From NCBI GenBank assembly GCA_029775855.1, contig JARVJZ010000004.1, forward strand, positions 4,901 through 68,900: a DNA stretch of 64,000 bases, in the 5' to 3' direction. How positions within the stretch are numbered: the stretch's first letter is position 1; every line of letters starts with the position of its first letter. The notes under the pieces are model-generated. The model saw only the letters and a program-made list of their open reading frames with translations, had not been told where the DNA came from and searched no databases. Of this stretch, positions 1-64,000 are shown piece by piece. A program made the position numbers and the translations under genes. The stretch comes from Nitrososphaeria archaeon. Lineage in GTDB: Archaea; Thermoproteota; Nitrososphaeria; Nitrososphaerales; JAAOZN01.

Positions 1-245
1 TTCGTAATATTTGGATTTCGCAGCCTCTTAACGATCTTCTTACCCAAGAATTTCTTATCTGATTTATCCCATTTAGATGTAAAGTGCGACATGTTGAGCA
101 TAGTTATCTTCCAGTAGCCCTCTATAACATCAAGTTCAAAAGCATCGACAATCTGCTTAAAATGTGTGAACCTCTACTGCCGCAAATTTGTCTATTTAGT
201 CGATAATTCTTCACATACTCTATCTTTGCCTAAGCCAACCCAAAT

Positions 246-809
246 ATGCTAAAGGTGAACACCTTGCCCGACATAATAATAATTACATTGGTAGGCATGG
301 TCACAATCGCCTCAATCGTGCTCGCAAGTTCCTACAAGAGGCTGTGGAAGGGCACCCTCAAGAGCGTAAACACAATAGGCTTGATAGAATCAGCTCAACC
401 ATTCACACCACCAACAACTAACGAAGAAACACAGACCAAAGAAACATCAGTATGCAGCGAACCTACAGCAGCACCTATAGTAGAAGAGCAAAACAAGCCA
501 CTAGAACAAATAACAAACATCGAATCACACACCACACCAGTAGTCGAAGCACCACAACCCATCACTACTATTGAATCACGAAATGAAGCACAGCTACAAC
601 CACCAACACCAGCAGAACCCTCTATAGGCTCGCCAACAGAGGCAGCGCCACAACCACCAGCATCAATAGAGCCGCCCAAAGATACAGCAACAAAGACAAC
701 AAGCAGAACATCTAGAAGAAAGAGAAGCACAACAACCACCAGAGCCAAAAGAAGATCTAAGAAAGCAGCGGAAGCAAAACAGAATACTGAGACGCAGCCG
801 ACTAGCTAA
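246..809 (+). CDS. Membrane-anchored low-complexity protein (Pro/Thr/Glu-rich, basic C-terminal tail), unknown function
   Basis: The ORF has an N-terminal hydrophobic helix (IIIITLVGMVTIASIVLASS). It continues with a P/T/E/Q-rich region containing recurring IES motifs and ends in an Arg/Lys-rich tail (SRRKRSTTTTRAKRRSKK). I recognise no family. The DNA is strongly A+C-rich. Confidence 0.4.
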   Translation: MLKVNTLPDIIIITLVGMVTIASIVLASSYKRLWKGTLKSVNTIGLIESAQPFTPPTTNEETQTKETSVCSEPTAAPIVEEQNKPLEQITNIESHTTPVVEAPQPITTIESRNEAQLQPPTPAEPSIGSPTEAAPQPPASIEPPKDTATKTTSRTSRRKRSTTTTRAKRRSKKAAEAKQNTETQPTS

Positions 810-1804
810 CCCAAAGGTCTAACACGAACAACATCTGGGTTAGCTAAATGTAGCGGAAGCCTTCCTGTAAGCACAGCTACCAAGTTCTCGGCTGCGAGCT
901 CAGCCATCCTCTTTCTTGTCTCTATAGTTGCACTACCTATATGAGGGGTTAGCAGAACATTCTCAAATTGAAGAAGTGGGCTGTCTTTAGGTAATGGTTC
1001 AACACTATATACATCCAAGGCAACTCCTTTAATCCACCTCTCCCTAAGAGCCTTGATCAAGGCTGCCTCATCTATTATTGCACCTCTTGATGTATTGACC
1101 AAGTATGCAGTAGGCTTCATCAAACGCAATCGCGCTTCATTTATCAAACCCCTAGTCTGTTCTGTTAAAGGTAGATGAATGGTCACGAAATCAGACTCTG
1201 AGAGAAGCTCATCCAATGCAGAATATCTTGCACCAACATCCTTCTCTCTATCTTCAGCGAGCCTATGCCTCTGATAATATAAGATACGCATGTCAAAGCC
1301 TCTAGCCCTTTTAGCTACAGCATACCCTATCCTACCCATACCTACTATCCCCAGAGTCTTACCATAAACGTCAGAGCCTAAGAAAAAGTTAGGCGACCAC
1401 GCAACCCTCCATAATCCACCTCGAAGAAAACGCTCAGCCTCAGAGACCCTCCTCGCTATGCCGAGCAGAAGAGCCCAAGTCAGATCCGCAGTCGCATCGG
1501 TTAAAACATCAGGAGTATAGGTCACATAAATGCCCCGCCTTGTTGCAGCATCGAGGTCAATGTGATCTAAACCCACACTCATAGAACTTATAACCTTAAG
1601 CCTTTTAGCCTTCTCTAATAGATCTAAGTCAAACTTATCAGATAACATACAGAGCACACCATCAGCATCACCTATATTTACCTCAAGCCACTCACTACCA
1701 GGAGGCTCATCACTATCATACAACCTCACCTTAAACCTACTCGAAAGCAAGTTTAAAGCAGACTCGGCTATACGCCTAGTCACAACAACAGTCTCCTTTA
1801 CCAA
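806..1804 (-). CDS. gyaR: Glyoxylate/hydroxypyruvate reductase (D-isomer-specific 2-hydroxyacid dehydrogenase)
   Basis: Long near-collinear matches to my recollection of archaeal GyaR. Examples are GIYVTYTPDVLTDATADL, the NAD-binding loop GKTLGIVGMGRIGYAVAKRARGFDMRILYY, and LTPHIGSAT. Confidence 0.85.
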   Translation of the reverse strand: MVKETVVVTRRIAESALNLLSSRFKVRLYDSDEPPGSEWLEVNIGDADGVLCMLSDKFDLDLLEKAKRLKVISSMSVGLDHIDLDAATRRGIYVTYTPDVLTDATADLTWALLLGIARRVSEAERFLRGGLWRVAWSPNFFLGSDVYGKTLGIVGMGRIGYAVAKRARGFDMRILYYQRHRLAEDREKDVGARYSALDELLSESDFVTIHLPLTEQTRGLINEARLRLMKPTAYLVNTSRGAIIDEAALIKALRERWIKGVALDVYSVEPLPKDSPLLQFENVLLTPHIGSATIETRKRMAELAAENLVAVLTGRLPLHLANPDVVRVRPLG

Positions 1805-1877
1805 CTACAGCACCACAAACCTAACCAAACACCCATAGGAAAACTTTTAACACCTAACTTTACTAACACCCTTAGAA

Positions 1878-4556
1878 ATGTATTCTGAATCAACCAGAAG
1901 AGCTGGAAGATGGATTACTCTACTCGCCGCACTTCTTATAATTCTAATAGTATTCGCTAGCATAGGTGGACAGATACTATGGTTCTGGCTTAACATAGCA
2001 GAGTTCAACGAACTCTACCTCAAACCAATCTATTACGAGCTCTACGCTGGAATAATATTAGCAGCGATAGCGCTCTTCAGAATAGACTTCAAGAACAGAA
2101 GATCAATCGTATGGTGGCTCATACCTCTAATCCTTAGAATCATAAGGGAAAGGGGCTACCTAGAAGCTGTCCCGAGAAGATATTATGATTTTAAAAACTT
2201 CAAAATGCCCATCGTAAAGTTCCTTATGTGGCAGATCACCAAGGTTCTTTTAGGCATCATCTTCTTCAGAAACCTCTTCTTCGGTATGGCTCTCTCAACT
2301 GTTCAACAAGAAGAGCTAAGCATCAGTATAGGAAAACTACCTAAGCTTATAACACTACCTTTTATAACACCACCCCTTAACGACCTTACCTACGCTACAG
2401 AAATTGTTGTACCACTCATGCCCCTTCTTACATTATTCGTAACTCCTATCTTAAGCGCCTTAGGCACAAGACTCACACTCTTAGTAGGTCTCACACAAAT
2501 CCTTAAGATCACTACACCTACAACCGAAGAAATTTCCATGGGAAGCATCCGCATAGGTTGGCGAATAGCTGTAGTAGAGGGTCTAATAGCATTAGCATTA
2601 TTCTGGACCTTGATTAACACCCTTTTCCCCTCTAATATAGACTACAACACACGCTACTACATAGGTGGATTGGCTGCAGGCACCCTAATCTTCACAGCCT
2701 TAGCACTAATAGATAGAAGAGGAAGAACCATATTCACATCCAGAACACTAGCCCTAAGAATAGTACCCATACTCATACTACTTCTAACCGTAGGCTCACT
2801 TATGGCAATAAACAACAGCATAGCAGACGCTAGAAAGGTAGAATGGCTCGGACCATACACCACACAGCAGATAGCTGTCAACCGATACCTAGCCCAACTA
2901 GACGAAATAAAAGAATACAGATACAACTTTAGCGTACCAAATATCGGACTATCAGACATACCAAACCTAATTGAAAGAAACAGAGAACTACTAAGCAAAG
3001 TCAGACTCTGGGACCCCCAAGCAGCATTCGCCAAGCTCAAACCAGACATCGGACTCATACCTTACGTTGACTTTGCTGACGCCGACATCCTAAGGTTTAA
3101 CGGCACACTCTACTGGAGCGCCTCCATGAAACCCATCCTACCAAAGACCGTCAGAGCAGAAGACAGATGGTTCTCAGAGCACCTATACTACACAAACGTC
3201 CCAAACGGTTTTCTTATGCTCGAAGGACACAGCGGCAGAAGCGTAGACTCAAGCACATTCTTCAAGCAGCGAACCATCTACTATGGAGAATCAGGCCTCT
3301 TCACAGAAACGTGGGCTGCTAAACCAGTAAACGCAGCTATACTGCAGCCAGAAGTTGGCGGCGGCTCTTATAAGGGTAAAGGAGGCGTAGTTATAGACCC
3401 ACCTATAAGCTGGCTCTTCGACGTCAACTTCTTCTGGGCTTACCGAGATACACCTATTCAAGTTCTTAGGTATAGAGATGTTATCTCAAGGGTTGACCTG
3501 CTCTTACCCTACTTCCAATACTATTGGGGTGAAAAGACAGTGGACATATTCCCAGTCACTGATGGTGTAGATACATACTATATGGTGCCTTTGATCGTGG
3601 CTTTAGACACCAGACACGTTCCTTGGAGTGTTAGCAACCCATATGTGAGACTAGTAGGATACGCCTTCATAGACGTATATGACGGCACGCTCCACATCTA
3701 CGTGATAGGTGAAGACTTCTTAAGCAGGATCTTCAAAGATGCGTATCAGGAATACATCATACCCGCGTTACCAGATGTAATCAAGCGCCAACTACGCTAC
3801 CCAGAAGAACTCTTTGAGTGGAGGATAAGTATGTATAACTTCTACCATGTAAAAGATGCTGAAACATTTATAGTGGCAAGAGAATTCTTCGAGGTCCCTC
3901 AAGGATTAGATACATACTTCGTGATAGCGAAGCCACCCACTTTCAACCAAACCGAGTTCGTAGGCTTACTTTCGCTAGAGCTAAAAGGAGCTGGTGGCAG
4001 AAACTTAGCCGGATACATGGTGGTTAGAAACGACCCTCCACATCTAGGTGAAATGATATTCTACGCTGTGCCTATAGATTCGCCTACGAAGCTTCTTGGC
4101 CCTACCGCAGTCCTCGAAGCGCTACAAAAGAACCCAGAATTTGCCCAACTAAGAACACTCTGGGGGAACAAATCAAGGATAGGGGATACAATCTTCTACC
4201 AGATAGACGAACAAGACATCTACATAATACCCGTCTACACAGCTGGAGCGGGCGGGGTTGTCACAGAACTAGGCGTTATAGCAGCAATAGGCGCAGCTTT
4301 CACAGGAGAATACTATGTTGGGCTAGGTAGCAATGTATATGAAGCATACAGAAGCTTCTTAATCAGAGTCGCAAATGTAACAACAGCTCCTCCTCCATCT
4401 GAACTTACACTACAGGAACTTATACAGCAAGCCAATAGGCTCCTACAATCTTATCTAGAAGCTTGGTCCAAAGGTAGATATGAGGAGGCTGGTAGAAACC
4501 TAGAAGCCTTCCTAGATACTTGGAGGATGATCGTTGAGCGTAGTGGCGGAGGTTAG
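1878..4556 (+). CDS. UPF0182-family large membrane protein
   Basis: 892 aa with an N-terminal block of about 7 hydrophobic helices and a large soluble C-terminal part. It contains the LRYPEELFEW..YNFYHV motif that I associate with UPF0182/COG1615. Confidence 0.65.
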   Translation: MYSESTRRAGRWITLLAALLIILIVFASIGGQILWFWLNIAEFNELYLKPIYYELYAGIILAAIALFRIDFKNRRSIVWWLIPLILRIIRERGYLEAVPRRYYDFKNFKMPIVKFLMWQITKVLLGIIFFRNLFFGMALSTVQQEELSISIGKLPKLITLPFITPPLNDLTYATEIVVPLMPLLTLFVTPILSALGTRLTLLVGLTQILKITTPTTEEISMGSIRIGWRIAVVEGLIALALFWTLINTLFPSNIDYNTRYYIGGLAAGTLIFTALALIDRRGRTIFTSRTLALRIVPILILLLTVGSLMAINNSIADARKVEWLGPYTTQQIAVNRYLAQLDEIKEYRYNFSVPNIGLSDIPNLIERNRELLSKVRLWDPQAAFAKLKPDIGLIPYVDFADADILRFNGTLYWSASMKPILPKTVRAEDRWFSEHLYYTNVPNGFLMLEGHSGRSVDSSTFFKQRTIYYGESGLFTETWAAKPVNAAILQPEVGGGSYKGKGGVVIDPPISWLFDVNFFWAYRDTPIQVLRYRDVISRVDLLLPYFQYYWGEKTVDIFPVTDGVDTYYMVPLIVALDTRHVPWSVSNPYVRLVGYAFIDVYDGTLHIYVIGEDFLSRIFKDAYQEYIIPALPDVIKRQLRYPEELFEWRISMYNFYHVKDAETFIVAREFFEVPQGLDTYFVIAKPPTFNQTEFVGLLSLELKGAGGRNLAGYMVVRNDPPHLGEMIFYAVPIDSPTKLLGPTAVLEALQKNPEFAQLRTLWGNKSRIGDTIFYQIDEQDIYIIPVYTAGAGGVVTELGVIAAIGAAFTGEYYVGLGSNVYEAYRSFLIRVANVTTAPPPSELTLQELIQQANRLLQSYLEAWSKGRYEEAGRNLEAFLDTWRMIVERSGGG

Positions 4557-4562
4557 CCGTGT

Positions 4563-5042
4563 ATGAGTGCAAGAAGAAAAGATAGTTATAGAGAGGACGC
4601 GCTAAAGACATCAACAATAGCATTAGCGCTTATAGCTCTAGCACTTGTCCTTTTGGTCACGATTAGGATACAAAGGGGGCTGATAGGGTTTGTGCTCGCA
4701 GGACTAGCTGTTGCGCTTGTGATCTACTGGCTCAGGGAACTTTACAGCGCGGCTAGGAAGGAGATGACCCCCAGCGTTGCGAAGCAGAAGAAGTGGTTCT
4801 ATGACATTATAGACGAGAAGGAAAGTATAACGATAGTAGCTGAGGTGCCGGGACCTGAAGAGTTAGTTAAAGCTGAAGTCATAGGTAGAACGATAAAGAT
4901 CTATGGAGGTCAAGACTTTGCCAAGGAGGTTAAACTTTCCAAAGACTGTGAACTTATTCACACAAGCTACATTAATGGAGTGCTAAATGTAAAGCTAAGG
5001 AAGAAGATCAACGACAAATTAAGCGAAACAAAGAGCAGCTAG
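4563..5042 (+). CDS. Small heat-shock protein (Hsp20/alpha-crystallin domain) with two N-terminal transmembrane helices
   Basis: The C-terminal half matches the ACD pattern (ITIVAEVPG...VKAEVIGRTIKIYG...YINGVLNVKLRKK). The N-terminal half has two hydrophobic helices (TSTIALALIALALVLLVTI and LIGFVLAGLAVALVIYWL). Confidence 0.65.
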   Translation: MSARRKDSYREDALKTSTIALALIALALVLLVTIRIQRGLIGFVLAGLAVALVIYWLRELYSAARKEMTPSVAKQKKWFYDIIDEKESITIVAEVPGPEELVKAEVIGRTIKIYGGQDFAKEVKLSKDCELIHTSYINGVLNVKLRKKINDKLSETKSS

Positions 5043-5049
5043 ACCTATC

Positions 5050-6288
5050 TTGCTTAGCAGAGTAACGAAAATAGAGGTCAAAGACACACTGCTGATAAAG
5101 GGTCCAGCTACCCTTAAACTCCAAGATGGTGAAGTTGAAGCCATAGGTATGCGCCTCACATACGAAGAACCCATGATAGTTAGAAGAAACAAGATTGTAC
5201 CTCTTGAACCTATAACTAAACCCGCATATATCATAGCAACCTTCGGACCTAACGGAGAAATCGTCCGCAAGCAAGGTAAATGCGGCACAAAGATCTGGAT
5301 AAAGGCTGCAGAACTACTATCAGCCAACACCCCACATATTAGGAAGATTTTAGTTATTGGTGCATCAGACTCAGGCAAATCCACCTTCACAACTTACCTA
5401 ACTAATCTTGCTATAACAAAGGGTTACAAAGTCGGAATCGTCGACGCAGATATAGGTCAAAGCGACTTAGCGCCACCAGGATGCGTAAGCGGAGCTATAC
5501 TATGTAAGCAGCTAATCGATCTTCGAGATGTTAAAGGAGATGTTATAAAGTTTGTAGGCTCTACTTCACCGATGGGTCTTGAGGATATCGTTATCGAAGC
5601 TGTTAAAGATGTAACGAAGCAGGTTGAAGCCATACACCCCACTTTAATAATAGTTAACACAGATGGCTACATCGATGGTGAAGGTGTTAGATATAAGCTC
5701 AGGTTGATCGAAGCCCTCTCCCCAGACCAAATAGTATACATAGCGTCTGAGCCTCGAAGCCAACTTAAGGAAAGATTGGTAAATACCCTTAGCGAGGAAA
5801 AAGTTCTAACGCTCGAAGGCGTTGAAGGGATAATAAAGAGTCCTAGTGAAAGAATGGAAAGGAGGATGAGCCAGTTCTACCGCTTCCTAAAAAATGGTAG
5901 AGTTCAGCGCTGCAACTTAAAAGATTGTAAAGTGTTTCTCCTGAATAGACAATATACACTTGGTTCAGCGGCTTTTGGAGATATTGGTCAATTGGAGATA
6001 TCTGACATAGCAGACAACACCATCCTCGTGTCTGAAAGCAAGCTTCTTTTACCTAGACTTGCACTAGAAGGGATGTTTGTCGGTTTAGGAGCCAACGGAG
6101 TCAAGGGCTTCGGATGCATCCTGAGCCATAAAGGAAGCGATTCTTTAAATGTCTGGACACCTCTCCAGACCTTCAACACTCTCTATCTAAGTTTCATAAA
6201 ACTGAACAATAGGATATCGAGGGATGAGCGTTTACCCTTCAGATACCTAAACACATATACACCACACCTAGCTAAAGATGATGCGTGA
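5050..6288 (+). CDS. Clp1/Grc3-like polynucleotide 5'-hydroxyl kinase
   Basis: P-loop VIGASDSGKSTF followed by the VGIVDADIGQSDLAPPG motif typical of Clp1-family kinases. Listed start is TTG. Confidence 0.7.
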   Translation: MLSRVTKIEVKDTLLIKGPATLKLQDGEVEAIGMRLTYEEPMIVRRNKIVPLEPITKPAYIIATFGPNGEIVRKQGKCGTKIWIKAAELLSANTPHIRKILVIGASDSGKSTFTTYLTNLAITKGYKVGIVDADIGQSDLAPPGCVSGAILCKQLIDLRDVKGDVIKFVGSTSPMGLEDIVIEAVKDVTKQVEAIHPTLIIVNTDGYIDGEGVRYKLRLIEALSPDQIVYIASEPRSQLKERLVNTLSEEKVLTLEGVEGIIKSPSERMERRMSQFYRFLKNGRVQRCNLKDCKVFLLNRQYTLGSAAFGDIGQLEISDIADNTILVSESKLLLPRLALEGMFVGLGANGVKGFGCILSHKGSDSLNVWTPLQTFNTLYLSFIKLNNRISRDERLPFRYLNTYTPHLAKDDA

Positions 6289-6620
6289 TAATAGAAGAAG
6301 AATTCAATACTAACTTAAGAACATTCAGAATAAGGCTCTTAAAATATACAAATGGCTGTATACTTTCAGTCTCAGAGGGAAGTGAAGATCGAATAGGGGG
6401 GATCTACCTCATACTAAAGCAGGAGAAAAACATAAGCTCCACAACTATAATACCTGAAAGGTATGGTGGTGTTTTATTAGAAGTCTTAGCGCAAAGCACA
6501 GCCAGATACACAAAAGGTATAATTCTGACAACACTTTATCTGAAGAACACGCTAACATCAGAAGAAGCGTCAACAGTATTAAATAAACTCGAAAACATAT
6601 TATCCAAACTCACTCCTTAA
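6285..6620 (+). CDS. Hypothetical protein, translationally coupled to the Clp1-like gene
   Basis: The start overlaps the upstream stop by 4 nt (ATGA). No recognisable motif. Confidence 0.4.
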   Translation: MIIEEEFNTNLRTFRIRLLKYTNGCILSVSEGSEDRIGGIYLILKQEKNISSTTIIPERYGGVLLEVLAQSTARYTKGIILTTLYLKNTLTSEEASTVLNKLENILSKLTP

Positions 6621-6645
6621 TGCAGAACACTGGTATCGAAAGATG

Positions 6646-7260
6646 TCACATTAGTCCGATCTTCTCTTTTATCGCCCTTATCTCAGCTTCTAGCCTTTCA
6701 AATCTTCTATCTATATAGCTTCTTAAATCGTCTCTTAAAGCCCTAATCTCAAATATGGTCTCATCTTGCTTCTTCAAAACGGTTTTTATGTCTCCTTTCA
6801 TCTCCTTTATGTCTCCTTTCATCTCCTTTATGTCTCCTTTCATCTCCTTTATGTCTCCTTTCATCTCCTTTATGTCTCCTTTCATCTCCTTTATGTCCTC
6901 TCTCATCCCTTTGATGTCGCTCCACATCCCTTTCGCATATTTTATAGCCGCAACCATCCTTTCGCTTAACTCCTCCTCTAACGGACCATATTTCACCTCA
7001 AAATATTGGTACTCGCCTGTTGGTGGTGAAGTCTTTGTCACCTCTATTGATTCTACTTTAAGCAGATCTTCTTTAACATCTATAGCCTTCATAAATTCTT
7101 TAACAACCTCTTCTTCGGCTTCGCAAAGGATCTTGACGCTTCCATCTCTCAGGTTTTCCACATATCCTCTGACTCCAAGCCTTCGAGCCTCGTCTTGAAC
7201 TAAGTCTCTGTAGCCTACTCTCTGCACAGAGCCTCTAACTATGATTTCTGCTCTGATCAC
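6646..7260 (-). CDS. Acylphosphatase-like domain protein with C-terminal heptad-repeat coiled coil
   Basis: The N-terminus IVRGSVQRVGYRDLVQDEARRLGVRGYVENLRDGSVKILCEAEEE matches the acylphosphatase fold signature (V.G.VQGVGFR...G.V.N). The C-terminal half contains DIKGMRE, then 5x DIKEMKG, then DIKTVLK, followed by a charged helical tail. Confidence 0.7.
   Translation of the reverse strand: MIRAEIIVRGSVQRVGYRDLVQDEARRLGVRGYVENLRDGSVKILCEAEEEVVKEFMKAIDVKEDLLKVESIEVTKTSPPTGEYQYFEVKYGPLEEELSERMVAAIKYAKGMWSDIKGMREDIKEMKGDIKEMKGDIKEMKGDIKEMKGDIKEMKGDIKTVLKKQDETIFEIRALRDDLRSYIDRRFERLEAEIRAIKEKIGLM
6785..6918. repeat. 21-bp tandem repeat (5 perfect copies plus degenerate flanking copies) inside the CDS
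   Basis: The unit atgtctcctttcatctccttt occupies 6788-6808, 6809-6829, 6830-6850, 6851-6871 and 6872-6892. Degenerate copies follow up to about 6918. The repeat is in frame and encodes DIKEMKG on the minus strand. Confidence 0.95.
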
Positions 7261-7529
7261 ATTAATGATGTTTAAAGGGGTTAGAGTTAAATGTTTCGAA
7301 GCAATATATTAGGCTATTTACTTGCAAAATCTGGAATACTGGAGGCAGTGGTCTGTTATATGTGTCCTGCTTGATTCTGTATGGTAAGTGGGATTCGTGC
7401 TTAAAAAGAGGAAGAGTTATCTTTTACCGCTTATGTTATCAATCGCCGCCTCTATCGCCCATAATAGAAAGTTTCGCGAAGCGATATGAAGGTAACACAT
7501 TTAAGAAAGCTTGATAAAGACGTGGTACA

Positions 7530-8171
7530 TTGCTTGACCAAATTTTGTTCGGCTTTGCGGCTGTAGTAGCATTCATACTATCTTGCTCTATTTTGGTTGC
7601 CGTTCTCAAAAATTTATGTATTCACAGGGTGTTATGGCTCTTATCGTTTATTCTGCTCTTTGTCCTAACAACATTGATTTCTCTAAGTGGGTTAGATGTG
7701 ATTAGCGCACCGTTTGTCTATCTTCTGGCATCTCTTATACCAAGTTTCCTAGCTTGTGGCTTGATTTATGCTACGCTTGGATCGCGGTGGGGCAAGTATT
7801 ATCTGACCTATACGCTATTGCTCTTCATAGTATTTACTTACGCTTCAATAGTTGGCGGTATACCAAAAACTCCTCTGATACTGCTCCTTCATGTGCCAAG
7901 TGGTTTTATCATAGTCATTTTACCGTTCGTGGCGGTTGTTCTTAGAATAAGTGAGTTAACAGCTTTGTTTGTCAGTATTGGCGGTCTGTTAATAGGTGTT
8001 GGAGGGGTTGCTTTGGCTACTATCCAATTTGGTGCACCTCTCTTACCGCAAGAGTTAGTAAATATGGTATTTGCTCCTCTTTTCTTAATTGTCACTATTA
8101 TGTTTGCAGCTGGGATGCTCTTAACTAAGAACTGGGGTCGACCAAAAGGGCTTAATGATCTAAGGAGATAG
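7530..8171 (+). CDS. Polytopic membrane protein, unknown function
   Basis: 213 aa, almost entirely hydrophobic helices (about 6-7). TTG start. No family recognised. Confidence 0.45.
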   Translation: MLDQILFGFAAVVAFILSCSILVAVLKNLCIHRVLWLLSFILLFVLTTLISLSGLDVISAPFVYLLASLIPSFLACGLIYATLGSRWGKYYLTYTLLLFIVFTYASIVGGIPKTPLILLLHVPSGFIIVILPFVAVVLRISELTALFVSIGGLLIGVGGVALATIQFGAPLLPQELVNMVFAPLFLIVTIMFAAGMLLTKNWGRPKGLNDLRR

Positions 8172-8199
8172 TGGTAATCTTTAATAATTTATTGCTATT

Positions 8200-8895
8200 T
8201 TGGTTATAGGCTTGATTAAGGTAGAGGTGCTCTTCACATCGTCAGCTATAGGTACTCAGATTTTACTCAAAGGTGAGGAAGAAGACATTCTTGTAGATGC
8301 AGGAGATGGTGTGCTGAGGGATCTTGTATCAAGAAACTATGACTTCTCCAGGTTAAGTGGTATTTTAATAACACATGAGCATATAGATCACTACTGCGGT
8401 CTTCTCCCCTTATGCTACTTTATGGCTCAGCTTGAGCACACTAAACCACTTAGAATAGTTGCACCTAGTGGGGGTGGGAAAGTGTCTGGTCTAGTTTCTC
8501 TTTCCACTTTGCTCCCTCTCTTAGAGGTAGAACGAGCTAAACCAAACTGTACAATCGTCATCGGTTCATTTACTATTGAGCCGTTCAAGGTTGACCATAC
8601 TGTAGATGCTGTTGGATACGCTGTATCTGACAAAGGGGGCTACAAAGTGGTTGTTAGCGGGGATACAAGAGTGTGTCCTGAACTGGAAAAGCAGTTATCT
8701 AAAGCTAATGTAGCAGTTCTCGATGCAACATTCCCAGATTGTATGGAGTCTGATGCATACCTACACGGGCACATGACCGAGGGACAAGCGTTAAAGATTG
8801 CCGCTTCTGTGGAAGTAAAGATATTCATTCATAAAATGGATCTTAACTACTATAAGAAGATGAGCTGCAGAAAGCGTTCCCCTCTTGAAATCTAG
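8200..8895 (+). CDS. MBL-fold metallo-hydrolase (RNase Z-like)
   Basis: HxHxDH motif (ILITHEHIDHYCG) with later His/Asp positions (KVDHTVDAVGY, SGDTR, LHGHMT). The exact start is uncertain (TTG or GTG). Confidence 0.7.
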   Translation: MVIGLIKVEVLFTSSAIGTQILLKGEEEDILVDAGDGVLRDLVSRNYDFSRLSGILITHEHIDHYCGLLPLCYFMAQLEHTKPLRIVAPSGGGKVSGLVSLSTLLPLLEVERAKPNCTIVIGSFTIEPFKVDHTVDAVGYAVSDKGGYKVVVSGDTRVCPELEKQLSKANVAVLDATFPDCMESDAYLHGHMTEGQALKIAASVEVKIFIHKMDLNYYKKMSCRKRSPLEI

Positions 8896-9601
8896 TCTTT
8901 TTGTGGGCTAAGATGGTGATAGTGTAGAAATTGTAGTTGCTGAGCTTTTTCCAAAGCGCTTTACTCACAACTTTTGCTGAAAGACCGCTTAGATTTATTG
9001 CTTTAAAGTAAGAGTTTTGTGTGATAGCACCTGAGAGGCATCTTGACCATAAAGCTGAGTCCTTCTTATACTCTCTTGGTAAACGTTTGTCGGTAACTAT
9101 ATCAGAAATGACCACTACTCCGCTTCTTTTTAGGATTCTACTCAATTCGCTAAAGACTTTAGATTTAGATTTCGTTAAGTTAATTACACAATTAGAGATT
9201 GCTGCATCTATACAGGAATCTCTTATCGGTAAGTAGGCTATATCTCCCAGAATAAACTCAATCCCTTGCAATCCTCGTTTCTTGCATATTTCTTGTGCTT
9301 CAACCAACATTTTTTCTGTCATATCTACACCTATAACAAGGCTAGATGAGTCAAGTTTCTCTGCGACTTTAGCTAAGTCGTAGCCAGCACCGCACCCTAA
9401 ATCCAATATTCTAATATTTGATGTCGAAGTCATCCCTAGGTTTAGTGTTGGATCACCACAACCGAATGATAAGTTGCTAGTAGAGCTACAGCACGTCTTT
9501 TTTGAGACTAGCGATTCATAAGCAGTTCTTACTGCTAACCTTATGTCTGAACTGTCTGATTGTTTACAGCATCGAGTCAAAGTCAAGATTCTTCTCACCA
9601 T
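8843..9601 (-). CDS. arsM: Arsenite S-adenosylmethionine methyltransferase-like (ArsM family)
   Basis: SAM motif ILDLGCGAGYD. ArsM-type motifs are present: FGCGDPT, VIGVDMTEKML, AISNCVINL, VVVISDIV and W.RCLSGA. N-terminal Cys pairs (CC, CC). Confidence 0.75.
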   Translation of the reverse strand: MVRRILTLTRCCKQSDSSDIRLAVRTAYESLVSKKTCCSSTSNLSFGCGDPTLNLGMTSTSNIRILDLGCGAGYDLAKVAEKLDSSSLVIGVDMTEKMLVEAQEICKKRGLQGIEFILGDIAYLPIRDSCIDAAISNCVINLTKSKSKVFSELSRILKRSGVVVISDIVTDKRLPREYKKDSALWSRCLSGAITQNSYFKAINLSGLSAKVVSKALWKKLSNYNFYTITILAHKKTRFQEGNAFCSSSSYSS

Positions 9602-10316
9602 ATTTAGCCCTAGACTTCATATATGAGTCAATTATCAACCTATACTTACTCATATCTGGGGTATAGCACGGGTATCTAAATCCAACTTGCATAGATGTTG
9701 AAACAGCGGTTTTAAATACAGATGCTATCACCTGTGTCACCTCAGAGCTTGTAGCACCATTTTTTAAAGCCCGCTCGCTAAAGACTTGGATGCCGTGTTT
9801 CCAGCCTTTAACAGCACTTACGGCTAAGCAGAGTAAGTTTTGCAGCCGTTCTTCCAGCGATGTTTTCTGAAATATGATTTTGATTGTTGTTAAAAAATCT
9901 TGGAACCATTTCGGATCGAAATCGAGGAAAGCGAGCATTTTTGCCGGCAAATTAATCTGGTTCGTGTATCCAAAAGACTTCGCATGATCTTGATATTCGA
10001 AGTTAAGTTGCTGAAGTGTATAATCCAAATCAGCTAAGCCAATGATCAAAGAAGATATTCTGATAGCATCATTTATCTCCGCTTCATTAGCTCCTGCACT
10101 AAGAGCTTGATCTACGTGGATCAAGACCCCTGGTTCCCAGAGGTATGCTACTGCTTTACCTAGCCCGATTAGATGCTTTTCCTTAGCTGTAAGTGTGCAA
10201 GAGTGAGGCCAATTTAGAACAGACATTATGTAGGCGTTTACCCATTCGGAGTCATCTATCAAACCTTTAGCCCAAAGATAAGGGGGCACAGGCATCCCAA
10301 TTTTTCTGCTACGCAA
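9564..10316 (-). CDS. AhpD-like / carboxymuconolactone decarboxylase-family protein (two tandem domains, no CxxC)
   Basis: Two segments have the CMD-domain pattern: KHLIGLGKAVAYLWEPGVLIHVDQALSAGANEAEINDAI and LLCLAVSAVKGWKHGIQVFSERALKNGATSSEVTQVI. The usual catalytic Cys positions are not Cys. Confidence 0.55.
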   Translation of the reverse strand: MRSRKIGMPVPPYLWAKGLIDDSEWVNAYIMSVLNWPHSCTLTAKEKHLIGLGKAVAYLWEPGVLIHVDQALSAGANEAEINDAIRISSLIIGLADLDYTLQQLNFEYQDHAKSFGYTNQINLPAKMLAFLDFDPKWFQDFLTTIKIIFQKTSLEERLQNLLCLAVSAVKGWKHGIQVFSERALKNGATSSEVTQVIASVFKTAVSTSMQVGFRYPCYTPDMSKYRLIIDSYMKSRAKYGEKNLDFDSML

Positions 10317-10337
10317 TGGACTCTACATCATTATCCT

Positions 10338-11744
10338 CTACTGTTTTTTATTTAATGTTTTCCAGAACTTGTCTTCTAACCAAGTATTCTTGAAACCTAG
10401 GGTTGTAAGTAAAACCGTCAGAGCCCATAGAATAAGAGTCCTAATGAAGCCTTTTTTCTCAAAGCGTCTAGCTGACACAATAACAGGCGCTTTCACTGTA
10501 ATAAGCCTACCGACCTTCTTAAGTTTTTGTGAAAGTGCTACTCCTTCTTCCATACAATTTTCGTCGAACCCTCCTAGTTGATAAAATAGATGTCTCCTAA
10601 CACAAAAGGCCGCACCAACTCCATGGAGATTAAATATCTTGCTTATCATAAGTCTAACGCTTTTAACAAAATTGTATCGTGTTCTAGGTGGATCATAAAA
10701 TACATCTAGGCTTCCGGCAACTACTGCCTTATCCTGAAAGGACTTAATGACCTCTTCTACTGCTCTCTTTTGTAGCACCATGTCTGCGTGGAGGAATAGG
10801 AGTATTTTACCTCTCGCACCAAAGGCACCTATGTTTTCTTGCATCTTTCTTGAGGCTTTCCCTAAAACAACAACTTTGTCCACAAGATTGGCGGCGGCTT
10901 GTAGCGTATTATCTTCGCTCCCTCCGTCAACTAATATCACCTCAACCTCGTGGTTATCCTTATCTATAGACTTCAAAGCACTTCTAACCCAAAATTCTTC
11001 GTTTAAAGTCGGTATAATTATAGAAAGAGCGTACTTATTGGTAGAAGGAGGCGTTGGGTAAGACATTAGAAAGCGCTCGGTAGCAGTGTTAAGTTTCTTT
11101 CTTCTAAGAGAAACACGTAACAGATCGTCCACATCATCAATATCCATTTTTACATCCAAAATCTTAAACGGTAAAGCGTGAGTGCGCGCATATTCAATCA
11201 AATTGAAACAAACTCGATAAGAATCGTCTAAATTGCTTATACAATTTAGGTCTGTATACCTATTCAGTCCGATCAAATATGCTCCACCATCATGAGTTGG
11301 GCCGATTACGAGCTGCGGTCTTCTGAGATTGGAAGCTGAGACTAAACAATCAAGTGCCATACTTAATGTGGATGCATCTAAATCATCGTGATCTCCAGGT
11401 ATGAGGATAACGGAATCATATCCTTGGTCTATAACCTGTTGGAATGCGTTGCGCACCCGCTCAGTGATATCTGAGCCTACTTGCTCCATAAAAGTTGAAT
11501 AAAAAGACAGGGAACCCAAGGCTTCTTTAAGATTTTTCTGTTTCTCCTTAGGAGTATAGCATATATAGGTAGAGCTGCCCCTTTTTCTGATCACAGCTTG
11601 TATAACAGATGCAGTATCTCTTAGTAGGTGATTATAGAGTTGGTAAGCGTCAATTGCCGTGAATATACCCCAATACTTGGAGATTCTGGTTTTCACTGCA
11701 CCCACTTCGGGAACTTTGGTGAAGAGTATGATAGCTTCTTTCAC
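10338..11744 (-). CDS. Fusion protein: DUF2064/TIGR04282-like transferase (N-terminal) plus TIGR04283-like family-2 glycosyltransferase (C-terminal)
   Basis: The N-terminal part has ILFTKVPEVGAVKTRI, VILIPGDHDDL and VIGPTHDGGAYLIGL, which are DUF2064 hallmarks. The C-terminal part has LSIIIPTLNEE, ILVDGGSEDNT, LFLHADMVL and RRFEKKGFIRTL, a GT2 pattern of the TIGR04283 type. Confidence 0.75.
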   Translation of the reverse strand: MKEAIILFTKVPEVGAVKTRISKYWGIFTAIDAYQLYNHLLRDTASVIQAVIRKRGSSTYICYTPKEKQKNLKEALGSLSFYSTFMEQVGSDITERVRNAFQQVIDQGYDSVILIPGDHDDLDASTLSMALDCLVSASNLRRPQLVIGPTHDGGAYLIGLNRYTDLNCISNLDDSYRVCFNLIEYARTHALPFKILDVKMDIDDVDDLLRVSLRRKKLNTATERFLMSYPTPPSTNKYALSIIIPTLNEEFWVRSALKSIDKDNHEVEVILVDGGSEDNTLQAAANLVDKVVVLGKASRKMQENIGAFGARGKILLFLHADMVLQKRAVEEVIKSFQDKAVVAGSLDVFYDPPRTRYNFVKSVRLMISKIFNLHGVGAAFCVRRHLFYQLGGFDENCMEEGVALSQKLKKVGRLITVKAPVIVSARRFEKKGFIRTLILWALTVLLTTLGFKNTWLEDKFWKTLNKKQ

Positions 11745-11800
11745 TCTGGCACCATTCAGTTTGCTGACTAAGAATTTATTTAAGTGTTAATTTCGGCGAT

Positions 11801-13120
11801 ATGTTATTGAATATTCAGAAGTATTCGCAAGAGCTGCTAATTCTTAACTGGGGCGTTGTTATCGAGATAGCGCTACTTTTATTTAGATTTTTTACCAGAA
11901 TGGATAGGACTAACCCTTTAACTACGATTTTATTTTATGTGCCGTTTGTACTGTTTTGTTTGGCCTACATTCATCTTACTAAAATGAAAATAATGAGATT
12001 TAAGCTATCATCAGCACTGATACTATTTTTTAGTTTTCTTTTTTCTATTACACACATACTTGATGCGCCGAATTTATCTGATGACCTCTACCGCTACTAC
12101 TGGGATGGTAAAGTCTCCTTTAGTGGTATTAACCCGTATAGTTTTGCTCCTGATTCACCTAATCTCTCCCATTTACGTGATGATTATTGGCTGTTCATAA
12201 ACAATAAGGATTTAACAACACCCTATCCACCTTTCATTATAGCGCTCTGTGCTTTACTCTATTTGCTCTCACCTAGCATCTACAGCTTTAAGGTTCTATC
12301 CGTAGTCAGCTACTTTCTGTCTTCCGTGATTCTTATCTTAATGTTAAGAAGATATAGTCGGAGTCCGTACTACTCCCTTATTTATACATGGAATCCGCTT
12401 ATGGCGATAGAATTTGGGCATAGTGGTCATAATGATTCTGTCGCTGTATTCTTTATGCTTCTTAGCACATTCTTTCTCTCCGCTAAACAGTACAAATATT
12501 CAGCGCTGACGCTTGGAGTTGCTACTTTATCGAAGATCTTCCCAGCTTTATTAACACCATTCTATATAATAAAGTGGAGGCTAAAAGGTATGATCGTCTA
12601 TATATCAGTAGTTATTCTGCCCTATATTCCACTAAGTCTAATAGGCTCCGTACAAACAAGTCTTGTTACTTACTTTGAGAGAATCGCATTTAACGCTGGC
12701 TTCTACTACCTTCTAGAAGCAATAATTTCTTATTTTATTAAAGAAAATGCGGCGCTCTACGCGCGTATCACCATCACTATATTATTTAGTGTATGTCTGG
12801 TCTATATGACCTATAAGTTCAGAGAAAAAGACTTTCTATTTAACGCGTATCTAATAATAGCTGTTTATCTACTTCTCACACCTACCGTGCACCCTTGGTA
12901 TCTTTCTTGGATTCTTCCTTTTGCTGCATTATATGCACCAGAACCTTGGTTGTATTTCTCAGGTGCTATCTTCTTATCCTATTATACATATTCTCTACCA
13001 GAGATATCACCTGGTTTCTGGCCGGAGCAAGTTTGGGTAAGAGCGGTTGAATACATACCGTTTATGCTCTTACTTTTACTTTCATTAAGAAAAGAATTAT
13101 CTGGAGCTAATCGCGGTTAA
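11801..13120 (+). CDS. GT-C-type integral membrane glycosyltransferase (DUF2029/GPI-mannosyltransferase-like)
   Basis: About 11 hydrophobic helices. The first loop carries the Asp-rich motif LSDDLYRYYWDGKVSFSGINPY, typical of GT-C mannosyltransferase-like proteins. Confidence 0.5.
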   Translation: MLLNIQKYSQELLILNWGVVIEIALLLFRFFTRMDRTNPLTTILFYVPFVLFCLAYIHLTKMKIMRFKLSSALILFFSFLFSITHILDAPNLSDDLYRYYWDGKVSFSGINPYSFAPDSPNLSHLRDDYWLFINNKDLTTPYPPFIIALCALLYLLSPSIYSFKVLSVVSYFLSSVILILMLRRYSRSPYYSLIYTWNPLMAIEFGHSGHNDSVAVFFMLLSTFFLSAKQYKYSALTLGVATLSKIFPALLTPFYIIKWRLKGMIVYISVVILPYIPLSLIGSVQTSLVTYFERIAFNAGFYYLLEAIISYFIKENAALYARITITILFSVCLVYMTYKFREKDFLFNAYLIIAVYLLLTPTVHPWYLSWILPFAALYAPEPWLYFSGAIFLSYYTYSLPEISPGFWPEQVWVRAVEYIPFMLLLLLSLRKELSGANRG

Positions 13121-13125
13121 GAATC

Positions 13126-14670
13126 TCATTTTTCCTTTCCGCTTTGGATAAATGTAAATATGTTGACAAATGTATATGCAGTGGTATACCAAGCAAGTAT
13201 AGGTATGATTCCAAAGTTTTCTGTTATGAAAGCTATGTAAGAGCTTGTTATGCCAAGAGCTATATAAGCCCATTCTATTAGAACCCTTTTATCAACGGGC
13301 ACATGGTATTTCTTATCTCTCCATTTATCTCCTTTTGACTTCACCGAGTATTTGGGTGTCCTTTTAAACTCCCACCTTCGTTTTAATATTAGACCTTTTA
13401 AAACCTCAATGGTGTTGCTTATACTGATACCGTATCCTATTAAGCCCAAAAGAAGTAGGTTAGGTATATTCCTCAATAAACTCAGTTTTTGTGCGCGCAA
13501 GGCTTCTACATAATAAACCCAAGTAGCGGCTGTACAAAGAATTATGGTAGATGCTAGTAGCATTATGGCTATCTGCTGGATATTTATGGAGCTCACGGTA
13601 GATACAAACTGCTCTGGGCTAGACAGCCCTATTTCACTTATTTGTCTAATAGTTGGTAGAGATATGCTTGTGACACCAGATATACTCGCTATTGATGCGA
13701 GTAAAAAGGCTAGAAACATAAGGAAATGGACGGTATAGTAGGTTAAATGTATGAATCCTTGTATCTTCTGCTTCAGATCTAACATTGGGTTGGATAAGAG
13801 TTTCGGCAAGAGTTTCCGAGCTGTCTGTATGGAGCCGCACGCCCATCTTGCCTGCTGTCTCTTAAAGCTGGTTAAGGTAGGAGTAACTTCACCGTCGACA
13901 CTAAAATCTCTCAAATATAACACCTTATATCCCTTAAGTTGTATCCTATAGCTAGCATCAAGATCCTCTGCTAATGTGTCGCTGTGCCATCCCCCTGCTT
14001 CCAAAAGAGCAGATCGCCTGATTACCCCTGCACTGCCATTAAAATTTAGCAAGCATCCCGAGGCATATCTTCCGGGTTGCTCTATGTAGAAGTGAGCATC
14101 CATTCCGATGGAAACAGATTTGGTAATTGGATTGTAATGCCTGTTTATATGCCCCCATCTACACTGTACAAGACCTATCTTTTCATTTTGGACCATGTAT
14201 GATATAGTTCTGTTGAGAAAATCTTTTGGAGGTGTGAAATCTGCATCGAATATTGCAATAAACTCTTCATCTGTTTTGGAGAGAGCTTCTTGTAGTGCCC
14301 CTGCTTTATACCCTGTTCTATCCTTTCTTCTCAATACTTCGATATTGAAACCATCTCTGGCATATCTTGCTATAAGTGAGTCAACGATCTCTTTGGTCTC
14401 ATCATCAGAGTCGTCAAGAACCATGATTCTAACCAATTGTTTACCATATTGTTCAGCCATAGCGGTGCAGCAGGTAAGGAGCCTACATATCACATACCTC
14501 TCATTATAAATTGGCAGATGTATTGCCACGCGCGGCCTTGAAGATAAACCACTATTGAACGGCATTGAATATTTTCTTGATGCCTTAAGCAGATAGAAGC
14601 AGTTATAACCATAAAAGAAGAATGAGAATGTTACCATTAGAGATGCAATTAACAAGATTCTATCGAACAT
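13126..14670 (-). CDS. Processive family-2 glycosyltransferase (cellulose/chitin-synthase-like, membrane-embedded)
   Basis: D,D,D,QxxRW signature: VLDDSDD, IFDADF, QCRWGH, AEDLD and KRQQARWACGS. There is an N-terminal TM helix and several C-terminal TM helices. Confidence 0.8.
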   Translation of the reverse strand: MFDRILLIASLMVTFSFFFYGYNCFYLLKASRKYSMPFNSGLSSRPRVAIHLPIYNERYVICRLLTCCTAMAEQYGKQLVRIMVLDDSDDETKEIVDSLIARYARDGFNIEVLRRKDRTGYKAGALQEALSKTDEEFIAIFDADFTPPKDFLNRTISYMVQNEKIGLVQCRWGHINRHYNPITKSVSIGMDAHFYIEQPGRYASGCLLNFNGSAGVIRRSALLEAGGWHSDTLAEDLDASYRIQLKGYKVLYLRDFSVDGEVTPTLTSFKRQQARWACGSIQTARKLLPKLLSNPMLDLKQKIQGFIHLTYYTVHFLMFLAFLLASIASISGVTSISLPTIRQISEIGLSSPEQFVSTVSSINIQQIAIMLLASTIILCTAATWVYYVEALRAQKLSLLRNIPNLLLLGLIGYGISISNTIEVLKGLILKRRWEFKRTPKYSVKSKGDKWRDKKYHVPVDKRVLIEWAYIALGITSSYIAFITENFGIIPILAWYTTAYTFVNIFTFIQSGKEK

Positions 14671-14689
14671 CTAGAATACCTCACAAATA

Positions 14690-16090
14690 TTACCATCTTC
14701 TTGATTGAATTAATTGATAAAACATCATAATCAACCCGGTTAAAAACCCAATCAGCATCAGGAAAATACCAAGCTGGATATACGGCATAGCAAAACTACT
14801 ATGCGGCTCAGGATCCAAGAATATATAGAATACGGTGGCTCCAGTCAAAAGAATATAACCAGCAGTCATGAGTGAACCAACGATCTTAATAGAGTGGCCA
14901 ATATTGTTTATTCTTAATAAGGCTAGTAGAAAGAGAGCAACAGCGGTTAGAGTAGCTAAAGCATGCTCATGTCCCAAGATGAACGGAATCTCATTTTTTA
15001 AACCTACAAATTTGTCCAGATGTAAAGCTACATATATGCCAGGTAATGTAACCGCGATGTTTACCCAAAAGAATGTGAAGAGGAGACCAAAAGAAGCGGG
15101 ATCTTTGAATAGATTCTTTATTGGGTGAGCGTGGCTGTTTTCTAACGCTATATCCGCCATAACAGCGTACATAATGAATAGTGAACCTTGTAGTATTATA
15201 GCGCCGCTTGGTGTTATAACGTTATGTGCAGCGACACCTAAGGGAATAGTGGCGTACGTTGATATAGAGACTGCGGGGATGCTTAAAGCTACCATATAAA
15301 GGCCTATATCACCAAATAACCCTCTTGTGCCTTTAAAAGATTGAATATTGAAATGCTTAGAAGCCAAAAATACTACTGCGGCGGCTACAACAGTTACGAT
15401 AGCGTGCCTATGTGCTGCAACTATAATCCTGAATCTTTCGAGTTCTTCCAAGGCTCCCCATTGACTACTCCCAGTACTTGCGTAAAATCCTATTAGTGAA
15501 GTAGATAATACGAAAAAGATGGCGAGCCAGATTCCTATCTTTATGGCCCTCTCCTTTTTCATCGCGTAGATACTTTCTGCTCTAACATTATATCTACTGA
15601 TTGCTAATAGAAGTGATGCTCCTGCTAAGAAAGATAGTGAAAGACCAAAATAAAGTACAGCGTGTGCGATAGGGTTCCATCTTAACATTATGATAGTCCA
15701 GGCGCCCGCCGACGCAGACACGTAACCAATCGTTGCGTTGATTATAGCGTAATCTGCAGCTCTTCCAGTTAAGTTTAGGATATCAATAGAGACATATACC
15801 AAAACGGCTACGAAAGATACAGCCAAAGCGTGATAGAATAGGCTCTCGTAGGTAATCAGCTGTATCAAAGGTATCCTAAGAAGAGCAGTTTGACTAAAAG
15901 GTGGTGAGAAAGAGATCAGTGCTAGAATCTGCGCGAAGATCCATGTTGATGTGATGAAGGTTAGTGCTGTTAGCAGCCCACGCATAGCCAGAATAAGTTT
16001 GTATTCATTAAAAAAGTTTGTTTTGATGAGGCTATTTTGAGCGTGGCTAGGTTGGTGGTTGGGAGAGTATCCTAAGCTGAGGTTGTCCAC
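14690..16090 (-). CDS. Polytopic (about 14 TM) His-rich membrane protein, unknown function
   Basis: 466 aa, hydrophobic throughout, with conserved-looking intramembrane His (FYHALAV, IAHAVLYF, AAHRHAIV, AAHNVI, GHEHALATL). It lies 20 nt upstream of the GT2 gene on the same strand, so it is probably co-transcribed. Confidence 0.5.
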   Translation of the reverse strand: MDNLSLGYSPNHQPSHAQNSLIKTNFFNEYKLILAMRGLLTALTFITSTWIFAQILALISFSPPFSQTALLRIPLIQLITYESLFYHALAVSFVAVLVYVSIDILNLTGRAADYAIINATIGYVSASAGAWTIIMLRWNPIAHAVLYFGLSLSFLAGASLLLAISRYNVRAESIYAMKKERAIKIGIWLAIFFVLSTSLIGFYASTGSSQWGALEELERFRIIVAAHRHAIVTVVAAAVVFLASKHFNIQSFKGTRGLFGDIGLYMVALSIPAVSISTYATIPLGVAAHNVITPSGAIILQGSLFIMYAVMADIALENSHAHPIKNLFKDPASFGLLFTFFWVNIAVTLPGIYVALHLDKFVGLKNEIPFILGHEHALATLTAVALFLLALLRINNIGHSIKIVGSLMTAGYILLTGATVFYIFLDPEPHSSFAMPYIQLGIFLMLIGFLTGLIMMFYQLIQSRRW

Positions 16091-16155
16091 ATCTTCTGTC
16101 TTATTCGTAAACTATATTTGTGTCTGTGTGCTGTTTTGGTTTGGTGCTGTTTTAG

Positions 16156-17286
16156 GTGGGTTTTGTACGTTCGCTTTTAGCTCTGTTTCTCGCTTTGCTT
16201 GTGAGTGGGGTCTCTACTTCAGCGGTTTTAATTCTTCCTCCTCCTACGCCTCAAGACCCTTTGGCGCCTAAGATTCTTTCTTCTAAGGGGCAGAGTTTAG
16301 ATCCTGTTTTCAGCCCAGACGGTAAGTTCATAGCCTACTCCTCAAATCTTTACGGAGACTTCGACATATGGCTTATGACTGTTGATGGTAGGAATCAAGT
16401 TAGGTTAACTTGCTTAGAAGGAGATGAGAAGAAACCCCAGTTCAGCCCAGATGGAATGAAAATTGCCTTTATACATTCATCTAACTTCGGTGAAGACATT
16501 TGGGTAGTGAATAGAGATGGCTCAAACCCCGTTAAGATAACAAACAATCATACACCAAAAAACAAGTTTGAATGGTCGCCCAATGGGTACCTTATAATCT
16601 ACGACACAATTGTAAACGATAAATGGCAGGTTTGGCTAACTTCTTTGAACAAAGGTATCAATATTTTTGTTGGGGATTCTGAAGAAAGATACGCGCCTTC
16701 TTGGAGCCGCAACGGTAAGTTTGCTATATGTGTAAATAAAGGCGTCAAAGGGTATAGTTTGGAGTTAATAGATGTTTCGACTAATTCGGTTGAAAAAATT
16801 TACACAACATCTGCAGTTATAAAGTATCCAAGTTTCTTTAGTGCTGATGAAAAGATTCTCTTTTTAAGAGGAAACGGTGATTGGAGCGTATATACTTTCA
16901 ACATAGGTAATTCACGCATCACAAATCTATTTGCAGACCCACTAAGGTATTATGCGGGCATACCTTGGACACCCATTTTAGAATCGGAAGTACCTTACGC
17001 TACGAGAACTAAGGCTTCAGAGCTTCTTTTCGTCGGCTACTCTAAACAAGGCGCTGAATTGTTCATATTGTATGATGATATAGAGATAGACTTTAAGGAA
17101 AGAGGTGTAGGTGTTATAAAAGGTTCAATAATTGAGAGATTATTTACAATAGGGCATACAAGAATAAATAGCCTAAGTTGGAGCCAAGATGGTCATAGCA
17201 TCTTACTGTCGTTTACCGAAGGAGGTTATAATATATTATCCTTACTAGTTCTAGAAAAAAAGAAAGTTTCACCTTATGAAAAATAA
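16156..17286 (+). CDS. Secreted TolB-like beta-propeller protein (PD40/WD40-like repeats), paralog 1
   Basis: N-terminal signal or anchor (LLALFLALLVSGVSTSA). Repeated PD40-type motifs: FSPDGKFIAYSS..DIWLM, FSPDGMKIAFI..DIWVV, WSPNGYLIIY and PSWSRNGKFAI. Confidence 0.7.
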   Translation: MGFVRSLLALFLALLVSGVSTSAVLILPPPTPQDPLAPKILSSKGQSLDPVFSPDGKFIAYSSNLYGDFDIWLMTVDGRNQVRLTCLEGDEKKPQFSPDGMKIAFIHSSNFGEDIWVVNRDGSNPVKITNNHTPKNKFEWSPNGYLIIYDTIVNDKWQVWLTSLNKGINIFVGDSEERYAPSWSRNGKFAICVNKGVKGYSLELIDVSTNSVEKIYTTSAVIKYPSFFSADEKILFLRGNGDWSVYTFNIGNSRITNLFADPLRYYAGIPWTPILESEVPYATRTKASELLFVGYSKQGAELFILYDDIEIDFKERGVGVIKGSIIERLFTIGHTRINSLSWSQDGHSILLSFTEGGYNILSLLVLEKKKVSPYEK

Positions 17287-17305
17287 AAAATAGTGGGAAT
17301 AGAGC

Positions 17306-18064
17306 TTACCCATTGTCGTCTCTAGTTAATTCCATAAGTTCCTCTATATTCTTAGGCTTCAGAATCAGCTTATCCTTTAATCTAATTCCCATTGGTATTT
17401 CCTTTATATCATTTAGCGATTTGAAGATTGGTGGGAGAGGCTCTCTCGACCCTAAAAGTAGTAAGGCTTTATCCTCATCGTACGGGATTATCTTCTTCTT
17501 TTCACCCTTTGGTTTGAATACAACTGATGGGTTAGTTAAGCTTGGGTTTGGTAAGTCCTTTAGTTGTTTGACAGAACCATACTTTTTGACTAGATTCTCC
17601 ATTGTATCAAAGTCTAGAGCTCTCATCGGGCAAGCTAAGACGCATACAGGCTTAAGACCTTCTTCAAGTCTATCGATGCACATTGTACATTTATTAGCCT
17701 TAACGTCATTAGCTAACCTATCGCTCTCGTATGTTATGGCTCCATATGGGCAAGCTCGTTGGCAAAGTCTGTAACCTTTGCATTTTTCTTGATCTATCAG
17801 AACCGCGCCGTATTTCTCTTCTTTATATATTGCACCGTTAGGACACGCATCTATACAGACGGGATTACTACAATGGAAGCAGGTTACCCAGCGTATATGA
17901 GTTTTGATATTGGGATAATATCCCTCCTCATATTCGTAGATTCGAAGATATTTTATTGGCCCCGGTTTCAAGTCATACCAATCCTTACAAGCAACTACAC
18001 ACGCCTTGCAGTTAATGCATCTATCTTCGTTAAAGTAGAAGCCATATTGGACCATATCGCTCAC
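17306..18064 (-). CDS. Four-cluster ferredoxin subunit (DmsB/NarH-like) of molybdoenzyme 1
   Basis: Four Cys groups: CINCKACVVAC, CFHCSNPVCIDACP, CKGYRLCQRACP (C-x2-Y-x2-C-x3-CP, a NarH-like 3-Cys group) and CTMCIDRLEEGLKPVCVLACP. It has a C-terminal extension of about 100 aa ending in ELTRDDNG. It overlaps the catalytic gene by 4 nt. Confidence 0.85.
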   Translation of the reverse strand: MSDMVQYGFYFNEDRCINCKACVVACKDWYDLKPGPIKYLRIYEYEEGYYPNIKTHIRWVTCFHCSNPVCIDACPNGAIYKEEKYGAVLIDQEKCKGYRLCQRACPYGAITYESDRLANDVKANKCTMCIDRLEEGLKPVCVLACPMRALDFDTMENLVKKYGSVKQLKDLPNPSLTNPSVVFKPKGEKKKIIPYDEDKALLLLGSREPLPPIFKSLNDIKEIPMGIRLKDKLILKPKNIEELMELTRDDNG

Positions 18065-20736
18065 CTCAACTTTTGTACCTCAACAACACTTGTTACTGGG
18101 AATGAACCAGATGGGCTCATCGAATCATATGTCAACACATTACAAGCACCTCTGCTATCCATGCCAGCTGGGTTTGGTGTAAACCAAGCACCGTGCCAAA
18201 CTGCTACGACGCCAGGCATAATCTTTGCAGTCACATAAGCCGGCAGTATTATTTCACCGCAATCGTTGAATACTCTAACCAAATCACCATCCTTGATACC
18301 TCTAGCTTTTGCGTCAGAGACACTTATCCATACTGAGTGTCGATACGCCTCCTCATCTAGCATAGGGTTGGTATCGTATGCTGTGTGAGATCTGTAGCGG
18401 CTATGCGGTGTTATCATTGTTAATGGATACTTATTTGCCAATGGGCTGAACATCATGTGCTCTGGTGGAATATATTTTGGAATAGGTGGTACATATCCAC
18501 CGTATTTTGTTTTAGTGAGATCAGTTTTAGCCAAATACTCTGAATATATCTCGATCTTTTTAGATGAGGTATTTGCGAAAGGTTTTCCTTCTTTGACTTC
18601 AACGCCATATGAATAAAGTGGTTCTGGAAAATCAAAGTGGTAAACCACTTGCTTCTTGAAGTCTTCCCAGCTAGGTAGGGTTCGCCCAATATTTGCTAGA
18701 CTTTTTGCTCTTGCTTCCCACGCTGCTTTAAGAAGCCTATCTTTAGTTTCTTCCCATTTGGAGTCATCTGTGTAATTGGGGTTGAATTCTTTGAGGAAGC
18801 CCATCTTCTCCGCTAGCTTTGTAAATATCCAATCTGGTTCTTTTGCCTCTCCTTGAGGTTCAACACATTTAGGAGAGTAGACCCACCAGCAACCCGATAT
18901 ATTCCCCCAAGGTGAATCTATAGTTGTAGTTTCAAATGGTGTTTCGACTACTGGTAATATAACATCAGAATACAGTGCAGTAGGTGTCATATGTATTGCG
19001 AAGTTAACGACATAATCAACCTTCTCAAGCGCCTTTACACCCTTTAGAATGTTCATGTTTCTGTTCAGATATTGACCGATTGCGTTAAAGATCATCTTGA
19101 TATTAGGTAAGGGGTTAGTTGCAGGATTACCTATTATGCTATTGTACTGCTCGGCAGTCAACGATTTACCAACCTCGTCTCTAAGAAGTATGGTATCAGC
19201 CCACTTAAACTGCTTAAAAGCTATAATTGTCTTTTGTTTTCCACTTCCACCCCAGCTAGCGCTTGGTGGACTTGGGGCTCTATCGCTCTCAATAGCCCAA
19301 TTAGTGGTGTTAATGTATCCACCCGGTACACCGATGTTTCCAGTTAAAGCTTGAAGCGCTATTGCAGCTCGAGCAACGTTTTCACCGTATTGATTTCTTG
19401 CTGGAGCCCAGCTTTTGAAGAGGCAGACAGGCTTGCTTCTCGCATATAAACGTGCAAAGCTTCGTATGGTTTCAGCTGGCACACCGCAAATCTTTTCAGC
19501 CCACTCTGGAGTTTTTGGTACACCATCCTCAACTCCTGTGACGTAGTCCTTCCACTTCTTAACCCCTTCTGGTTCAACAAACTTTTCGACATATTCTTTA
19601 TCATATAAGTCTTCAGTAAAGAGCACATATGCAACCGCTAAAGCAAAAGCAATATCTGTACCTGGTCGTATTGGGATCCATTGGTCTGCTAGTATGTCTA
19701 TAGTGTTAGTGTATTTGGGATCTATCGCTATTATTGGAGTGCCTTTCTTTTCTTTGATAAGTTTCATAAGATATAAAGTGTTTGTGCCAAATATTGTGTT
19801 TGCAGGGTCGTGCCCCCATAGAACTATTAGATTTGAATTAATCATGTCTGTTGTCTGATGACCTTTACCATAAGTTATACCCAACATATGGTTCTCGCTA
19901 AAGATCTCTGCCTCAAAAGAGCAAACACCCCAGCTATCGACTGTGTCAACAATGTGACTAAAGAATCTTGAGGCTCCTCTCTGCCATATAGAATATGGCC
20001 CATATTTCTCTTTGACTTCCTTAATCATCTTTGCGACTAAATCTAATGCTTCATCCCAGCTAATTCTTACAAATTTTCCCTCTCCTCTCTTTGTGCCCTC
20101 CACTCTTTTCATTGGGTACTTTATCCGATCTGGATTGTATATCCAATATTTCAGTGCACGCCCCCTTACACAAGGACGCTTTTGGACGATCGCGTTTATT
20201 AGCTTGTGATAATCAAGCAACTCATCTTCAATCGCTACGTTTGAATGGAGTAAGTCGTCTCCTTCGATAGCTGTAATAACACCGTTCTTAATTCTTGCTT
20301 TAAGTAGACAACCTCTGCCACCGCAGTTAATTGTGCAACTACCATAGCTTATGGTTTCTTGTTGGTGTTTTGCTGCTAGTTGCTGTTTTATGGCTTCGAC
20401 TCTTTGTTTGATTTCTGGTGATAGGGGTGGTTTTAGGCTTGGTGGTGGGGGTGGTGTTTGAGTTACGGTTGTGGTTGCTGTTTGAGTTACTGTTGCTGTT
20501 TGTGTTACTGGTGTTGTGACTGTCGTTGTCTGTGTTACTGGTGTTGTTACCGTCGCTGTTTGTGTTGTGGTTCTGGTCTGTGTTACTGTTGCTGTGACTG
20601 TCTTTTCAACCTCTCTGATAGGTGTGAGAAGCCTATCAGCACCAACACCAACCGCAACACCAGCTACAGCAGAAGCAGCTAAAGCGCCAGCCCACTTCAA
20701 CATAGAACGGCGAGAAACCTTAACCTCCTCACCCAA
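18061..20736 (-). CDS. TAT-exported molybdopterin oxidoreductase catalytic subunit, DmsA-like, paralog 1
   Basis: Twin-arginine motif SRRSMLKW followed by an h-region. A Thr/Pro-rich insert of about 60 aa comes next. The FS0 motif is CTINCGGRGC...C. DMSO-reductase-family blocks are present (GEGKFVRISWDEALD, IDPKYT, WIPIRPGTD, TGNIGVPGG and the C-terminal GIKDGDLVRVFND). TTG start. Confidence 0.9.
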   Translation of the reverse strand: MGEEVKVSRRSMLKWAGALAASAVAGVAVGVGADRLLTPIREVEKTVTATVTQTRTTTQTATVTTPVTQTTTVTTPVTQTATVTQTATTTVTQTPPPPPSLKPPLSPEIKQRVEAIKQQLAAKHQQETISYGSCTINCGGRGCLLKARIKNGVITAIEGDDLLHSNVAIEDELLDYHKLINAIVQKRPCVRGRALKYWIYNPDRIKYPMKRVEGTKRGEGKFVRISWDEALDLVAKMIKEVKEKYGPYSIWQRGASRFFSHIVDTVDSWGVCSFEAEIFSENHMLGITYGKGHQTTDMINSNLIVLWGHDPANTIFGTNTLYLMKLIKEKKGTPIIAIDPKYTNTIDILADQWIPIRPGTDIAFALAVAYVLFTEDLYDKEYVEKFVEPEGVKKWKDYVTGVEDGVPKTPEWAEKICGVPAETIRSFARLYARSKPVCLFKSWAPARNQYGENVARAAIALQALTGNIGVPGGYINTTNWAIESDRAPSPPSASWGGSGKQKTIIAFKQFKWADTILLRDEVGKSLTAEQYNSIIGNPATNPLPNIKMIFNAIGQYLNRNMNILKGVKALEKVDYVVNFAIHMTPTALYSDVILPVVETPFETTTIDSPWGNISGCWWVYSPKCVEPQGEAKEPDWIFTKLAEKMGFLKEFNPNYTDDSKWEETKDRLLKAAWEARAKSLANIGRTLPSWEDFKKQVVYHFDFPEPLYSYGVEVKEGKPFANTSSKKIEIYSEYLAKTDLTKTKYGGYVPPIPKYIPPEHMMFSPLANKYPLTMITPHSRYRSHTAYDTNPMLDEEAYRHSVWISVSDAKARGIKDGDLVRVFNDCGEIILPAYVTAKIMPGVVAVWHGAWFTPNPAGMDSRGACNVLTYDSMSPSGSFPVTSVVEVQKLR

Positions 20737-20755
20737 ACAACATCAACTCTTGCTC
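20350..20755. repeat. Left arm of a perfect 406-bp inverted repeat (partner at 27719-28124)
   Basis: I compared the reverse complements block by block. The antisense ORFs in the two arms are also identical in the ORF track. Identity ends at 20349/28125 and at 20756/27718. Confidence 0.95.
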
Positions 20756-20771
20756 AGATACACACTATAAG

Positions 20772-20779
20772 TATTTAAA
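20772..20779 (-). promoter_or_regulatory. Candidate TATA box for molybdoenzyme-1 operon
   Basis: The minus strand reads TTTAAATA. It lies 16 nt outside the repeat arm and about 40 nt upstream of the TTG start. This is an archaeal TATA-like sequence read by eye only. Confidence 0.3.
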
Positions 20780-20937
20780 TCTTTCAAATATATGTATAAA
20801 AATTTTAGATAATATTTTTGAACTTAATCTTAAGTAGAAAGGAATATCTAAGTGTATAACGTTCGCTGTAAACTTGCATTACGCGCAATAGCCAAAACAA
20901 TTATCTAAAAGTGTGAGTAAAATATGGTGTATAAAGA

Positions 20938-22347
20938 TTGATAATAGTGTTGGTTAACCCACCTTTTACACTTAGTGAATGTTTCCGAGGTTTTGCAAGA
21001 GTTGGCAGTATACAGCAGCCGCTTGGTCTTGCTTATGTGGCGGCTGTATTGGAGGAGGCTGGGTATAATGTTAAGATTATCGATTCGCCGGTGTTAGGAC
21101 TGAGTTTACAAGAGACTGTCGAGACTGTCATTAGAATGAGACCAGATGTCGTCGGAATTACTGCCACCACTCCAACTTTCAATAGGGCTATTAGCTTAGC
21201 AGAAAGTCTAAAGAAGGTAGCTGATATACCACTAGTTATCGGTGGGCCGCATTCTACTACACTCCCTGATGAAACCCTAGCCCTTTCCTGCTTTGATATA
21301 GCGATCATAGGCGAAGGTGAATACACAATGCTTGAATTACTTAAATGCTTGCAAAAAGGTACATCTTTATACGAAGTTAAAGGGATAGCGTTTAAAGAAA
21401 GGGGACAGATAGTAAAGACTCCTCCTAGAGCATATATAGACGACCTAGATGCGCTTCCTTTTCCAGCGCGCCACCTCCTTCCACCTTTAAAGTATTATCA
21501 CCCTACTCCTTCTGCTTATCGCTCATTACCACAGGCTACAATGATTACAAGTAGAGGTTGCCCCTACCAATGCACCTTCTGCGACCGTTCAGTATTTGGA
21601 AACAAGTATAGAGCAAGAAGTCCCAAGAATGTAGTTGAAGAAGTTGAAGAACTCGTCTACGAATATAGGGCAAAAGAAGTGAGGTTTTGGGACGACACAT
21701 TTAACATCAACAGAAAAAGAGTTCTAGAGATTTGTAGAGAAATGCGGATGCGAAGACTAGACATAAGCTGGACATGCCTATGTAGGGCAAACTTAGTAGA
21801 TGAAGAAATGTTACGTGAAATGGCCAAGGCTGGGTGTTGGCAAGTAGAATATGGCATAGAATCCGGTAACGAGGAACTTCTTAAAAAGATCGGTAAGGGA
21901 ATTACTCTCCAACAAATTAAGGGCGCAGTAGAAAAAACTAAAGCCGCGGGTATGAAGGCCCGAGGTTTCTTTATGCTGGGCTTACCTGGTGAAACTGAGC
22001 AGACTCTCAGACAGACTATAATCTTCGCAAGGTCCTTAAAGCTGGATGCTGCTGTCTTCCACATTACGATCCCCTTTCCAGGAACAGACCTATATCTAAG
22101 CGCTGTCTCCAGTGGCGAACTACGCACTGACTTAAACTACCAATATTATTTGATGTTTGGCTCAGATGAAGTCCCATATATACCAAAAGGGTTAACTAAA
22201 GAAGTACTCTTGAAGTATCGGTCAATAGCATATAAGTCATTTTATCTAAGGCTAAGTTATATGCTAGAACAGTTAGCTTCTGCAAGATCTCTTAAAGATT
22301 TATTTCGATACCTACTTGGTTTTATAACCCTAGCGCGCATCGAGTGA
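20938..22347 (+). CDS. B12-binding-domain radical SAM protein (class B)
   Basis: The N-terminal part is a cobalamin-binding-like domain (LGLAYVAAVLEEAGYNVKIIDSP...VGITATTP). The radical SAM motif is SRGCPYQCTFCD. TTG start. Confidence 0.8.
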   Translation: MIIVLVNPPFTLSECFRGFARVGSIQQPLGLAYVAAVLEEAGYNVKIIDSPVLGLSLQETVETVIRMRPDVVGITATTPTFNRAISLAESLKKVADIPLVIGGPHSTTLPDETLALSCFDIAIIGEGEYTMLELLKCLQKGTSLYEVKGIAFKERGQIVKTPPRAYIDDLDALPFPARHLLPPLKYYHPTPSAYRSLPQATMITSRGCPYQCTFCDRSVFGNKYRARSPKNVVEEVEELVYEYRAKEVRFWDDTFNINRKRVLEICREMRMRRLDISWTCLCRANLVDEEMLREMAKAGCWQVEYGIESGNEELLKKIGKGITLQQIKGAVEKTKAAGMKARGFFMLGLPGETEQTLRQTIIFARSLKLDAAVFHITIPFPGTDLYLSAVSSGELRTDLNYQYYLMFGSDEVPYIPKGLTKEVLLKYRSIAYKSFYLRLSYMLEQLASARSLKDLFRYLLGFITLARIE

Positions 22348-22354
22348 GCCTAGT

Positions 22355-23044
22355 TTATTTGCTCAACTCATCTATTACAAAAGGTATAAATTCTTGTTCT
22401 ATTTTAATAAATCCATTTAACATTTTTGCAATACCTATGTAAAATTTGTTCGAAGACGCCTCTACAATCTTTCGACAAAGCTCTGGCACCCATTTACTTA
22501 GATGATCGCTTAAGAACTCCATTTGTAGTTTCAAGTATCCCTTTGAGTACTCAACGTTATTTGCGTCAAGGCTTCGCTTCGTCAAGTCTACCAGCTTTGC
22601 CATAAACTCTAGTTCCACAGCTAAATGGTCTTCAGGTTCTTTAAAATCAGGGGTTTTCTCAAAGCCTAATATTCTATATGCATCCAAGACCTCAAAATAT
22701 GGTTCTTCATATAACGTATGGTGCTTTCCAAGGTACACCGATTCAACTAAATAGACTGGTTTAGGGCCGACATTCAAGAAAAGTGATGCGTATTCTGAAG
22801 CAAGATCCGTAAGTAAGTTATTCCTTTCTGGAGTTTCTTTAAAGTTTTTAAAGAAATCGGATATGATTATGCAACCTTTCTTTAGTTCCTCATTATCTGC
22901 TGATTCAGACAATTGGATAAAAAGTTCTTCTAGTTCTTCTATAAGTTTGAGAAATGCTTCATCGACTTCCTTTGCAAAACTTCTTGATAAGAAGCTATAG
23001 AGAACGTACCTTGTCTGCATAACATCTTTATAATTATTTAACAA
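22355..23044 (-). CDS. TorD/DmsD-family redox-enzyme maturation chaperone
   Basis: The N-terminal RYVLYSFLSRSFAKEVDEAFL pattern and the acidic helical body (EDHLAVELEFMAKL) are typical of TorD-like chaperones. It is the last gene of the Psr-like operon. Confidence 0.65.
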   Translation of the reverse strand: MLNNYKDVMQTRYVLYSFLSRSFAKEVDEAFLKLIEELEELFIQLSESADNEELKKGCIIISDFFKNFKETPERNNLLTDLASEYASLFLNVGPKPVYLVESVYLGKHHTLYEEPYFEVLDAYRILGFEKTPDFKEPEDHLAVELEFMAKLVDLTKRSLDANNVEYSKGYLKLQMEFLSDHLSKWVPELCRKIVEASSNKFYIGIAKMLNGFIKIEQEFIPFVIDELSK

Positions 23045-23062
23045 CCTGATCTAACTTCCTTC

Positions 23063-24304
23063 TTATTGGTTAATATTCTTTTCCGTCCTCCATATAGGAA
23101 ATATCCAATATGCTATAGTAGTTATAAGAGCAATTATACCAAATAAAGCAGCGCCTATCGTTAATTCTATCCACGTAGGAAAGTACACACCATACACACC
23201 AAATGAAGATAAGCCGACACTGTATTCTCCTTTTGCTATGCCAGGTGGTAATAATATAGGCGGATATATATAGCCTGGGACTACAAGTTCAACTCTGTAG
23301 GATAATACGCCGGTAAGCACAAGTAAGGCTGCCAATCCAAGTATCTTCGGGTTCATTCTAAGTCTTGGATGTAATAGTAAGATGAATGGTAATATGGCCC
23401 CCGGGATCCACTCGTATACGAAGAATGGTAAGAAGGGGCCGGTAAATATTAGCGTTAGAGGTAGTGTCTCTGATGGTGCGGCAGACCATAACCTTATGAC
23501 GAATTCATTTCCTATAAGGAATAGATCTATTGGGATGATGACTGCAAGCAACTTACCGAGTGTATTAATTGTTTTAACCTCTACTCTTATTCGGCTGCGC
23601 CACTGCATGATTAGAACTGTCAATATGACTAATGAGAGCCCTGAGATCATAGCTGAGGCTAAGAAGATAGGGGCAATCAAAGCGCTGTACCACCAGCTTC
23701 TACTTATTTGTGTTCCGAATATCCACGCTGTTACTGTGTGTAGCATTACTGCTGTGGGCAGAGCTATAAACGAGATCACTTTGACTATTCTCTCGTCTTT
23801 AGCAACCGCTTTTGGCGAAACATCATTAAATCCGAAGGTGAGACGGCTGCCTTTCCTAGCTAACTCCGCACGCATCATAAACCAAAGATCAACTATACAC
23901 AAGACCAAATAGACAACTATTACAGTAAAGTCCCATATCAGCGGCGAAAGTGGATTGCCATATAATATAAGGTAGGCTATACGCTCAGGTCTACCCAAAT
24001 CTGGGATAATAGATAGAGCTGCAACAGCAACACAAGCAGCTGCCAGCGTGGTAGCCACTTTAGCTATCGGTTTAAACTCTTCTACTCCAAACACATGTGC
24101 AGAAGATGAGACGATAAGACCACCTGCGCTTATGCCTACGAAGAAGGCAAATAATGTGATGTAGATTCCCCAGCTTACAACATTTCTCATTCCAGTTACT
24201 ATCAACCCGTTTTGTAGCTGGATAATCCACGCACCCAAGCCTCCGCCGATGAGCAGAAGTAAAAATATTAACCAGCCGTAGAATAATGGCGAATGTTTAG
24301 CCAC
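23063..24304 (-). CDS. NrfD/PsrC-type integral membrane quinol-interacting subunit
   Basis: About 10 TM helices. The NrfD-like opening is VVSWGIYITLFAFFVGISAGGLIVSSS. It overlaps the FeS gene by 8 nt. Confidence 0.8.
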   Translation of the reverse strand: MAKHSPLFYGWLIFLLLLIGGGLGAWIIQLQNGLIVTGMRNVVSWGIYITLFAFFVGISAGGLIVSSSAHVFGVEEFKPIAKVATTLAAACVAVAALSIIPDLGRPERIAYLILYGNPLSPLIWDFTVIVVYLVLCIVDLWFMMRAELARKGSRLTFGFNDVSPKAVAKDERIVKVISFIALPTAVMLHTVTAWIFGTQISRSWWYSALIAPIFLASAMISGLSLVILTVLIMQWRSRIRVEVKTINTLGKLLAVIIPIDLFLIGNEFVIRLWSAAPSETLPLTLIFTGPFLPFFVYEWIPGAILPFILLLHPRLRMNPKILGLAALLVLTGVLSYRVELVVPGYIYPPILLPPGIAKGEYSVGLSSFGVYGVYFPTWIELTIGAALFGIIALITTIAYWIFPIWRTEKNINQ

Positions 24305-25106
24305 GCTGCAACACCCTCTTCAAAGTGGCTGAAGCGATAGCCTTTAGAGAAATATCACTTGATGTTGATATGATGGATGTTAATGTAGATTCGACATGCT
24401 TGACAAAAGCTTCATATAAGTTAGTAAACGACTGTTTACCACGTTTAGGTGGAAGATAGTAGGTCTTCGGTTGTGTCCCTAATTCTTCAAGCAATCTTAC
24501 ACCACTCCGCTCTTTAACCAGTTTTGACACTTTGCTATTGGGATCATCCAGATCTCCGAAGAATCTTGCTCTCGCGGGGCACATAGCTACGCAGAAGGGC
24601 TCTTGCCCATCTGTGATACGATGTATACATAGTGTGCATTTTTCTACGACACCCTTAGGTCTCTCCGGAGAATATATTATCCAACCCTCATCCTTTACTA
24701 CACCTTGATAACCTGTTCCATGCTCAGGCAAATGCTTTGGTTCTGCCCAGTTGAAGACGCGAACGCCATAAGGACAAGCGGCCATACAATATCTGCATCC
24801 TACACACCTCTCAATTCTTAGCTGTACAGTTCCATCTTCTTCACGCCTATAGGTGCCTGAAACAGGGCAAGCTTTTACACACGGTGCGTTATCACAATGT
24901 TGACATGTAATTGGAAGATAGAATATAGATGTATTTGGGTAGCTTCCTGAGCTTGTGTCAATCATAGACCCGCCGACGGTAAGCACTCGATTCCACCAAT
25001 TTCCTAAGCTCACATTATTCTCAAGTTTGCAAGCGATTGCGCAGGTTTGGCAGCCAATGCATCGATCCAAATCTATAACAAGCCCATATCTTACCAACCT
25101 AATCAC
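24297..25106 (-). CDS. Four-cluster ferredoxin subunit (PsrB/HybA-like)
   Basis: Cys groups CIGCQTCAIAC, CQHCDNAPCVKACP, CVGCRYCMAACP and CTLCIHRITDGQEPFCVAMCP. Confidence 0.85.
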   Translation of the reverse strand: MIRLVRYGLVIDLDRCIGCQTCAIACKLENNVSLGNWWNRVLTVGGSMIDTSSGSYPNTSIFYLPITCQHCDNAPCVKACPVSGTYRREEDGTVQLRIERCVGCRYCMAACPYGVRVFNWAEPKHLPEHGTGYQGVVKDEGWIIYSPERPKGVVEKCTLCIHRITDGQEPFCVAMCPARARFFGDLDDPNSKVSKLVKERSGVRLLEELGTQPKTYYLPPKRGKQSFTNLYEAFVKHVESTLTSIISTSSDISLKAIASATLKRVLQRG

Positions 25107-25109
25107 ATC

Positions 25110-27626
25110 CTATGCTTTTTGAACCTCAACTAATGTGTCAAAGAAGGAGCAGTTTAGAGTTATTGGATTCTTGTGTGCTGGTGTCAACTCATTATAGCTA
25201 CCTGCTGCGAACTGCCTTTTTTGCCATCCTTTATCCATGTTAATCAAGCCCGGTCTTAAACTTGGATTTAATTTGGCTCTCGCTCTTACCCAGCCTCTAT
25301 CGTTAAACACGTTAACGACATCGCCATTCTTAATTCCTCTGGCTTCAGCGTCCCTCGGGTTCATTTCGACAAATGGTTCTGGATCTAGTTCCCTTAACCA
25401 AGGAACTTCATACCACTGGGAGTGAACACGCCACTTCGAATGCTGCTGTATAAGCGTCAATGGATACTTCTTAGTTAAAGGGTTTTCGACCCAAGCTTCT
25501 TTAGGTGATTCAAAGTATGGAAGCGGATTAACACCCATAGTTACAGATATACCAAGAGCTGGATATGCCCAAGGATAGTTTAAAATCACCCTCTCAGAAT
25601 AAAACTCAAGACGCCCAGTTTGAGTAGGGTATTTACCGTCTTCATAGCCTATATAAGGCTCTTTAGAAAGTCTTACTACTCCCTCTTCTTTGAATCTTTT
25701 GATCTTTTCTTCACCGTATACTTCCTTTAACGCAGCAAGTATTCTTTCCCGATGGTCAGCTTCTGAACCTTGAAAGTATTGACCGAATCCCATCTTTTCA
25801 GCTAACATCTTAAAGATGTCCCAATCACTTTTGCATTCATACAACGGTTTGATCGCTCTTTCTTGGATCATTAGGTATGGGTGTAAACCACCCATTAAAT
25901 CGTCGTTCTCAAACCACGTTGTAGCTGGGAGAACAATATCAGCAAACATAGCTGTATCATTCATCTTCTGCTCTATCACTACGATAAATTCTAAGTTTTC
26001 TTCGGAAAACAGCTTTTCAATCCACTTTTGATTAGGGTAGCTGTTAACAAAGTTAGTACAAGATATTACTGCAGCTTTGATGGTGTATGGTGTTGGGATG
26101 GGGTCTTTGCTTATAGTTCCTTTTAAGGGGTCAGCCGGATCGCTAGGCACATACCTTTCAACATAACCATAAGCTATTGCGTCGTAAGCTAGGAGCGGAT
26201 TCAGGGTGTGAGCTTCTGTCCCAGATGGGGTAACCCACCTCCAAGACTCACTTAAAGCTGCTATTAGAGCTGAACCACCGTATGGTCCTCCAACCATCGC
26301 GCCAGGCCTACCTATGTTTCCAGTTAGTGCTGCTAGTGTAGCTAACGCTCTACCAGTAAGATAGCCATTATCCCATCTATCTACACCGAACCCTGCGAGA
26401 ATGCAGGCTGGTTTTCTTGTTGCATAGAGCCTTGCTACTTCTTGAACTTCGTTTGCAGGAACTTCGGTTAGCGCTTCAGCGTTTTCGGGTTTATATTTTG
26501 AGGCTTCTTCCCAAAGTAGCTGTAGAGCTGTTTTACAAAGTATACCATTAATTACGTATTTTCCAAAAAGAGCTGGAGGCATAGCTTTCTCGAAAACCGT
26601 TGGAGCGTCGGTGGCTTCATCATAGACTACATAATTGTTACTACCGTTTTCTTTGATGTCTTTTTCTCTTAAAAATAGACCATTATCTAATCTAACCAGA
26701 AATGGTGCGACTGTGCGCTCTAGAACAAACTTTCTATCATATAGCTCTTCATTCAATATGGTGTAGATCATTGAGAGGGCTAGCGCCGGATCTGAGCCTG
26801 GTCTTGGTTTTAGCCATATATCTGATTTGGCGGCTACAACACTCATTCTAGGATCGATGGAAACCATTTTTGCCCCGTTTTCCAGAGCATCTGCTACGAA
26901 ATGCCAGTTTTGAATCTGGCTTTCAGTGAAGTTAGACCCCCACATTATGATAAGCCTAGTATTATCTGCTATATCCACTGCTTCGTTAGCGCCAAAGAAA
27001 GCTGAGCTACCTCCTGGGATGTTTGCAATAACTTGGCTAAGTCCAAGTGGGAGGGCTGAGTCGACTCCTCCTTCTACTACCGTACCTTGAAATATATTGG
27101 CAAATAGCTTCATGGCGCCACAGAAGCTACCATTCACTAAACCATAATTCCCAGAGAGTGTAGCGAACATTACAGCACTTGAGCCATACTTCTCTTTGAC
27201 TTTTAAGAGTTTTTGTGCAATAGTGTTAATGGCTTCATCCCAGCTTATCCTTACCCACTTACCCTCACCCCTCTTCCCCACTCTTTTCAAAGGATACTTT
27301 AGTCTATTTGGATCATAAACACGTTGAACATGAGATAAACCTCTAAGGCATATCCGATCATACCTTCTATTGGGCATAGGTGCCATCTCAGTTTTAACAA
27401 GCTTATCCTCAAATACGTGGACATAAAGCCTGCAGCTCTGCCAGCAGTTAGGAGCGCAAGCGCTACGAAATACTTTAGTTGTCTTCTCCATCTTTTCGAT
27501 TGAAGCAGAAGCGCGAGATGGTATAAGCAAATTGCAACCAAGTGAGGATAAAGCTGCAATAGAAGTTGTTAAGGCAAGGCCTTTCAGGAAGGAACGACGC
27601 GATAGAACCATTGTAGGCTTATCCAC
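25110..27626 (-). CDS. TAT-exported molybdopterin oxidoreductase catalytic subunit (Psr/Ttr/Dms-like), substrate unknown
   Basis: Twin-arginine signal SRRSFLKGLALTT. FS0 motif CAPNCWQSC. Family blocks GEGKWVRISWDEAI, IDPRMS, TGNIGRPG and the C-terminal GIKNGDVVNVFND. Confidence 0.9.
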   Translation of the reverse strand: MDKPTMVLSRRSFLKGLALTTSIAALSSLGCNLLIPSRASASIEKMEKTTKVFRSACAPNCWQSCRLYVHVFEDKLVKTEMAPMPNRRYDRICLRGLSHVQRVYDPNRLKYPLKRVGKRGEGKWVRISWDEAINTIAQKLLKVKEKYGSSAVMFATLSGNYGLVNGSFCGAMKLFANIFQGTVVEGGVDSALPLGLSQVIANIPGGSSAFFGANEAVDIADNTRLIIMWGSNFTESQIQNWHFVADALENGAKMVSIDPRMSVVAAKSDIWLKPRPGSDPALALSMIYTILNEELYDRKFVLERTVAPFLVRLDNGLFLREKDIKENGSNNYVVYDEATDAPTVFEKAMPPALFGKYVINGILCKTALQLLWEEASKYKPENAEALTEVPANEVQEVARLYATRKPACILAGFGVDRWDNGYLTGRALATLAALTGNIGRPGAMVGGPYGGSALIAALSESWRWVTPSGTEAHTLNPLLAYDAIAYGYVERYVPSDPADPLKGTISKDPIPTPYTIKAAVISCTNFVNSYPNQKWIEKLFSEENLEFIVVIEQKMNDTAMFADIVLPATTWFENDDLMGGLHPYLMIQERAIKPLYECKSDWDIFKMLAEKMGFGQYFQGSEADHRERILAALKEVYGEEKIKRFKEEGVVRLSKEPYIGYEDGKYPTQTGRLEFYSERVILNYPWAYPALGISVTMGVNPLPYFESPKEAWVENPLTKKYPLTLIQQHSKWRVHSQWYEVPWLRELDPEPFVEMNPRDAEARGIKNGDVVNVFNDRGWVRARAKLNPSLRPGLINMDKGWQKRQFAAGSYNELTPAHKNPITLNCSFFDTLVEVQKA

Positions 27627-27691
27627 TACAAGCCTATCTTTTATATTTTTCCTTGGTTGTCGCTAAATTTTTTGTTTATTTTGTTTAAATA

Positions 27692-27700
27692 TTTATATAT
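27692..27700 (+). promoter_or_regulatory. Candidate TATA box for molybdoenzyme-2 operon
   Basis: TTTATATAT lies about 19-27 nt outside the repeat arm and about 40 nt upstream of the TTG start at 27738. Read by eye only. Confidence 0.3.
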
Positions 27701-27718
27701 TAGCTCTACTTTGATTTA

Positions 27719-28124
27719 GAGCAAGAGTTGATGTTGTTTGGGTGAGGAGGTTAAGGTTTCTCGCCGTTCTATGTTGAAGTGGGCTGGCGCTTTAGCTGCT
27801 TCTGCTGTAGCTGGTGTTGCGGTTGGTGTTGGTGCTGATAGGCTTCTCACACCTATCAGAGAGGTTGAAAAGACAGTCACAGCAACAGTAACACAGACCA
27901 GAACCACAACACAAACAGCGACGGTAACAACACCAGTAACACAGACAACGACAGTCACAACACCAGTAACACAAACAGCAACAGTAACTCAAACAGCAAC
28001 CACAACCGTAACTCAAACACCACCCCCACCACCAAGCCTAAAACCACCCCTATCACCAGAAATCAAACAAAGAGTCGAAGCCATAAAACAGCAACTAGCA
28101 GCAAAACACCAACAAGAAACCATA
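27719..28124. repeat. Right arm of the perfect 406-bp inverted repeat (partner at 20350-20755)
   Basis: Same evidence as the left arm. It covers 19 nt of 5' leader plus codons 1-129 of the gene. Confidence 0.95.
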
Positions 28125-30428
28125 GTGTACAGTGGGGGGTGTGGAATAAATTGTGGTGGTGGCGGAGGTTGGGATAGTGGGTGCTTCTTTAAAATAAGAC
28201 TTAGGGATGGTGTGATAACAGCTATAGAATCTGATGATACTATTAACACCAATCTGCCTAGGGAAGACGAAGTAAAAGATAACATTGATAAAGTGAGACT
28301 TCAACGCCGACCGTGTGTCCGTGGTAGAGCTTGGCGCAAATATATCTACGGACCAGACCGTATTCTATATCCATTGAAGAGAGTAGGTCAAAGAGGTGAG
28401 GGAAAGTTTGTTCGAATTAGTTGGAATGAGGCTCTAGATACTATTGCAGCTAAAATGAAAGAAATGAAAGAGAAATACGGTCCATACTCAATAGGCACTA
28501 TGTATGAGTACCAAGAGTTTCCTAACATTCTTGCATACTTTGGTTGCGGCGCTACAGGTTGGAGCACAGCGTCTTTTGAAGCTACTAACTTTGCTGGGCT
28601 ACAGATGATGGGTGCTTGGGCTTGGATACCTTACGTTGATCACGAAGCACCAGACATTTTTAACACTAAACTCATAATCATGTGGGGGTGGGACCCAACT
28701 ACATCAGAATGGATGATCTTCACAAAATACTATCTTCTACTAGCAAAAGAAAAGGGTATACCAATTATCGTAATCGAACCTAGATATACGTCATCGGCAG
28801 AAGTTTATGCAGACCAGTGGATACCAATTAGACCCGGCACTGATGTAGCAATGATGTTAGCGATGGCAAACGTTATATTCAAGGAAAAGCTTTACGATCA
28901 AGATTATATCTCGAAATATGTGGATACGAATGGTCTTCAAAAATGGATGGACTATGTCTTAGGTAAGTCTGATGGAGTCGATAAGACGCCTGAGTGGGCA
29001 GAGAAGATATGCGGTGTTCCTGCTGAAACTATACGCGACTTAGCTCGACTATACGCTAAGAGCAAACCTTGCCATCTTAATGTAAGCTGGGCGCAAGCCA
29101 GACAGCCTTGGGGTGAGAATGTCGCTAGAGCAGCAATAGCTTTACACGCCATAACGGGAAACATAGGTGTGCCAGGTGGTGCTTCTTGCTTAGGTGGTGG
29201 ATTTGTGGCAAGAGGTGTTTATGATAGCCCAGTTGTCGATTATAGGCAAAAACCTGTTCCCGTAACAGAAATGTGGGGTGGGACATTACCAGTGCTATAT
29301 TGCAACTGGAAGTGGGCTGATGTAGTTCTGCTAAAAGAGAAGGTTGATAAGGGTGAGATGACTAAAGAAGATTACTACAGCATCATCGGTAACGATGCAA
29401 ATAACCCTATGCCCAATCTACATATGTTATGGATAAATAAGAACATATTTAATCAGACAGTTGATCTTAACAAACAAATCAAGGCTATTATGAAGATGGA
29501 CTTTGTAGTTGCTTGCGGGAGGCATATGACGCCATCAAACAAATATGCTGATATAATATTGCCCCTAACAGATGTCATGTTTGAAGAAAGACACTTTTTC
29601 GGCAACATGTATGCACCAAAGATCATTAACCCCCCAGGAGAAGCAAAAGATTTGTTGTGGATTCAAACTCAACTCGCCAAAAGACTGGGTCTTCTCGACT
29701 TGTATATGCCACTCTACACTACAGATGCTGAATGGGATAACTTGCTGGAAAGGCTCCATAAAGAAGCCTATGAAAAATGGGCGGCTCAACGAGGAATAAA
29801 TGTTTCTTGGGAGGAGTTTAAGAAGAAGCCAATAATACGCAGAGATGTCGTAGGAGAATTGAATTATCCCTTTAAAGCGCAGATTCAGAAAGGTGAGAAA
29901 TTTAACACAAGTACTGGCAAGATCGAAATATATTCTGAATATTTGGCTAAGACTGATCTAAAGAAGACAAGATACGGAGGATATATAGATCCTATGCCAG
30001 TCTACAGACCGCTTTGGGAAGGCTTTTACGATCCAAAAGCAAAAAAGTATCCACTTATGGTTATCACACCCCACGGAAGGTACAGAATCCACTCTGTTCA
30101 AGACTCTAATCCTTGGTTATCTGAAGATGCATATAGGAACTCAGTTTGGATAAGTGTGGTCGACGCTAAAGCAAGAGGCATTAAAGACGGTGACTTAGTC
30201 AGAGTTTACAACGACGTGGGAGAAATGGTGATTCCAGCTTATGTGACTTCGAGGATAGTACCTGGTGTAGTCTGTGTGTATGAGGGTAGATGGTATAGTC
30301 CAAACCCCAAAGGAGTCGATCGTAGAGGATGCAGTGATATAATATGTTATAATGAGAGTGCTGTACAACGATATCCCGGCGCTGGAGCTTGGCCGTTTAC
30401 AGCGCTTGTGGAGGTTGAAAAGTTCTAA
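27738..30428 (+). CDS. TAT-exported molybdopterin oxidoreductase catalytic subunit, DmsA-like, paralog 2
   Basis: The first 129 aa are identical to paralog 1. The FS0 motif carries a Gly-rich insertion (CGINCGGGGGWDSGC). Family blocks are present (GEGKFVRISWNEALD, IEPRYT, WIPIRPGTD, TGNIGVPGG, GIKDGDLVRVYND). By eye it is roughly half identical to paralog 1 after residue 129. Confidence 0.9.
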   Translation: MGEEVKVSRRSMLKWAGALAASAVAGVAVGVGADRLLTPIREVEKTVTATVTQTRTTTQTATVTTPVTQTTTVTTPVTQTATVTQTATTTVTQTPPPPPSLKPPLSPEIKQRVEAIKQQLAAKHQQETIVYSGGCGINCGGGGGWDSGCFFKIRLRDGVITAIESDDTINTNLPREDEVKDNIDKVRLQRRPCVRGRAWRKYIYGPDRILYPLKRVGQRGEGKFVRISWNEALDTIAAKMKEMKEKYGPYSIGTMYEYQEFPNILAYFGCGATGWSTASFEATNFAGLQMMGAWAWIPYVDHEAPDIFNTKLIIMWGWDPTTSEWMIFTKYYLLLAKEKGIPIIVIEPRYTSSAEVYADQWIPIRPGTDVAMMLAMANVIFKEKLYDQDYISKYVDTNGLQKWMDYVLGKSDGVDKTPEWAEKICGVPAETIRDLARLYAKSKPCHLNVSWAQARQPWGENVARAAIALHAITGNIGVPGGASCLGGGFVARGVYDSPVVDYRQKPVPVTEMWGGTLPVLYCNWKWADVVLLKEKVDKGEMTKEDYYSIIGNDANNPMPNLHMLWINKNIFNQTVDLNKQIKAIMKMDFVVACGRHMTPSNKYADIILPLTDVMFEERHFFGNMYAPKIINPPGEAKDLLWIQTQLAKRLGLLDLYMPLYTTDAEWDNLLERLHKEAYEKWAAQRGINVSWEEFKKKPIIRRDVVGELNYPFKAQIQKGEKFNTSTGKIEIYSEYLAKTDLKKTRYGGYIDPMPVYRPLWEGFYDPKAKKYPLMVITPHGRYRIHSVQDSNPWLSEDAYRNSVWISVVDAKARGIKDGDLVRVYNDVGEMVIPAYVTSRIVPGVVCVYEGRWYSPNPKGVDRRGCSDIICYNESAVQRYPGAGAWPFTALVEVEKF

Positions 30429-30436
30429 GAGGTGGT

Positions 30437-31183
30437 ATGATGGTTCAATATGGATTTTTCTTTGACCAAAGCAGATGCATAGGTTGCAGAGCTTGCGCTG
30501 TAGCTTGCAAGGACTGGAACGATCTGCCTGAAGGACCGGTTAAGTGGCTTCGGATATATGAATATGAAAAGGGTGCTTTCCCAAATGTGAGGGTTCACTA
30601 CCACTTCATTCCTTGTTTCCATTGCGAAAACCCCATATGTATAGACGCATCTAGTGCTCGCGGTATTTATAAGGAAGAAAAGTATGGTGCTGTGTTAATA
30701 GACCCTGATAAGGCTACTAAACTGAGGGATGCAGCCGCTGCTTGCCTATACGGTTCGATAGTCTTTGAAAGTGATGCCTCTGATGCAAAAGCCTCAAAAT
30801 GCACAATGTGCATAGATCGATTAGAAGAGGGGCTACTACCAGTTTGCGTAGCAGCGTGCCCAACTAGAGCTTTGGATTTTGGACCTCTTGAAACATTGCA
30901 AAGAAAGTATGGTACAAACAGGGATCTAGAGGATCTACCACCGTCTACTCTAACAAAGCCTTCCGCAATCTTTAAGCCACACTCTCCGAAGAAGCAGCTA
31001 GTCAGCTACGATGTAAATAAGGCCCTAAAGCTGCTTGCTGAAAGAGGCGATCTACCAAGTATATATAGTACAGCTGAGGATGTATTAAATATACCAGAAG
31101 GGCTGTTAAAGCGCAATAAGTTAGTTCTTAAGCCAAATAGCGTAAAGGACCTTCAAGAACTAACAAGGGACGATAACGCCTAA
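30437..31183 (+). CDS. DmsB-like ferredoxin subunit of molybdoenzyme 2, with one cluster-binding site lost
   Basis: Group I (CIGCRACAVAC) and group IV (CTMCIDRLEEGLLPVCVAACP) are intact. Group II is CFHCENPICIDASS, so its last Cys is Ser. Group III is ATKLRDAAAACL, so only its last Cys is kept. The C-terminal extension ends in ELTRDDNA. Confidence 0.85.
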   Translation: MMVQYGFFFDQSRCIGCRACAVACKDWNDLPEGPVKWLRIYEYEKGAFPNVRVHYHFIPCFHCENPICIDASSARGIYKEEKYGAVLIDPDKATKLRDAAAACLYGSIVFESDASDAKASKCTMCIDRLEEGLLPVCVAACPTRALDFGPLETLQRKYGTNRDLEDLPPSTLTKPSAIFKPHSPKKQLVSYDVNKALKLLAERGDLPSIYSTAEDVLNIPEGLLKRNKLVLKPNSVKDLQELTRDDNA

Positions 31184-31199
31184 GAATCTCTACAGTTTC

Positions 31200-32318
31200 A
31201 TGACTCTCCTCTCATATTTTTTTAGAATTTTATGGATTTTCCTTTCACTTTCAATTTCTTCAGCAGCAGTATGGTCAGTTTTTTACCTACCAAATCCACA
31301 ATTACCTAGCAACAACAATGTTCTTCAACTTGTTAATAGCGGGGGAATGCCGGCAATAGACTCTCTTGGCGATACTGTCTCCTACATTTCATTAAATGAT
31401 GGATATAGTGAGATATGGTTGATTCGCAGCGATGGAAGAGAAAATAGACTTTTAACACCTATAAAAGGTAATATATCTAAAATTAAGTGGAGTCCAAATG
31501 GATTAGTAATAGCGTTTATTGCTAATCAAGGCTCTGATAAGATCTTCAGGATTTCGAAATATGGTGGAGTTATTACGCCAGTGAGCCGCGCGTTTGATGC
31601 TATCGAACAATTTGTATGGCTAGACGATGAATGGATTTTGCACGACGGCTACGAAAATGGTAAGTGGGGCGTATATCTCTCTAAAACAGACCGCGTGTAC
31701 GTTAGACTTAGCTCTTTCGATATCGACGCAAAGCATCCTAACTTATTAAAAGAAGGATCTCTTGTTGCAATGAGCGCAAAATATAGCGAGGGATACAAAA
31801 TAATCCTTTACAATCTCACATCAGGAAGTTGGACTCCTATAACTTTTGGAAGTGGTGATGATCTTAAACCCGCATTCAGCCCAGACGGCAAGAAGATAGC
31901 ATACCTATCTAATCGAGCAGGCAGGTGGAGCATTTGGCTAAAGAACATTGACACCGATAGTGAAATAGATCTTACGGCACCTTTTTCAGAGAGACGATAC
32001 CCCAGTTGGGCTCCTGATGTAGACCTCAATACAACTTTGATCTGGAAACCAGATTCACAACATCTAATATTCGACGGAAAACGTGGAAATTCCCGCGAGA
32101 TTTATATAATTAACTTAAGTGGTGGAACGGTAACTTTACGTTTCGCCGTTAAAGAATATTTTCCTCTGATACTCAACGTGGTATTTGAAAGCGTTTCGTC
32201 CTACAATCCAGTAATAGATCCAAGAGGTGAAAGTATATACTTTGAGAATAGAGGAGAAGGAGCCAGCAGTGTTTGGCGATTAGATCTTAACGTAAAACGA
32301 GCCTTATCTTATGGTTGA
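31200..32318 (+). CDS. Secreted TolB-like beta-propeller protein, paralog 2
   Basis: N-terminal hydrophobic signal or anchor. PD40-type motifs WSPNGLVIAFI, FSPDGKKIAYLSNRAGRWSIWL, PSWAPD and WKPDSQHLIF. It starts 16 nt after the FeS gene on the same strand. Confidence 0.65.
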   Translation: MTLLSYFFRILWIFLSLSISSAAVWSVFYLPNPQLPSNNNVLQLVNSGGMPAIDSLGDTVSYISLNDGYSEIWLIRSDGRENRLLTPIKGNISKIKWSPNGLVIAFIANQGSDKIFRISKYGGVITPVSRAFDAIEQFVWLDDEWILHDGYENGKWGVYLSKTDRVYVRLSSFDIDAKHPNLLKEGSLVAMSAKYSEGYKIILYNLTSGSWTPITFGSGDDLKPAFSPDGKKIAYLSNRAGRWSIWLKNIDTDSEIDLTAPFSERRYPSWAPDVDLNTTLIWKPDSQHLIFDGKRGNSREIYIINLSGGTVTLRFAVKEYFPLILNVVFESVSSYNPVIDPRGESIYFENRGEGASSVWRLDLNVKRALSYG

Positions 32319-32392
32319 TACCAGTTACACTCCATTTTTCACCTTGACAACTTACATATTAATAGTACTTATGGAATTAAGATGACGGTCTA

Positions 32393-33256
32393 ATGAACGC
32401 TAAACCTATACTCATTATAATTGCTTTAATTATAGTTTCGTTAGCCGGTGTATTTTCTTATAATCTTCACCAACCTTTAGAGGTTGATAGAGTTGTTGAC
32501 GTGAGGTGGCTTGAAACTAATTGCGGTGGAGTCAAGATTGTAGCGGTTGGAAGCGACCAATCGCTTTTTAAAAGAGGATACATTCCTAGATCCTCTTTTA
32601 TATCTTACCAAGATCTAATAGATAAGAATTCGAGTATTCAAGGGCTGGTCTTGAAGGCTGAGGATTTTGAGAGGTTGATGAGCCATCTTGGAGTCTCAGA
32701 GAAGACCAGCATTCTGCTTTATGATAATCAATCTGGCTTATTTGCTGCACGAGCCTACTGGACACTCTACTATTATGGGCATAAGAGTATCCTGTTCCTG
32801 GATGGTGGAGTATCATCGTGGATAAAGGCTGGGTTACCATTAGAATCAACAACCACATCTAGCATATCTTCACAATACAAAATAGGTCAACTAAACTCTC
32901 AATCTCTAGCTACATTAACATACGTTAAAAGCCATTTGTATGATCCCCATGTTGTGATCATAGATGCTAGATCTGAAAGTGAATACTCTGAAGGCCATAT
33001 TCCGAATGCAATCCACATAGAATGGTCAGCTACGCTCACCTCTGAAGGCTTATTCAAAAATAAAACAGTATTAAAAGAATTATTTGCAAAACAAGGCATC
33101 ACACCTGAGAAGACTATAGTCACATATTGTAGAACTGGTGTGAGAGGGGCGCACATGTGGTTTGTGCTAAGTCAGATACTTAAATACCCTAATGTTATGC
33201 TTTATGACGGCTCTTGGGAAGAGTGGCTGGCAACAAGTCAGCCCATAGAAAGATAG
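32393..33256 (+). CDS. Exported or membrane-anchored tandem-rhodanese sulfurtransferase
   Basis: N-terminal anchor PILIIIALIIVSLAGVF. Two rhodanese domains. The active-site loop YCRTGVRGAH is in the second domain. Confidence 0.8.
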   Translation: MNAKPILIIIALIIVSLAGVFSYNLHQPLEVDRVVDVRWLETNCGGVKIVAVGSDQSLFKRGYIPRSSFISYQDLIDKNSSIQGLVLKAEDFERLMSHLGVSEKTSILLYDNQSGLFAARAYWTLYYYGHKSILFLDGGVSSWIKAGLPLESTTTSSISSQYKIGQLNSQSLATLTYVKSHLYDPHVVIIDARSESEYSEGHIPNAIHIEWSATLTSEGLFKNKTVLKELFAKQGITPEKTIVTYCRTGVRGAHMWFVLSQILKYPNVMLYDGSWEEWLATSQPIER

Positions 33257-33260
33257 ACGA

Positions 33261-34586
33261 CTATCGACGATAAAGGTTATTGTAAACACAGAAAGGAATA
33301 AGTTTATCATCCAGAACCACATGTACGCAGCACTTCATACATCTTTTCAAATCGAAGTTCCAAGCATCCTGAAAAGAATGAACTTGTATACTCATAACAT
33401 TATCTATCAAGTTCGTACTTGCGGAGCAGCAACATCTTATGCTATCTAACACATGCTCTGAACCAGGTGTAGCAGACATACTCCAAAGTTTATCAAGCGC
33501 CGCTGCCACCATCGGATCTTGATGCTTAGGTCTCTCACCATACGCACCAAGATATTCTGAAACGTCGCAATAGCGTGTCAAGGGGATGAGGTGCTCACCA
33601 GTATTGAACGTATATGTTAACGCACTGCAATGGCTGTCTGGACACGGAACAGGTATGAAGTCCGAAGCATGAATCTCTCTGTTTGTATGCTCCACTATCG
33701 TTCTGATAATGTCAGGTGCAGTTATGCGATGTAGAGGATTCAAAAATTCTTTTCTCAATCTACCAACAAAGGCTATCGGTGTAAAGATCAAACCATCAAT
33801 CCGCATCTTCTTAGCAAAATCTAAGATATGCCCTATCTGTAGATCGTTAACCCCTTTTACTACCGTGACACTTAGACTGATTTTTAAGCCGGCACACTTG
33901 GCCGCATCTATTGCTTTTTTCTTCAAAGAGAGAAGGTTTGAGCCGCGCATAAACTGGTATACATCGTCGTTAAGCGAGTCAAAGGAAAGGCTAAGTTCTT
34001 TTAGCCCTGCCTTTGAAAGTTCGTAGGCTAAACCAGGATTTCTAGCCAAGTTCACTCCATTTGAGTTTAAAGTTATGTTTGCGTAGCCGAGCTTATGTGC
34101 TTCAGCAACAAGATCTACAAGATCGGATCTTAATGTAGGTTCTCCACCAGTTATGACAAGACTTGGATTTTCACATTCACAGCTAGAAAGAAACCTTAAC
34201 CTATTTACCAGATCCTCTAATGTAGGTTCCTCACCAGCCATATTTGAAGATGCATAGCAAATTGGGCAGTTTTGGTCACATCTCCCTGAAACCTCCAATA
34301 GTCCAACACAAGTATGCTGTTGATGCTCAGCACAAAGACCACAGTCCCAAGGGCAACCTAAATTTTTAGAAGTAGCGTAGCGTTTTATAAGATACTTCTT
34401 TCCTGTCTGATTATATTTCTCAGCATTACGGTAGAAGTCAGCATCACTACATATAAGAGATTTTAACATCCCATGCTCTGGACATTCTTTGGCCATATAT
34501 ATTTGAGAATCTTCTTGATATATTCTAGCTTTTATTAAAGTGTTGCAAAAAGGGCATAGGCTATAGGTATCGCCTTTTGATTCCAA
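33261..34586 (-). CDS. Radical SAM protein with N-terminal Cys4/His zinc-ribbon (MJ0619/tetraether-lipid-synthase-like family resemblance)
   Basis: CDQNCPICY (CxxxCxxC) and the GGEPTLR glycine-rich SAM motif. The N-terminus is CPFCN...ECPEHG. There are extra Cys clusters (CPWDCGLCAEH, and C-terminal CCC/CMKCC). Confidence 0.75.
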   Translation of the reverse strand: MESKGDTYSLCPFCNTLIKARIYQEDSQIYMAKECPEHGMLKSLICSDADFYRNAEKYNQTGKKYLIKRYATSKNLGCPWDCGLCAEHQQHTCVGLLEVSGRCDQNCPICYASSNMAGEEPTLEDLVNRLRFLSSCECENPSLVITGGEPTLRSDLVDLVAEAHKLGYANITLNSNGVNLARNPGLAYELSKAGLKELSLSFDSLNDDVYQFMRGSNLLSLKKKAIDAAKCAGLKISLSVTVVKGVNDLQIGHILDFAKKMRIDGLIFTPIAFVGRLRKEFLNPLHRITAPDIIRTIVEHTNREIHASDFIPVPCPDSHCSALTYTFNTGEHLIPLTRYCDVSEYLGAYGERPKHQDPMVAAALDKLWSMSATPGSEHVLDSIRCCCSASTNLIDNVMSIQVHSFQDAWNFDLKRCMKCCVHVVLDDKLIPFCVYNNLYRR

Positions 34587-34699
34587 CTCTAAACACTAAC
34601 TGACTAACTAGACTTAAATGTTACTCTACGAGTTGCATCCCGTCAATCTTCTTCAACCATTATCAGTTAAAGATATTAATTTTCCTCTAGCATTCTATT

Positions 34700-35287
34700 T
34701 TGATGGATAAGATTAGGGTAGATGAGCGTACCGCACTTATAGTGGTTGATGTGCAGAATGACTTCTGCCCAGGAGGCGCTTTACCAGTTCCTGAAGGCGA
34801 CAGAGTTGTGCCTATAATCAACTGTTATATCGACATCTTTAGAGAGGCTGGTGCACCCATCTTCTTCACACGTGATTGGCACCCTAAAGACCACATATCC
34901 TTCAAGGGCTATGGTGGCATATGGCCTCCTCATTGTGTGCAAAATACTTGGGGTGCTGCTTTCCACCCGGCTCTTAAAGTGGGTGAAGAGGATGTGGTTG
35001 TTTCAAAGGGTTTTGAGCGGCTGAAGGAAGCGTACTCTGGCTTTGAGGGTACAGACCTTGATGAGCGTTTGAGAAGACTGTGTGTGGAGAGGCTGCTGGT
35101 CGGCGGGCTAGCTACTGATTACTGTGTTAAGAATACTGTGTTGGACGGTTTGAAAAGAGGGTACCGAGTATTTTTGCTTGAAGATGCTGTGCGTGGTGTA
35201 GATGTTAAGGTAGGGGATAGCATTAGAGCGGTGGAAGAGATGGTTAAGTCGGGAGCGGTGAAGATAACACTTAAAGACCTTTTGTAA
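34700..35287 (+). CDS. pncA: Nicotinamidase/pyrazinamidase (isochorismatase family)
   Basis: ALIVVDVQNDFCPGGALPV, TRDWHP..HISF, the catalytic-Cys context GLATDYCV. The probable ATG start is at 34703. Confidence 0.8.
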   Translation: MMDKIRVDERTALIVVDVQNDFCPGGALPVPEGDRVVPIINCYIDIFREAGAPIFFTRDWHPKDHISFKGYGGIWPPHCVQNTWGAAFHPALKVGEEDVVVSKGFERLKEAYSGFEGTDLDERLRRLCVERLLVGGLATDYCVKNTVLDGLKRGYRVFLLEDAVRGVDVKVGDSIRAVEEMVKSGAVKITLKDLL

Positions 35288-35331
35288 GGCAGCACTCTAG
35301 ATGCATCATCACATTTAGAGGAGTATCTTTC

Positions 35332-35652
35332 TTACCGCATTATTGGGCTATTCTCGCTGATCTGCTCGAGAATGTTTAGGTATGCGCGTAAAATGTTGAA
35401 GCCTTTTTGTGTCAACTCGTATCTCCTTCTATTACCAAATTCGAATTCAGCTAAGAAGCCGTTTTCAACAAGGCTCCTAAGGTGTGTCTGGAGAATCGCC
35501 CAAGATATGTTTGCTTTATACATTATTTGTGTTGGTTTCTCTATACCCTCTTTTACGATGCGAAGAATGTCCATCTTAATCTCAAGATGAGAGCGGCGAA
35601 TAAGCTTTTGAGACTTACCAACAACATTCTGTTCGAGTTTCTCCACGTTCAC
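35332..35652 (-). CDS. Winged-helix DNA-binding protein (COG3432-like small archaeal regulator)
   Basis: The pattern ILRIVKEGIEKPTQIMYKANISWAILQTHLRSLVENGFL...YELTQKGFNIL is typical of small archaeal wHTH proteins. Confidence 0.55.
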   Translation of the reverse strand: MNVEKLEQNVVGKSQKLIRRSHLEIKMDILRIVKEGIEKPTQIMYKANISWAILQTHLRSLVENGFLAEFEFGNRRRYELTQKGFNILRAYLNILEQISENSPIMR

Positions 35653-35728
35653 ACCTCTTTTTAGAAGTTAAGAAGGAGGAGATATATATGGTTTAGTGTG
35701 TTCAAATCTGTACCGCAAATCTATTAAA

Positions 35729-37456
35729 TTATAGTGGAAATGGCATAAATGCTCTAAGTAAACATACCGCTGTGACGGTCATTACTACGAGAATTAGAGA
35801 ATGTTTGAACCCTTGAGCTACGCTACTTTCACCCATCTTGCCTGCTACAAGCCCTATTATCCAGCTTTGAAATACCGCTGCGGTAAGCAACATGTCTGTC
35901 GTAGACTTTAAGCTGGCTTGTGTGGTAAGTGGGTTGGCGATGTGTGTAGATGCAAGTGGCTGCATTATGAAGAATATAGTGAGGAATAGGCTGACTACCA
36001 TCAATATCGCTGAGAAGTATGTAATAAATACATATGGTTTAAGTGAAGAGCGTTTTGACCGCTCTAACTCATCTACTTTATACGTGAATGTGGCCATCTC
36101 AACAAAGCTTTTTAGCGTTCCGCCTCCAACATCTATCACCTCCATAACAATGCTTCCTATTACCTTAGTGAGCCAGCTGTTGACTTCCGTGTTGAATGTT
36201 GAAATTACTTTTCGTAGCGGAAGCCCCCAGCTAAGTTGATAGCTCATCTTCTTGATGTGCTTCGTCAAATTACCATAATTCCTATCAGCTAGTGACTCTA
36301 TACACTTTTCAGGAGAAAGCCCCATCTTTCTACCCTCAGCAATGCCTTTAAGAAAGAGTGGAAGCATCTTCTCTAAGGCATACCTATTCTTTGCTTCACG
36401 GTATGCTTGAACTCCTGGTAAAGCTACGCAAACCATAAGCGCTACGGCTGTGATCATATAATGTGGTATAAGGTGTGCGGCACTGTATCTGAGCATAAAG
36501 TAGATGAGTCCACCAACTATTGATGAGATAAAAAAGAGCTTGTATGATCTCCAGTCCATAAACGGCTGCTTAAACTGAATCTGATCTAAAATCCAGATGT
36601 AAATAAAGGATATGAGAGGCACACCTAAAAATGAGAATAGAAGTATGCTCTCTAGACCCGTATTCAGGTTTGATAACATAGTCTGCATCTGATATACCGC
36701 AAAAAGGCTAATCCCCAGCACAGCGGTTAGGATGATGTACGATTCAGCTAGCATACTTATTGTGTCTGAGGCTCTTTTGATCCTAGCACTTCTTTCTTCA
36801 TATATTTCGCTTAGTTTTACGTTAAGGTAGTTTACATGGTCCCCGCCCATCTTTAGAGTTGTGGTGTAGCCGTTAAGAAAGTCTGAAAATGTTCTGTTAG
36901 GGTTGTATTTGGCAGCTTTCTCTAACGCTGAGAGTGGGTCTAAGCCGAACACATCTATATCAACCAATATTCTCTTGGCTTCTTTTGAGGACGCAGGGAA
37001 GATGCTGCTCAACTCCGCTATCCTCCTTAAGGCGATTATAGGCGACAAACCGCCACCCGCCATAGCCGCCATAAAGCCTATCAGAAAAGGGATCTCAGTA
37101 TCAAGAGCAGCTGCACGAGAAGACTGACTAAATTTAGGTGCGTTCCACACAAGTAAAAATGCTAGGGGTGGTACTAAAATTAGAAGAGCGGTTGGGGTTA
37201 CGCCTGCGATTATGCCTAAGATACATCCAAGTGTCGCTACAATAACTGATAATGTGGTAACAAGAAGTGCTACGGAAACCAAGCCTTGAGGAGACACATG
37301 TAGATCTGATTTGAGGAGTTCTTCTTTTAATTCTGGCGTTGCTCTTGAAATCGATTCTGCGTAACGTTGGAATATTCTGTACGCAAATCCTGTGAACTTG
37401 TCGAAAAAGCTGAGGTTCATGTCTAAACGTTCTGAATTGAATCTCCTTACATTCAT
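35729..37456 (-). CDS. FlaJ/TadC-type polytopic membrane platform protein of an archaeal type IV pilus system
   Basis: 575 aa with two T2SS-F-like cytoplasmic domains alternating with TM blocks. It lies immediately downstream of the ATPase gene (1-nt gap). Confidence 0.8.
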   Translation of the reverse strand: MNVRRFNSERLDMNLSFFDKFTGFAYRIFQRYAESISRATPELKEELLKSDLHVSPQGLVSVALLVTTLSVIVATLGCILGIIAGVTPTALLILVPPLAFLLVWNAPKFSQSSRAAALDTEIPFLIGFMAAMAGGGLSPIIALRRIAELSSIFPASSKEAKRILVDIDVFGLDPLSALEKAAKYNPNRTFSDFLNGYTTTLKMGGDHVNYLNVKLSEIYEERSARIKRASDTISMLAESYIILTAVLGISLFAVYQMQTMLSNLNTGLESILLFSFLGVPLISFIYIWILDQIQFKQPFMDWRSYKLFFISSIVGGLIYFMLRYSAAHLIPHYMITAVALMVCVALPGVQAYREAKNRYALEKMLPLFLKGIAEGRKMGLSPEKCIESLADRNYGNLTKHIKKMSYQLSWGLPLRKVISTFNTEVNSWLTKVIGSIVMEVIDVGGGTLKSFVEMATFTYKVDELERSKRSSLKPYVFITYFSAILMVVSLFLTIFFIMQPLASTHIANPLTTQASLKSTTDMLLTAAVFQSWIIGLVAGKMGESSVAQGFKHSLILVVMTVTAVCLLRAFMPFPL

Positions 37457-37457
37457 T

Positions 37458-39050
37458 CTAAAACACTTCCGCCTCGATCTCTACATCCATCTTCGGCAGT
37501 TCGGCTGATATCTTAGAAAACATGCTGTTGGGGGATGAGGCGTAATCTTCTAAAATCAGAGAGAGTTCTTTGTAGTTTCTGATGTTCTTTTGCTGAACCC
37601 ATTTCAACACAAGACTTCTCCTTCTTATCTCATCTTCCAATTCTTCTATCGAGAGGCCAAGGTCTCTTGATAACCTTGCGAGCTTTATGCTCTTCTTAAA
37701 GGGTTGAGCGGTAAATGTGTCTGAAATTGGATCCCACTCGAACATCTTGAGGTAGTTTCCAACGTTTATCACTTCTTCGACCGATACTATTCTTCTAATG
37801 ATCTTTGAACTCGATTGAGAGGGCAACGTGATTCTTTTGATCACAAATACGAGGTCGAGAAATGGTATGAAAGAGGGTGCTACATCCATAGGTTTTGATG
37901 TTAGACGCTGTATAGCTGAAGCTGCATCGTCAGCATGTAGGGTACAAAGCCCTCCATGCCCAGTTCCTATTGCTTGAAATAGCACGTAAGCTTCTTCTCC
38001 CCGCACTTCACCTACTACAAGAATGTCTGGTCTCATCCTCATTGCAACCTTTACAAGATCAAACAGACCAACTTCAGTCGATCTTTCACCACCTGTGTAG
38101 TAGATCGGTCTGGAAGTGAGGGCAACCCAGTTTGAATGTGCTATATTTATCTCTCTGACCTCTTCTATTGTGATGAGTTTTGAATTCATGCGGGTTAGTG
38201 TTAGAAGTGCGTTTAGCAGCGTGGTTTTGCCAGAGCCTGTAGTTCCGACTACTACGGCCGTAGCTCTATTCTCCATCAGCAGCCAAGCATATGCTGCTAA
38301 GGTGTGGTTTAGCACGTTTAGGTTGAGCATATCCACTATGGTGATAGGGTCCTCTCTGAACTTTCGTATTGTGAAGGTGCCGCCGTTGGGCGAAATTTCA
38401 CGCTTATATGTCGCTGATAACCTATGCCCCCCTGGTAGGGTGCCTTGGATTATTGGGTAGGCTGTTGATATATGCTTTCCAGACATGTGACATAATCGTG
38501 TTATTAAGTTGTCTACAGATTCTTCTTCCTTTAGTTTGATGTTGGTTGCGAGGCTCTCGTATCTGCGGTGGAATACAAAGACTGGTCTTCCAACACCGTC
38601 TAAAGATATGTCCTCTATGTTTGGATCTCTCATAAGTCCGTCCAGTATGCCGAATCCTACCAAGTCTCTTTCTGCATAGTAGAGTATCTTGTTCCAAGAG
38701 GTTAAGGAGACTTTTCTCTTATATTTTATCAGCACCCTCTTACCCTGCTGCATAAAGTATTCCCTTGGGTTGATCTTATCTCTCGGCACTGTAAGCTCGT
38801 TTTCTAGAATGTTGAGAAGGTGTGTGTATACGCTTGCCTCTATAGGGTTTAGAGGCACCTCGTCCAAGAAGTAGATCTTTGTTGATGAAGAAGGTTCCTG
38901 GGCTATTGTTGCGTAAGCGAATGGTGCGTTTAAAGGGTAGCGCTCCAAGATCTTGTAGGATGCTGGTATAGCTTCGCCAAGCGTGGGGAATCTTAACTGC
39001 TCTTCTTGCTCTCTTGTATTTCTTTTGAGCATCTTAAAGATCTGTACCAA
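37458..39050 (-). CDS. FlaI/PilB/VirB11-family secretion ATPase (archaeal type IV pilus assembly ATPase)
   Basis: Walker A VVGTTGSGKTTLLNALL. Asp/His boxes (RPDILVVGEVRGEEA and GTGHGGLCTLHA). Confidence 0.9.
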   Translation of the reverse strand: MVQIFKMLKRNTREQEEQLRFPTLGEAIPASYKILERYPLNAPFAYATIAQEPSSSTKIYFLDEVPLNPIEASVYTHLLNILENELTVPRDKINPREYFMQQGKRVLIKYKRKVSLTSWNKILYYAERDLVGFGILDGLMRDPNIEDISLDGVGRPVFVFHRRYESLATNIKLKEEESVDNLITRLCHMSGKHISTAYPIIQGTLPGGHRLSATYKREISPNGGTFTIRKFREDPITIVDMLNLNVLNHTLAAYAWLLMENRATAVVVGTTGSGKTTLLNALLTLTRMNSKLITIEEVREINIAHSNWVALTSRPIYYTGGERSTEVGLFDLVKVAMRMRPDILVVGEVRGEEAYVLFQAIGTGHGGLCTLHADDAASAIQRLTSKPMDVAPSFIPFLDLVFVIKRITLPSQSSSKIIRRIVSVEEVINVGNYLKMFEWDPISDTFTAQPFKKSIKLARLSRDLGLSIEELEDEIRRRSLVLKWVQQKNIRNYKELSLILEDYASSPNSMFSKISAELPKMDVEIEAEVF

Positions 39051-39056
39051 AGCTTT

Positions 39057-40061
39057 TCACCCACTGTATAGTGTGGTGACATAAGGTGAATTTTGACCAT
39101 AGTTTGCAGGCGTGCTCCATATTTGACTGTAGTCTACGCCGATCCAGCCGTGAGAGAGTATTAGCACACCAGCTAAGGTGCCAGAAGGTGGAACTTCATC
39201 GCCCGAAAGTGTAACCGGCTGAAATGTGTAAGGTGTTCTTGACGCAAAGACAAGTACTTTTGGCTTATCGTATTCTAGTTCGATGGGTGTGTAGGTGTTT
39301 AATATTGTGTTTGACTGGTTTGAGACTATGTACCAAGTAGCTCTTCTCATGCTTGAACCTACTCCCCAAAACTGAAATATTCTGGTATATCCATCTAGGA
39401 TTATATTCTTCTGGGCTGCGTTAAGATTTGTTACAACAACTGAAAAGGCTGACGAGTATGTGCTGATAAAACTTCTTGGTATTGTGAAGGCTTGACCTTG
39501 ATAATATAATGTTTGGTAGGAGACGCGGTAATACCCATAAGAGTCAAAGTCGAGGTAAAGATCTCCTATAGCTCCACTAGATAGGGCTCTGGCTGCTAAC
39601 TCGTTATTTACAGGAGGGTATGTCGCTGAATATATGTTTCCTCTTTCAGTTAAGAGCTTAACTTGATATTGGGTGGCGCTGCTGTATACTACGTCAGTAT
39701 TTATGGTTTCTGAAGCAAGTGGATTCAAGAAGATAGGTAGCTTTGGAGCTATGGATGTGCTGCTCGTATTATAATATGCAAGTATCTGCCCTTCTTTATT
39801 TCGCACAGTGAGCGCAACTACAGCCGAAGAGATCACACCTTTATTAGTGACCACTACTCTCATTTGATCATTTACAAAGTCCACCATAAGTTCTAACTTT
39901 TCTTTTAATATATCCTGCGCTTGTGCGCTGTTTTCGACATGTGCTCGAACGTAAAGCTTGTTAATCTGATTTACGGCGATTAAGTAAGTAGTTCCTACAG
40001 TAAAGAGCATCGTAAAGAGCATCGCAGCAGCAACAATGCCAGAGACACCCCGCTTTAACAT
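39057..40061 (-). CDS. Pilin-like protein with class III signal peptide (large minor pilin or accessory protein)
   Basis: The N-terminus MLKRGVSGIVAAAMLFTMLFTV has a basic residue, then Gly, then a hydrophobic helix, which is the prepilin peptidase substrate pattern. The remainder is beta-rich and Ser/Thr/Tyr-rich. Confidence 0.5.
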   Translation of the reverse strand: MLKRGVSGIVAAAMLFTMLFTVGTTYLIAVNQINKLYVRAHVENSAQAQDILKEKLELMVDFVNDQMRVVVTNKGVISSAVVALTVRNKEGQILAYYNTSSTSIAPKLPIFLNPLASETINTDVVYSSATQYQVKLLTERGNIYSATYPPVNNELAARALSSGAIGDLYLDFDSYGYYRVSYQTLYYQGQAFTIPRSFISTYSSAFSVVVTNLNAAQKNIILDGYTRIFQFWGVGSSMRRATWYIVSNQSNTILNTYTPIELEYDKPKVLVFASRTPYTFQPVTLSGDEVPPSGTLAGVLILSHGWIGVDYSQIWSTPANYGQNSPYVTTLYSG

Positions 40062-40064
40062 TCT

Positions 40065-40625
40065 TTACCACCTTTGGTAGTATATGAATATGTTTCCGTG
40101 CTTACCTAGTAAATTCACATAGTATGTTCGTCCGTTTACAAAGCCTTGCCATCCTTGAGGTATCAATAATGTGATTGTAGAGGCTTTCCCAGAAGAGAGT
40201 TTGAAGCTGGACAGCCTAGGCACTTCAAGTAAAGGGTTATTGTCTACTAGCACGTAGGTGGTGGGTTCGTTTAGATTTACGACATGAGATGCGTTATATA
40301 AGTAGTATAGCGATCTAGAGTGGTTGTAGACCAAGATTTGGTTGAACTCTAAATCTACTCCTCCACTATTATAGAGCCAGATAGTGACTGAGTTTATAGT
40401 GTAGTTTAAGTCGAGGATAGTAGCTTTCTCGTTAAGAAAGTTAACAACATCTTCCACACTCTTACCGTATAGGTTAACGCTTTCTGTGCTTCGAGCGTTT
40501 ATGTAGTAGAAGATTGCTGAGCCTGAGATGATTGTTATAGTGACTGTGAGAAGAGTAGCCATAAGCTCAGATATTCCAGCTCTCCTACGCATAATACGTG
40601 CAGCACGCATATCTACACGCTTCAC
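40065..40625 (-). CDS. Pilin-like protein with class III signal peptide
   Basis: RRRAGISELMATLLTVTITIISG motif. The listed start is GTG at 40625. An ATG at 40610 (MRAARIM...) lies about 30 nt downstream of a TATA-like box, so the true start may be there. Confidence 0.55.
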   Translation of the reverse strand: MKRVDMRAARIMRRRAGISELMATLLTVTITIISGSAIFYYINARSTESVNLYGKSVEDVVNFLNEKATILDLNYTINSVTIWLYNSGGVDLEFNQILVYNHSRSLYYLYNASHVVNLNEPTTYVLVDNNPLLEVPRLSSFKLSSGKASTITLLIPQGWQGFVNGRTYYVNLLGKHGNIFIYYQRW

Positions 40626-40635
40626 AACAACCAGA

Positions 40636-40643
40636 TTTTATAT
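40636..40643 (-). promoter_or_regulatory. Candidate TATA box for the pilus assembly operon
   Basis: The minus strand reads ATATAAAA, centred about 30 nt upstream of the ATG at 40610. Read by eye only. Confidence 0.3.
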
Positions 40644-40684
40644 CATTTATGTAGCAATGATATGGATTACTAATATATTTCGAA

Positions 40685-40723
40685 ATAAAAAAATATTCTA
40701 GAAGCGCCACCAGCACCGGCGCT
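40685..40723 (-). terminator. Hairpin plus oligo-T downstream of the major pilin gene
   Basis: A GC-rich stem (agcgcc/ggcgct, 40703-40708 and 40718-40723) with a 9-nt loop starts 23 nt after the pilin stop. On the transcribed strand it is followed by a T7 run (40687-40693). Confidence 0.4.
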
Positions 40724-40745
40724 TGACTACGTAGCCCTAACCAGC

Positions 40746-41213
40746 CTATACGAAGGTTCCAACGAAAGGTACTTGGGCACCGTTCGATAGTACAACTGCG
40801 CCTGTGAACTGCTGACCTGAGGTAGGTAGACTACTAAGACCAGTTATATAAATGGTTTGAGTACCGCCAGCTGAGATTGTACCACTACTAGCACTGGCAA
40901 AGTATGTTGAGCCACCATATGTTAGTGAAAGGCCGCTTATGCCTATGCTGCTTGTTCCAGAGTTAACTAATATTATGGTTCCGACATAATTTTGTGGTTC
41001 TTGACCAACTTGGATCACGAATGTTCCTGCTTGTTGCGGAACCGCTATTTGGGCATATGTTACCGAGACTTGTGCTGTTGAGGTTTGTGAGCTGAAGACG
41101 CCGAATATGAATCCGCCTACGGCTACTGCTGCGACGAGTGTGACCGCTACGAGTGTCAGTGTGGCTATGATGGGTGATATCGCTTTCCTCTTGTTTCTAC
41201 ATCTTCCTTGCAT
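40746..41213 (-). CDS. Major archaeal type IV pilin (class III signal peptide, DUF1628-like N-terminus)
   Basis: NKRKAISPIIATLTLVAVTLVAAVAV matches the archaeal prepilin motif. The body is a Gly/Ser/Thr-rich beta domain. The ORF track starts at TTG 41231. I prefer ATG 41213 because a TATA-like box is centred 26 nt upstream of it. Confidence 0.75.
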   Translation of the reverse strand: MQGRCRNKRKAISPIIATLTLVAVTLVAAVAVGGFIFGVFSSQTSTAQVSVTYAQIAVPQQAGTFVIQVGQEPQNYVGTIILVNSGTSSIGISGLSLTYGGSTYFASASSGTISAGGTQTIYITGLSSLPTSGQQFTGAVVLSNGAQVPFVGTFV

Positions 41214-41234
41214 AGGCGGATGAAGGTTCAACTT

Positions 41235-41243
41235 AATTTAAAA
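41235..41243 (-). promoter_or_regulatory. Candidate TATA box of the pilin gene (leaderless transcript)
   Basis: The minus strand reads TTTTAAATT, starting 30 nt upstream of ATG 41213. Confidence 0.4.
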
Positions 41244-41331
41244 TTCTTGTGGATTCTCGCTTTATCTTCTAAATATGGAATCAGAATACATAAGATTTAA
41301 AATGTGTTACTAGCATCTTTATACCCTTGAT

Positions 41332-41832
41332 ATGGAGCCAGTAACGAAATCGATTATGGACGCATCTATGTTGCGTATAGTGAGGGAGACGCAGAGCACA
41401 CTTGCACAGCTCATAGAGATGCACGATTTACAGACAAACTATACTCTAAGACTCTTGGGTTCATTAAGGTCTCTTCAAGCATTTATCAAAGATACTATTC
41501 CAGTAGACCCGAATAAGCTTGGATGCCCCTATCACAACATCAAAGAAGCATATCTACTACCAGAAGCCCAGATACTAATGATTAGAGAAGATGGCAAAAT
41601 AGCATCCGAATCGCTAACCAGTTTGGAGCCCGCTAAAGTATTAGCAGTACTAGAGGAGTGCCTACCAGCCATCAACCAAATCATAGCAGCGAAGAAGCAG
41701 ATGGTTGAGGAGCGAGTCGAACTGCTTGAGCAGCTGGTAAAGGAGTTCAAGAAGATCAATGAAACACTGAACCCTGTAGATGAAAGTAATTTAGCCGAAG
41801 ATGTTGTTCAAAAGGCGCTTAGTGAAGCATAA
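41332..41832 (+). CDS. Hypothetical protein
   Basis: ORF only. Predicted helical and acidic. No motif recognised. Confidence 0.4.
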   Translation: MEPVTKSIMDASMLRIVRETQSTLAQLIEMHDLQTNYTLRLLGSLRSLQAFIKDTIPVDPNKLGCPYHNIKEAYLLPEAQILMIREDGKIASESLTSLEPAKVLAVLEECLPAINQIIAAKKQMVEERVELLEQLVKEFKKINETLNPVDESNLAEDVVQKALSEA

Positions 41833-41844
41833 AGAGGAAGACTT

Positions 41845-42327
41845 TTGAACATAAAGCAGGAGAAAGCCCAAGTAATAGATGGGTTGAAGACCTTCTACGA
41901 ATTTGAGGAGCTAAAAGCTTTCGGCAGTGACCTATTAAGATACTATGAAGCGAGAGTGGAGCAATACAGCCAAAGACTAGACACAATGCTTAGGCAACAA
42001 AGTAATGGAAAGGGCGTGGTCAACAAGCCTCAATCTCATATTTCTAGTGGGTGGATTAGAGTCGGAACTTTAGTTGTCAACATGAGTAACCCCGTTCAAG
42101 CGACGACCGAACTCCTCTTTAAGCTGCTTGAAGATGCCAAAGCTAAACTAGATGCGACGAAATCCTTTCTTGAATCGTTAGAGAGTGTCTTAAACATAGG
42201 CGCGAATAAAGAAGTAAACTATCTTCTATGCGTAAGGAATGGTGTCCCAGAGAAAATAATCCTTGAGGAGCGTAAGAGGGGTAAGGAATTTAACTATAAT
42301 GTGAAGCTTCAAGTAGTATCTGATTAG
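41845..42327 (+). CDS. Hypothetical protein (helical/coiled-coil-like)
   Basis: ORF only. It starts 12 nt after the previous gene. Its 3' end overlaps the convergent VWA gene by 4 nt. Confidence 0.4.
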   Translation: MNIKQEKAQVIDGLKTFYEFEELKAFGSDLLRYYEARVEQYSQRLDTMLRQQSNGKGVVNKPQSHISSGWIRVGTLVVNMSNPVQATTELLFKLLEDAKAKLDATKSFLESLESVLNIGANKEVNYLLCVRNGVPEKIILEERKRGKEFNYNVKLQVVSD

Positions 42328-43985
42328 AAGAGACTAGAAAGTTCAAAGTATGCTCTTACAAAAAACTTCATCATCTGATAGGGCTCCATCAAATCGCAGT
42401 TTACGGTAAAGAACCCACGTATAGATGGATTAGTTATACCTATACCAAGCAGAAGCACGCCAGACCTAGACGTTTTACGTATCTTAAAAACAAGTTCGCG
42501 CTCTATACCTGTATACCCAACAGGATACCCATCGGATATAACCATCAAGATCCTGGGTTCAACAGGAAGGGAGGTTAGGGCTTTGGAGCAAACTGAAATC
42601 GCATCTGGCAGAAAGGTAGAGCCACCTTGTAGTAAACCACCGATACGTGCCTTAACATCCATAGAGTACGGTTCGTTGAAGTCCTTAAGAACAAGAAAGT
42701 TGTTATTAAACGCAAATAGACCCCAGAGGTTGCGCTCAGAGAATAGATCTTTTGCCACCTCAGCCAAACATACTGCCAACTTCCTAACTTCGGGTGCTGT
42801 GGAACCAATGCTTTTACTTGCGTCGAGCAGAATAGCCCAGGCTTCACGTTTAAGCACTTTCTCATCTCTTGTGAAGACATCATTTCTTAAACTCCTTGAA
42901 GCTACAACCTGTATCGCGGTCTGCGTATCCAACTGCCCACTTTCGTCACCGCTTACTTCATCTTCAGCCGTCTTTAGCAACCTAAGTTGATTCCTGATAT
43001 TTGCTATAACCCCTGCCAGATTAGCCCTTATACGAAGAAACATCGCATAGTCACCACGTGGGACCACTAAATCCTCAAGTCTCGTGGCGGCGATGATTTT
43101 TTCAAACCGCTCCTTTAGCTTATTTATTTTAACCTCCGCTGCTTCGAATTCTTGCAAGTTTTCTAGTTTCTCATCTCTCAATTCTTCTGCCTTCAAACCT
43201 AAACTACTGAAGCTTCTACGTAAAAGTTCTTGGGATTCATCTATCGAACTCCCTTTGAAAACATTTGTTCTACCATGTGACTCGGTGTAGGGAAAAGAAG
43301 GAATCTCTGTCAACGACCCTCTTCTATATAGAGCGGAATACATAAGTTGTGCGCCTTCTATAAGTTTGTTCTGTTCACCGCTTTCAACTGCCTCGAGCAC
43401 AAGCTCCCTGAGCTTCTTGGTAGTTTTTATCGCTTCTACATCCAGCGGTGTTAAAGAACGCATACTATTCTCTAACCCCCATGCCGCCAACAAGAGAACT
43501 GTAGCGTATCTAAGAGGCTCATCGTAGAGAAGCATATGCTGATTTAGTCGCAGTGCAGAGAGGTAATTAGAGTATGCTATATCATAAAGGATACCAGGGT
43601 GGTTCTTAGCAGCTCTGTATGTTGCGTGTAGGTCTTCAAGAAGTGTCACACAAAATATTGCAGCCTTTGTATCCTTGCCCTTAGCCCAAGACTTGTAAAC
43701 CTCAAAGTTTGAGTACGCTATGTGAATTGCTGCGTGATACAGTGAAGCCTTGAATGTTCTCCATAAATTTGACCAGCCCTCTACATTAGTTTCATAATAC
43801 TCGCCGTGGAGGGTATAAAGGTCGCTTCTTAAGCGCTTTGGAAGAGGTATTTTGACGACATACCCTGCCTCATCAAATGATAATATCGGGTAAGTTAAAT
43901 GTTCATCTAAGATCAACCTTACTTTATCGAAGTCTTTCTGCGCTATGTCTATAAAGGTGTTCCAAGCAAAGTTAAGTATGTTCAT
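42324..43985 (-). CDS. NorD/CbbO/CobT-like protein with C-terminal von Willebrand factor A domain
   Basis: The C-terminal VWA domain has the MIDAS motif AILLDASKSIGS and a later ISDGYP. The long helical N-terminal region and the position downstream of a NorQ-like AAA+ gene fit this family. Confidence 0.7.
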   Translation of the reverse strand: MNILNFAWNTFIDIAQKDFDKVRLILDEHLTYPILSFDEAGYVVKIPLPKRLRSDLYTLHGEYYETNVEGWSNLWRTFKASLYHAAIHIAYSNFEVYKSWAKGKDTKAAIFCVTLLEDLHATYRAAKNHPGILYDIAYSNYLSALRLNQHMLLYDEPLRYATVLLLAAWGLENSMRSLTPLDVEAIKTTKKLRELVLEAVESGEQNKLIEGAQLMYSALYRRGSLTEIPSFPYTESHGRTNVFKGSSIDESQELLRRSFSSLGLKAEELRDEKLENLQEFEAAEVKINKLKERFEKIIAATRLEDLVVPRGDYAMFLRIRANLAGVIANIRNQLRLLKTAEDEVSGDESGQLDTQTAIQVVASRSLRNDVFTRDEKVLKREAWAILLDASKSIGSTAPEVRKLAVCLAEVAKDLFSERNLWGLFAFNNNFLVLKDFNEPYSMDVKARIGGLLQGGSTFLPDAISVCSKALTSLPVEPRILMVISDGYPVGYTGIERELVFKIRKTSRSGVLLLGIGITNPSIRGFFTVNCDLMEPYQMMKFFVRAYFELSSLF

Positions 43986-44001
43986 AGACAGGGTTGCAAC
44001 T

Positions 44002-44985
44002 CTATTTTTTCTTGCTGAAGATCAGCTGCAGCGTTGTTCTAATGCTGTTCTGCACCTCTGCGTCATCTGATGCCACACCTACAATGGTCTCTTCAGCAGC
44101 CACAAGAGGTGGTAACCCATCTGCTATGAGCGTTGCCCAGTTGATTAGGTCTCCCACAGAAGGTGCGTAGGGTAAGTCTCCACTCTTATATCGTCTTCTT
44201 AATTCAGCAGCAGCCCTTACTATACTCTCGGATAATTCTCTTGAAACCTTTGTTCTTTCGCATACAAGATCTATTTCACGCTCTGAAATGTTTGAACCAA
44301 CGCTTAAATAGTCGAAGTTTATCCATACGCTTAGCCTCCTCCTAAAGGCTACGTTAAGAGGCTTTGTCCCGGCAAATTCGACTGAATATGGGTTCATGCT
44401 AATAATTACGTAACCGTATTTATGTCTGGGTATTACCTCGTTGTCTTTTTCTGCCAAGACAAGATGCCCTCTAGTATCTAGGAGTGGGTTAAGGCGTGTT
44501 GCTACATCTTGCTTCATCATATTAGCCTCATCAAGATAGAGAATCCCACCGTGCCTACACCAAGAAACAATCAAGCCGTCTACCCAGTTCTCCTTACCAA
44601 GACCGACAAACCTCCCGAACAAATCATATACAGATGTCTGAAGACTGCAGTTAATCTCCCAAAGAGGTAAACCCGCAATCTTCGCGACCAAGTAAACTAC
44701 ATGTGTCTTGCCAGTTCCACTCGGTCCTATGAGCGCACACTGCTTAAAGTGATAGAGGGCACGCATAAGTCTTTGAACATACCGCTCAGTGTCTACAAAT
44801 TCAGGGACATCTCTTGGCACAAGGTTCTTTAGTGATTCCGGTAGTACGTAGCCGGCGCTAAGATCATATTGTGACACCTCATATTTTGTCTTAAGCCTCC
44901 CTTCACCAACCTTCTGTGTGATGTCAAGCTTTAGGCGAAGCTTAACATTAGCACCCTCGGCCCTAACTACCTTTTCAACACTCAA
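44002..44985 (-). CDS. AAA+ ATPase of the MoxR class, CbbQ/NorQ-like (AAA_5)
   Basis: Walker A ALIGPSGTGKTHV, Walker B GILYLDEANM, sensor/Arg region NVAFRRRL. Confidence 0.8.
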   Translation of the reverse strand: MSVEKVVRAEGANVKLRLKLDITQKVGEGRLKTKYEVSQYDLSAGYVLPESLKNLVPRDVPEFVDTERYVQRLMRALYHFKQCALIGPSGTGKTHVVYLVAKIAGLPLWEINCSLQTSVYDLFGRFVGLGKENWVDGLIVSWCRHGGILYLDEANMMKQDVATRLNPLLDTRGHLVLAEKDNEVIPRHKYGYVIISMNPYSVEFAGTKPLNVAFRRRLSVWINFDYLSVGSNISEREIDLVCERTKVSRELSESIVRAAAELRRRYKSGDLPYAPSVGDLINWATLIADGLPPLVAAEETIVGVASDDAEVQNSIRTTLQLIFSKKK

Positions 44986-45090
44986 CTTCTTTCTAGTATT
45001 TGAAAACGCTTTAACAGATTAAACATTTATGAATTTAAGATATGTAGCTGAAATCCGTCTAACTTTTAACTCAAGGCTTTGTAGAAGTGG

Positions 45091-45501
45091 ATGATGGAAA
45101 TCATCGTCCTTTTGACAAGCATCCAAGCTACCAGATTATCAGAGGAGACTGATGAAGACGCTGATGTGGTATTCGAAGTAGATGCATCACTCTCTGAAAC
45201 GCGACGTTCATCGGACAAGATGAACATAAGGTTTAAGATAGACCTAGAGACTCAACCACAGATAGCCAAGGTCTCGCTTTCGGGTCTAACAACGATACAG
45301 GGAGAAGCAGATGAGGTGGAAAGGCTGATACACGTACAAGAAAGAAAACCTCCAAAAATATTCATGAAAATCTACCATAGACTTTACCCAACACTCTATC
45401 TACTATGCTGCGCATTAAAGATACCTTGCCCAGGACCAAAGCTTCTAGTAAACACAAACATAGTAGAAGCACAGGAGGTCCCCCAAAACGTTGAATCTTA
45501 G
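45091..45501 (+). CDS. Hypothetical protein
   Basis: ORF only. Confidence 0.35.
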   Translation: MMEIIVLLTSIQATRLSEETDEDADVVFEVDASLSETRRSSDKMNIRFKIDLETQPQIAKVSLSGLTTIQGEADEVERLIHVQERKPPKIFMKIYHRLYPTLYLLCCALKIPCPGPKLLVNTNIVEAQEVPQNVES

Positions 45502-45641
45502 AAAAGATTTGAGCAAAGTTCTTACCTTTAAAGCTAGATTATTACTCAATATTGCTCAAAAAGACTCAAAATTTAGAAGCCAGTTATTAATCTTTAACAC
45601 ACAACTATTATATAATATTCCGTACAAGAATTAGAGGTAGA

Positions 45642-45857
45642 GTGATGATGGACCCGGTTTATGAATGTAGGATTTGCTTGAAGGAGTTTCAAGGTAAAAA
45701 TAATTTAGTTGAGCATTTGAGGACAGAGCATGAAGTTCTTGAGATCGTTTCCTATGCCGCTACGACTATGATAAGTGAGCAAGAACGAGACAAGATCGCT
45801 ATGGAGTATTATAGGCAGCTCGAGCATATCAAGAAGGAGTTAAGAGGACAGGCCTAG
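45642..45857 (+). CDS. Small C2H2 zinc-finger protein
   Basis: YECRICLKEFQGKNNLVEHLRTEH fits C-x2-C-x12-H-x4-H. The probable ATG start is at 45645 or 45648. Confidence 0.6.
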   Translation: MMMDPVYECRICLKEFQGKNNLVEHLRTEHEVLEIVSYAATTMISEQERDKIAMEYYRQLEHIKKELRGQA

Positions 45858-45920
45858 GCCCCAATTATATATTTCGTATTCATAAATCTTATAGTTAACT
45901 CAAACTAGATTCTGATAGAC

Positions 45921-48911
45921 TTGAGAAACTCTTTCAGAAGAAGCATGCTCATTTTATCTCTACTATTACTGCAGGGCACCTTACTTATCACAATGCTGGA
46001 TATGAACGTGACCGCTCAAAACGAAGTGCTCACAACAGCAAGTCGATATAGGCTTGAGCTCACACTACCTATGCCTTATGTGCCAGCAGACGGCAAAACC
46101 TATCCCCTTATCCTACAGGTAGTAAATAATGACGGGCAACCTAGATTTCTCTCAAAAGATATCGTCGTTCAATTATCGTCTTCAAACATCACAGTTGGCT
46201 ACACTGAGCCAACGGCTGTACTGAAAGCTGGGGAATCATCGAGGGTAGTAGCCTTTAAGTCTACCTTCAACATAGGCTACACAAACATCACAGCTTCAGC
46301 GGGTGGTCTATTAAGCAGCACCACAACAGTAAGAACAGTCGGCATAAGCGGTGCTCCTGCAAAGCTCTCGGCGCAAGTTCTACCTAGTAGACCGTTAGCG
46401 AAAGCTGGAACAAAAGCAATAATAGTTGTAGAGATCTTAGATGGAAACGGTCTACCAGCACGCGCCGCTGAAGATCTTAACATATCACTTTTCTCTAGCA
46501 AAACTAGCATAGGGATAACCGATTCAACGCTTACTATACGTAGGAACAGCACATTTGGCACAGCGTATTTCTACCCAACAAACCAACCGGGCGTAACTGA
46601 AGTTAAGGCAGTTGCTTCAGGACTAAAATCCACTTCAATTGAAGTTACAACAGTTGCATATAATCCGAATAGGCTTGCTGTGTATCTGCTTCCGCCAATA
46701 TTACCTAAACAGAGTAAAGGTATTCTAATAGTCCAGATTCAAGACTCGTATGGCAGACCTCAAGTCGCAACCAAAGATGTTAAGGTTATTCTTACCTCTA
46801 ATGACACCAATACCGCGCTACTCGATGCAAACTTTCTAATTATACCTCAAGGGATGAGTTATGGAAGCGCTGAGATTACTACGGGCAATATCAGCGGTGC
46901 AGCCACGATATACGCATCAGCTCAAGGATATCGAAGCTCTAGTTCTACACTTTTGGTTAGAGAGATCCACGAAGCTAGAAATGGGCGGCTTCTACTCTCT
47001 TCTGTACCTAAGCTTATCGCAGATGGACAGGTTCATACCACAGTATCAGTAATCATGATGGACGATAACTTAACAAACCCTGTTAGACCTTCTTACCCTA
47101 CACAAATCTATCTAACTTCAAGCAACACGAAGATAGGTGTAGTTAGTGAAATCGTGTTGAACAAAAACGGATATGTTTACGCTAATTTTACGTGCAACAC
47201 ATCTGGTAACACAACCATCACCGCGACTGCGGACAACTTCGATGGTGATGGAGGTGTGGTATCGGTCGTGGAGAGAGTGAACTTCAAATTAAATATACAA
47301 GTCTGCCCATCCCTTATACCTATAGATTCACCTTACAAACCAATAGTTTTAGTGGAGATGCAGAATGCTCACGGCGAACCCACAGAAGCACCAACAGATG
47401 TTGAAATAAAGCTGTATTCATCAAATACCAAAGTCGGCTACGTTGAAGAATCTCTAACGATCAAGAAGTCTGAAAGCATAGGCATATCCTTCCTAAATTT
47501 ATCTTCAGAGCTCGGCAACACTACATTAACAGCCGCGGCACCTAACTTCATCGCTGCATCAACCAGCATATCAACATTTAGAGCCGGCCCTTCTACAACA
47601 TCTCTAAATATAGAGCCCTCAATCACAATAGCCGACGGCTCAACCATCCAAAATGTGTTCATTATGCTGCAAGATATGTTCGGATACCCTGCTAAAGCGC
47701 TGAACGACATCGAAATTAAGATTTCAACATCCAACGAGGTGATAGGCACCCTGCCAACCTCTTTGACTATACATAAAGACAATACTTGGATCACAACTTG
47801 GTTCACAAAGAGCAACATACAGGGCTCAACACAGATAACGGTACACGCTGAAGGTCTCCAATCCTCCACCAAGACTTTATCCACTATACTGCTTGACTTG
47901 AATCAGACTCTCTTTGCGCAAACGACTAAAATCTATGCAAACGACAAACTCGCCATCTACAGTAGCATACAATTTGAAGGATACCCTGTTAGCGGCGCCG
48001 ATGTTGAATGGTCAACTACAGGAAATCTGTTAGATGTGGTGTCAAAAAGCGATGCTGAAGGCGTTGCAAAGGCGATATTTACTTCACCTATAGAAGGTGA
48101 ATACACAGTGAAGGCCATCGTATCTAAAGCTGGTTTCAAGGTAACCGAAAGCAGTATTAAAGTATTAGTCAAACCGCGTTCACTTTATGTTGAAGTGAAA
48201 GCGCCAACAGAAGTACGCACATTTGAGGAGTCTGAAATCTCTATTAAAGTTTTGGAAGACGGTAGACCTATAGAAGGTACTGCTGTGAACTTTAAGCCTT
48301 CACAAGGCCTTCTAAGGATATTGAATAACATTACAGATGCGCAAGGGCTCGCGAAAGCCATCTTCAGCTGCAGCGAGCCTTTAAATGCAATAATACATTA
48401 TACAGTCAAAAAGACTGGCTACGTGGTTTACAATGGAAGCTTGATCATCAACGTTAAACCTCAACCTCTAACCATAGCATTGAATACCAACGCGTCGGTA
48501 ATTGATGTTAACAACGCACTCGAAGTCACAGCATCTGTAACAAGCAAGGCCGGGGCTGTGGAAGGCGTAAAACTCAATTGGAACGTAATTGGTGGAACCA
48601 TAGTTACCAAGAGTGATGTGACAGATGCACAAGGTAGAGGGAGGCTTATTCTTAGAGGTGAAGATGCAGGTAAAGTGTCGATAGATGTTACTGCAGCGAA
48701 AAAAGGCTACAGTTCAACTATGGCATCTATAAACGTTGAAATTCTTCCTCTACCGCTTTACCAATCTATTGCTACATTCTCATTCTGGCAGAAGAACCCT
48801 TTAGCTGCTTCGATGGTTGCAGTCCTTGCTATAGTCTGCGTCTTTTTAGTTAGAATGTTAAAAAAGAGGGCGGATGCTACAAAGCAGGATGAGTTAGAGC
48901 TTATAGGGTAA
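45921..48911 (+). CDS. Large surface protein with tandem Ig-like repeats, N-terminal signal and C-terminal TM anchor
   Basis: Signal LILSLLLLQGTLLITML. About six repeats of about 110 aa share L.SSN..(V/I)G....L.I......G......(N)....G.T.ITA.A.G. These are followed by Big_1/invasin-like repeats (SDAEGVAKAIFTS, TDAQGLAKAIFSC, TDAQGRGRLILRG). The C-terminal helix is AASMVAVLAIVCVFLV followed by RMLKKR. Many N-x-S/T sequons. Confidence 0.75.
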   Translation: MRNSFRRSMLILSLLLLQGTLLITMLDMNVTAQNEVLTTASRYRLELTLPMPYVPADGKTYPLILQVVNNDGQPRFLSKDIVVQLSSSNITVGYTEPTAVLKAGESSRVVAFKSTFNIGYTNITASAGGLLSSTTTVRTVGISGAPAKLSAQVLPSRPLAKAGTKAIIVVEILDGNGLPARAAEDLNISLFSSKTSIGITDSTLTIRRNSTFGTAYFYPTNQPGVTEVKAVASGLKSTSIEVTTVAYNPNRLAVYLLPPILPKQSKGILIVQIQDSYGRPQVATKDVKVILTSNDTNTALLDANFLIIPQGMSYGSAEITTGNISGAATIYASAQGYRSSSSTLLVREIHEARNGRLLLSSVPKLIADGQVHTTVSVIMMDDNLTNPVRPSYPTQIYLTSSNTKIGVVSEIVLNKNGYVYANFTCNTSGNTTITATADNFDGDGGVVSVVERVNFKLNIQVCPSLIPIDSPYKPIVLVEMQNAHGEPTEAPTDVEIKLYSSNTKVGYVEESLTIKKSESIGISFLNLSSELGNTTLTAAAPNFIAASTSISTFRAGPSTTSLNIEPSITIADGSTIQNVFIMLQDMFGYPAKALNDIEIKISTSNEVIGTLPTSLTIHKDNTWITTWFTKSNIQGSTQITVHAEGLQSSTKTLSTILLDLNQTLFAQTTKIYANDKLAIYSSIQFEGYPVSGADVEWSTTGNLLDVVSKSDAEGVAKAIFTSPIEGEYTVKAIVSKAGFKVTESSIKVLVKPRSLYVEVKAPTEVRTFEESEISIKVLEDGRPIEGTAVNFKPSQGLLRILNNITDAQGLAKAIFSCSEPLNAIIHYTVKKTGYVVYNGSLIINVKPQPLTIALNTNASVIDVNNALEVTASVTSKAGAVEGVKLNWNVIGGTIVTKSDVTDAQGRGRLILRGEDAGKVSIDVTAAKKGYSSTMASINVEILPLPLYQSIATFSFWQKNPLAASMVAVLAIVCVFLVRMLKKRADATKQDELELIG

Positions 48912-48954
48912 TATAATTTATTTTCTACTATCTGCGAGTGGGCAAAAGTTATAT

Positions 48955-49314
48955 GTGACCCCTAGCTGTCTAAAGGGTAAATTGGCTGTCTCTAAAAAAA
49001 GTCATATCCGGTTAATATTGGGTTCAGTTGCAATATTTATCGTCGCTTTTCTGTTATTCATTTTGCTCTGGTATTTTATTCTGCTAATGGCGCCAACAAT
49101 CCTTTCAATGTTCACAGGGGTTACAGAAGTCGGTAGACCTACAGGTGGGACTATTGAGATTCTTAAGCTACAGGAGCAGCTAAGTGTGGTTGTTTTACGG
49201 TGGGGACTTATCCCTATATTCATAGGTGGCTTAGGAGATCTAACACCCTACTATGTTGGATATGGTATTATAGTGGCGCTTCTTCTTGTTTGGCGTGCAA
49301 AGAAGAGGTGGTGA
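48955..49314 (+). CDS. Small membrane protein, unknown function
   Basis: Three hydrophobic helices. GTG start. Confidence 0.4.
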   Translation: MTPSCLKGKLAVSKKSHIRLILGSVAIFIVAFLLFILLWYFILLMAPTILSMFTGVTEVGRPTGGTIEILKLQEQLSVVVLRWGLIPIFIGGLGDLTPYYVGYGIIVALLLVWRAKKRW

Positions 49315-49538
49315 ACCTGTTGAATGTATCGACGATTCGGAACATATGGGCTGTTTTTGGCGCTATATGGTTCGTAATATTCTTTACATTAACCTTTGTC
49401 AAGGAGCTTATGGAGCCTATGGCGATTATAGCTGCAATCAGCCTCTACGCTGGAATGATTCTAGCAGCCTTCACAGTAGTTTACTTAGCATATACCTTGA
49501 TTAGAAGGTTGTTAAAGGGAAGCAGAAAAGGAGGCTAA
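49308..49538 (+). CDS. Small two-TM membrane protein, unknown function
   Basis: Within ORF 49200-49538, the part downstream of the GTG at 49308/49311 (VVNLLNVSTIRNIWAVFGAIWFVIFF...) does not overlap the previous gene. That start overlaps the upstream stop (GTGGTGA). Confidence 0.35.
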   Translation: MVNLLNVSTIRNIWAVFGAIWFVIFFTLTFVKELMEPMAIIAAISLYAGMILAAFTVVYLAYTLIRRLLKGSRKGG

Positions 49539-50020
49539 GTTATCACAACTACAGCTGGCGCCTGTGAACCAGACTCTATTGCTTCATTGTAGTTGGGTAT
49601 GTAGTAAGCCACTAAACCTTGAGAAGGCTTATTCCCTTTGATAAGCAGAATCTGAAAGTCTTCGCCTACTTCAAACGAAGAGATCGTGCTTGTCACAACT
49701 CTTGCGTCAATAAGTAGGCTATTTTGGTTTAGAAACTTGTAGCCGCCCGTAAATATAAACGACACCTCATATTCTTGCCACACCCCGCGGATAAGGTATG
49801 ATGCTTTGTGGAAACCACTCCCCTTTGCAACTCCGTCATGTATTAATCCCGAGCCTTGCCAAGTGTTAAAGGCAACTCCTCCGCCTGGTATGCCAAATGT
49901 ATGTCGAGCTGAAAATAGGAAGCTATGCTGGTTTTGCTGCGCAACAACCTGAGCTAAGGGCAGCATCAAAAATAAGAGTGAAATAGTTACCGTGGTAAAC
50001 AAGAAGTATCGACTCATCAA
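49535..50020 (-). CDS. Secreted hypothetical protein
   Basis: N-terminal signal peptide (FLFTTVTISLLFLMLPLAQVVAQ). No family recognised. Confidence 0.45.
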   Translation of the reverse strand: MMSRYFLFTTVTISLLFLMLPLAQVVAQQNQHSFLFSARHTFGIPGGGVAFNTWQGSGLIHDGVAKGSGFHKASYLIRGVWQEYEVSFIFTGGYKFLNQNSLLIDARVVTSTISSFEVGEDFQILLIKGNKPSQGLVAYYIPNYNEAIESGSQAPAVVVIT

Positions 50021-50104
50021 TAATATTATCCTCTCTCTTTCATTTAAGCTTTGAAGAGTGGCTACTTATCTTACTATTCTTATTAGTAATAAGAGAGCGA
50101 ATAA

Positions 50105-50136
50105 GTATACATCTTGTTCATTTGCAAGATGTATAC
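50105..50136. repeat. Perfect 12-bp inverted repeat with 8-nt spacer
   Basis: gtatacatcttg (50105-50116), ttcatttg, caagatgtatac (50125-50136). It lies 85-116 nt upstream of the minus-strand gene that starts at 50020. Confidence 0.9.
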
Positions 50137-50607
50137 AAAAAGTTTGAGCCTTGACTTTTATGATTAAGCACCTTAAAGGGTTTGGGAATAAACCTAGATC
50201 TACAAAGGTTTTTAACCCCTTTTTATATTCGACGATGTACTTTGTCTTTCTGGTAAGTTTAGCTACTGCTTATTTAGCTTCAGATGCACATAAATCTAGG
50301 TCCATTATGTTTAGGCTATTGATGGTGATAGTTTATTATAGCTGTTTGCTTGATGGTAATCTTTGGTTGTGGCACCAACCTCTTTTGCGCCTAATGGTAG
50401 TAGGTGATATTAATCTATACATTAGGAGGGAGGGGTTAGTCCTCAGAGGTGTTTATGCTAATTTATCACTGGATGACAACTCTGCTTACCCTTCTTAGTT
50501 AAGTAATTTTGAGGCTTGTAGGAGCATGGTCTAGCTAAAGAAATACCTAACTACTAATTGACGATACTTTTAATAAGTTTAGTATGGTATTAGGGGAAGG
50601 AGGGTAG

Positions 50608-51864
50608 GTGATGACTTCTTCTTTTGAAAATATCTCCCCTTCGTCTGATTCTTCTCTGCTTACGATTGAGGACCTTGACTTAAGTGGTAAGACGGTTGTT
50701 CTAAGGGTAGATATAAACACGCCTATAGACCCAAAGACGCTGAAGCTACTTGAGCTAAATAGAATAATGGAAGCAGCGGTTACGATAAAAGATCTTTCAA
50801 ATTCTAAGGTAGTAGTTATGTCTCATCAAGGGCGAGTTGGTCGATATGATTACATACCCTTAGAGCAGCACGCAGAGGCTCTATCTAAAGTGCTTGGCAA
50901 AGAGGTTAAATTCGTAGACGATGTATTTGGTCCAGCTGCGCGTGAGGCAATATCATCTCTCCAAGATAACCAAGTGCTGCTGCTTGATAATCTAAGGTTT
51001 ACCGCTGAGGAGAATGTGGAGTATACACCTGAGGCCGCGGCAAATACTTATCTTGTTAGAAAGTTAGCGCCTTTGTTTGATGCATGTGTGCTGGATGCTT
51101 TTCCAACAGCCCACAGATCAAGCCCTTCAATAGTAGGTTTTGCTGAAGTTTTACCTACTTGCGGGGGTAGGCTTATTGTGAAAGAGCTTAAGACGCTTAA
51201 TAGAATTCTTAAAGTCGCAAAGGGCCCATATGTCGCTGTTCTAGGGGGGGCTAAAGTATCTGACCGAATCGAAGCTGTAGAGACGTTAATCAGCAATAAA
51301 AGAGCGGATAAGGTTCTTTTATGCGGATTATTAGCGAACGTCTTTTTACGTGCAGTAGGCAAGCTCCGTATGCCGCTGGGGATAGATAAGGAGGAGCAGT
51401 ATGTAAAGAAGGCCCATACTCTCCTCGACGAATACCCTGATGTATTTGAGTTCCCCTCTGATGTTGCTGTTGAGAGGAGCGGTGAAAGAGTTGAAGTTCG
51501 ACTAGAAGATCTTAGGGAAGATGAAGCTGTTTACGATATAGGGCATAAAACTGTTGAAAACTACTCTAAGATTATACGCGGTGCAGGAACAGTATTCATG
51601 AGCGGGCCCCCAGGCTTTTTCGAGAAAGAAGGGTTCGGCTACGGTACCGAGTCGCTCCTTAGGTCTATGGCTTCATCCTTTGCTACGACTATTGTGAGCG
51701 GTGGTCATCTGAGCGCAGCGCTGCAAAAGTTTGGTATTAAGGAGTGGATTGACCACGTCAGTACGGCTGGTGGTGCGCTGGTGCTTTATTTGGCTGGTAA
51801 AAGGTTGCCCTTGATAGAAGCCTTATATAAGGCTGCGAGGCGTTGGCAGGCTAGTAGTAGGTAG
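50608..51864 (+). CDS. pgk: Phosphoglycerate kinase
   Basis: Archaeal PGK blocks: VLRVDINTPID, MSHQGR, LDNLRF, AFPTAHR, VLGGAKVSD and the C-terminal SGGH...STAGGA. Confidence 0.9.
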   Translation: MMTSSFENISPSSDSSLLTIEDLDLSGKTVVLRVDINTPIDPKTLKLLELNRIMEAAVTIKDLSNSKVVVMSHQGRVGRYDYIPLEQHAEALSKVLGKEVKFVDDVFGPAAREAISSLQDNQVLLLDNLRFTAEENVEYTPEAAANTYLVRKLAPLFDACVLDAFPTAHRSSPSIVGFAEVLPTCGGRLIVKELKTLNRILKVAKGPYVAVLGGAKVSDRIEAVETLISNKRADKVLLCGLLANVFLRAVGKLRMPLGIDKEEQYVKKAHTLLDEYPDVFEFPSDVAVERSGERVEVRLEDLREDEAVYDIGHKTVENYSKIIRGAGTVFMSGPPGFFEKEGFGYGTESLLRSMASSFATTIVSGGHLSAALQKFGIKEWIDHVSTAGGALVLYLAGKRLPLIEALYKAARRWQASSR

Positions 51865-51875
51865 AAGGGTTGGGT

Positions 51876-52901
51876 ATGAAGGTTAAGGTTGCTATTAACG
51901 GGTATGGTGTGATAGGGCGTAGAGTTGCAGACGCGGTAGCAAAGCAGGATGATATGGAGCTTGTAGGTGTATGTAAGGTAAGTCCAGACTATAAGGCGCT
52001 CTTCGCTTTGAATAAAGGCTATAAGGTCTTTGCCGCGGATGAGAAGGGTATAGAGAAGTTCCGCAAGATGGGTATAAGTGTTGCTGGTACAGTATCAGAT
52101 ATGGTAAGAGAAGCAGATATTATAGTAGATGCTACACCCGGAGATGTAGGACCGCAGAATAAGGAGATGTACGCTAAATCTTCTAAGAAAGCTATCTTTC
52201 AAGGCGGTGAAGAGCATGAGTTAACAGGCTTCTCATTTGTTGCGCAGTGCAACTATAATCAAGCTTTGGGTAGGCAGTTTGTCAGAGTTGTCTCGTGCAA
52301 CACAACGGGGTTATGTAGGGCCTTAAACGCTCTTGACAATGGTTTTGGTGTTGAGAAGGCTAGGGTTGTTATAGCTAGGAGAGCTGCTGATCCTGATGAG
52401 ATTGGGCGTGGACCTATAGATGCGGTTGTGCTTGACCCTGTGACTCTACCTTCCCACCACGGCCCAGATGTGAAGACTGTTCTTCCACACATAAACATAA
52501 CCACAATGGCATTGAAGGTGCCTACTACTCACATGCATCTGCACAGCCTTATTGTGCAGCTAAAGGATAAGAGCGTTTCTGTTGATAAGGTTAAAGAAGT
52601 CTTCCGGCGTACACCTAGAATTCTGCTTGTTAGCAGTAAGTTGGGAATAAAGTCTACGGCACACGCATATGATGTTGGGCGAGAGATTGGGCGTGAGAGA
52701 AGTGACCTATTTGAAAACATAATCTGGGAGGATTCAATTACTGTAGAGGATTCTGACCTCTACTTATTTATGGGTGTGCATCAAGAAGCTATCGTTGTGC
52801 CAGAAAATATAGATGCTATAAGGGCTATGTTCAACCTTGAATCAGCTGAAAAATCTATAGAGAAGACTAACAAGACTTTGGGAGTGAAGTCATCCATCTA
52901 A
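51876..52901 (+). CDS. gap: Glyceraldehyde-3-phosphate dehydrogenase, archaeal type II
   Basis: KVAINGYGVIGRRVADAV, the catalytic VVSCNTTGL, and LPSHHGPDV. The ORF track starts at TTG 51870. An ATG at 51876 gives the canonical MKVKVAING start. Confidence 0.9.
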   Translation: MKVKVAINGYGVIGRRVADAVAKQDDMELVGVCKVSPDYKALFALNKGYKVFAADEKGIEKFRKMGISVAGTVSDMVREADIIVDATPGDVGPQNKEMYAKSSKKAIFQGGEEHELTGFSFVAQCNYNQALGRQFVRVVSCNTTGLCRALNALDNGFGVEKARVVIARRAADPDEIGRGPIDAVVLDPVTLPSHHGPDVKTVLPHINITTMALKVPTTHMHLHSLIVQLKDKSVSVDKVKEVFRRTPRILLVSSKLGIKSTAHAYDVGREIGRERSDLFENIIWEDSITVEDSDLYLFMGVHQEAIVVPENIDAIRAMFNLESAEKSIEKTNKTLGVKSSI

Positions 52902-53001
52902 TAGCGCTAACCTTCAAACCGCATAGTTAATTCACAGCTCCAAATAGGCTAGAGCGGGAAAGTTTTATAAGAGAAAACGGTGGAGGCTGCTCAATAGAGC
53001 A

Positions 53002-53853
53002 ATGAGTAGAGAAGTGTTTGAAGTATACAAAGGTTCAAGCGACTATGTAGCCTCTGAGTCTCTCAAAAACGCTGTAAACGCTGCAATAACCTTAGGACGA
53101 CCCTTACTTGTGCGCGGAGAGCCTGGTACTGGCAAAACATTGCTAGCACACAGCATAGCAAGAGCGCTCGGTAAGCGACTAATAGTCTTTAACGTTAAGT
53201 CTACAACCAAAGCACAAGAGGCGCTATATGTCTATGATACTGTCAGAAGGTTAAATGATGCTAGGTTTGGCGATAGGGATGTGTCTGACATTAAGCAGTA
53301 TATCAAGTTAGGTAAGTTAGGTGAGGCGTTTGCTTCACCCGAGCAAGTTGTGCTCTTAATAGATGAAATAGATAAAGCTGACCCAGAGTTCCCTAACGAT
53401 CTCCTTAACGAATTGGACGAAATGTCTTTTTACATACCCGAAACTGGTGAAACTATTAGGGCTAAGCATCGCCCTATAGTTATTATAACTAGTAACGCTG
53501 AAAAAGAGCTTCCAGATGCTTTCTTGAGGCGATGCATATTCCACTACATAGAGTTTCCAGACCCAGAAACTATGGAGAAGATCGTCAAGGTTCATTATCC
53601 AAATCTTCGTGAAGACTTGCTTAAAGAAGCAATCAAAACCTTCTATAAGATTAGGAGTATTGATGATTTGAAGAAGAAGCCGTCTACAAGCGAGCTGCTT
53701 GACTGGATTTACGTTCTTTTACGGGCTGATGTAAGTCCTGATAAGATATCGAAAGAAGTCCCGTTTATCAATGTGTTATTGAAGAAAGAGACAGACTTCC
53801 ACTACTTTGTGAATAACTATTTGGGTAAAGGTAGCGGGTTGCTAAGGCGTTAA
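53002..53853 (+). CDS. MoxR-like AAA+ ATPase
   Basis: Walker A VRGEPGTGKTLLA, Walker B VLLIDEIDKA, and PDAFLRRC. Confidence 0.85.
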   Translation: MSREVFEVYKGSSDYVASESLKNAVNAAITLGRPLLVRGEPGTGKTLLAHSIARALGKRLIVFNVKSTTKAQEALYVYDTVRRLNDARFGDRDVSDIKQYIKLGKLGEAFASPEQVVLLIDEIDKADPEFPNDLLNELDEMSFYIPETGETIRAKHRPIVIITSNAEKELPDAFLRRCIFHYIEFPDPETMEKIVKVHYPNLREDLLKEAIKTFYKIRSIDDLKKKPSTSELLDWIYVLLRADVSPDKISKEVPFINVLLKKETDFHYFVNNYLGKGSGLLRR

Positions 53854-53855
53854 GT

Positions 53856-55028
53856 TTGTTCACAGGCTTCTTTTACACACTTAGGAAGCATAAGGTTCCG
53901 GTCAGTCTAACGGAATGGATGACTTTGATGGATGCGTTATCTAAAGGTCTTGCTCAATCTAGTCTGGAAAATTTCTACTACTTGGCTAGAGCGATATTAG
54001 TTAAGAGTGAGGCCTTATACGATGCATACGACCAAGCTTTTCAAGAATACTTTAAAGGGCTTGAAGGTACCGCTGAGATTAGAGACGAGATCTGGGAGTG
54101 GCTACAGAATCCTCTTGTAAAAGAACTATTCACCCCAGAAGAAATCGATGCTATGAGCAATATGAGTCTAGGGGAATTAATGCGTGAGTTTGAGAAGAGG
54201 CTTAGAGAGCAGAGGTCAAGACACGACGGAGGCTCATACTGGATAGGGACAGGAGGAACCAGCCCATTTGGACACTCAGGCTATCATCCAGCAGGCATCA
54301 GAGTAGGCGGTGAGTCTAGAAGTCTAAGAGCGGTAAAAGTAGCTGGAGAAAGGCGCTTCAAAAACTTGAGGAGAGACGTTATCTTAGATGTAAGACAGAT
54401 GGAGATAGCCCTCAAATCTCTAAGAATTCTAAGTAGAGTAGGCCCAGAAGACGAGCTTGACCTAGAAGGCACGATAGATGCTACAGCGAAGAATGCTGGT
54501 GAGCTTGAGTTAAGGTGGAGGCGTAGTAGACGCAACACCGTAAAACTCCTCTTACTTATGGATGTAGGTGGTTCAATGGATCCCTACGCTGGGCTCTGTA
54601 GTAGGCTGTTTACCGCAGCTAACGCGGCGACGCATTTTAAAGACTTCAAATACTTTTACTTCCATAACTGCATATATGATAAACTCTATACCGACATGGA
54701 GCGTCAAGAGTGGGTTAACACAAAATGGGTTCTACAATCATTGGATTCTGAATACAAGGTGATAATTGTTGGGGACGCTATGATGGCTACAACTGAACTT
54801 GTATCACCCTATGGCGCTATAAATTACAGCGACTTTAACGAGACACCTGGAATAGTTTGGTTAAGGGAGGTTGCTGAACACTTTCCATACTCTATTTGGC
54901 TTAACCCGGTTGAGCCCTATTACTGGGACCATACCACTATAAGTATGATAAGAAGGATATTCCCAATGTATCATCTTACTTTAGACGGGTTGACTGAAGG
55001 GATTAAAAGGTTAGTAGCGCGGCGATAA
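53856..55028 (+). CDS. VWA-domain protein, CoxE-like (partner of the MoxR ATPase)
   Basis: MIDAS-type LLLMDVGGSMDPY and later IIVGDA. It starts 2 nt after the MoxR gene. TTG start. Confidence 0.7.
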   Translation: MFTGFFYTLRKHKVPVSLTEWMTLMDALSKGLAQSSLENFYYLARAILVKSEALYDAYDQAFQEYFKGLEGTAEIRDEIWEWLQNPLVKELFTPEEIDAMSNMSLGELMREFEKRLREQRSRHDGGSYWIGTGGTSPFGHSGYHPAGIRVGGESRSLRAVKVAGERRFKNLRRDVILDVRQMEIALKSLRILSRVGPEDELDLEGTIDATAKNAGELELRWRRSRRNTVKLLLLMDVGGSMDPYAGLCSRLFTAANAATHFKDFKYFYFHNCIYDKLYTDMERQEWVNTKWVLQSLDSEYKVIIVGDAMMATTELVSPYGAINYSDFNETPGIVWLREVAEHFPYSIWLNPVEPYYWDHTTISMIRRIFPMYHLTLDGLTEGIKRLVARR

Positions 55029-55099
55029 ATTAAAGCACTTTTAATATTAGAGGCAAACAATATATCGAACTTAAATTTATCAAAAAAGATGTGGAGTAG

Positions 55100-55579
55100 T
55101 TGGTTATAGTGAAAGATGAGTTAAGTAAGAAGATAGAAGAGCTGATACTAATGGAGGAGATGCAGTCTCAGCAGCTTTCTGTAGGTGTCAAAACCCTTGG
55201 ATCCGTTATGGTCAAAGAGATCCTAAATGGTGTAGCGCTAGACTCTAAAGAGCATGCAGGCTTCTATAGAGCCATTAAAACTCTGCTTACAGAGGAAAGC
55301 TCGCCTCTAATAGAGGATGAGTATATGAAAATGGAGAACATAATTAGAACACATATTCAAGTTGAGGATAGAATGAAGCGAGCCGCTGCAGAACTCCTCG
55401 CAAAAGTAGAGGATTCGAGAGTGAAGCATCTCTTAAAGGAGATCCTTCAAGATGAGATAAGGCATCACAAGCTGATGCAGAACCTCTTAGAAAGTATAGT
55501 TAAGAGGACCATTATGGAGGAGGATGTTTGGGATATGATTTGGAAAGATGTTCCTGGGCATGGTGCTCCAATAGGATAA
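55100..55579 (+). CDS. Ferritin-like (diiron four-helix-bundle-like) protein
   Basis: Two ExxH-type motifs (DSKEHAGFY and QDEIRHHKLM) in a helical protein of about 160 aa. Confidence 0.45.
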   Translation: MVIVKDELSKKIEELILMEEMQSQQLSVGVKTLGSVMVKEILNGVALDSKEHAGFYRAIKTLLTEESSPLIEDEYMKMENIIRTHIQVEDRMKRAAAELLAKVEDSRVKHLLKEILQDEIRHHKLMQNLLESIVKRTIMEEDVWDMIWKDVPGHGAPIG

Positions 55580-55581
55580 GC

Positions 55582-56028
55582 CTAATCTTGCTGAGATTCA
55601 CTTTCGTAGTCAAGTATATGCTTTTCTTCTTCGGATAGTTTCTTGCCTATATGGCTATAGACGCCAATTTTCAACGCCTTATAGGGTAGAAGGGCGCATT
55701 TAATTCTGACGGGGTTGAGCCCGAGCGTCTCTATCCCTAATGCTTCAAGTAGATCTTTTTTAGAGAAGGATAGTAGATCATCAAGTTTCTTACCTTTTAG
55801 GAGCTCTGTCATCAAGGAGGCTGATGCAACACTTATCGCGCAACCTCTGCCTTTGAACTTTATATCTTTAACATTCTTCTCTTCATCGAACTTTATATAG
55901 AGTTCGATGTCGTCACCGCAAAGCGGGTTAGATTCCTGAACCTTTATTTCAGCATCTTCTATGCTACCATAGTTTCTTGGATGCCGGTAGTAGTCTAGTA
56001 TCATGTCTCGATAGATTTCTGAGCTCAT
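55582..56028 (-). CDS. sufU: SufU/IscU-type Fe-S cluster assembly scaffold
   Basis: NPLCGDDIELYIK, GRGCAISVASAS, and the C-terminal RIKCALLPYKAL. Confidence 0.85.
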   Translation of the reverse strand: MSSEIYRDMILDYYRHPRNYGSIEDAEIKVQESNPLCGDDIELYIKFDEEKNVKDIKFKGRGCAISVASASLMTELLKGKKLDDLLSFSKKDLLEALGIETLGLNPVRIKCALLPYKALKIGVYSHIGKKLSEEEKHILDYESESQQD

Positions 56029-57260
56029 AGCTTAAATATGCGCCTCGCTTTATTTAGCCCTTCCACCAACGCGTCTACGTCGCTTTCAGCATTGTAGAGG
56101 TAGAAGCTTGCTCTTGCTGTTGCTGCTACACCGAGCTTATTCATTAGTGGCATAGCGCAGTGATGACCAGCTCTTAGGGCGATGCCCTCTTCGTCGAGTA
56201 TTGTTGCCAAGTCATGGGGGTGTATGTTTGCCAGATTAAATGATATGACAGCACCACGCTGCTCTAAATTATTGGTTCCATAGATCTTTAAGTCTGATAT
56301 TTCACTTAATGTTTCAAGAGCATATTTTGTGAGTTTAATCTCATGCTTCCTAATTCTACTAATCCCTATTGAATTAAGATAATCTACTGCAGCGCCTAAA
56401 CCTATAACATCGGCTATGGATGATGTGCCAGCCTCAAACTTCCAAGGTAGTTCATTCCATTCTGAGTTCTCTAACCAAACTCTGCTTATCATGTCTCCGC
56501 CACCTAAGAAGGGATTCATATCTTCAAGCAGATCTCTTTTGCCGTAAAGCACCCCAACACCTAAAGGGCCAAGGGCTTTATGACCAGAAAAGGCTAGGAA
56601 GTCACAGCCGATTTCTTGAACATCTACCTGCATATGAGGGACAGATTGGGCAGCATCAACTACAGTGATCGCACCAATTTTATGCGCATGCTCTACTATT
56701 TTCTTAACGTTGTTTATTGTTCCAAGCACATTTGAAACATGCGTTATGCTAACGATCTTAGGTCTTTTTTCCATAAGCCTATCTACTTCATCATCCACAA
56801 GCAGCCCCTCTTTATCTATAGAAATGTAGTCGATCTTGGCTTTAGTATACTTTGATATAAGCTGCCAAGGCACGATGTTGCTGTGATGCTCCATTTCCGT
56901 TAGTAGTATGTGATCTCCTTCTCTTAAGTTATTTAGTCCCCAGCTGTATGCTACCAAGTTTAGGGCTTCGGTTGCGTTCTTTGTGAAGATTATTTCAGAT
57001 TCTTTTGCGTTGATAAACTTAGCAACTTTCTTTCTGGCGTTTTCGAAGGCTTCTGTCGCCTCTACACTTAGTCTATAGACACCTCTATGGATGTTCGCGT
57101 TGTAATCTTGATAAAATTCACGCATCGCTTCTATGACTTGGCGCGGCTTCTGAGTTGTGGCTGCATTGTCCAGATATATCAGCCGTTTACCGTAGACTCT
57201 TCTTTTAAAGATCGGAAAATCTTGCTTTATTATTTCTGGGTCTAGCAGGTCTGGGCACAT
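56025..57260 (-). CDS. sufS: Cysteine desulfurase, SufS type (class V aminotransferase)
   Basis: YLDNAATTQKP, the PLP-Lys context FSGHKALGP, and the catalytic-Cys context RAGHHCAMPL. It overlaps sufU by 4 nt. Confidence 0.9.
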   Translation of the reverse strand: MCPDLLDPEIIKQDFPIFKRRVYGKRLIYLDNAATTQKPRQVIEAMREFYQDYNANIHRGVYRLSVEATEAFENARKKVAKFINAKESEIIFTKNATEALNLVAYSWGLNNLREGDHILLTEMEHHSNIVPWQLISKYTKAKIDYISIDKEGLLVDDEVDRLMEKRPKIVSITHVSNVLGTINNVKKIVEHAHKIGAITVVDAAQSVPHMQVDVQEIGCDFLAFSGHKALGPLGVGVLYGKRDLLEDMNPFLGGGDMISRVWLENSEWNELPWKFEAGTSSIADVIGLGAAVDYLNSIGISRIRKHEIKLTKYALETLSEISDLKIYGTNNLEQRGAVISFNLANIHPHDLATILDEEGIALRAGHHCAMPLMNKLGVAATARASFYLYNAESDVDALVEGLNKARRIFKL

Positions 57261-57389
57261 TTCGCTACACTCCGTTGGGTAACGTAGGTTTTATCTGTTT
57301 ATGTAAAGTTGTTATTGGTGTGCTTCTTCGCTTCATGTCTTCTTCTAATATGTTTTTCATAACAATGTTATATAAGCTTTCATAACTAC

Positions 57390-58061
57390 TTAGCGAGCAA
57401 GCCTGCTTGCATCTCGAAAGACATTTATCCACATACTCCAAGTAAGCCTACCTGTCTGAGTGTTCTGGCGGCTAGGATGATAAGAGTCAACTAGAATACG
57501 GCTGTGCCCATCAAATCTGATTATTTGACCGTGCTTGAATGGTCTGCTTACCAATCCTGACACCCTGAGGTAGGTGTTGTGCGCCAACCTACCAAGAGCC
57601 AAAACAACCTTAACGTCTCTGAGAATATCAAGCTCAGCCTTAAGATATCTTGAGCAGTTTTCAACTTCGCTTGTTAAAGGTTTGTTCGCAGGCGGCACGC
57701 ACCTAACTACTGCAGACACATATACACCATTTAAGACCAACCCGTCACTGCGTGAGACGCTCATAGGCATATTTGCACAGCCAATCTCGTAAAGAGCTTT
57801 AACAAGCCATGCTCCTGAACTGTCTCCTGTAAACATGCGTCCGGTTCGGTTTCCACCGTGAGCTGCTGGTGCGAGTCCTAAAATGAGTAGCTTTGCGTAT
57901 GGATCTCCGAATCCCGGCAGTGGTTTAGCCCAGTATTCTTCGTCTCTGTATCTTTTTGGTGGGTTAAGAGCTACTTTCACTCTATGTTGAACGAGTCTAG
58001 GGCAGAGGTTGCAGCCTATAATTTGTGCAGAGAGAGCGTTAAGAGCTTCGATTCGGTTCAA
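57390..58061 (-). CDS. Uracil-DNA glycosylase, family 5 (UdgB-like, Fe-S containing)
   Basis: The motif GLAPAAHGGNRTGRMFTGDSSG is the family-5 variant, where family 4 has GEAPG. Cys residues for a 4Fe-4S cluster (CNLCPRL, CVPP, C..YL). HPSRQN near the C-terminus. Confidence 0.8.
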   Translation of the reverse strand: MNRIEALNALSAQIIGCNLCPRLVQHRVKVALNPPKRYRDEEYWAKPLPGFGDPYAKLLILGLAPAAHGGNRTGRMFTGDSSGAWLVKALYEIGCANMPMSVSRSDGLVLNGVYVSAVVRCVPPANKPLTSEVENCSRYLKAELDILRDVKVVLALGRLAHNTYLRVSGLVSRPFKHGQIIRFDGHSRILVDSYHPSRQNTQTGRLTWSMWINVFRDASRLAR

Positions 58062-59290
58062 TTCTCAATTTCGCCTTGCACCATCTTTTGTAGCTGAGTT
58101 AGAGGCACTTCTGTTTCCTCCGAGATCTTTTCTAGATCTTTAAATTCTGGTTTCACTCTAATCAGCTTTCCTTCCGGTGTCTCTGAGACCTTAACTCTAA
58201 CCTTATACTTTTTACCCTTTATATTCAGAATCTTAGTTTCCATCCGTCTTCTTGCTAAATATCTTGGTATTGTAAGAGTTCTTACACCAAGCGTGCCTGT
58301 CTCAAGCATGAGAATGTTGCTGAGCTTAAACGCTTCTTCCTGCCTACAAAGAACTTTGATAACCCATCCTGGTCTTCCCTTCTTCAAGTATGCTGGTGTC
58401 GTAGCTACATCGAGCGCCCCTTGTTTCATTAATATTTCAGATGTTCTGCTTATTACTTCACCAGTCACATCATCGACATTAGTTTCTAGTTGAACTATTG
58501 TGTCTTGGGTGTCTTCTGCAGTTTTACTCCCTAAGATTATGCGTAGTATGTTTGGTAGAGCATCTATTTCTTTTAAGCCGCCGCCGAAGCCTATCTTTAT
58601 TGGGGTGATCTGTGGGTAGAATCTTGTGGGCTTAGGATTTAGGGCTGCTAATAGCGATGCACCAGTAGGTGTTGTGAGCTCCATCTCAACAGGTCCTCCG
58701 TGGAAGGGTATTTCGCTTATGGTGAGTATGCTTAGGGCTGCTGGAGATGGAGATGGTGTTATCCCGTGTGAGAATTTTATAAGGCCGCCTCCTACCGCTA
58801 CTGGAGTCGCATATATTTGTGCGTCAAGCAGATCTAGTTGCTCTAAGGCAACTGCAGCACCAATAGCTTCTGCTAATGTATCTGCTCCAGCTGTCTCGTG
58901 TAAGTGTAGGTTATCTATAGTTTTATTGTGAAGATGTGCTTCGGTGTCGATTAACATCTTTACAGCTCTATAGGCGTATTCAGCTGCCTTCTTTGTGTGT
59001 GTAGTAATTTTTGCGGCTGTCTTTACAGCTTCTAGTATCTCGGTTGGTGTATAGCTTGTTTCTCTCTGTTTATATTTGGCTTTTATTAGTTTGCATCTGA
59101 ATCCCCCTCTCTTTGCTTCCTCCACATCTATCTCTGCCTCCCCTTGCTCCAATACTTTTACGGCTTCAACCATAGCCTCTAACACATATCTCTGAGGTGC
59201 ACCTAGATCTACTAAGGAGGCGACTAACATATCACCTGAGATTCCAGCAGAGCTCGCATCTATAACTAAGATCTTATCCTTCATCCTCAC
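58058..59290 (-). CDS. larC: LarC-family nickel insertion protein (nickel-pincer cofactor biosynthesis, DUF111)
   Basis: The N-terminal VIDASSAGISGDMLVASLVDLG motif and a size of about 410 aa. Confidence 0.85.
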   Translation of the reverse strand: MRMKDKILVIDASSAGISGDMLVASLVDLGAPQRYVLEAMVEAVKVLEQGEAEIDVEEAKRGGFRCKLIKAKYKQRETSYTPTEILEAVKTAAKITTHTKKAAEYAYRAVKMLIDTEAHLHNKTIDNLHLHETAGADTLAEAIGAAVALEQLDLLDAQIYATPVAVGGGLIKFSHGITPSPSPAALSILTISEIPFHGGPVEMELTTPTGASLLAALNPKPTRFYPQITPIKIGFGGGLKEIDALPNILRIILGSKTAEDTQDTIVQLETNVDDVTGEVISRTSEILMKQGALDVATTPAYLKKGRPGWVIKVLCRQEEAFKLSNILMLETGTLGVRTLTIPRYLARRRMETKILNIKGKKYKVRVKVSETPEGKLIRVKPEFKDLEKISEETEVPLTQLQKMVQGEIEN

Positions 59291-59372
59291 TTATTGTCGA
59301 GTATTCCCTTTTTATTCGCTTTGTTAGAGGATTTAAACTGTTTTAAAGTAGGTTTCAAAAACAGTAAGGGGG

Positions 59373-60161
59373 ATGAACCCTACATATAGGCGCATCTTAA
59401 AAGATGTGGCTAACGGTAAAGTTTCGATTGAAGAGGCTGAGAAACTAATTGACCAAACCCTTTTGGCTGAAGTTAACGAGCTAGCGAAGCTAGATGTTGG
59501 TAGAGAAGCCAGAAAAGGTATACCTGAAGTAGTCTACGGTGAAGACAAATCTGTTGGAGAGATTCATAGAATCATCTCTAAGAGCCTCGAAGCTTGCGAT
59601 AAGGTTATAGTAAGTCGGCTCACCAAAGATAAGATCAAGAAGCTTAAACAGCTCCTAAACGATAAACCTCTGAGACTCAGCGAAAAGGCAGGCGTCTTAG
59701 TGGTCAAAAGCAGTGAAGGCAAGGTTGTAAAGACTGGGGGAAGGGTTGGAATATTGACCGCCGGCACAAGTGATCTGAAGGTTGCCGAGGAAGCAAAGGT
59801 GATGGCTGAAGAAATGGGGTGCGAAGTATATCTTGAGGCTGATGTTGGTGTTGCTGGTGTGCATAGATTAATTCCAGCGCTTAAACACATGCTCGATAGA
59901 CAAGTTGATGTTATCGTTGTGGTTGCTGGGCGGGAAGGAGCGCTGCCTTCAGTTGTAGCGGGGCTGGTTTCCATCCCTGTTATAGGTGTGCCTACCTCAT
60001 CAAGCTACGGCTTCGGTGAAAAGGGGTTGGCTGCTTTGATGGCTATGCTGCAATCCTGCTCACTCGGAATTGGTGTAGTGAACATAGACAATGGTATAGG
60101 AGGAGGAGCTTTGGCAGCACTTATAGCAAATAATGTAGCTGCAGCACGCTCTTCAAAATAA
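59373..60161 (+). CDS. larB: LarB (pyridinium-3,5-biscarboxylic acid mononucleotide synthase; PurE-like)
   Basis: GIPEVVYGEDKS, RVGILTAGTSDLKVAEEA, AGREGALPSVVAGL and VIGVPTS. Confidence 0.85.
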   Translation: MNPTYRRILKDVANGKVSIEEAEKLIDQTLLAEVNELAKLDVGREARKGIPEVVYGEDKSVGEIHRIISKSLEACDKVIVSRLTKDKIKKLKQLLNDKPLRLSEKAGVLVVKSSEGKVVKTGGRVGILTAGTSDLKVAEEAKVMAEEMGCEVYLEADVGVAGVHRLIPALKHMLDRQVDVIVVVAGREGALPSVVAGLVSIPVIGVPTSSSYGFGEKGLAALMAMLQSCSLGIGVVNIDNGIGGGALAALIANNVAAARSSK

Positions 60162-60297
60162 GGCGCATACATCTTTGACACATAAAGCACCCTAATCTCT
60201 GAAAGATGTTACCCTATATCCAAAGTTGTCGATAACAGATGCTCATAAAGGGCTTATCTTTATATCTAATTGTTCTGCTAGGGTTGTGTTTACGCAC

Positions 60298-61107
60298 ATG
60301 CTGATTAAAAACTTACTAACGGTTTATGTAAGAAAGAATGTGTTAAGCTTTGTTGTGGGTGTAGTAATAGGAGTAGTCGCAGGCTTAATAGGAGTAGGCG
60401 GGGGCGAATTTAGAATACCAGCCTTAACCTACCTCACAAGCAGCTCTATGACCGTTGTTGCGTCATCCAATCTACTAATAGGCTTCTTTACCGTCTTTGT
60501 ATCATTTCTTCTACGCTTACTAAAAGGGTTAGCTAGTAGTAGCAGCATTCTTTTTGGCGCTTATCTTTCCGTTGGCTCAATAGTTGGAGCCTACTTAGGA
60601 GCTCTAATGAGTGGAAAGTTTTCAAATAGAGCGCTTAGGATACTAGTGATTGCATATCTTCTAATCGTGGGGCTGAGGTTTACTTTTGAGCCATTAATAG
60701 GAGAAGTCTCGGAAACCCTTCTATTCCAAGAAAATGTAATTCCCATTTACCTAATTTGCTTTGGCTTCCTTGTCAGCGTGCTCTCTGCTATGTTTGGCGT
60801 CGCGGGCGGGGAAATGCGCATCCCTATTCTTATAATGGCTTTTGGTTTAGGTGCAAAGCTTGCAGGTACTGCAAGCCTTTTTGCATCTATAGCTACAGTA
60901 GGGATAGGCTTCCTGCAGCATTACCGCATGGGTCATTTTGAAGTTAGATTTACTTGGATTGCTCTTTTCATGACTATTGGTTCCATCCTAGGAACCATAC
61001 TAGGAACTTTTTTGGTAGTCACTTTAGATGACCGGTATTTGAAACTAATACTTGGAGTAGTCTTAATAGCGGCGACTTTACGCTTTACGGCTGGATTAAA
61101 CAAATGA
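60298..61107 (+). CDS. TauE/SafE-family anion (sulfite/sulfonate) exporter
   Basis: Duplicated motifs GLIGVGGGEFRIPAL and MFGVAGGEMRIPIL in a protein of about 8 TM helices. The track starts at TTG 60226. The in-frame ATG at 60298 is more plausible. Confidence 0.75.
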   Translation: MLIKNLLTVYVRKNVLSFVVGVVIGVVAGLIGVGGGEFRIPALTYLTSSSMTVVASSNLLIGFFTVFVSFLLRLLKGLASSSSILFGAYLSVGSIVGAYLGALMSGKFSNRALRILVIAYLLIVGLRFTFEPLIGEVSETLLFQENVIPIYLICFGFLVSVLSAMFGVAGGEMRIPILIMAFGLGAKLAGTASLFASIATVGIGFLQHYRMGHFEVRFTWIALFMTIGSILGTILGTFLVVTLDDRYLKLILGVVLIAATLRFTAGLNK

Positions 61108-61208
61108 ATCTAACTTTAAGCCTCAGTTTGCGCAGCTAAGAGGTAAACAGAGATAAAGAGGGGTCATTTGATGCTCCTCAAGCTGCCTACACTTTATATA
61201 GGAGTAAG

Positions 61209-61451
61209 ATGTATACAGAATCTGTGGTATACTACAAAGCGCATGTAGGATGCTCAAACCCAGCAATCATAGACAAGAACGGTAGAAAAGTGGGGCGATT
61301 CCACGCTGTCTACATACGCGAATCTAAACCCAACGGTGCGCGGTGGCGTAAGGTGGGTTGGTTGTGCATCGACTGTAATGGGTTTATAGCGTTAGATACG
61401 CCTGAGGCGAGAATACTTGAGGCTGGGAATCGAAGTAGAAGAGTAAGCTGA
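61209..61451 (+). CDS. Hypothetical small protein
   Basis: ORF only. Basic, with a single CIDC pair. Confidence 0.3.
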   Translation: MYTESVVYYKAHVGCSNPAIIDKNGRKVGRFHAVYIRESKPNGARWRKVGWLCIDCNGFIALDTPEARILEAGNRSRRVS

Positions 61452-61460
61452 TTTCATCTG

Positions 61461-61691
61461 CTACTCTATAACAGTCATCGTTAGGGTGGAACGAACCTCA
61501 GGCAAACCCCTAATCTTAACGGTTATCGTCTCCTTTAAGGCTTCAATACTATCCGCCTCAAGAATCACTACCAGATCATATACTCCAAAGACAAAGTAAG
61601 CCTCCTTAACATTTGGTGTGCTCCTCAGCTTCTGCAGAAGGTAGGTTTCTGTTCCTACATCTGCATTTATCAACACTATAGCCTTAGGCAA
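61461..61691 (-). CDS. Stand-alone Lrp/AsnC ligand-binding (RAM) domain protein
   Basis: 76 aa. The pattern AIVLINADVG...V.EAYFVFGVYDLVVILEADSIEAL...I..LPEV..T.T fits the AsnC-type RAM domain. There is no HTH. Confidence 0.65.
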   Translation of the reverse strand: MPKAIVLINADVGTETYLLQKLRSTPNVKEAYFVFGVYDLVVILEADSIEALKETITVKIRGLPEVRSTLTMTVIE

Positions 61692-61811
61692 TTAACATCC
61701 TACACATCCACAACACAGAGGGATATAAAAGTTCTTTTAATATCCAGATTCTAACTTTTCGATATAAATATTTATACACGAGTCGCATAGTTTAGAAGTG
61801 GTGCAAAATTA

Positions 61812-62252
61812 GTGTTTAGAAAGATCTTAGTTGCTGTGGACGGTTCAACGTTCGCTGAACACGCTGTGGAGTACGCTGCTATGCTAGCCAAAAAGTTTGG
61901 TTCAGAACTTGTCCTCATACACGCTATACTTAACCCCATGTATACATATGAAGGCATTGTGCTTAGCCCACCTCTAGAGCAGCTTGAGAAGGCTGGTCAA
62001 GAAGTTCTAAATCGAAACGTAGCGTTAGCGGAGAAAATAGGTGTGCAAGCTAAGACTCGGCTTGTAGTCGGGCACCCTGCTGATGAGATATCCAAGGTGG
62101 CTAACGAAGAAGACTTTGATCTGCTTGTTGTTGGAAGCAGAGGGTTGAGCTCTGTTAAAGCTTTCCTTCTTGGCAGCGTCTCTGAGAAGTTAAGTAGGCT
62201 CGCAAAGTGCCCAGTTTTAATCGTTAAACCTGGATGGAAGGTTAGTGAGTAG
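61812..62252 (+). CDS. Universal stress protein (UspA family)
   Basis: KILVAVDGS....A...A, DLLVVGSRGLSSVKAFLLGSVSEKL and CPVLIVK. GTG start. Confidence 0.85.
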   Translation: MFRKILVAVDGSTFAEHAVEYAAMLAKKFGSELVLIHAILNPMYTYEGIVLSPPLEQLEKAGQEVLNRNVALAEKIGVQAKTRLVVGHPADEISKVANEEDFDLLVVGSRGLSSVKAFLLGSVSEKLSRLAKCPVLIVKPGWKVSE

Positions 62253-62388
62253 CTTTACATTTGTGCCTATCCTTATGTATGAAGCAGTATGTTGCACCAC
62301 ACTTCGAGCATCTATAGTGGTAGGATGTAGAGAGGTTTCTACCACACCATCCACAAGTCAGCTGACGTCTCTCTGCTAACTGAATCAA
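62242..62388 (-). CDS. Unannotated 48-aa zinc-finger ORF (AN1-like Cys/His pattern)
   Basis: My own translation is (TTG)M-IQLAERRQLTCGWCGRNLSTSYHYRCSKCGATYCFIHKDRHKCKATH*. The pattern is C-x2-C-x11-C-x2-C-x4-C-x2-H-x3-H-x-C. A TATA-like box (TTTATAATTT on the minus strand, 62418-62427) starts 39 nt upstream. It is below the 60-aa cutoff of the ORF track. Confidence 0.45.
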   Translation of the reverse strand: MIQLAERRQLTCGWCGRNLSTSYHYRCSKCGATYCFIHKDRHKCKATH

Positions 62389-62474
62389 ACTCTTCTGTAT
62401 TTGTAGAGGTCATAGGTAAATTATAAATTTTGCTTAGAACATAGAGCATCAAAATTTAAAATCATCTGATTCTA

Positions 62475-62963
62475 ATGGTATATCGCATGGAGAGCATCGT
62501 AAGGCTGTTTAACGATGTGCAAGGACATACATATGACACCATTCTAGATTTAGTCTTCACAACTAAAAGGCTTATAGTCCTCCGGATACTCAGCCCCCAA
62601 GATGGAAGAGACCTAAGGGCTGCGCCGAACCTACTGAGCTTGTTTATAGGCTCCTCTGGGCTACGTAGAGCAGAAGCTGTAAAGAGGTATAAGATTGCGT
62701 CGGAAAGGCGTCAGAAGCTTATGTATCTTACACCTGAACAGATTGCAAATGAAGATGAATGCATACTTGAAATACAGTATAATCTACTTTCAAAGGCTAA
62801 GTTTACTCAAAGCATCTTTGGCAGAGTGGTAGAGTTCAGTTTTGAGAGGGATGGTGTTAAACATTCTTTATCGGTTAGACTCACACGCGAGCAGTATGAA
62901 GATATGTGGAGGCTTCTTGGTGAAGTAGCACCTCAAATCCGTGAGAAGAAGGTGAGGAGCTAA
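62475..62963 (+). CDS. Hypothetical protein
   Basis: ORF only. Confidence 0.4.
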   Translation: MVYRMESIVRLFNDVQGHTYDTILDLVFTTKRLIVLRILSPQDGRDLRAAPNLLSLFIGSSGLRRAEAVKRYKIASERRQKLMYLTPEQIANEDECILEIQYNLLSKAKFTQSIFGRVVEFSFERDGVKHSLSVRLTREQYEDMWRLLGEVAPQIREKKVRS

Positions 62964-63871
62964 GGCATCTGCTCTAAAGAGGCGTTAAGCATTTTAATTT
63001 GATCGATTGTTATGCTAAGAGGGTATCCGAAGACAACTTCAGTTATGCCTAACTCTCTGAGTGTGTGTATGTAGTTAGGTAAAGCGCCTACATGCATAGT
63101 TATAGTTAGAGCCCTAACCAAGTTTTCTGATACTATCTTAGCTTCCTCACCTTCTTGGATGTCCTTAAGGCGCTTTAATGTTCGTTCATATTCTACCTCA
63201 AGATTTAAATCCCTTGCAAGCCTCTTTGACATGCCTAGAAGTATCTTAAGCGCCGCTTTCTTAGCGCGATTGAGCATATCTTCTTCGATAATTTTGTAGA
63301 TGTATGCTGGTGCTGATATCCCGACTGAAATATGTTGTTTTAATGCACCTATCTTATCTAAAGCCCATCTTAAGTAGTCTAAATTTGAATGATTCAAGAG
63401 CACGTAATCAAAACAAGTTGATAGACTGAGTGTCGTAGAGCCTTGTGCGGCTAGCCAAAGTTTTATGCCTAATCTAGACAGTTCTTCTTCGAGCATTCTG
63501 CATGTTGATTTTAATATATTCAAGAAGTCTGTATGAGTTATTTTTACACCTAATTCTTTGAGCAGAGTTTTATCTCCAAGCCCTATGCATAGATCAAAGC
63601 GTTTTCCATAAAGATCTGTTAATTCCGTCAATCTTTTGATGATCTCTCTGACGCTGTAGATATAAGGGCTCAACGCACCAATACCTATCTTTAGACCCTC
63701 TACGCTTTCAGCTACCGCGGAAGCCATCTCAAAGGGGTCTCTGCCCTTTGATGAAAAGGAGACCCAGATTTTTTTGATTTTACTCCGCGCAATTAATATA
63801 GAGATCTCCTTTGCTTCATCCAAACCTTCACCCACGTTGAGGGCAAGGCCGAAGATCAAAAGCAGAGACAC
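62960..63871 (-). CDS. Luciferase-like (LLM/Mer-like, possibly F420-dependent) oxidoreductase
   Basis: TIM-barrel LLM pattern: LKIGIGALSPYIYSVREIIKRLTELTDLYGKRFDLCIGLGD, and the C-terminal GITEVVFGYP. The assignment is by pattern resemblance only. Confidence 0.5.
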   Translation of the reverse strand: MSLLLIFGLALNVGEGLDEAKEISILIARSKIKKIWVSFSSKGRDPFEMASAVAESVEGLKIGIGALSPYIYSVREIIKRLTELTDLYGKRFDLCIGLGDKTLLKELGVKITHTDFLNILKSTCRMLEEELSRLGIKLWLAAQGSTTLSLSTCFDYVLLNHSNLDYLRWALDKIGALKQHISVGISAPAYIYKIIEEDMLNRAKKAALKILLGMSKRLARDLNLEVEYERTLKRLKDIQEGEEAKIVSENLVRALTITMHVGALPNYIHTLRELGITEVVFGYPLSITIDQIKMLNASLEQMP

Positions 63872-64000
63872 CTATAAGAGATATATCAGCTTGAGAGTAG
63901 ATTAAGAGATTGTGTAAATTAATAAAGGTTTACCCTCTTGATACTGGTCTCTTGCTTAATGTGTCGATAAGCCAGCTTATTCCTTGGGTAGTTATCCTAT

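Follow-up and report, generated by a model that had tools for sequence, protein, structure and literature searches.

A shared twin-arginine and threonine-rich N-terminal module in two DmsA-like enzymes of a Nitrososphaeria archaeon

Two DmsA-like enzymes and their gene neighbourhood

The window, by which we mean the whole 64,000-nt stretch of DNA analysed here, encodes two paralogous catalytic subunits of the DmsA-like, Mo-bisPGD type: A1 (27738..30428, + strand, 896 aa) and A2 (18061..20736, − strand, 891 aa). For A1, the TTG at 27738 is the sole start codon that retains the twin-arginine (RR) motif, and an in-frame TGA lies upstream at 27729. Each catalytic subunit is followed by a DmsB-like partner, the ferredoxin subunit B1 (30437..31183, +) and B2 (17306..18064, −; 57% identical to B1), and neither B subunit carries a signal peptide. 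Translation of each open reading frame confirmed an initial annotation in which the two DmsA-like proteins share their first 129 residues; outside this common N-terminus, the bodies of A1 and A2 are 49% identical in amino acid sequence.

Both A1 and A2 are catalytic subunits of the DMSO reductase (Mo/W-bisPGD) superfamily. Pfam searches matched PF00384 (1e-41 and 1e-40, respectively) and PF01568 (1e-20 and 3e-25), and Foldseek returned MtsZ, DorA and TorA as the closest solved folds to A1 (TM 0.68-0.80). Scores against TIGR02166 were 481.2 bits for A1 and 507.3 bits for A2, both below the curated cut-off of 777.7; the proteins are related to DmsA/YnfE and lie outside the TIGR02166 subfamily proper. 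Each contains an FS0 [4Fe-4S] cysteine motif, C135-x3-C139-x9-C149-x43-C193 in A1 (28140..28316, +) and C134-x3-C138-x4-C143-x45-C189 in A2, although FS0 Cys residues are missing from several relatives that bear the same N-terminal module. The closest relatives of A1 and A2 are Chloroflexota enzymes without a signal. The E. coli-type DmsABC and YnfEFGH enzymes resemble A1 and A2 in fold, in the PF00384 and PF01568 domains, in the FS0 Cys cluster, in a DmsB-like four-cluster partner and in a twin-arginine leader. By contrast, A1 and A2 have no DmsC/NrfD gene, have about 71 extra residues before the DmsA-model alignment (A1 residue 114 aligns to position 43 of the E. coli DmsA model) and, in the case of A1, have an unusual FS0 spacing (x3, x9, x43).

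As the initial annotation had reported, no NrfD- or DmsC-type gene follows either A–B pair: a propeller and a rhodanese follow A1–B1, and a convergent propeller follows A2–B2. The first of these, prop1 (PD40/TolB-like β-propeller, 31200..32318, +), has an N-terminal hydrophobic signal or anchor, the second PD40 β-propeller, prop2 (16156..17286, +, convergent with B2), has an N-terminal anchor, and the rhodanese likewise carries an N-terminal hydrophobic segment. A propeller adjoins A–B in the related loci L001/L002, L003, L004, L008, L009 and L017, and a DmsC/NrfD gene after A–B is absent from the window, L001-L004 and L006-L009. In the Bathyarchaeota locus L005, two small, unannotated ORFs for polytopic membrane proteins come after A–B. 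The sole NrfD gene of the window (23063..24304, −) belongs to a separate Psr-like operon (22355..27626, −) that lies between the arms of the inverted repeat described below and also encodes a PsrA-like protein with an ordinary Tat signal and an ASA site (25110..27626, −), PsrB (24297..25106, −) and a TorD-like chaperone (22355..23044, −). This Psr-like enzyme, whose signal is short and canonical and whose membrane subunit is encoded in the same operon, provides an internal contrast to A1 and A2.

To say that the enzymes have no membrane partner may overstate the case, given a conserved, His-rich 12-TM protein of 466 aa (14690..16090, −) encoded two genes from A2. This protein has six invariant His, its predicted fold resembles heme-copper oxidase subunit I/NOR, and Pfam, NCBIfam and PDB sequence searches gave no match to it. 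Gene neighbourhood suggests it as a possible membrane partner of an unconventional kind. The lack of a database match and the heme-copper-oxidase-like model led us to reject it as a GT-C glycosyltransferase for the Thr-rich stalk. Two glycosyltransferase genes do lie nearby (GT2, 13126..14670; GT87-like, 11801..13120), and nothing ties either to the Thr tract.

Anatomy and distribution of the N-terminal module

The translation of 27738-28124 (+) reads LGEEVKVSRRSMLKW, AGALAASAVAGVAVGVGA, DRLLTPIREVE, a 50-residue Thr tract, PPPPP and SLKPPLSPEIKQRVEAIKQQLAAKHQQETI, which matches the order of elements described initially: twin-arginine motif, hydrophobic stretch, Thr tract, PPPPP and charged helix. 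The distance between the twin-arginine motif and FS0 had been put at about 95 aa; the actual gap from W15 to C135 is 119 residues. The n-region and twin-arginine motif (LGEEVKV-SRRSMLKW; 27738..27782, +) are followed by an 18-residue Gly/Ala/Val-rich segment, AGALAASAVAGVAVGVGA (27783..27836, +; Kyte-Doolittle 19-residue mean of 1.67), which has the character of a Tat h-region and is the proposed retained anchor. The window proteins score 20.9 bits against Pfam TAT_signal, slightly below the cut-off of 22.7, and the relatives P0127 (25.4 bits) and P0173 (22.9) lie above it; the consensus [KR]xVSRRSxLKW around the twin arginine is conserved clade-wide. The motif, the cofactor-bearing passenger and the signal-less B subunit together point to export of A1 and A2 by the Tat pathway, with B1 presumably travelling bound to A1. 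The window contains neither tatA nor tatC. A lipobox or class-III (pilin-type) signal was rejected: the first Cys is residue 134/135, and a K/R-G/A cleavage motif is absent. Immediately after the hydrophobic segment come DRLLTP and then IREVE (27837..27869, +), the former corresponding to D-L-L-[LI]-R-P at +1..+6 in relatives, and the PIREVEKT of the window resembles P(V/I)(K/R)EVTKT in the solute-binding proteins that the module search retrieved. In the AF2 model of A1, a helix is placed at residues 9-28 with low confidence, and residues 1-101 have pLDDT < 50.

The Thr-rich tract (residues 45-94; 27870..28019, +) begins 11 residues past the h-region, adjacent to it in the manner of an ST-linker, and shows T-x-T-x periodicity. 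Thr accounts for 28/51 residues in the tract and for 4.4% of the remaining protein (binomial 9e-25), and the underlying DNA is tandemly repetitive, in units of 18-30 nt. The alternation of 23/28 Thr, together with a two-stranded hairpin that AF2 draws at low confidence (42-61 / 73-92), would suit a β-ribbon with an all-Thr face, pairing with another copy or with an envelope protein as a rigid stalk or oligomerisation device, whatever the fate of the signal. We find this reading very doubtful, however, as pLDDT is below 50 along the entire tract, and its free variation in length and sequence, its indels and its interspersed Pro and Gly are those of disordered linkers. Among the measured relatives, linker length ranges from ~11-14 to 68 residues. 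Counted from where the GxG[AG] motif ends, the spacer measures 14 residues (Bathyarchaeota group), 29 and 68 (window), the values of ~56-58 for P0003/P0008 being slight overestimates anchored a few residues early; tracts are longer still in P0127, P0149 and P0150. In the window the tract is followed by the PPPPP spacer (28020..28034, +), and in Bathyarchaeota relatives a Pro-rich spacer (PPPTPPP, PPPPPPP) makes up the entire linker. The linker is an indel-rich spacer that occupies exactly the stretch from the conserved hydrophobic segment to the enzyme's first conserved element.

That first element is the SLKPPLSPE motif with an amphipathic helix ending ..HQQETI (28035..28124, +). The initial annotation had assigned this charged helix to the insert; it instead belongs to the enzyme body, as its N-terminal element, since the same KPPLSPE helix occurs in signal-less relatives (P0009, P0011, P0012, P0016, P0026 and P0070). 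P99, P100 and L101 are invariant among aligned relatives, DmsA models begin aligning at residue 112-114, and AF2 predicts a helix at 107-123 with pLDDT 73-87.

The twin arginine and the Gly/Ala-rich hydrophobic segment are conserved across a small archaeal clade. In a search for the frequency of the insert among homologues, a check proposed at the outset, the module proved rare, with 65 clusters among 1.84 billion (1.84e9) representatives matching at E<=1e-3. It is present in about 21 of the best 120 body homologues; the others are signal-less, with FS0 at 7-58 residues from the N-terminus. The module search also retrieved solute-binding proteins (SBP_bac, NMT1 and Peripla_BP_6), ABC components that share the design of RR motif, hydrophobic segment and Thr linker, and other genomes also hold sets of module-bearing paralogues. 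The module merges known kinds of element, a Tat signal anchor and an archaeal ST-linker; in the literature searched, no description of Thr-stalked, Tat-anchored molybdoenzymes was found.

The inverted repeat and concerted evolution

Recognition of the shared module in the initial annotation stopped at the protein, and the DNA-level identity and concerted evolution went unnoticed. The common residues are encoded by a perfect 406-nt inverted repeat, the right arm of which (27719..28124, +) consists of a 19-nt leader and codons 1-129 of A1 and the left arm (20350..20755, −) of the leader and codons 1-129 of A2. The arms are 100% complementary and 6963 nt apart; their identity extends 19 nt beyond the TTG start on its 5′ side and ends abruptly after codon 129. 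A TATA-like element, TTTATATA, lies upstream of A1 at 27692-27699, and archaeal promoter geometry would place the transcription start ~26 nt past it, within a few nucleotides of the point at which arm identity begins. The region upstream of A2 has a separate, different TATA-like box, TTTAAATA (20772-20779).

A collapsed or duplicated repeat in the assembly could also give identical arms, in which case one enzyme alone would truly have the module, and related short-read assemblies do break here (L002 and L008 start inside an arm and L003 at the edge of one). Nevertheless, contigs obtained independently, from different samples and with different assemblers (L001, L002 and L003), contain both orthologues with the module, the frame runs seamlessly into two different bodies with a separate upstream region for each copy, and module-bearing paralogue sets are known from other genomes. 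We regard such an artefact as hardly credible, and it was rejected on the strength of the independent contigs. If a short-read assembly collapsed the repeat, the perfect arm identity could be slightly inflated.

In a related lineage (~77-79% nt identity), the two orthologues have their own, distinct module in common, which is 99.7% identical over 392 nt (L002 versus L003) and 99.3% identical over 145 nt (within L002). Compared between the lineages, the module has ~80% identity and 34 gap positions; for the flanking genes, identity is 73-79%. In both lineages, identity stops at the same codon. Paralogous copies of the module in one genome resemble each other more than orthologous copies from separate genomes do, and the shared tract has sharp edges. 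Within-lineage identity of ~100% versus ~80% between lineages indicates that the module therefore evolves in concert, and recurrent gene conversion between the inverted copies appears to keep it identical in the A1 and A2 paralogues. Recent conversion was rejected as a general property: the paralogue modules of JOPF014, of a Bathyarchaeota MAG and of L009 reach no more than 76-83% nucleotide identity, and conversion is therefore lineage-specific.

Closely related strains appear to join the same module to other catalytic bodies. L008 shares synteny with the A2 locus (91.8% nucleotide identity in the flank, 99% amino acid identity in the neighbouring gene product) and has a third body behind a module that is 98.6% identical. 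L011 has the A1 promoter and module at 97% nt identity, followed by a TorA-like body; the junction, at 28019, might be a chimera of the assembly. To look for inversions or alternative junctions in close strains, metagenome DNA was scanned twice by pattern; the first scan gave 0 hits and the second two unrelated module-bearing contigs. The perfectly homogenised 5′ module, with differing bodies behind it in near-identical strains, illustrates how export and anchoring can evolve separately from catalysis. In surface-protein families such as those of Borrelia, Neisseria and Mycoplasma, recombination likewise keeps leader or signal regions near-identical, with sharp boundaries, among paralogues that otherwise diverge; the outcome there is antigenic or phase variation, and silent cassettes or site-specific recombinases are often involved. 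By contrast, both copies in the window have promoters and redox-enzyme passengers, and no recombinase is evident nearby.

A retained anchor or a cleaved signal

The residue at −3 of the putative cleavage site, GxG[AG]|D, is Tyr in 15, Phe in 10, Val in 11 and Ile in 3 of 39 relatives, in all of which the Gly residues at −4 and −2 are invariant; with Tyr or Phe at this position, 25/39 relatives violate the −3 rule. The window proteins, with V-G-A|D, have Val at −3 and Ala at −1 and conform to the −3/−1 rule. In the JOPF014 paralogues, the anchor is identical at 34/34 amino acids, whereas 38 codons contain 13 synonymous and 3 nonsynonymous codon differences, a pattern of purifying selection on the anchor peptide. 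The anchor is probably kept uncleaved in the membrane. The tether model put forward initially emerges as the best-supported reading, on the basis of the linker position, the −3 residues, the purifying selection and the design of the solute-binding proteins; its charged helix does not belong to the stalk, and the VGA|D of the window fits cleavage.

We consider it rather unlikely that signal peptidase I cuts at VGA|D, leaving a free Thr-rich tail that binds an S-layer or envelope component, or acts as a spacer or solubility tag, with no anchoring by the enzymes' own N-terminus. The sites of A1 and A2 do combine suitable −3 and −1 residues with helix-breaking Gly at −2 and −4, their Gly/Ala-rich, weakly hydrophobic h-region is typical of cleaved Tat signals, and a 2018 review stated that no N-terminally TM-anchored Tat substrates had yet been identified in archaea (PMC6098224). 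This reading must contend, however, with the Tyr/Phe at −3 in most relatives and the conserved +1..+6 motif, and it is not obvious what a linker conserved only in position would do after one of its ends has been severed. Moreover, solute-binding proteins that need tethering share the design (PMC3189178). Conservation of the h-region and of DLLxRP could instead reflect binding to a TorD-type chaperone or to TatC, or a dedicated processing site.

The proposed retention of the anchor has parallels in known systems. Bacterial Rieske proteins are anchored by twin-arginine signals that stay uncleaved (Bachmann et al. 2006, as cited in PMC6098224) and have the same RR motif and hydrophobic segment, with a single N-in/C-out TM helix and the cofactor domain outside, an arrangement proposed here for A1 and A2. 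Retention is experimentally established for the Rieske proteins and a prediction for A1 and A2; Rieske proteins are bc/b6f subunits with a short hinge, whereas A1 and A2 would have a 60-70-residue Thr-rich stalk. Most binding proteins of Thermoproteus tenax bind ConA and carry, ahead of an ST/SQ linker, an N-terminal TM that is judged the likely anchor (PMC3189178), and the ST-linkers of Sulfolobus come after a retained hydrophobic stretch (PMC2797410); ST-linkers are viewed in this literature as arms beside a retained anchor (PMC3189178, PMC2797410). Glycosylation has been reported for Thermoproteota binding proteins of Sulfolobus, Thermoproteus and Pyrobaculum (PMC3189178, PMC3387779, PMC2797410). 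A1 and A2 share with these proteins a hydrophobic N-terminal segment, a low-complexity linker rich in Ser/Thr(/Gln) directly after it and a functional domain beyond. They differ in that the binding proteins are Sec or class-III substrates and the passenger here is a Tat-dependent Mo/Fe-S enzyme dimer, and in that the tract is nearly pure Thr with T-x periodicity.

On balance, we think it likely that residues 1 to ~99 form a portable export-and-tether module, the DNA copies of which are homogenised by conversion. The twin-arginine signal would route the folded, cofactor-loaded A–B dimer through the Tat pathway, and the Gly/Ala-rich hydrophobic segment would probably be kept as an N-in/C-out membrane anchor. 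The Thr tract and PPPPP would form a flexible stalk, ~15-20 nm at most if extended and probably O-glycosylated, and the KPPLSPE helix after it would be the enzyme's own first structural element. Such a stalk would keep the enzyme outside the membrane, replacing or supplementing a DmsC/NrfD-type anchor subunit, and recurrent gene conversion would homogenise the module over a stretch that begins near the transcription start and ends at codon 129. With a long flexible stalk, it is hard to explain how electrons could pass directly from the membrane. A more ambitious picture, which we judge improbable, is that of an undescribed extracytoplasmic redox module in which A–B dimers, held by an uncleaved Tat anchor and an O-glycosylated stalk, work with a Sec-anchored propeller and the divergent 12-TM heme-copper-oxidase-like protein and without DmsC/NrfD; the leader, anchor and stalk would then be a recombination cassette that exchanges bodies between loci and strains, and the 7-kb inter-repeat segment could flip, swapping promoters.

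If the anchor is retained, respiratory molybdoenzymes would have a means of cell-surface attachment that needs no dedicated membrane subunit, and A1 and A2 would be the first archaeal N-terminal Tat signal anchors (cf. PMC6098224). The enzymes of archaeal O-glycosylation pathways are unknown according to the same 2018 review (PMC6098224), and the Thr stalk offers a defined, abundant candidate substrate. The orthologues P0001 and P0005 are annotated from an internal Met (start MLKW); gene-caller truncation of this kind drops the RR motif, with the result that such enzymes would be misplaced in the cytoplasm in metabolic reconstructions.

Anatomy of a shared N-terminal module

Two open reading frames, A1 (27738..30428, + strand, 896 aa) and A2 (18061..20736, − strand, 891 aa), encode Mo-bisPGD catalytic subunits with PF00384 and PF01568 domains; their best curated model is DmsA/YnfE, at 481 and 507 bits, well under the cut-off of 777.7. 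Residues 1–129 are identical in the two proteins. Translation of both bears out the order of elements proposed in the initial annotation: the SRRSMLKW twin-arginine motif, an 18-residue Gly/Ala/Val segment and DRLLTPIREVE are followed by a 50-residue Thr tract, PPPPP, and SLKPPLSPE with an amphipathic helix. The first cysteine of the N-terminal [4Fe-4S] motif (FS0) is C135 in A1 and C134 in A2; the distance from the twin-arginine motif to the cluster, previously put at about 95 aa, is 119 residues when counted in A1. Thr accounts for 28 of 51 residues of the tract versus 4.4% in the body (binomial 9e-25), and alternate positions hold 23 of the 28. The true start of the gene in the window is TTG. 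Public gene calls for several orthologues (P0001, P0005, P0102 and others) begin at an internal Met (MLKW...), which deletes the twin-arginine motif; automated localisation calls for the module clade will be wrong.

Most relatives from the homology search are signal-less enzymes in which the FS0 motif lies 7–58 residues from the N-terminus; those with a source name are from Chloroflexota/Dehalococcoidia. Several signal-less relatives (P0009, P0011, P0012, P0016, P0026 and P0070) start with the KPPLSPE/helix element. In the AF2 model, helix 107–123 has a pLDDT of 73–87 and residues 1–101 fall below 50, and DmsA models align from residues 112–114 on, equivalent to position 43 in the E. coli DmsA model. 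The charged helix, initially counted as part of an insert, therefore belongs to the enzyme body; what has really been added is the block of signal and hydrophobic segment together with the linker. Alignment of module-bearing relatives gives two conserved blocks, [KR]xVSRRSxLKW(T/S/A)GALAAxGxVGxGLGxG(G/A)DLL(L/I)RP and LSY(K/V)PPLSPxVQ..helix..HxGE. In the relatives measured, the spacer between them is about 11–14 residues (Pro-rich, Bathyarchaeota), 21, 29, 56–58 (slightly overstated values) or 68 (window), and still longer tracts are seen in P0127, P0149 and P0150. Linker length varies because the Thr-tract DNA is tandemly repetitive.

Distribution and concerted evolution of the module

When the 129 residues were searched with HMMER against all 1.84 billion cluster representatives, 65 clusters matched at E ≤ 1e-3. 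Inspected one by one, almost every match is an archaeal Mo-bisPGD subunit or part of one. The rest are ABC solute-binding proteins (SBP_bac, NMT1, Peripla_BP_6) in which an RR motif and a hydrophobic segment are accompanied by a P(V/I)(K/R)EVTKT...TVT linker resembling PIREVEKTVTATVT of the window. The bodies downstream of the module are diverse: FS0-containing, FS0-less (P0127, P0141, P0132, P0142, P0156, P0167, P0182 and P0004) or TorA/BisC-like, the last without the KPPLSPE helix (P0133, P0153, P0173, P0178, the 859-aa gene of locus L009, and L011). In many module-bearing relatives, P0127 and P0004 among them, all or most FS0 cysteines are lost, with the KPPLSPE helix and the DmsB-like B subunit kept, a pattern suggesting that paralogues differing in electron entry have radiated. 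A genome scan placed the module in a 'Thermoprotei archaeon' MAG from DRTY-6 (96% amino acid identity to the window module over the first 90 residues), in 'Nitrososphaerales archaeon JOPF014' (six module loci, of which two are decayed) and in a 'Candidatus Bathyarchaeota' MAG (at least three module genes, without the Thr tract). In the JOPF014 MAG, two short ORFs (L014 3950–4303, 117 codons; L016 3947–4375, 142 codons) resemble decayed modules (ISKRSLLMWTHALAAVWILGIALGFSGNILLGPS...) without an enzyme body; these may be relics of module recombination.

In the window, the module copies lie in the arms (20350–20755 and 27719–28124) of a 406-nt inverted repeat that is 100% complementary, with 6963 nt between them. 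Arm identity begins 19 nt upstream of the TTG start and ends sharply after codon 129, past which identity between A1 and A2 is 49%; for the two B subunits it is 57%. From archaeal promoter geometry, we infer that identity sets in within a few nucleotides of the expected transcription start, about 26 nt past a TATA-like box; the box itself differs between the two copies. A related lineage from other samples (L001/L002 and L003), with the same gene order and flanking genes 73–79% identical in nucleotide sequence to the window, has its own module common to A1-type and A2-type genes: the copies of L002 and L003 are 99.7% identical over 392 nt, and those within L002, a contig that begins inside the inverted arm, are 99.3% identical over 145 nt. 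This module is about 80% identical to that of the window, with 34 gap positions, and in both lineages module identity ends at the same codon. Paralogue modules are homogenised within each lineage yet diverge between lineages, the result of recurrent gene conversion. The converted tract is limited by unalignable bodies on one side and promoters on the other. Paralogue modules are only 76–83% identical in nucleotide sequence in JOPF014, the Bathyarchaeota MAG and L009; conversion is therefore lineage-specific, and what is general is conservation of the anchor at the protein level. Through the perfect repeat, the 7-kb segment with both promoters and a Psr-like operon (PsrA/PsrB/NrfD/TorD-like genes) would also be able to invert. 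On L001, direct repeats at both contig ends (1–350 and 14922–15275, about 90% identical) encode a transposase-like fragment; in the related strain, an IS-like element apparently lies 33 nt outside the inverted arm, where L002 runs on into the A2-type arm.

Close strains differ in the body behind the module. Locus L008 shows synteny to the A2 locus (neighbouring 466-aa gene product, 99% amino acid identity; flank, 91.8% nucleotide identity). Its module is 98.6% identical, yet what follows is a third body, along with a different B subunit and a propeller of mosaic sequence. In L011, an upstream region specific to A1 and the module, at 97% nucleotide identity, lead into a TorA-like body; the switch falls inside the Thr tract, at window position 28019, and an assembly chimera is a possible explanation of this junction.

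Retention or cleavage of the signal

The lack of a DmsC/NrfD gene with the A–B pairs, first noted in the window, holds there and in L001–L004 and L006–L009. By contrast, the signal of the Psr-like enzyme encoded between the arms is short and canonical, with an ASA site, and this enzyme comes with an NrfD of its own. The B subunits lack a signal, and the neighbouring propellers and rhodanese carry N-terminal hydrophobic segments, from which the whole set is predicted to be extracytoplasmic. The sole plausible peptidase site is GxG[AG]↓D, with Tyr or Phe at −3 in 25 of 39 relatives; the D-L-L-L-R-P after it is conserved. Two JOPF014 paralogues with unalignable bodies share 34 of 34 anchor residues despite 13 synonymous codon differences, and the linker's only conserved property is its location between the hydrophobic block and the enzyme. 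In binding proteins from Thermoproteus, Pyrobaculum and Sulfolobus, the same layout has been interpreted as an anchor that carries a glycosylated arm (PMC3189178, PMC2797410, PMC3387779). The missing DmsC/NrfD, the extracytoplasmic set, the residue at −3 with the conserved motif after it, the JOPF014 anchor, the linker position and these published analogues favour anchor retention, and we consider it fairly probable that A1 and A2 are tethered by an uncleaved anchor, as the initial annotation proposed. Its alternative, cleavage that leaves a free stalk on the enzyme, appears rather unlikely; the V-G-A↓D site of the window proteins does obey the cleavage rule, and conservation of the anchor region could also be explained by chaperone or TatC recognition or by a dedicated processing site.

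With the anchor retained, the module would work as a Tat signal anchor, like that shown for bacterial Rieske proteins (PMC6098224, which states that archaeal cases are not yet identified), and it has the ST-linker arm of the Thermoproteota binding proteins. By analogy, it is plausible that it works like these two known devices combined. Unlike in either, the passengers are DmsA-like and TorA-like molybdoenzymes without a classical anchor subunit, and our literature search found no description of a Tat anchor plus ST-linker on molybdoenzymes. A further feature is the separate evolution of the module, which acts as a cassette subject to gene conversion. The mechanism is plausible and not surprising, but provides concrete cases in which to test Tat anchoring and O-glycosylation in archaea.

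Neighbouring genes

A PD40/TolB-type propeller with an N-terminal anchor is encoded beside A–B twice in the window (prop1, 31200–32318 (+); prop2, 16156–17286 (+)) and in L001/L002, L003, L004, L008, L009 and L017. It adjoins nearly every A–B pair of the clade, and a role as third subunit or assembly factor is possible. Next to prop2 lies the gene for a protein of 465–466 aa with 12 predicted transmembrane (TM) helices (14690..16090, −). Pfam, NCBIfam and PDB sequence searches gave no match for it, and only 15 homologues were found among 5.8 billion proteins. Six His are invariant: H86, H226/H228 ('AHEH'), H288 and H373/H375 ('GHEH'). When its AF2 model (pLDDT 82.5) is compared with the PDB, the top 18 matches are all haem-copper oxidase (HCO) subunit I or NO reductases (NOR) (TM 0.47–0.58, probability 0.97–1.0, E about 0.02–0.25), and the protein may belong to the HCO/NOR superfamily as a highly divergent member. 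In L009, the 12-TM homologue, a GT2, a methyltransferase, a 6-TM protein, the propeller and the A–B pair form one co-directional run. Between the distant lineages of the window (7530–17286) and L009 (13692–22688), the gene set is conserved and its order rearranged, with identities of 39% for the His-rich 12-TM protein, 50% for the GT2 glycosyltransferase and 37% for the 6-TM protein (window 7530..8171). On another contig, the 12-TM homologue overlaps a propeller gene by 8 nt. Neighbourhood and predicted fold make the 12-TM protein a candidate for an unconventional membrane partner.

One ferredoxin cluster motif has two Cys fewer in B1 (30437–31183, +) than in B2 (17306–18064, −), 'DKATKLRDAAAACLYGS' versus 'EKCKGYRLCQRACPYGA', and because of this loss B1 may bind one cluster fewer. 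Directly 3′ of A1–B1–propeller, and kept in L001/L002, is the gene for a tandem-rhodanese protein that has a TM anchor at its N-terminus (32393–33256, +), an arrangement that hints at a sulfur-compound substrate for A1. In L005 (Bathyarchaeota MAG), where the linker is a short Pro-rich spacer only, two small ORFs for polytopic membrane proteins, both without annotation, come after A–B (11393–12599; 181 and 140 aa). They resemble each other weakly and could be a novel membrane subunit. A B12-binding radical SAM gene (HpnJ-like, 20938–22347, +) and a radical SAM gene (33261–34586, −) flank the locus, and B12-binding radical SAM genes recur near the 12-TM homologue on another contig.

Follow-up and report, generated by a model that had tools for sequence, protein, structure and literature searches.

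The number and position of its FeS clusters set where a molybdoenzyme takes up or gives electrons. The 64,000-nucleotide stretch of Nitrososphaeria DNA analysed here (the window) encodes two paralogous alpha-beta pairs (Table 1), and the beta subunit of the second pair, beta-2, had been predicted to lack the ligands of FS4, the distal cluster. Is this loss real, and if so, what does it say about the electron partner of the second enzyme (enzyme 2)?

Table 1. Positions of the two alpha-beta pairs, the FS4 region of beta-2 and the neighbouring features in the window
Feature	Position	Strand	Description
Polytopic membrane protein	14690..15985	-	431 aa; listed ORF extends to 16090, likely start M36
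Second PD40/TolB-like propeller	16156..17286	+	N-terminal anchor; convergent with beta-1
Beta-1	17306..18064	-	252 aa, 15 Cys; FS4 site C74, C95, C101 plus Tyr98
Alpha-1	18061..20736	-	891 aa, 56% identical to alpha-2
Inverted repeat, arm 1	20350..20755		406 nt, perfect; 19 nt 5' of alpha-1 plus its first 387 nt
Inverted repeat, arm 2	27719..28124		Over the 5' end of alpha-2; codes TAT signal, anchor and stalk
Alpha-2	27738..30428	+	896 aa, Ser-type Mo-bisPGD; TAT motif SRRSMLK, hydrophobic anchor, Thr/Val/Gln-rich stalk
Beta-2	30437..31183	+	248 aa, DmsB-like fold, 12 Cys, ~100-aa tail
Beta-2, group II to group III	30614..30745	+	Spans the C60 codon through the C103 codon exactly
Former FS4 ligand codons of beta-2	S72 30650-30652; A93 30713-30715; L96 30722-30724; A99 30731-30733	+
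Kept FS3 ligand of beta-2, C103	30743-30745	+	Equals NarH C227 (alignment)
PD40/TolB-like beta-propeller	31200..32318	+	N-terminal membrane anchor; same direction as alpha-2/beta-2
Two-domain rhodanese	32393..33256	+	N-terminal TM anchor, CRTGVR active-site loop; 3' of the propeller

The FS4 site of the two beta subunits

The motifs underlying the prediction were reproduced by translation. Groups II and III read CFHCENPICIDASS and ATKLRDAAAACL in beta-2 and CFHCSNPVCIDACP and CKGYRLCQRACP in beta-1, and three Cys are replaced in beta-2, namely the final one of group II and the first and middle ones of group III. The coordinates given for this region were exact; that beta-1 lies on the minus strand had gone unstated. 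When aligned with NarH and DmsB of E. coli, beta-2 has S72, A93, L96 and A99 in the columns of NarH C196, C217, W220 and C223, and residue mapping gives C79, C99, C102, C105 and C109 as the DmsB equivalents of these four residues and C103. FS4 of NarH is held by C196, C217 and C223 (PMC5338063), and the wiring assumed in the original prediction is correct. The last Cys of group III, said to serve another cluster, is retained as C103, an FS3 ligand.

The cysteines of beta-2 (positions 14, 17, 20, 24, 60, 63, 68, 103, 122, 125, 137 and 141) would provide three [4Fe-4S] sites, FS1-FS3. Compensating Cys elsewhere had been raised as a possibility, and no spare Cys was found over all of beta-2, tail included, so nothing makes up for the loss of the FS4 ligands. 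S72 could in principle act as an iron ligand; a cluster at this site is very unlikely because the other three positions are Ala, Leu and Ala. Four Cys groups with 15-16 ligands for FS1-FS4 are a feature of the four-cluster protein (FCP) family of Mo/W-bisPGD enzymes (DmsB/NarH/PsrB type), which beta-1 has and beta-2 does not.

The ferredoxin-like fold of that family, with its two dicluster halves, is found in beta-2 by Pfam (Fer4_11, E = 9e-23), by the AF2 model (pLDDT 93.6 overall and 96-97 over the former FS4 region) and by Foldseek. The best Foldseek matches of the model, which align chiefly over the cluster-binding core, are PsrB, Desulfovibrio FdhB, ArrB and transhydroxylase beta, and the probability is 1.00 for PsrB, ArrB, FdhB, EbdB, FdnH and NarH.

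For beta-1, the proposal of a NarH-type FS4 with three Cys and Tyr at the Trp position is borne out by the alignment, where C74, C95, Y98 and C101 match NarH C196, C217, W220 and C223, the aromatic Tyr98 standing for Trp220 and occupying the position of DmsB Cys102. A [3Fe-4S]-type FS4 is predicted for beta-1 from its sequence, and DmsB mutants with Tyr, Trp, Ser or Phe at C102 reportedly carry a [3Fe-4S] cluster. The two betas are 57% identical and end in QELTRDDNA and MELTRDDNG. The tail of about 100 aa that they had been noted to share is real and common to the whole family, and in the beta-2 model it forms coil and short helices.

FS4 loss, export and FS0 across the family

Small or hydrophobic replacements recur at the four FS4 columns (A/S, A/S, L/M/V and A) in 46 of the 120 closest homologues. 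These 46 are 57-99% identical to beta-2 and retain all of the other 12 Cys positions, so the pattern of beta-2 is not due to chance. A search among 50%-identity representatives reduced the family to few representatives and recovered the FS4-less pattern only in the near family. A genome scan yielded 79 loci of this two-subunit DmsAB-like family, and FS4-less betas among them occur only in metagenome-assembled genomes of Bathyarchaeota and Nitrososphaerales.

The predicted location of the enzymes goes with the cofactor set. The TAT motif SRRS[MILV]LK is present in nine of the 12 alphas that accompany FS4-less betas, and two more are cut at contig ends. It is absent from 53 of 55 FS4-containing pairs, the exceptions being alpha-1 and the alpha of L089, both paired with a three-Cys FS4. 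The FS0 cysteines are gone in six of the same 12 alphas and reduced to three in another, whereas 54 of the 55 alphas of FS4-containing betas have all four (Fisher p = 3e-5, with loci that are phylogenetically non-independent). The TAT signal is missing from the cytoplasmic bacterial family members, which often have an MFS link and in every case possess FS4 and FS0; these FS4-containing relatives are, by prediction, cytoplasmic, soluble two-subunit enzymes. FS4 loss thus travels with TAT export and FS0 erosion, which indicates that the contrast within the family is between cytoplasmic and exported enzymes and not between quinone-coupled and uncoupled ones.

The column of the Mo-ligand Ser (S279 in alpha-2, S273 in alpha-1) is invariant in all 63 family alphas compared. 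The corresponding Mo ligand of E. coli DmsA is S176, which we take to be S205 of the precursor, given the numbering offset. Alpha-1 has its FS0 cysteines at C134, C138, C143 and C189 (Cx3Cx4C...C). Alpha-2 has C135, C139, C149 and C193 with an odd Cx3Cx9C spacing, and its orthologue in L092 keeps the same Cx3Cx9C...C arrangement. This five-residue insertion might stop cluster binding, in which case enzyme 2 would be left without a continuous wire. Beta-2 begins directly downstream of its Mo-bisPGD alpha, and the alpha-then-beta order was seen in all 65 scanned loci with a readable upstream alpha ORF.

Trees built by neighbour-joining alone, after masking of the FS4 region, never placed the FS4-less sequences in one clade; their root is unstable, with clade B monophyletic in only 18 of 100 bootstraps. 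An order from four Cys to three Cys to none is a reading of these data and not a result. The family is compact (betas about 45-60% identical to beta-2) and offers a natural series of four-Cys FS4, three-Cys FS4, FS4-less, and FS4- and FS0-less enzymes, which follows the shift from the cytoplasm to the archaeal cell exterior. The series can test FS4 as a partner-docking cluster in anchor-less enzymes. It also bears on the origin of the transhydroxylase-type cofactor set and on what the DmsAB-like enzymes of Bathyarchaeia and thermophilic Nitrososphaeria, abundant yet unstudied, do.

Neighbouring genes and candidate partners

The original prediction had FS4 facing a membrane subunit, its loss suggesting possible uncoupling from the quinone pool. 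This part found no support in that form, as the FS4-containing relatives are TAT-less and predicted to be cytoplasmic, and no NrfD/DmsC/cytochrome-type anchor gene adjoins either alpha-beta pair of the window. Such a gene is likewise absent beside the pair in L001, L002, L006-L009, L068, L070, L074 and L088-L092. The sole NrfD gene of the window (23063-24304) is part of a separate Psr-like operon. NapH/NosR-like and cytochrome genes were also considered as partners and discarded, with none among the 40 ORFs of at least 150 aa in a scan that covered the window up to position 53000.

Near beta-1 lies a propeller gene convergent with the beta gene, a layout repeated in L090 and L091, and beyond it the polytopic membrane protein. 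The latter has six conserved His and a predicted fold like that of heme-copper oxidase/NOR subunit I, and matches no known sequence family. Only its adjacency makes it a candidate for a membrane partner. L090 has the synteny of the first locus (divergent Psr-like operon, convergent propeller, same membrane protein), yet its beta is FS4-less and its alpha FS0-less, which shows that the membrane protein does not follow FS4. At the second locus, the propeller and rhodanese genes follow beta-2 in an order shared by L092 after its beta-2 orthologue; no Cys or cofactor motif was found in this propeller.

Known relatives and the electron route of enzyme 2

E. coli DmsB and NarH share the fold and the four Cys groups with the family betas. 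The best NCBIfam matches are TIGR02951 (DMSO_dmsB) for beta-2 and TIGR02166 (dmsA_ynfE) for alpha-2. Neither reaches the curated cut-off (145 bits against 214 and 481 bits against 778, respectively), and alpha-2 has the Ser Mo ligand of DmsABC-type DMSO reductase. The window enzymes differ from these systems in lacking a DmsC/NarI partner gene, in the extra beta tail of about 100 aa and, for beta-2, in the missing FS4 site. The annotation "DMSO reductase subunit B" should be read with care, since it covers at least three cofactor classes.

The parallel drawn earlier with the beta subunit of pyrogallol-phloroglucinol transhydroxylase survives a residue-by-residue alignment. The Pelobacter acidigallici protein (4V4C chain B) has the same fold (Foldseek E = 1.6e-12, phmmer E = 2.4e-20) and carries G, A, K and L where beta-2 carries S, A, L and A, and both keep the last Cys of group III. 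The loss of the outermost cluster in beta-2 is a genuine shortening of the electron wire, and one with precedent. As with enzyme 2, transhydroxylase has no membrane anchor; its alpha subunit is not known to carry FS0, which half of the FS4-less archaeal systems likewise lack. The C-terminal domain of transhydroxylase beta is a barrel. Equating the beta-2 tail with this domain was rejected on the basis of the coil and short helices of the model and the mainly core-bound Foldseek alignments.

The Mo ligand of transhydroxylase alpha is Ser (PMC10100899). The two enzymes nevertheless differ in that transhydroxylase is cytoplasmic and enzyme 2 is predicted to be TAT-exported, and beta-2 is only 28% identical to transhydroxylase beta and represents a separate lineage. 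Alpha-2 has four Cys at the FS0 positions, a TAT signal and no match to Pfam AhtL-like_1st, and therefore does not classify as an AthL-type alpha; its PDB matches to DorA/TorA (1e-66) are stronger than that to transhydroxylase (2e-51). Separate AhtL-like genes adjoin family members in L002 and L068, which together with the distinct lineage makes the FS4 loss look convergent with transhydroxylase.

Gordonibacter-type catechol dehydroxylases combine a TAT-less catalytic subunit, of lesser size than in the Eggerthella type, with one FeS protein and an adjacent MFS transporter (PMC7028382, PMC11887054). These enzymes (Dodh, Cldh, Gp Hcdh and others) are cytoplasmic two-subunit bis-MGD enzymes of gut Coriobacteriia, and family loci of Gordonibacter, Ellagibacter, Raoultibacter, Adlercreutzia and Slackia match their layout. 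Identity to beta-2 is 45-52% for the betas of these loci, and identity to alpha-2 is 37-40% for their alphas. The window enzymes carry TAT signals and lack an MFS neighbour; these bacterial family members are cytoplasmic and keep FS0 and FS4, the latter with four Cys or with three Cys and Asp. Exact-sequence cluster look-ups of the Gordonibacter and Ellagibacter alpha and beta subunits returned generic names only and matched no characterised enzyme, and the neighbourhoods in L068, L070, L074 and L088 hold MFS and regulator-like genes with no diagnostic marker. Architecture and taxon thus make the family tie to catechol dehydroxylases a lead.

The beta subunits of Desulfovibrio W/Mo formate dehydrogenases (1H0H chain B, 6SDR chain B) are also near structural matches (Foldseek E about 1e-13). 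Periplasmic Desulfovibrio FdhB holds three [4Fe-4S] clusters in exported, anchor-less enzymes with a soluble partner. Their catalytic family is another one (Sec/Cys ligand, formate), and cytochrome c3, the Desulfovibrio partner, has no counterpart in the window.

We consider it probable that beta-2 is a functional FCP subunit with three [4Fe-4S] clusters, in a TAT-exported and most likely tethered enzyme that has FS3 as the end of its wire. The small and hydrophobic Ser, Ala, Leu and Ala take the place of the distal FS4 site. Alpha-2 would leave the cell via the TAT pathway with beta-2 hitch-hiking, and the uncleaved signal-anchor and Thr-rich stalk would most likely hold alpha-2 on the membrane's outer face. 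The enzyme belongs to a widespread two-subunit DmsAB-like family without a membrane quinol-binding subunit. Cytoplasmic bacterial members would have the full wire Mo-FS0-FS1-FS2-FS3-FS4; in exported archaeal members the FS4 site would first have shrunk to three Cys (the state of beta-1) and later disappeared (the state of beta-2), and roughly half of the enzymes without FS4 lack FS0 too. The wire of enzyme 2 would then run Mo-FS0-FS1-FS2-FS3, and FS3 would pass electrons to or from a putative extracellular partner.

A somewhat doubtful alternative, raised in the original prediction, is that the paralogues have switched partners, the [3Fe-4S] FS4 of beta-1 serving a membrane- or quinone-linked partner and beta-2 using another one, soluble or tethered, or none. 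FS4 is the exact point of difference between the paralogues, and the first locus adjoins the conserved membrane protein with its heme-copper-oxidase-like predicted fold, where the membrane-anchored rhodanese follows the second locus instead. This is hard to reconcile with L090, where the synteny of the first locus goes with a beta lacking FS4 and an alpha lacking FS0, with the absence of canonical anchors next to the pairs of all family loci examined, and with the predicted cytoplasmic, soluble nature of the FS4-containing relatives.

It is unlikely that the clusters of enzyme 2 are structural leftovers of a reaction which, as in transhydroxylase, needs no external electrons (hydroxyl or O-atom transfer from one substrate to another, hydration). 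The cofactor set does converge on that of transhydroxylase, with the same four beta positions lost; no partner gene was found beside any pair, and the complete FS0 loss in six of 12 FS4-less systems should increase the distance from the Mo cofactor to FS1. Against this stand the four FS0 Cys kept in alpha-2 and its orthologue, an alpha nearer to the DmsA/DorA reductases than to transhydroxylase, and a beta tail that does not form a barrel, while retention of the 12 FS1-FS3 Cys throughout the FS4-less members would suit a structural and a redox role alike.

Equally speculative is a wider reading in which the exported archaeal branch consists of extracellular tethered molybdoenzymes whose wire is dismantled from both ends, FS4 first and then FS0. 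They might be redox-neutral catalysts (like transhydroxylase and acetylene hydratase) acting on an external substrate, which for enzyme 2 may be a sulfur compound from the anchored rhodanese. Otherwise they might use a new partner, e.g., the adjacent and extremely divergent heme-copper-oxidase-like membrane protein, in an undescribed minimal respiratory module of thermophilic Nitrososphaeria.

It is very improbable that beta-2 is a duplicate in decay and its cluster loss functionally meaningless, for although one genome holds two paralogous operons and the ligand loss resembles that of pseudogenising FeS proteins, the beta-2 ORF and operon are intact, the operon is conserved in L092, the loss recurs in 46 homologues with conserved substitutes and the 12 other Cys, and the structure model is confident.

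Alpha-1 and alpha-2 are identical over their first ~128 aa, the stretch covered by the arms of the perfect inverted repeat.

Loss of the FS4 site in beta-2

The two FeS subunits share 57% identity from end to end, the tail of roughly 100 aa included; as originally predicted, this tail is common to both, and it ends QELTRDDNA or MELTRDDNG. Their catalytic partners alpha-1 and alpha-2 are 56% identical. All motifs quoted in the original prediction were found in the beta-1 and beta-2 ORFs. Beta-2 has exactly 12 Cys and beta-1 has 15, none of them in either tail; the segment 30614-30745 runs from the C60 codon to the C103 codon of beta-2.

Genes of the two paralogous alpha/beta loci and their neighbours in the window
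Feature	Position	Strand	Description
Polytopic membrane protein, 431 aa	14690-16090 (likely start 15985)	-	ORF
PD40/TolB-like beta-propeller	16156-17286	+	membrane-anchored; beside alpha-1/beta-1
beta-1	17306-18064	-	ORF, 252 aa; paralogue of beta-2
alpha-1	18061-20736	-	large Mo-bisPGD subunit gene, then beta-1
PsrABC/DsrO-like operon	22355-27626	-	third molybdoenzyme operon, complete; between the two paralogous loci
PsrABC/DsrO-like operon, TorD-like chaperone	22355-23044	-	
PsrABC/DsrO-like operon, NrfD membrane subunit	23063-24304	-	
PsrABC/DsrO-like operon, beta	24297-25106	-	16 ligand Cys
PsrABC/DsrO-like operon, alpha	25110-27626	-	FS0 domain
alpha-2	27738-30428	+	large Mo-bisPGD subunit gene, then beta-2
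beta-2	30437-31183	+	ORF, 248 aa
PD40/TolB-like beta-propeller	31200-32318	+	membrane-anchored; beside alpha-2/beta-2
Two-domain rhodanese	32393-33256	+	N-terminal transmembrane anchor, CRTGVR active-site loop

E. coli NarH and DmsB were aligned with the window beta subunits, and residues were mapped column by column. NarH C196, C217, W220, C223 and C227 correspond to C79, C99, C102, C105 and C109 in DmsB, to C74, C95, Y98, C101 and C105 in beta-1, and to S72, A93, L96, A99 and C103 in beta-2, with Cys in all four proteins at the remaining ligand columns. In the published ligand table, the [3Fe-4S] FS4 cluster of NarH is bound by C196, C217 and C223, and FS3 by C184, C187, C192 and C227 (PMC5338063). 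The NarH/DmsB wiring given in the original prediction is right, because the residue mapping agrees with this table. With non-Cys residues at its four FS4 columns and Cys at all others, beta-2 has thus lost the FS4 site and kept the other sites, as had been proposed, and beta-1 indeed has a NarH-type FS4 of three Cys, with Tyr at the Trp position.

Three-cluster versions of the fold are already known from transhydroxylase, and the suggested likeness holds: its beta subunit (4v4c_B, phmmer E = 2.4e-20) has G, A, K and L at the same four positions and, like beta-2, retains the last Cys of group III. Desulfovibrio formate dehydrogenases likewise contain a three-cluster version of the four-cluster-protein fold. 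Apparently new, as far as we found, are a conserved FS4-less clade inside the DmsAB-like family, its confinement to TAT-exported archaeal enzymes, and the coupling of FS0 loss to FS4 loss.

Association with TAT export and FS0

A locus scan taking one genome per species gave 79 loci of the family, from Dehalococcoidia, Desulfobacterota, Syntrophales, Eggerthellaceae (Gordonibacter, Ellagibacter, Raoultibacter, Adlercreutzia, and Slackia), Bathyarchaeota, and Nitrososphaerales. By NCBIfam, alpha is nearest DmsA/YnfE and beta nearest DmsB, both far under the curated cut-offs, and a Ser equivalent to the Mo-ligand Ser of DmsA is present in 63/63 family alphas.

Scripted classification separated 55 pairs with an FS4 site from 12 FS4-less pairs. 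In 20 of the 55 the site has four Cys, and in the others it combines three Cys with D, N, A, E, T, Q, K, S or Y. The alpha lacks a TAT motif in 53, where it measures some 820-840 aa and frequently has an MFS transporter as neighbour, and 54 keep the four FS0 Cys. The two with a TAT motif (window alpha-1 and locus L089) both have a three-Cys FS4. All 12 FS4-less pairs are archaeal and all their alphas carry a Pro- or Thr-rich linker; SRRS[MILV]LK is found in nine and missing from one, and the other two are truncated at a contig end. Of these alphas, six have no FS0 Cys left, one has three, and five retain them all, among them alpha-2 (C135, C139, C149, and C193, spaced Cx3Cx9C) and its orthologue. 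Loss of FS4 thus accompanies export and FS0 erosion at the opposite end of the wire; the latter association has a Fisher p of 3e-5, which overstates the evidence because the loci are not phylogenetically independent.

Alpha-2 has a twin-arginine motif close to the consensus, together with a hydrophobic segment and some 60 aa rich in Thr, Val and Gln that terminate in PPPPP; beta-2 has no export signal of its own. The folded alpha-2/beta-2 pair would be moved by TAT and held outside the membrane, and electrons, if they flow, would follow Mo-FS0-FS1-FS2-FS3 with FS3 as the entry or exit point. Alternatively, the clusters may be a relic wire, as thought for transhydroxylase; the FS0-less relatives speak for this reading, and the FS0 Cys conserved in alpha-2 make it less likely. 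Possibly beta-1 and beta-2 have different electron partners, as originally suggested, but the underlying assumption, a membrane subunit opposite FS4, fails in this family, as no NrfD/DmsC-type anchor or cytochrome gene adjoins the alpha-beta pair at the family loci whose neighbours were inspected.

A search of 5.8 billion proteins retrieved 1036 beta-2 relatives at E <= 1e-20, the closest (99% identity) from a "Nitrososphaerales archaeon" MAG. Of the best 120, 46 share the FS4-less pattern (A/S, A/S, L/M/V, A) with Cys at the other 12 positions, the full set of 16 Cys is present in 66, and about nine carry 15. The AlphaFold2 model of beta-2 (pLDDT 93.6; 96-97 over the former FS4 region) predicts a four-cluster-protein fold with a tail of coil and short helices; in the PDB the model most resembles PsrB, Desulfovibrio FdhB, ArrB, and transhydroxylase beta. 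The gene order alpha-2, beta-2, PD40 propeller, rhodanese is repeated in locus L092, whose beta is 86% identical. Given these 46 relatives, the confident model and the operon kept in L092, a pseudogene is untenable.

In many cytoplasmic members among loci L027-L088 (Eggerthellaceae, Dehalococcoidia, and others), the second group III position (DmsB C102/NarH W220) is occupied by Asp, Asn, Glu, Thr, Ala or a further non-Cys residue, so a three-Cys FS4 is common in the DmsAB-like family. In most Coriobacteriia members this residue is Asp, a possible iron ligand. Gordonibacter-type catechol dehydroxylases have the same TAT-less, two-subunit, MFS-linked layout (PMC7028382, PMC11887054) as these Coriobacteriia members, which may be such enzymes; this is only a lead because a cluster look-up found no named enzyme matching any family locus. 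AhtL-like (transhydroxylase-type) alphas with their own betas adjoin family members in a Bathyarchaeota MAG (L002, 9274-12501; beta of 195 aa) and Ellagibacter (L068, 8833-12264; beta of 261 aa), and the two Ser-type lineages thus co-occur in the same gene clusters.

Gene conversion and the inverted repeat

In neighbour-joining trees built with the FS4 region masked, FS4-less and exported three-Cys sequences group together, and the FS4-less set is monophyletic in none. The "CKGARQC" three-Cys group is nested within the FS4-less sequences (100/100 bootstraps), and beta-1 adjoins them (87/100). In the relative L090, the locus syntenic with that of alpha-1/beta-1 encodes a beta lacking FS4 and an alpha lacking FS0. 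This leaves two possibilities: repeated loss of FS4, or movement of the module between paralogues.

The alpha 5' ends give direct evidence of gene conversion between the paralogues: they make up a perfect inverted repeat of 406 nt (20350-20755 and 27719-28124), outside which the operons have only about 55-60% DNA identity. The repeat points to a recent event. Each arm comprises 19 nt upstream and 387 nt of coding sequence for the TAT signal, anchor, and Thr-rich stalk. The arms lie on either side of a 6963-nt segment that contains the Psr-like operon, and could therefore mediate its inversion. The L090 and L092 alphas have in common a linker segment, PSLKPPLSPEIKQRVEAIKNTLTAKHQGETIIY, N-terminal to the catalytic domain.

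Neighbouring genes

The 431-aa membrane protein had no Pfam or PDB sequence match. Heme-copper oxidase/NOR subunit I folds are the only ones that its AF2 model (pLDDT 85) resembles (TM about 0.6, E about 1e-2). Its six conserved His (H52, H192, H194, H254, H339, and H341) equal in number the heme and CuB ligands of heme-copper oxidase subunit I. Its family numbers only 18 proteins, and in L090 and L091 the gene keeps its place next to those for the propeller and the alpha/beta pair. PD40/TolB-like propellers are present in L090, L091, and L092 and absent from Bathyarchaeota loci; the two in the window have no cofactor motifs. The divergent arrangement of the PsrABC/DsrO-like operon recurs in L090.

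The rhodanese probably faces outward, judging by its N-terminal anchor. In L092 it again follows the beta-2 orthologue, a conservation which hints that the alpha-2/beta-2 enzyme acts on a sulfur or selenium compound.

The exported pair has a B12-binding radical SAM gene nearby, both in the window (20938-22347, +) and in two Bathyarchaeota-type loci (L001, 1-175; L002, 13413-15182). Window positions 8200-11744 (metallo-beta-lactamase fold, CMD, and DUF2064-glycosyltransferase) are syntenic with L001 396-3502. The alpha gene of the FS4-less beta in L001 (5421-7989) is split into two ORFs of 380 and 450 aa; a frameshift, pseudogenisation, codon recoding or misassembly could account for this.
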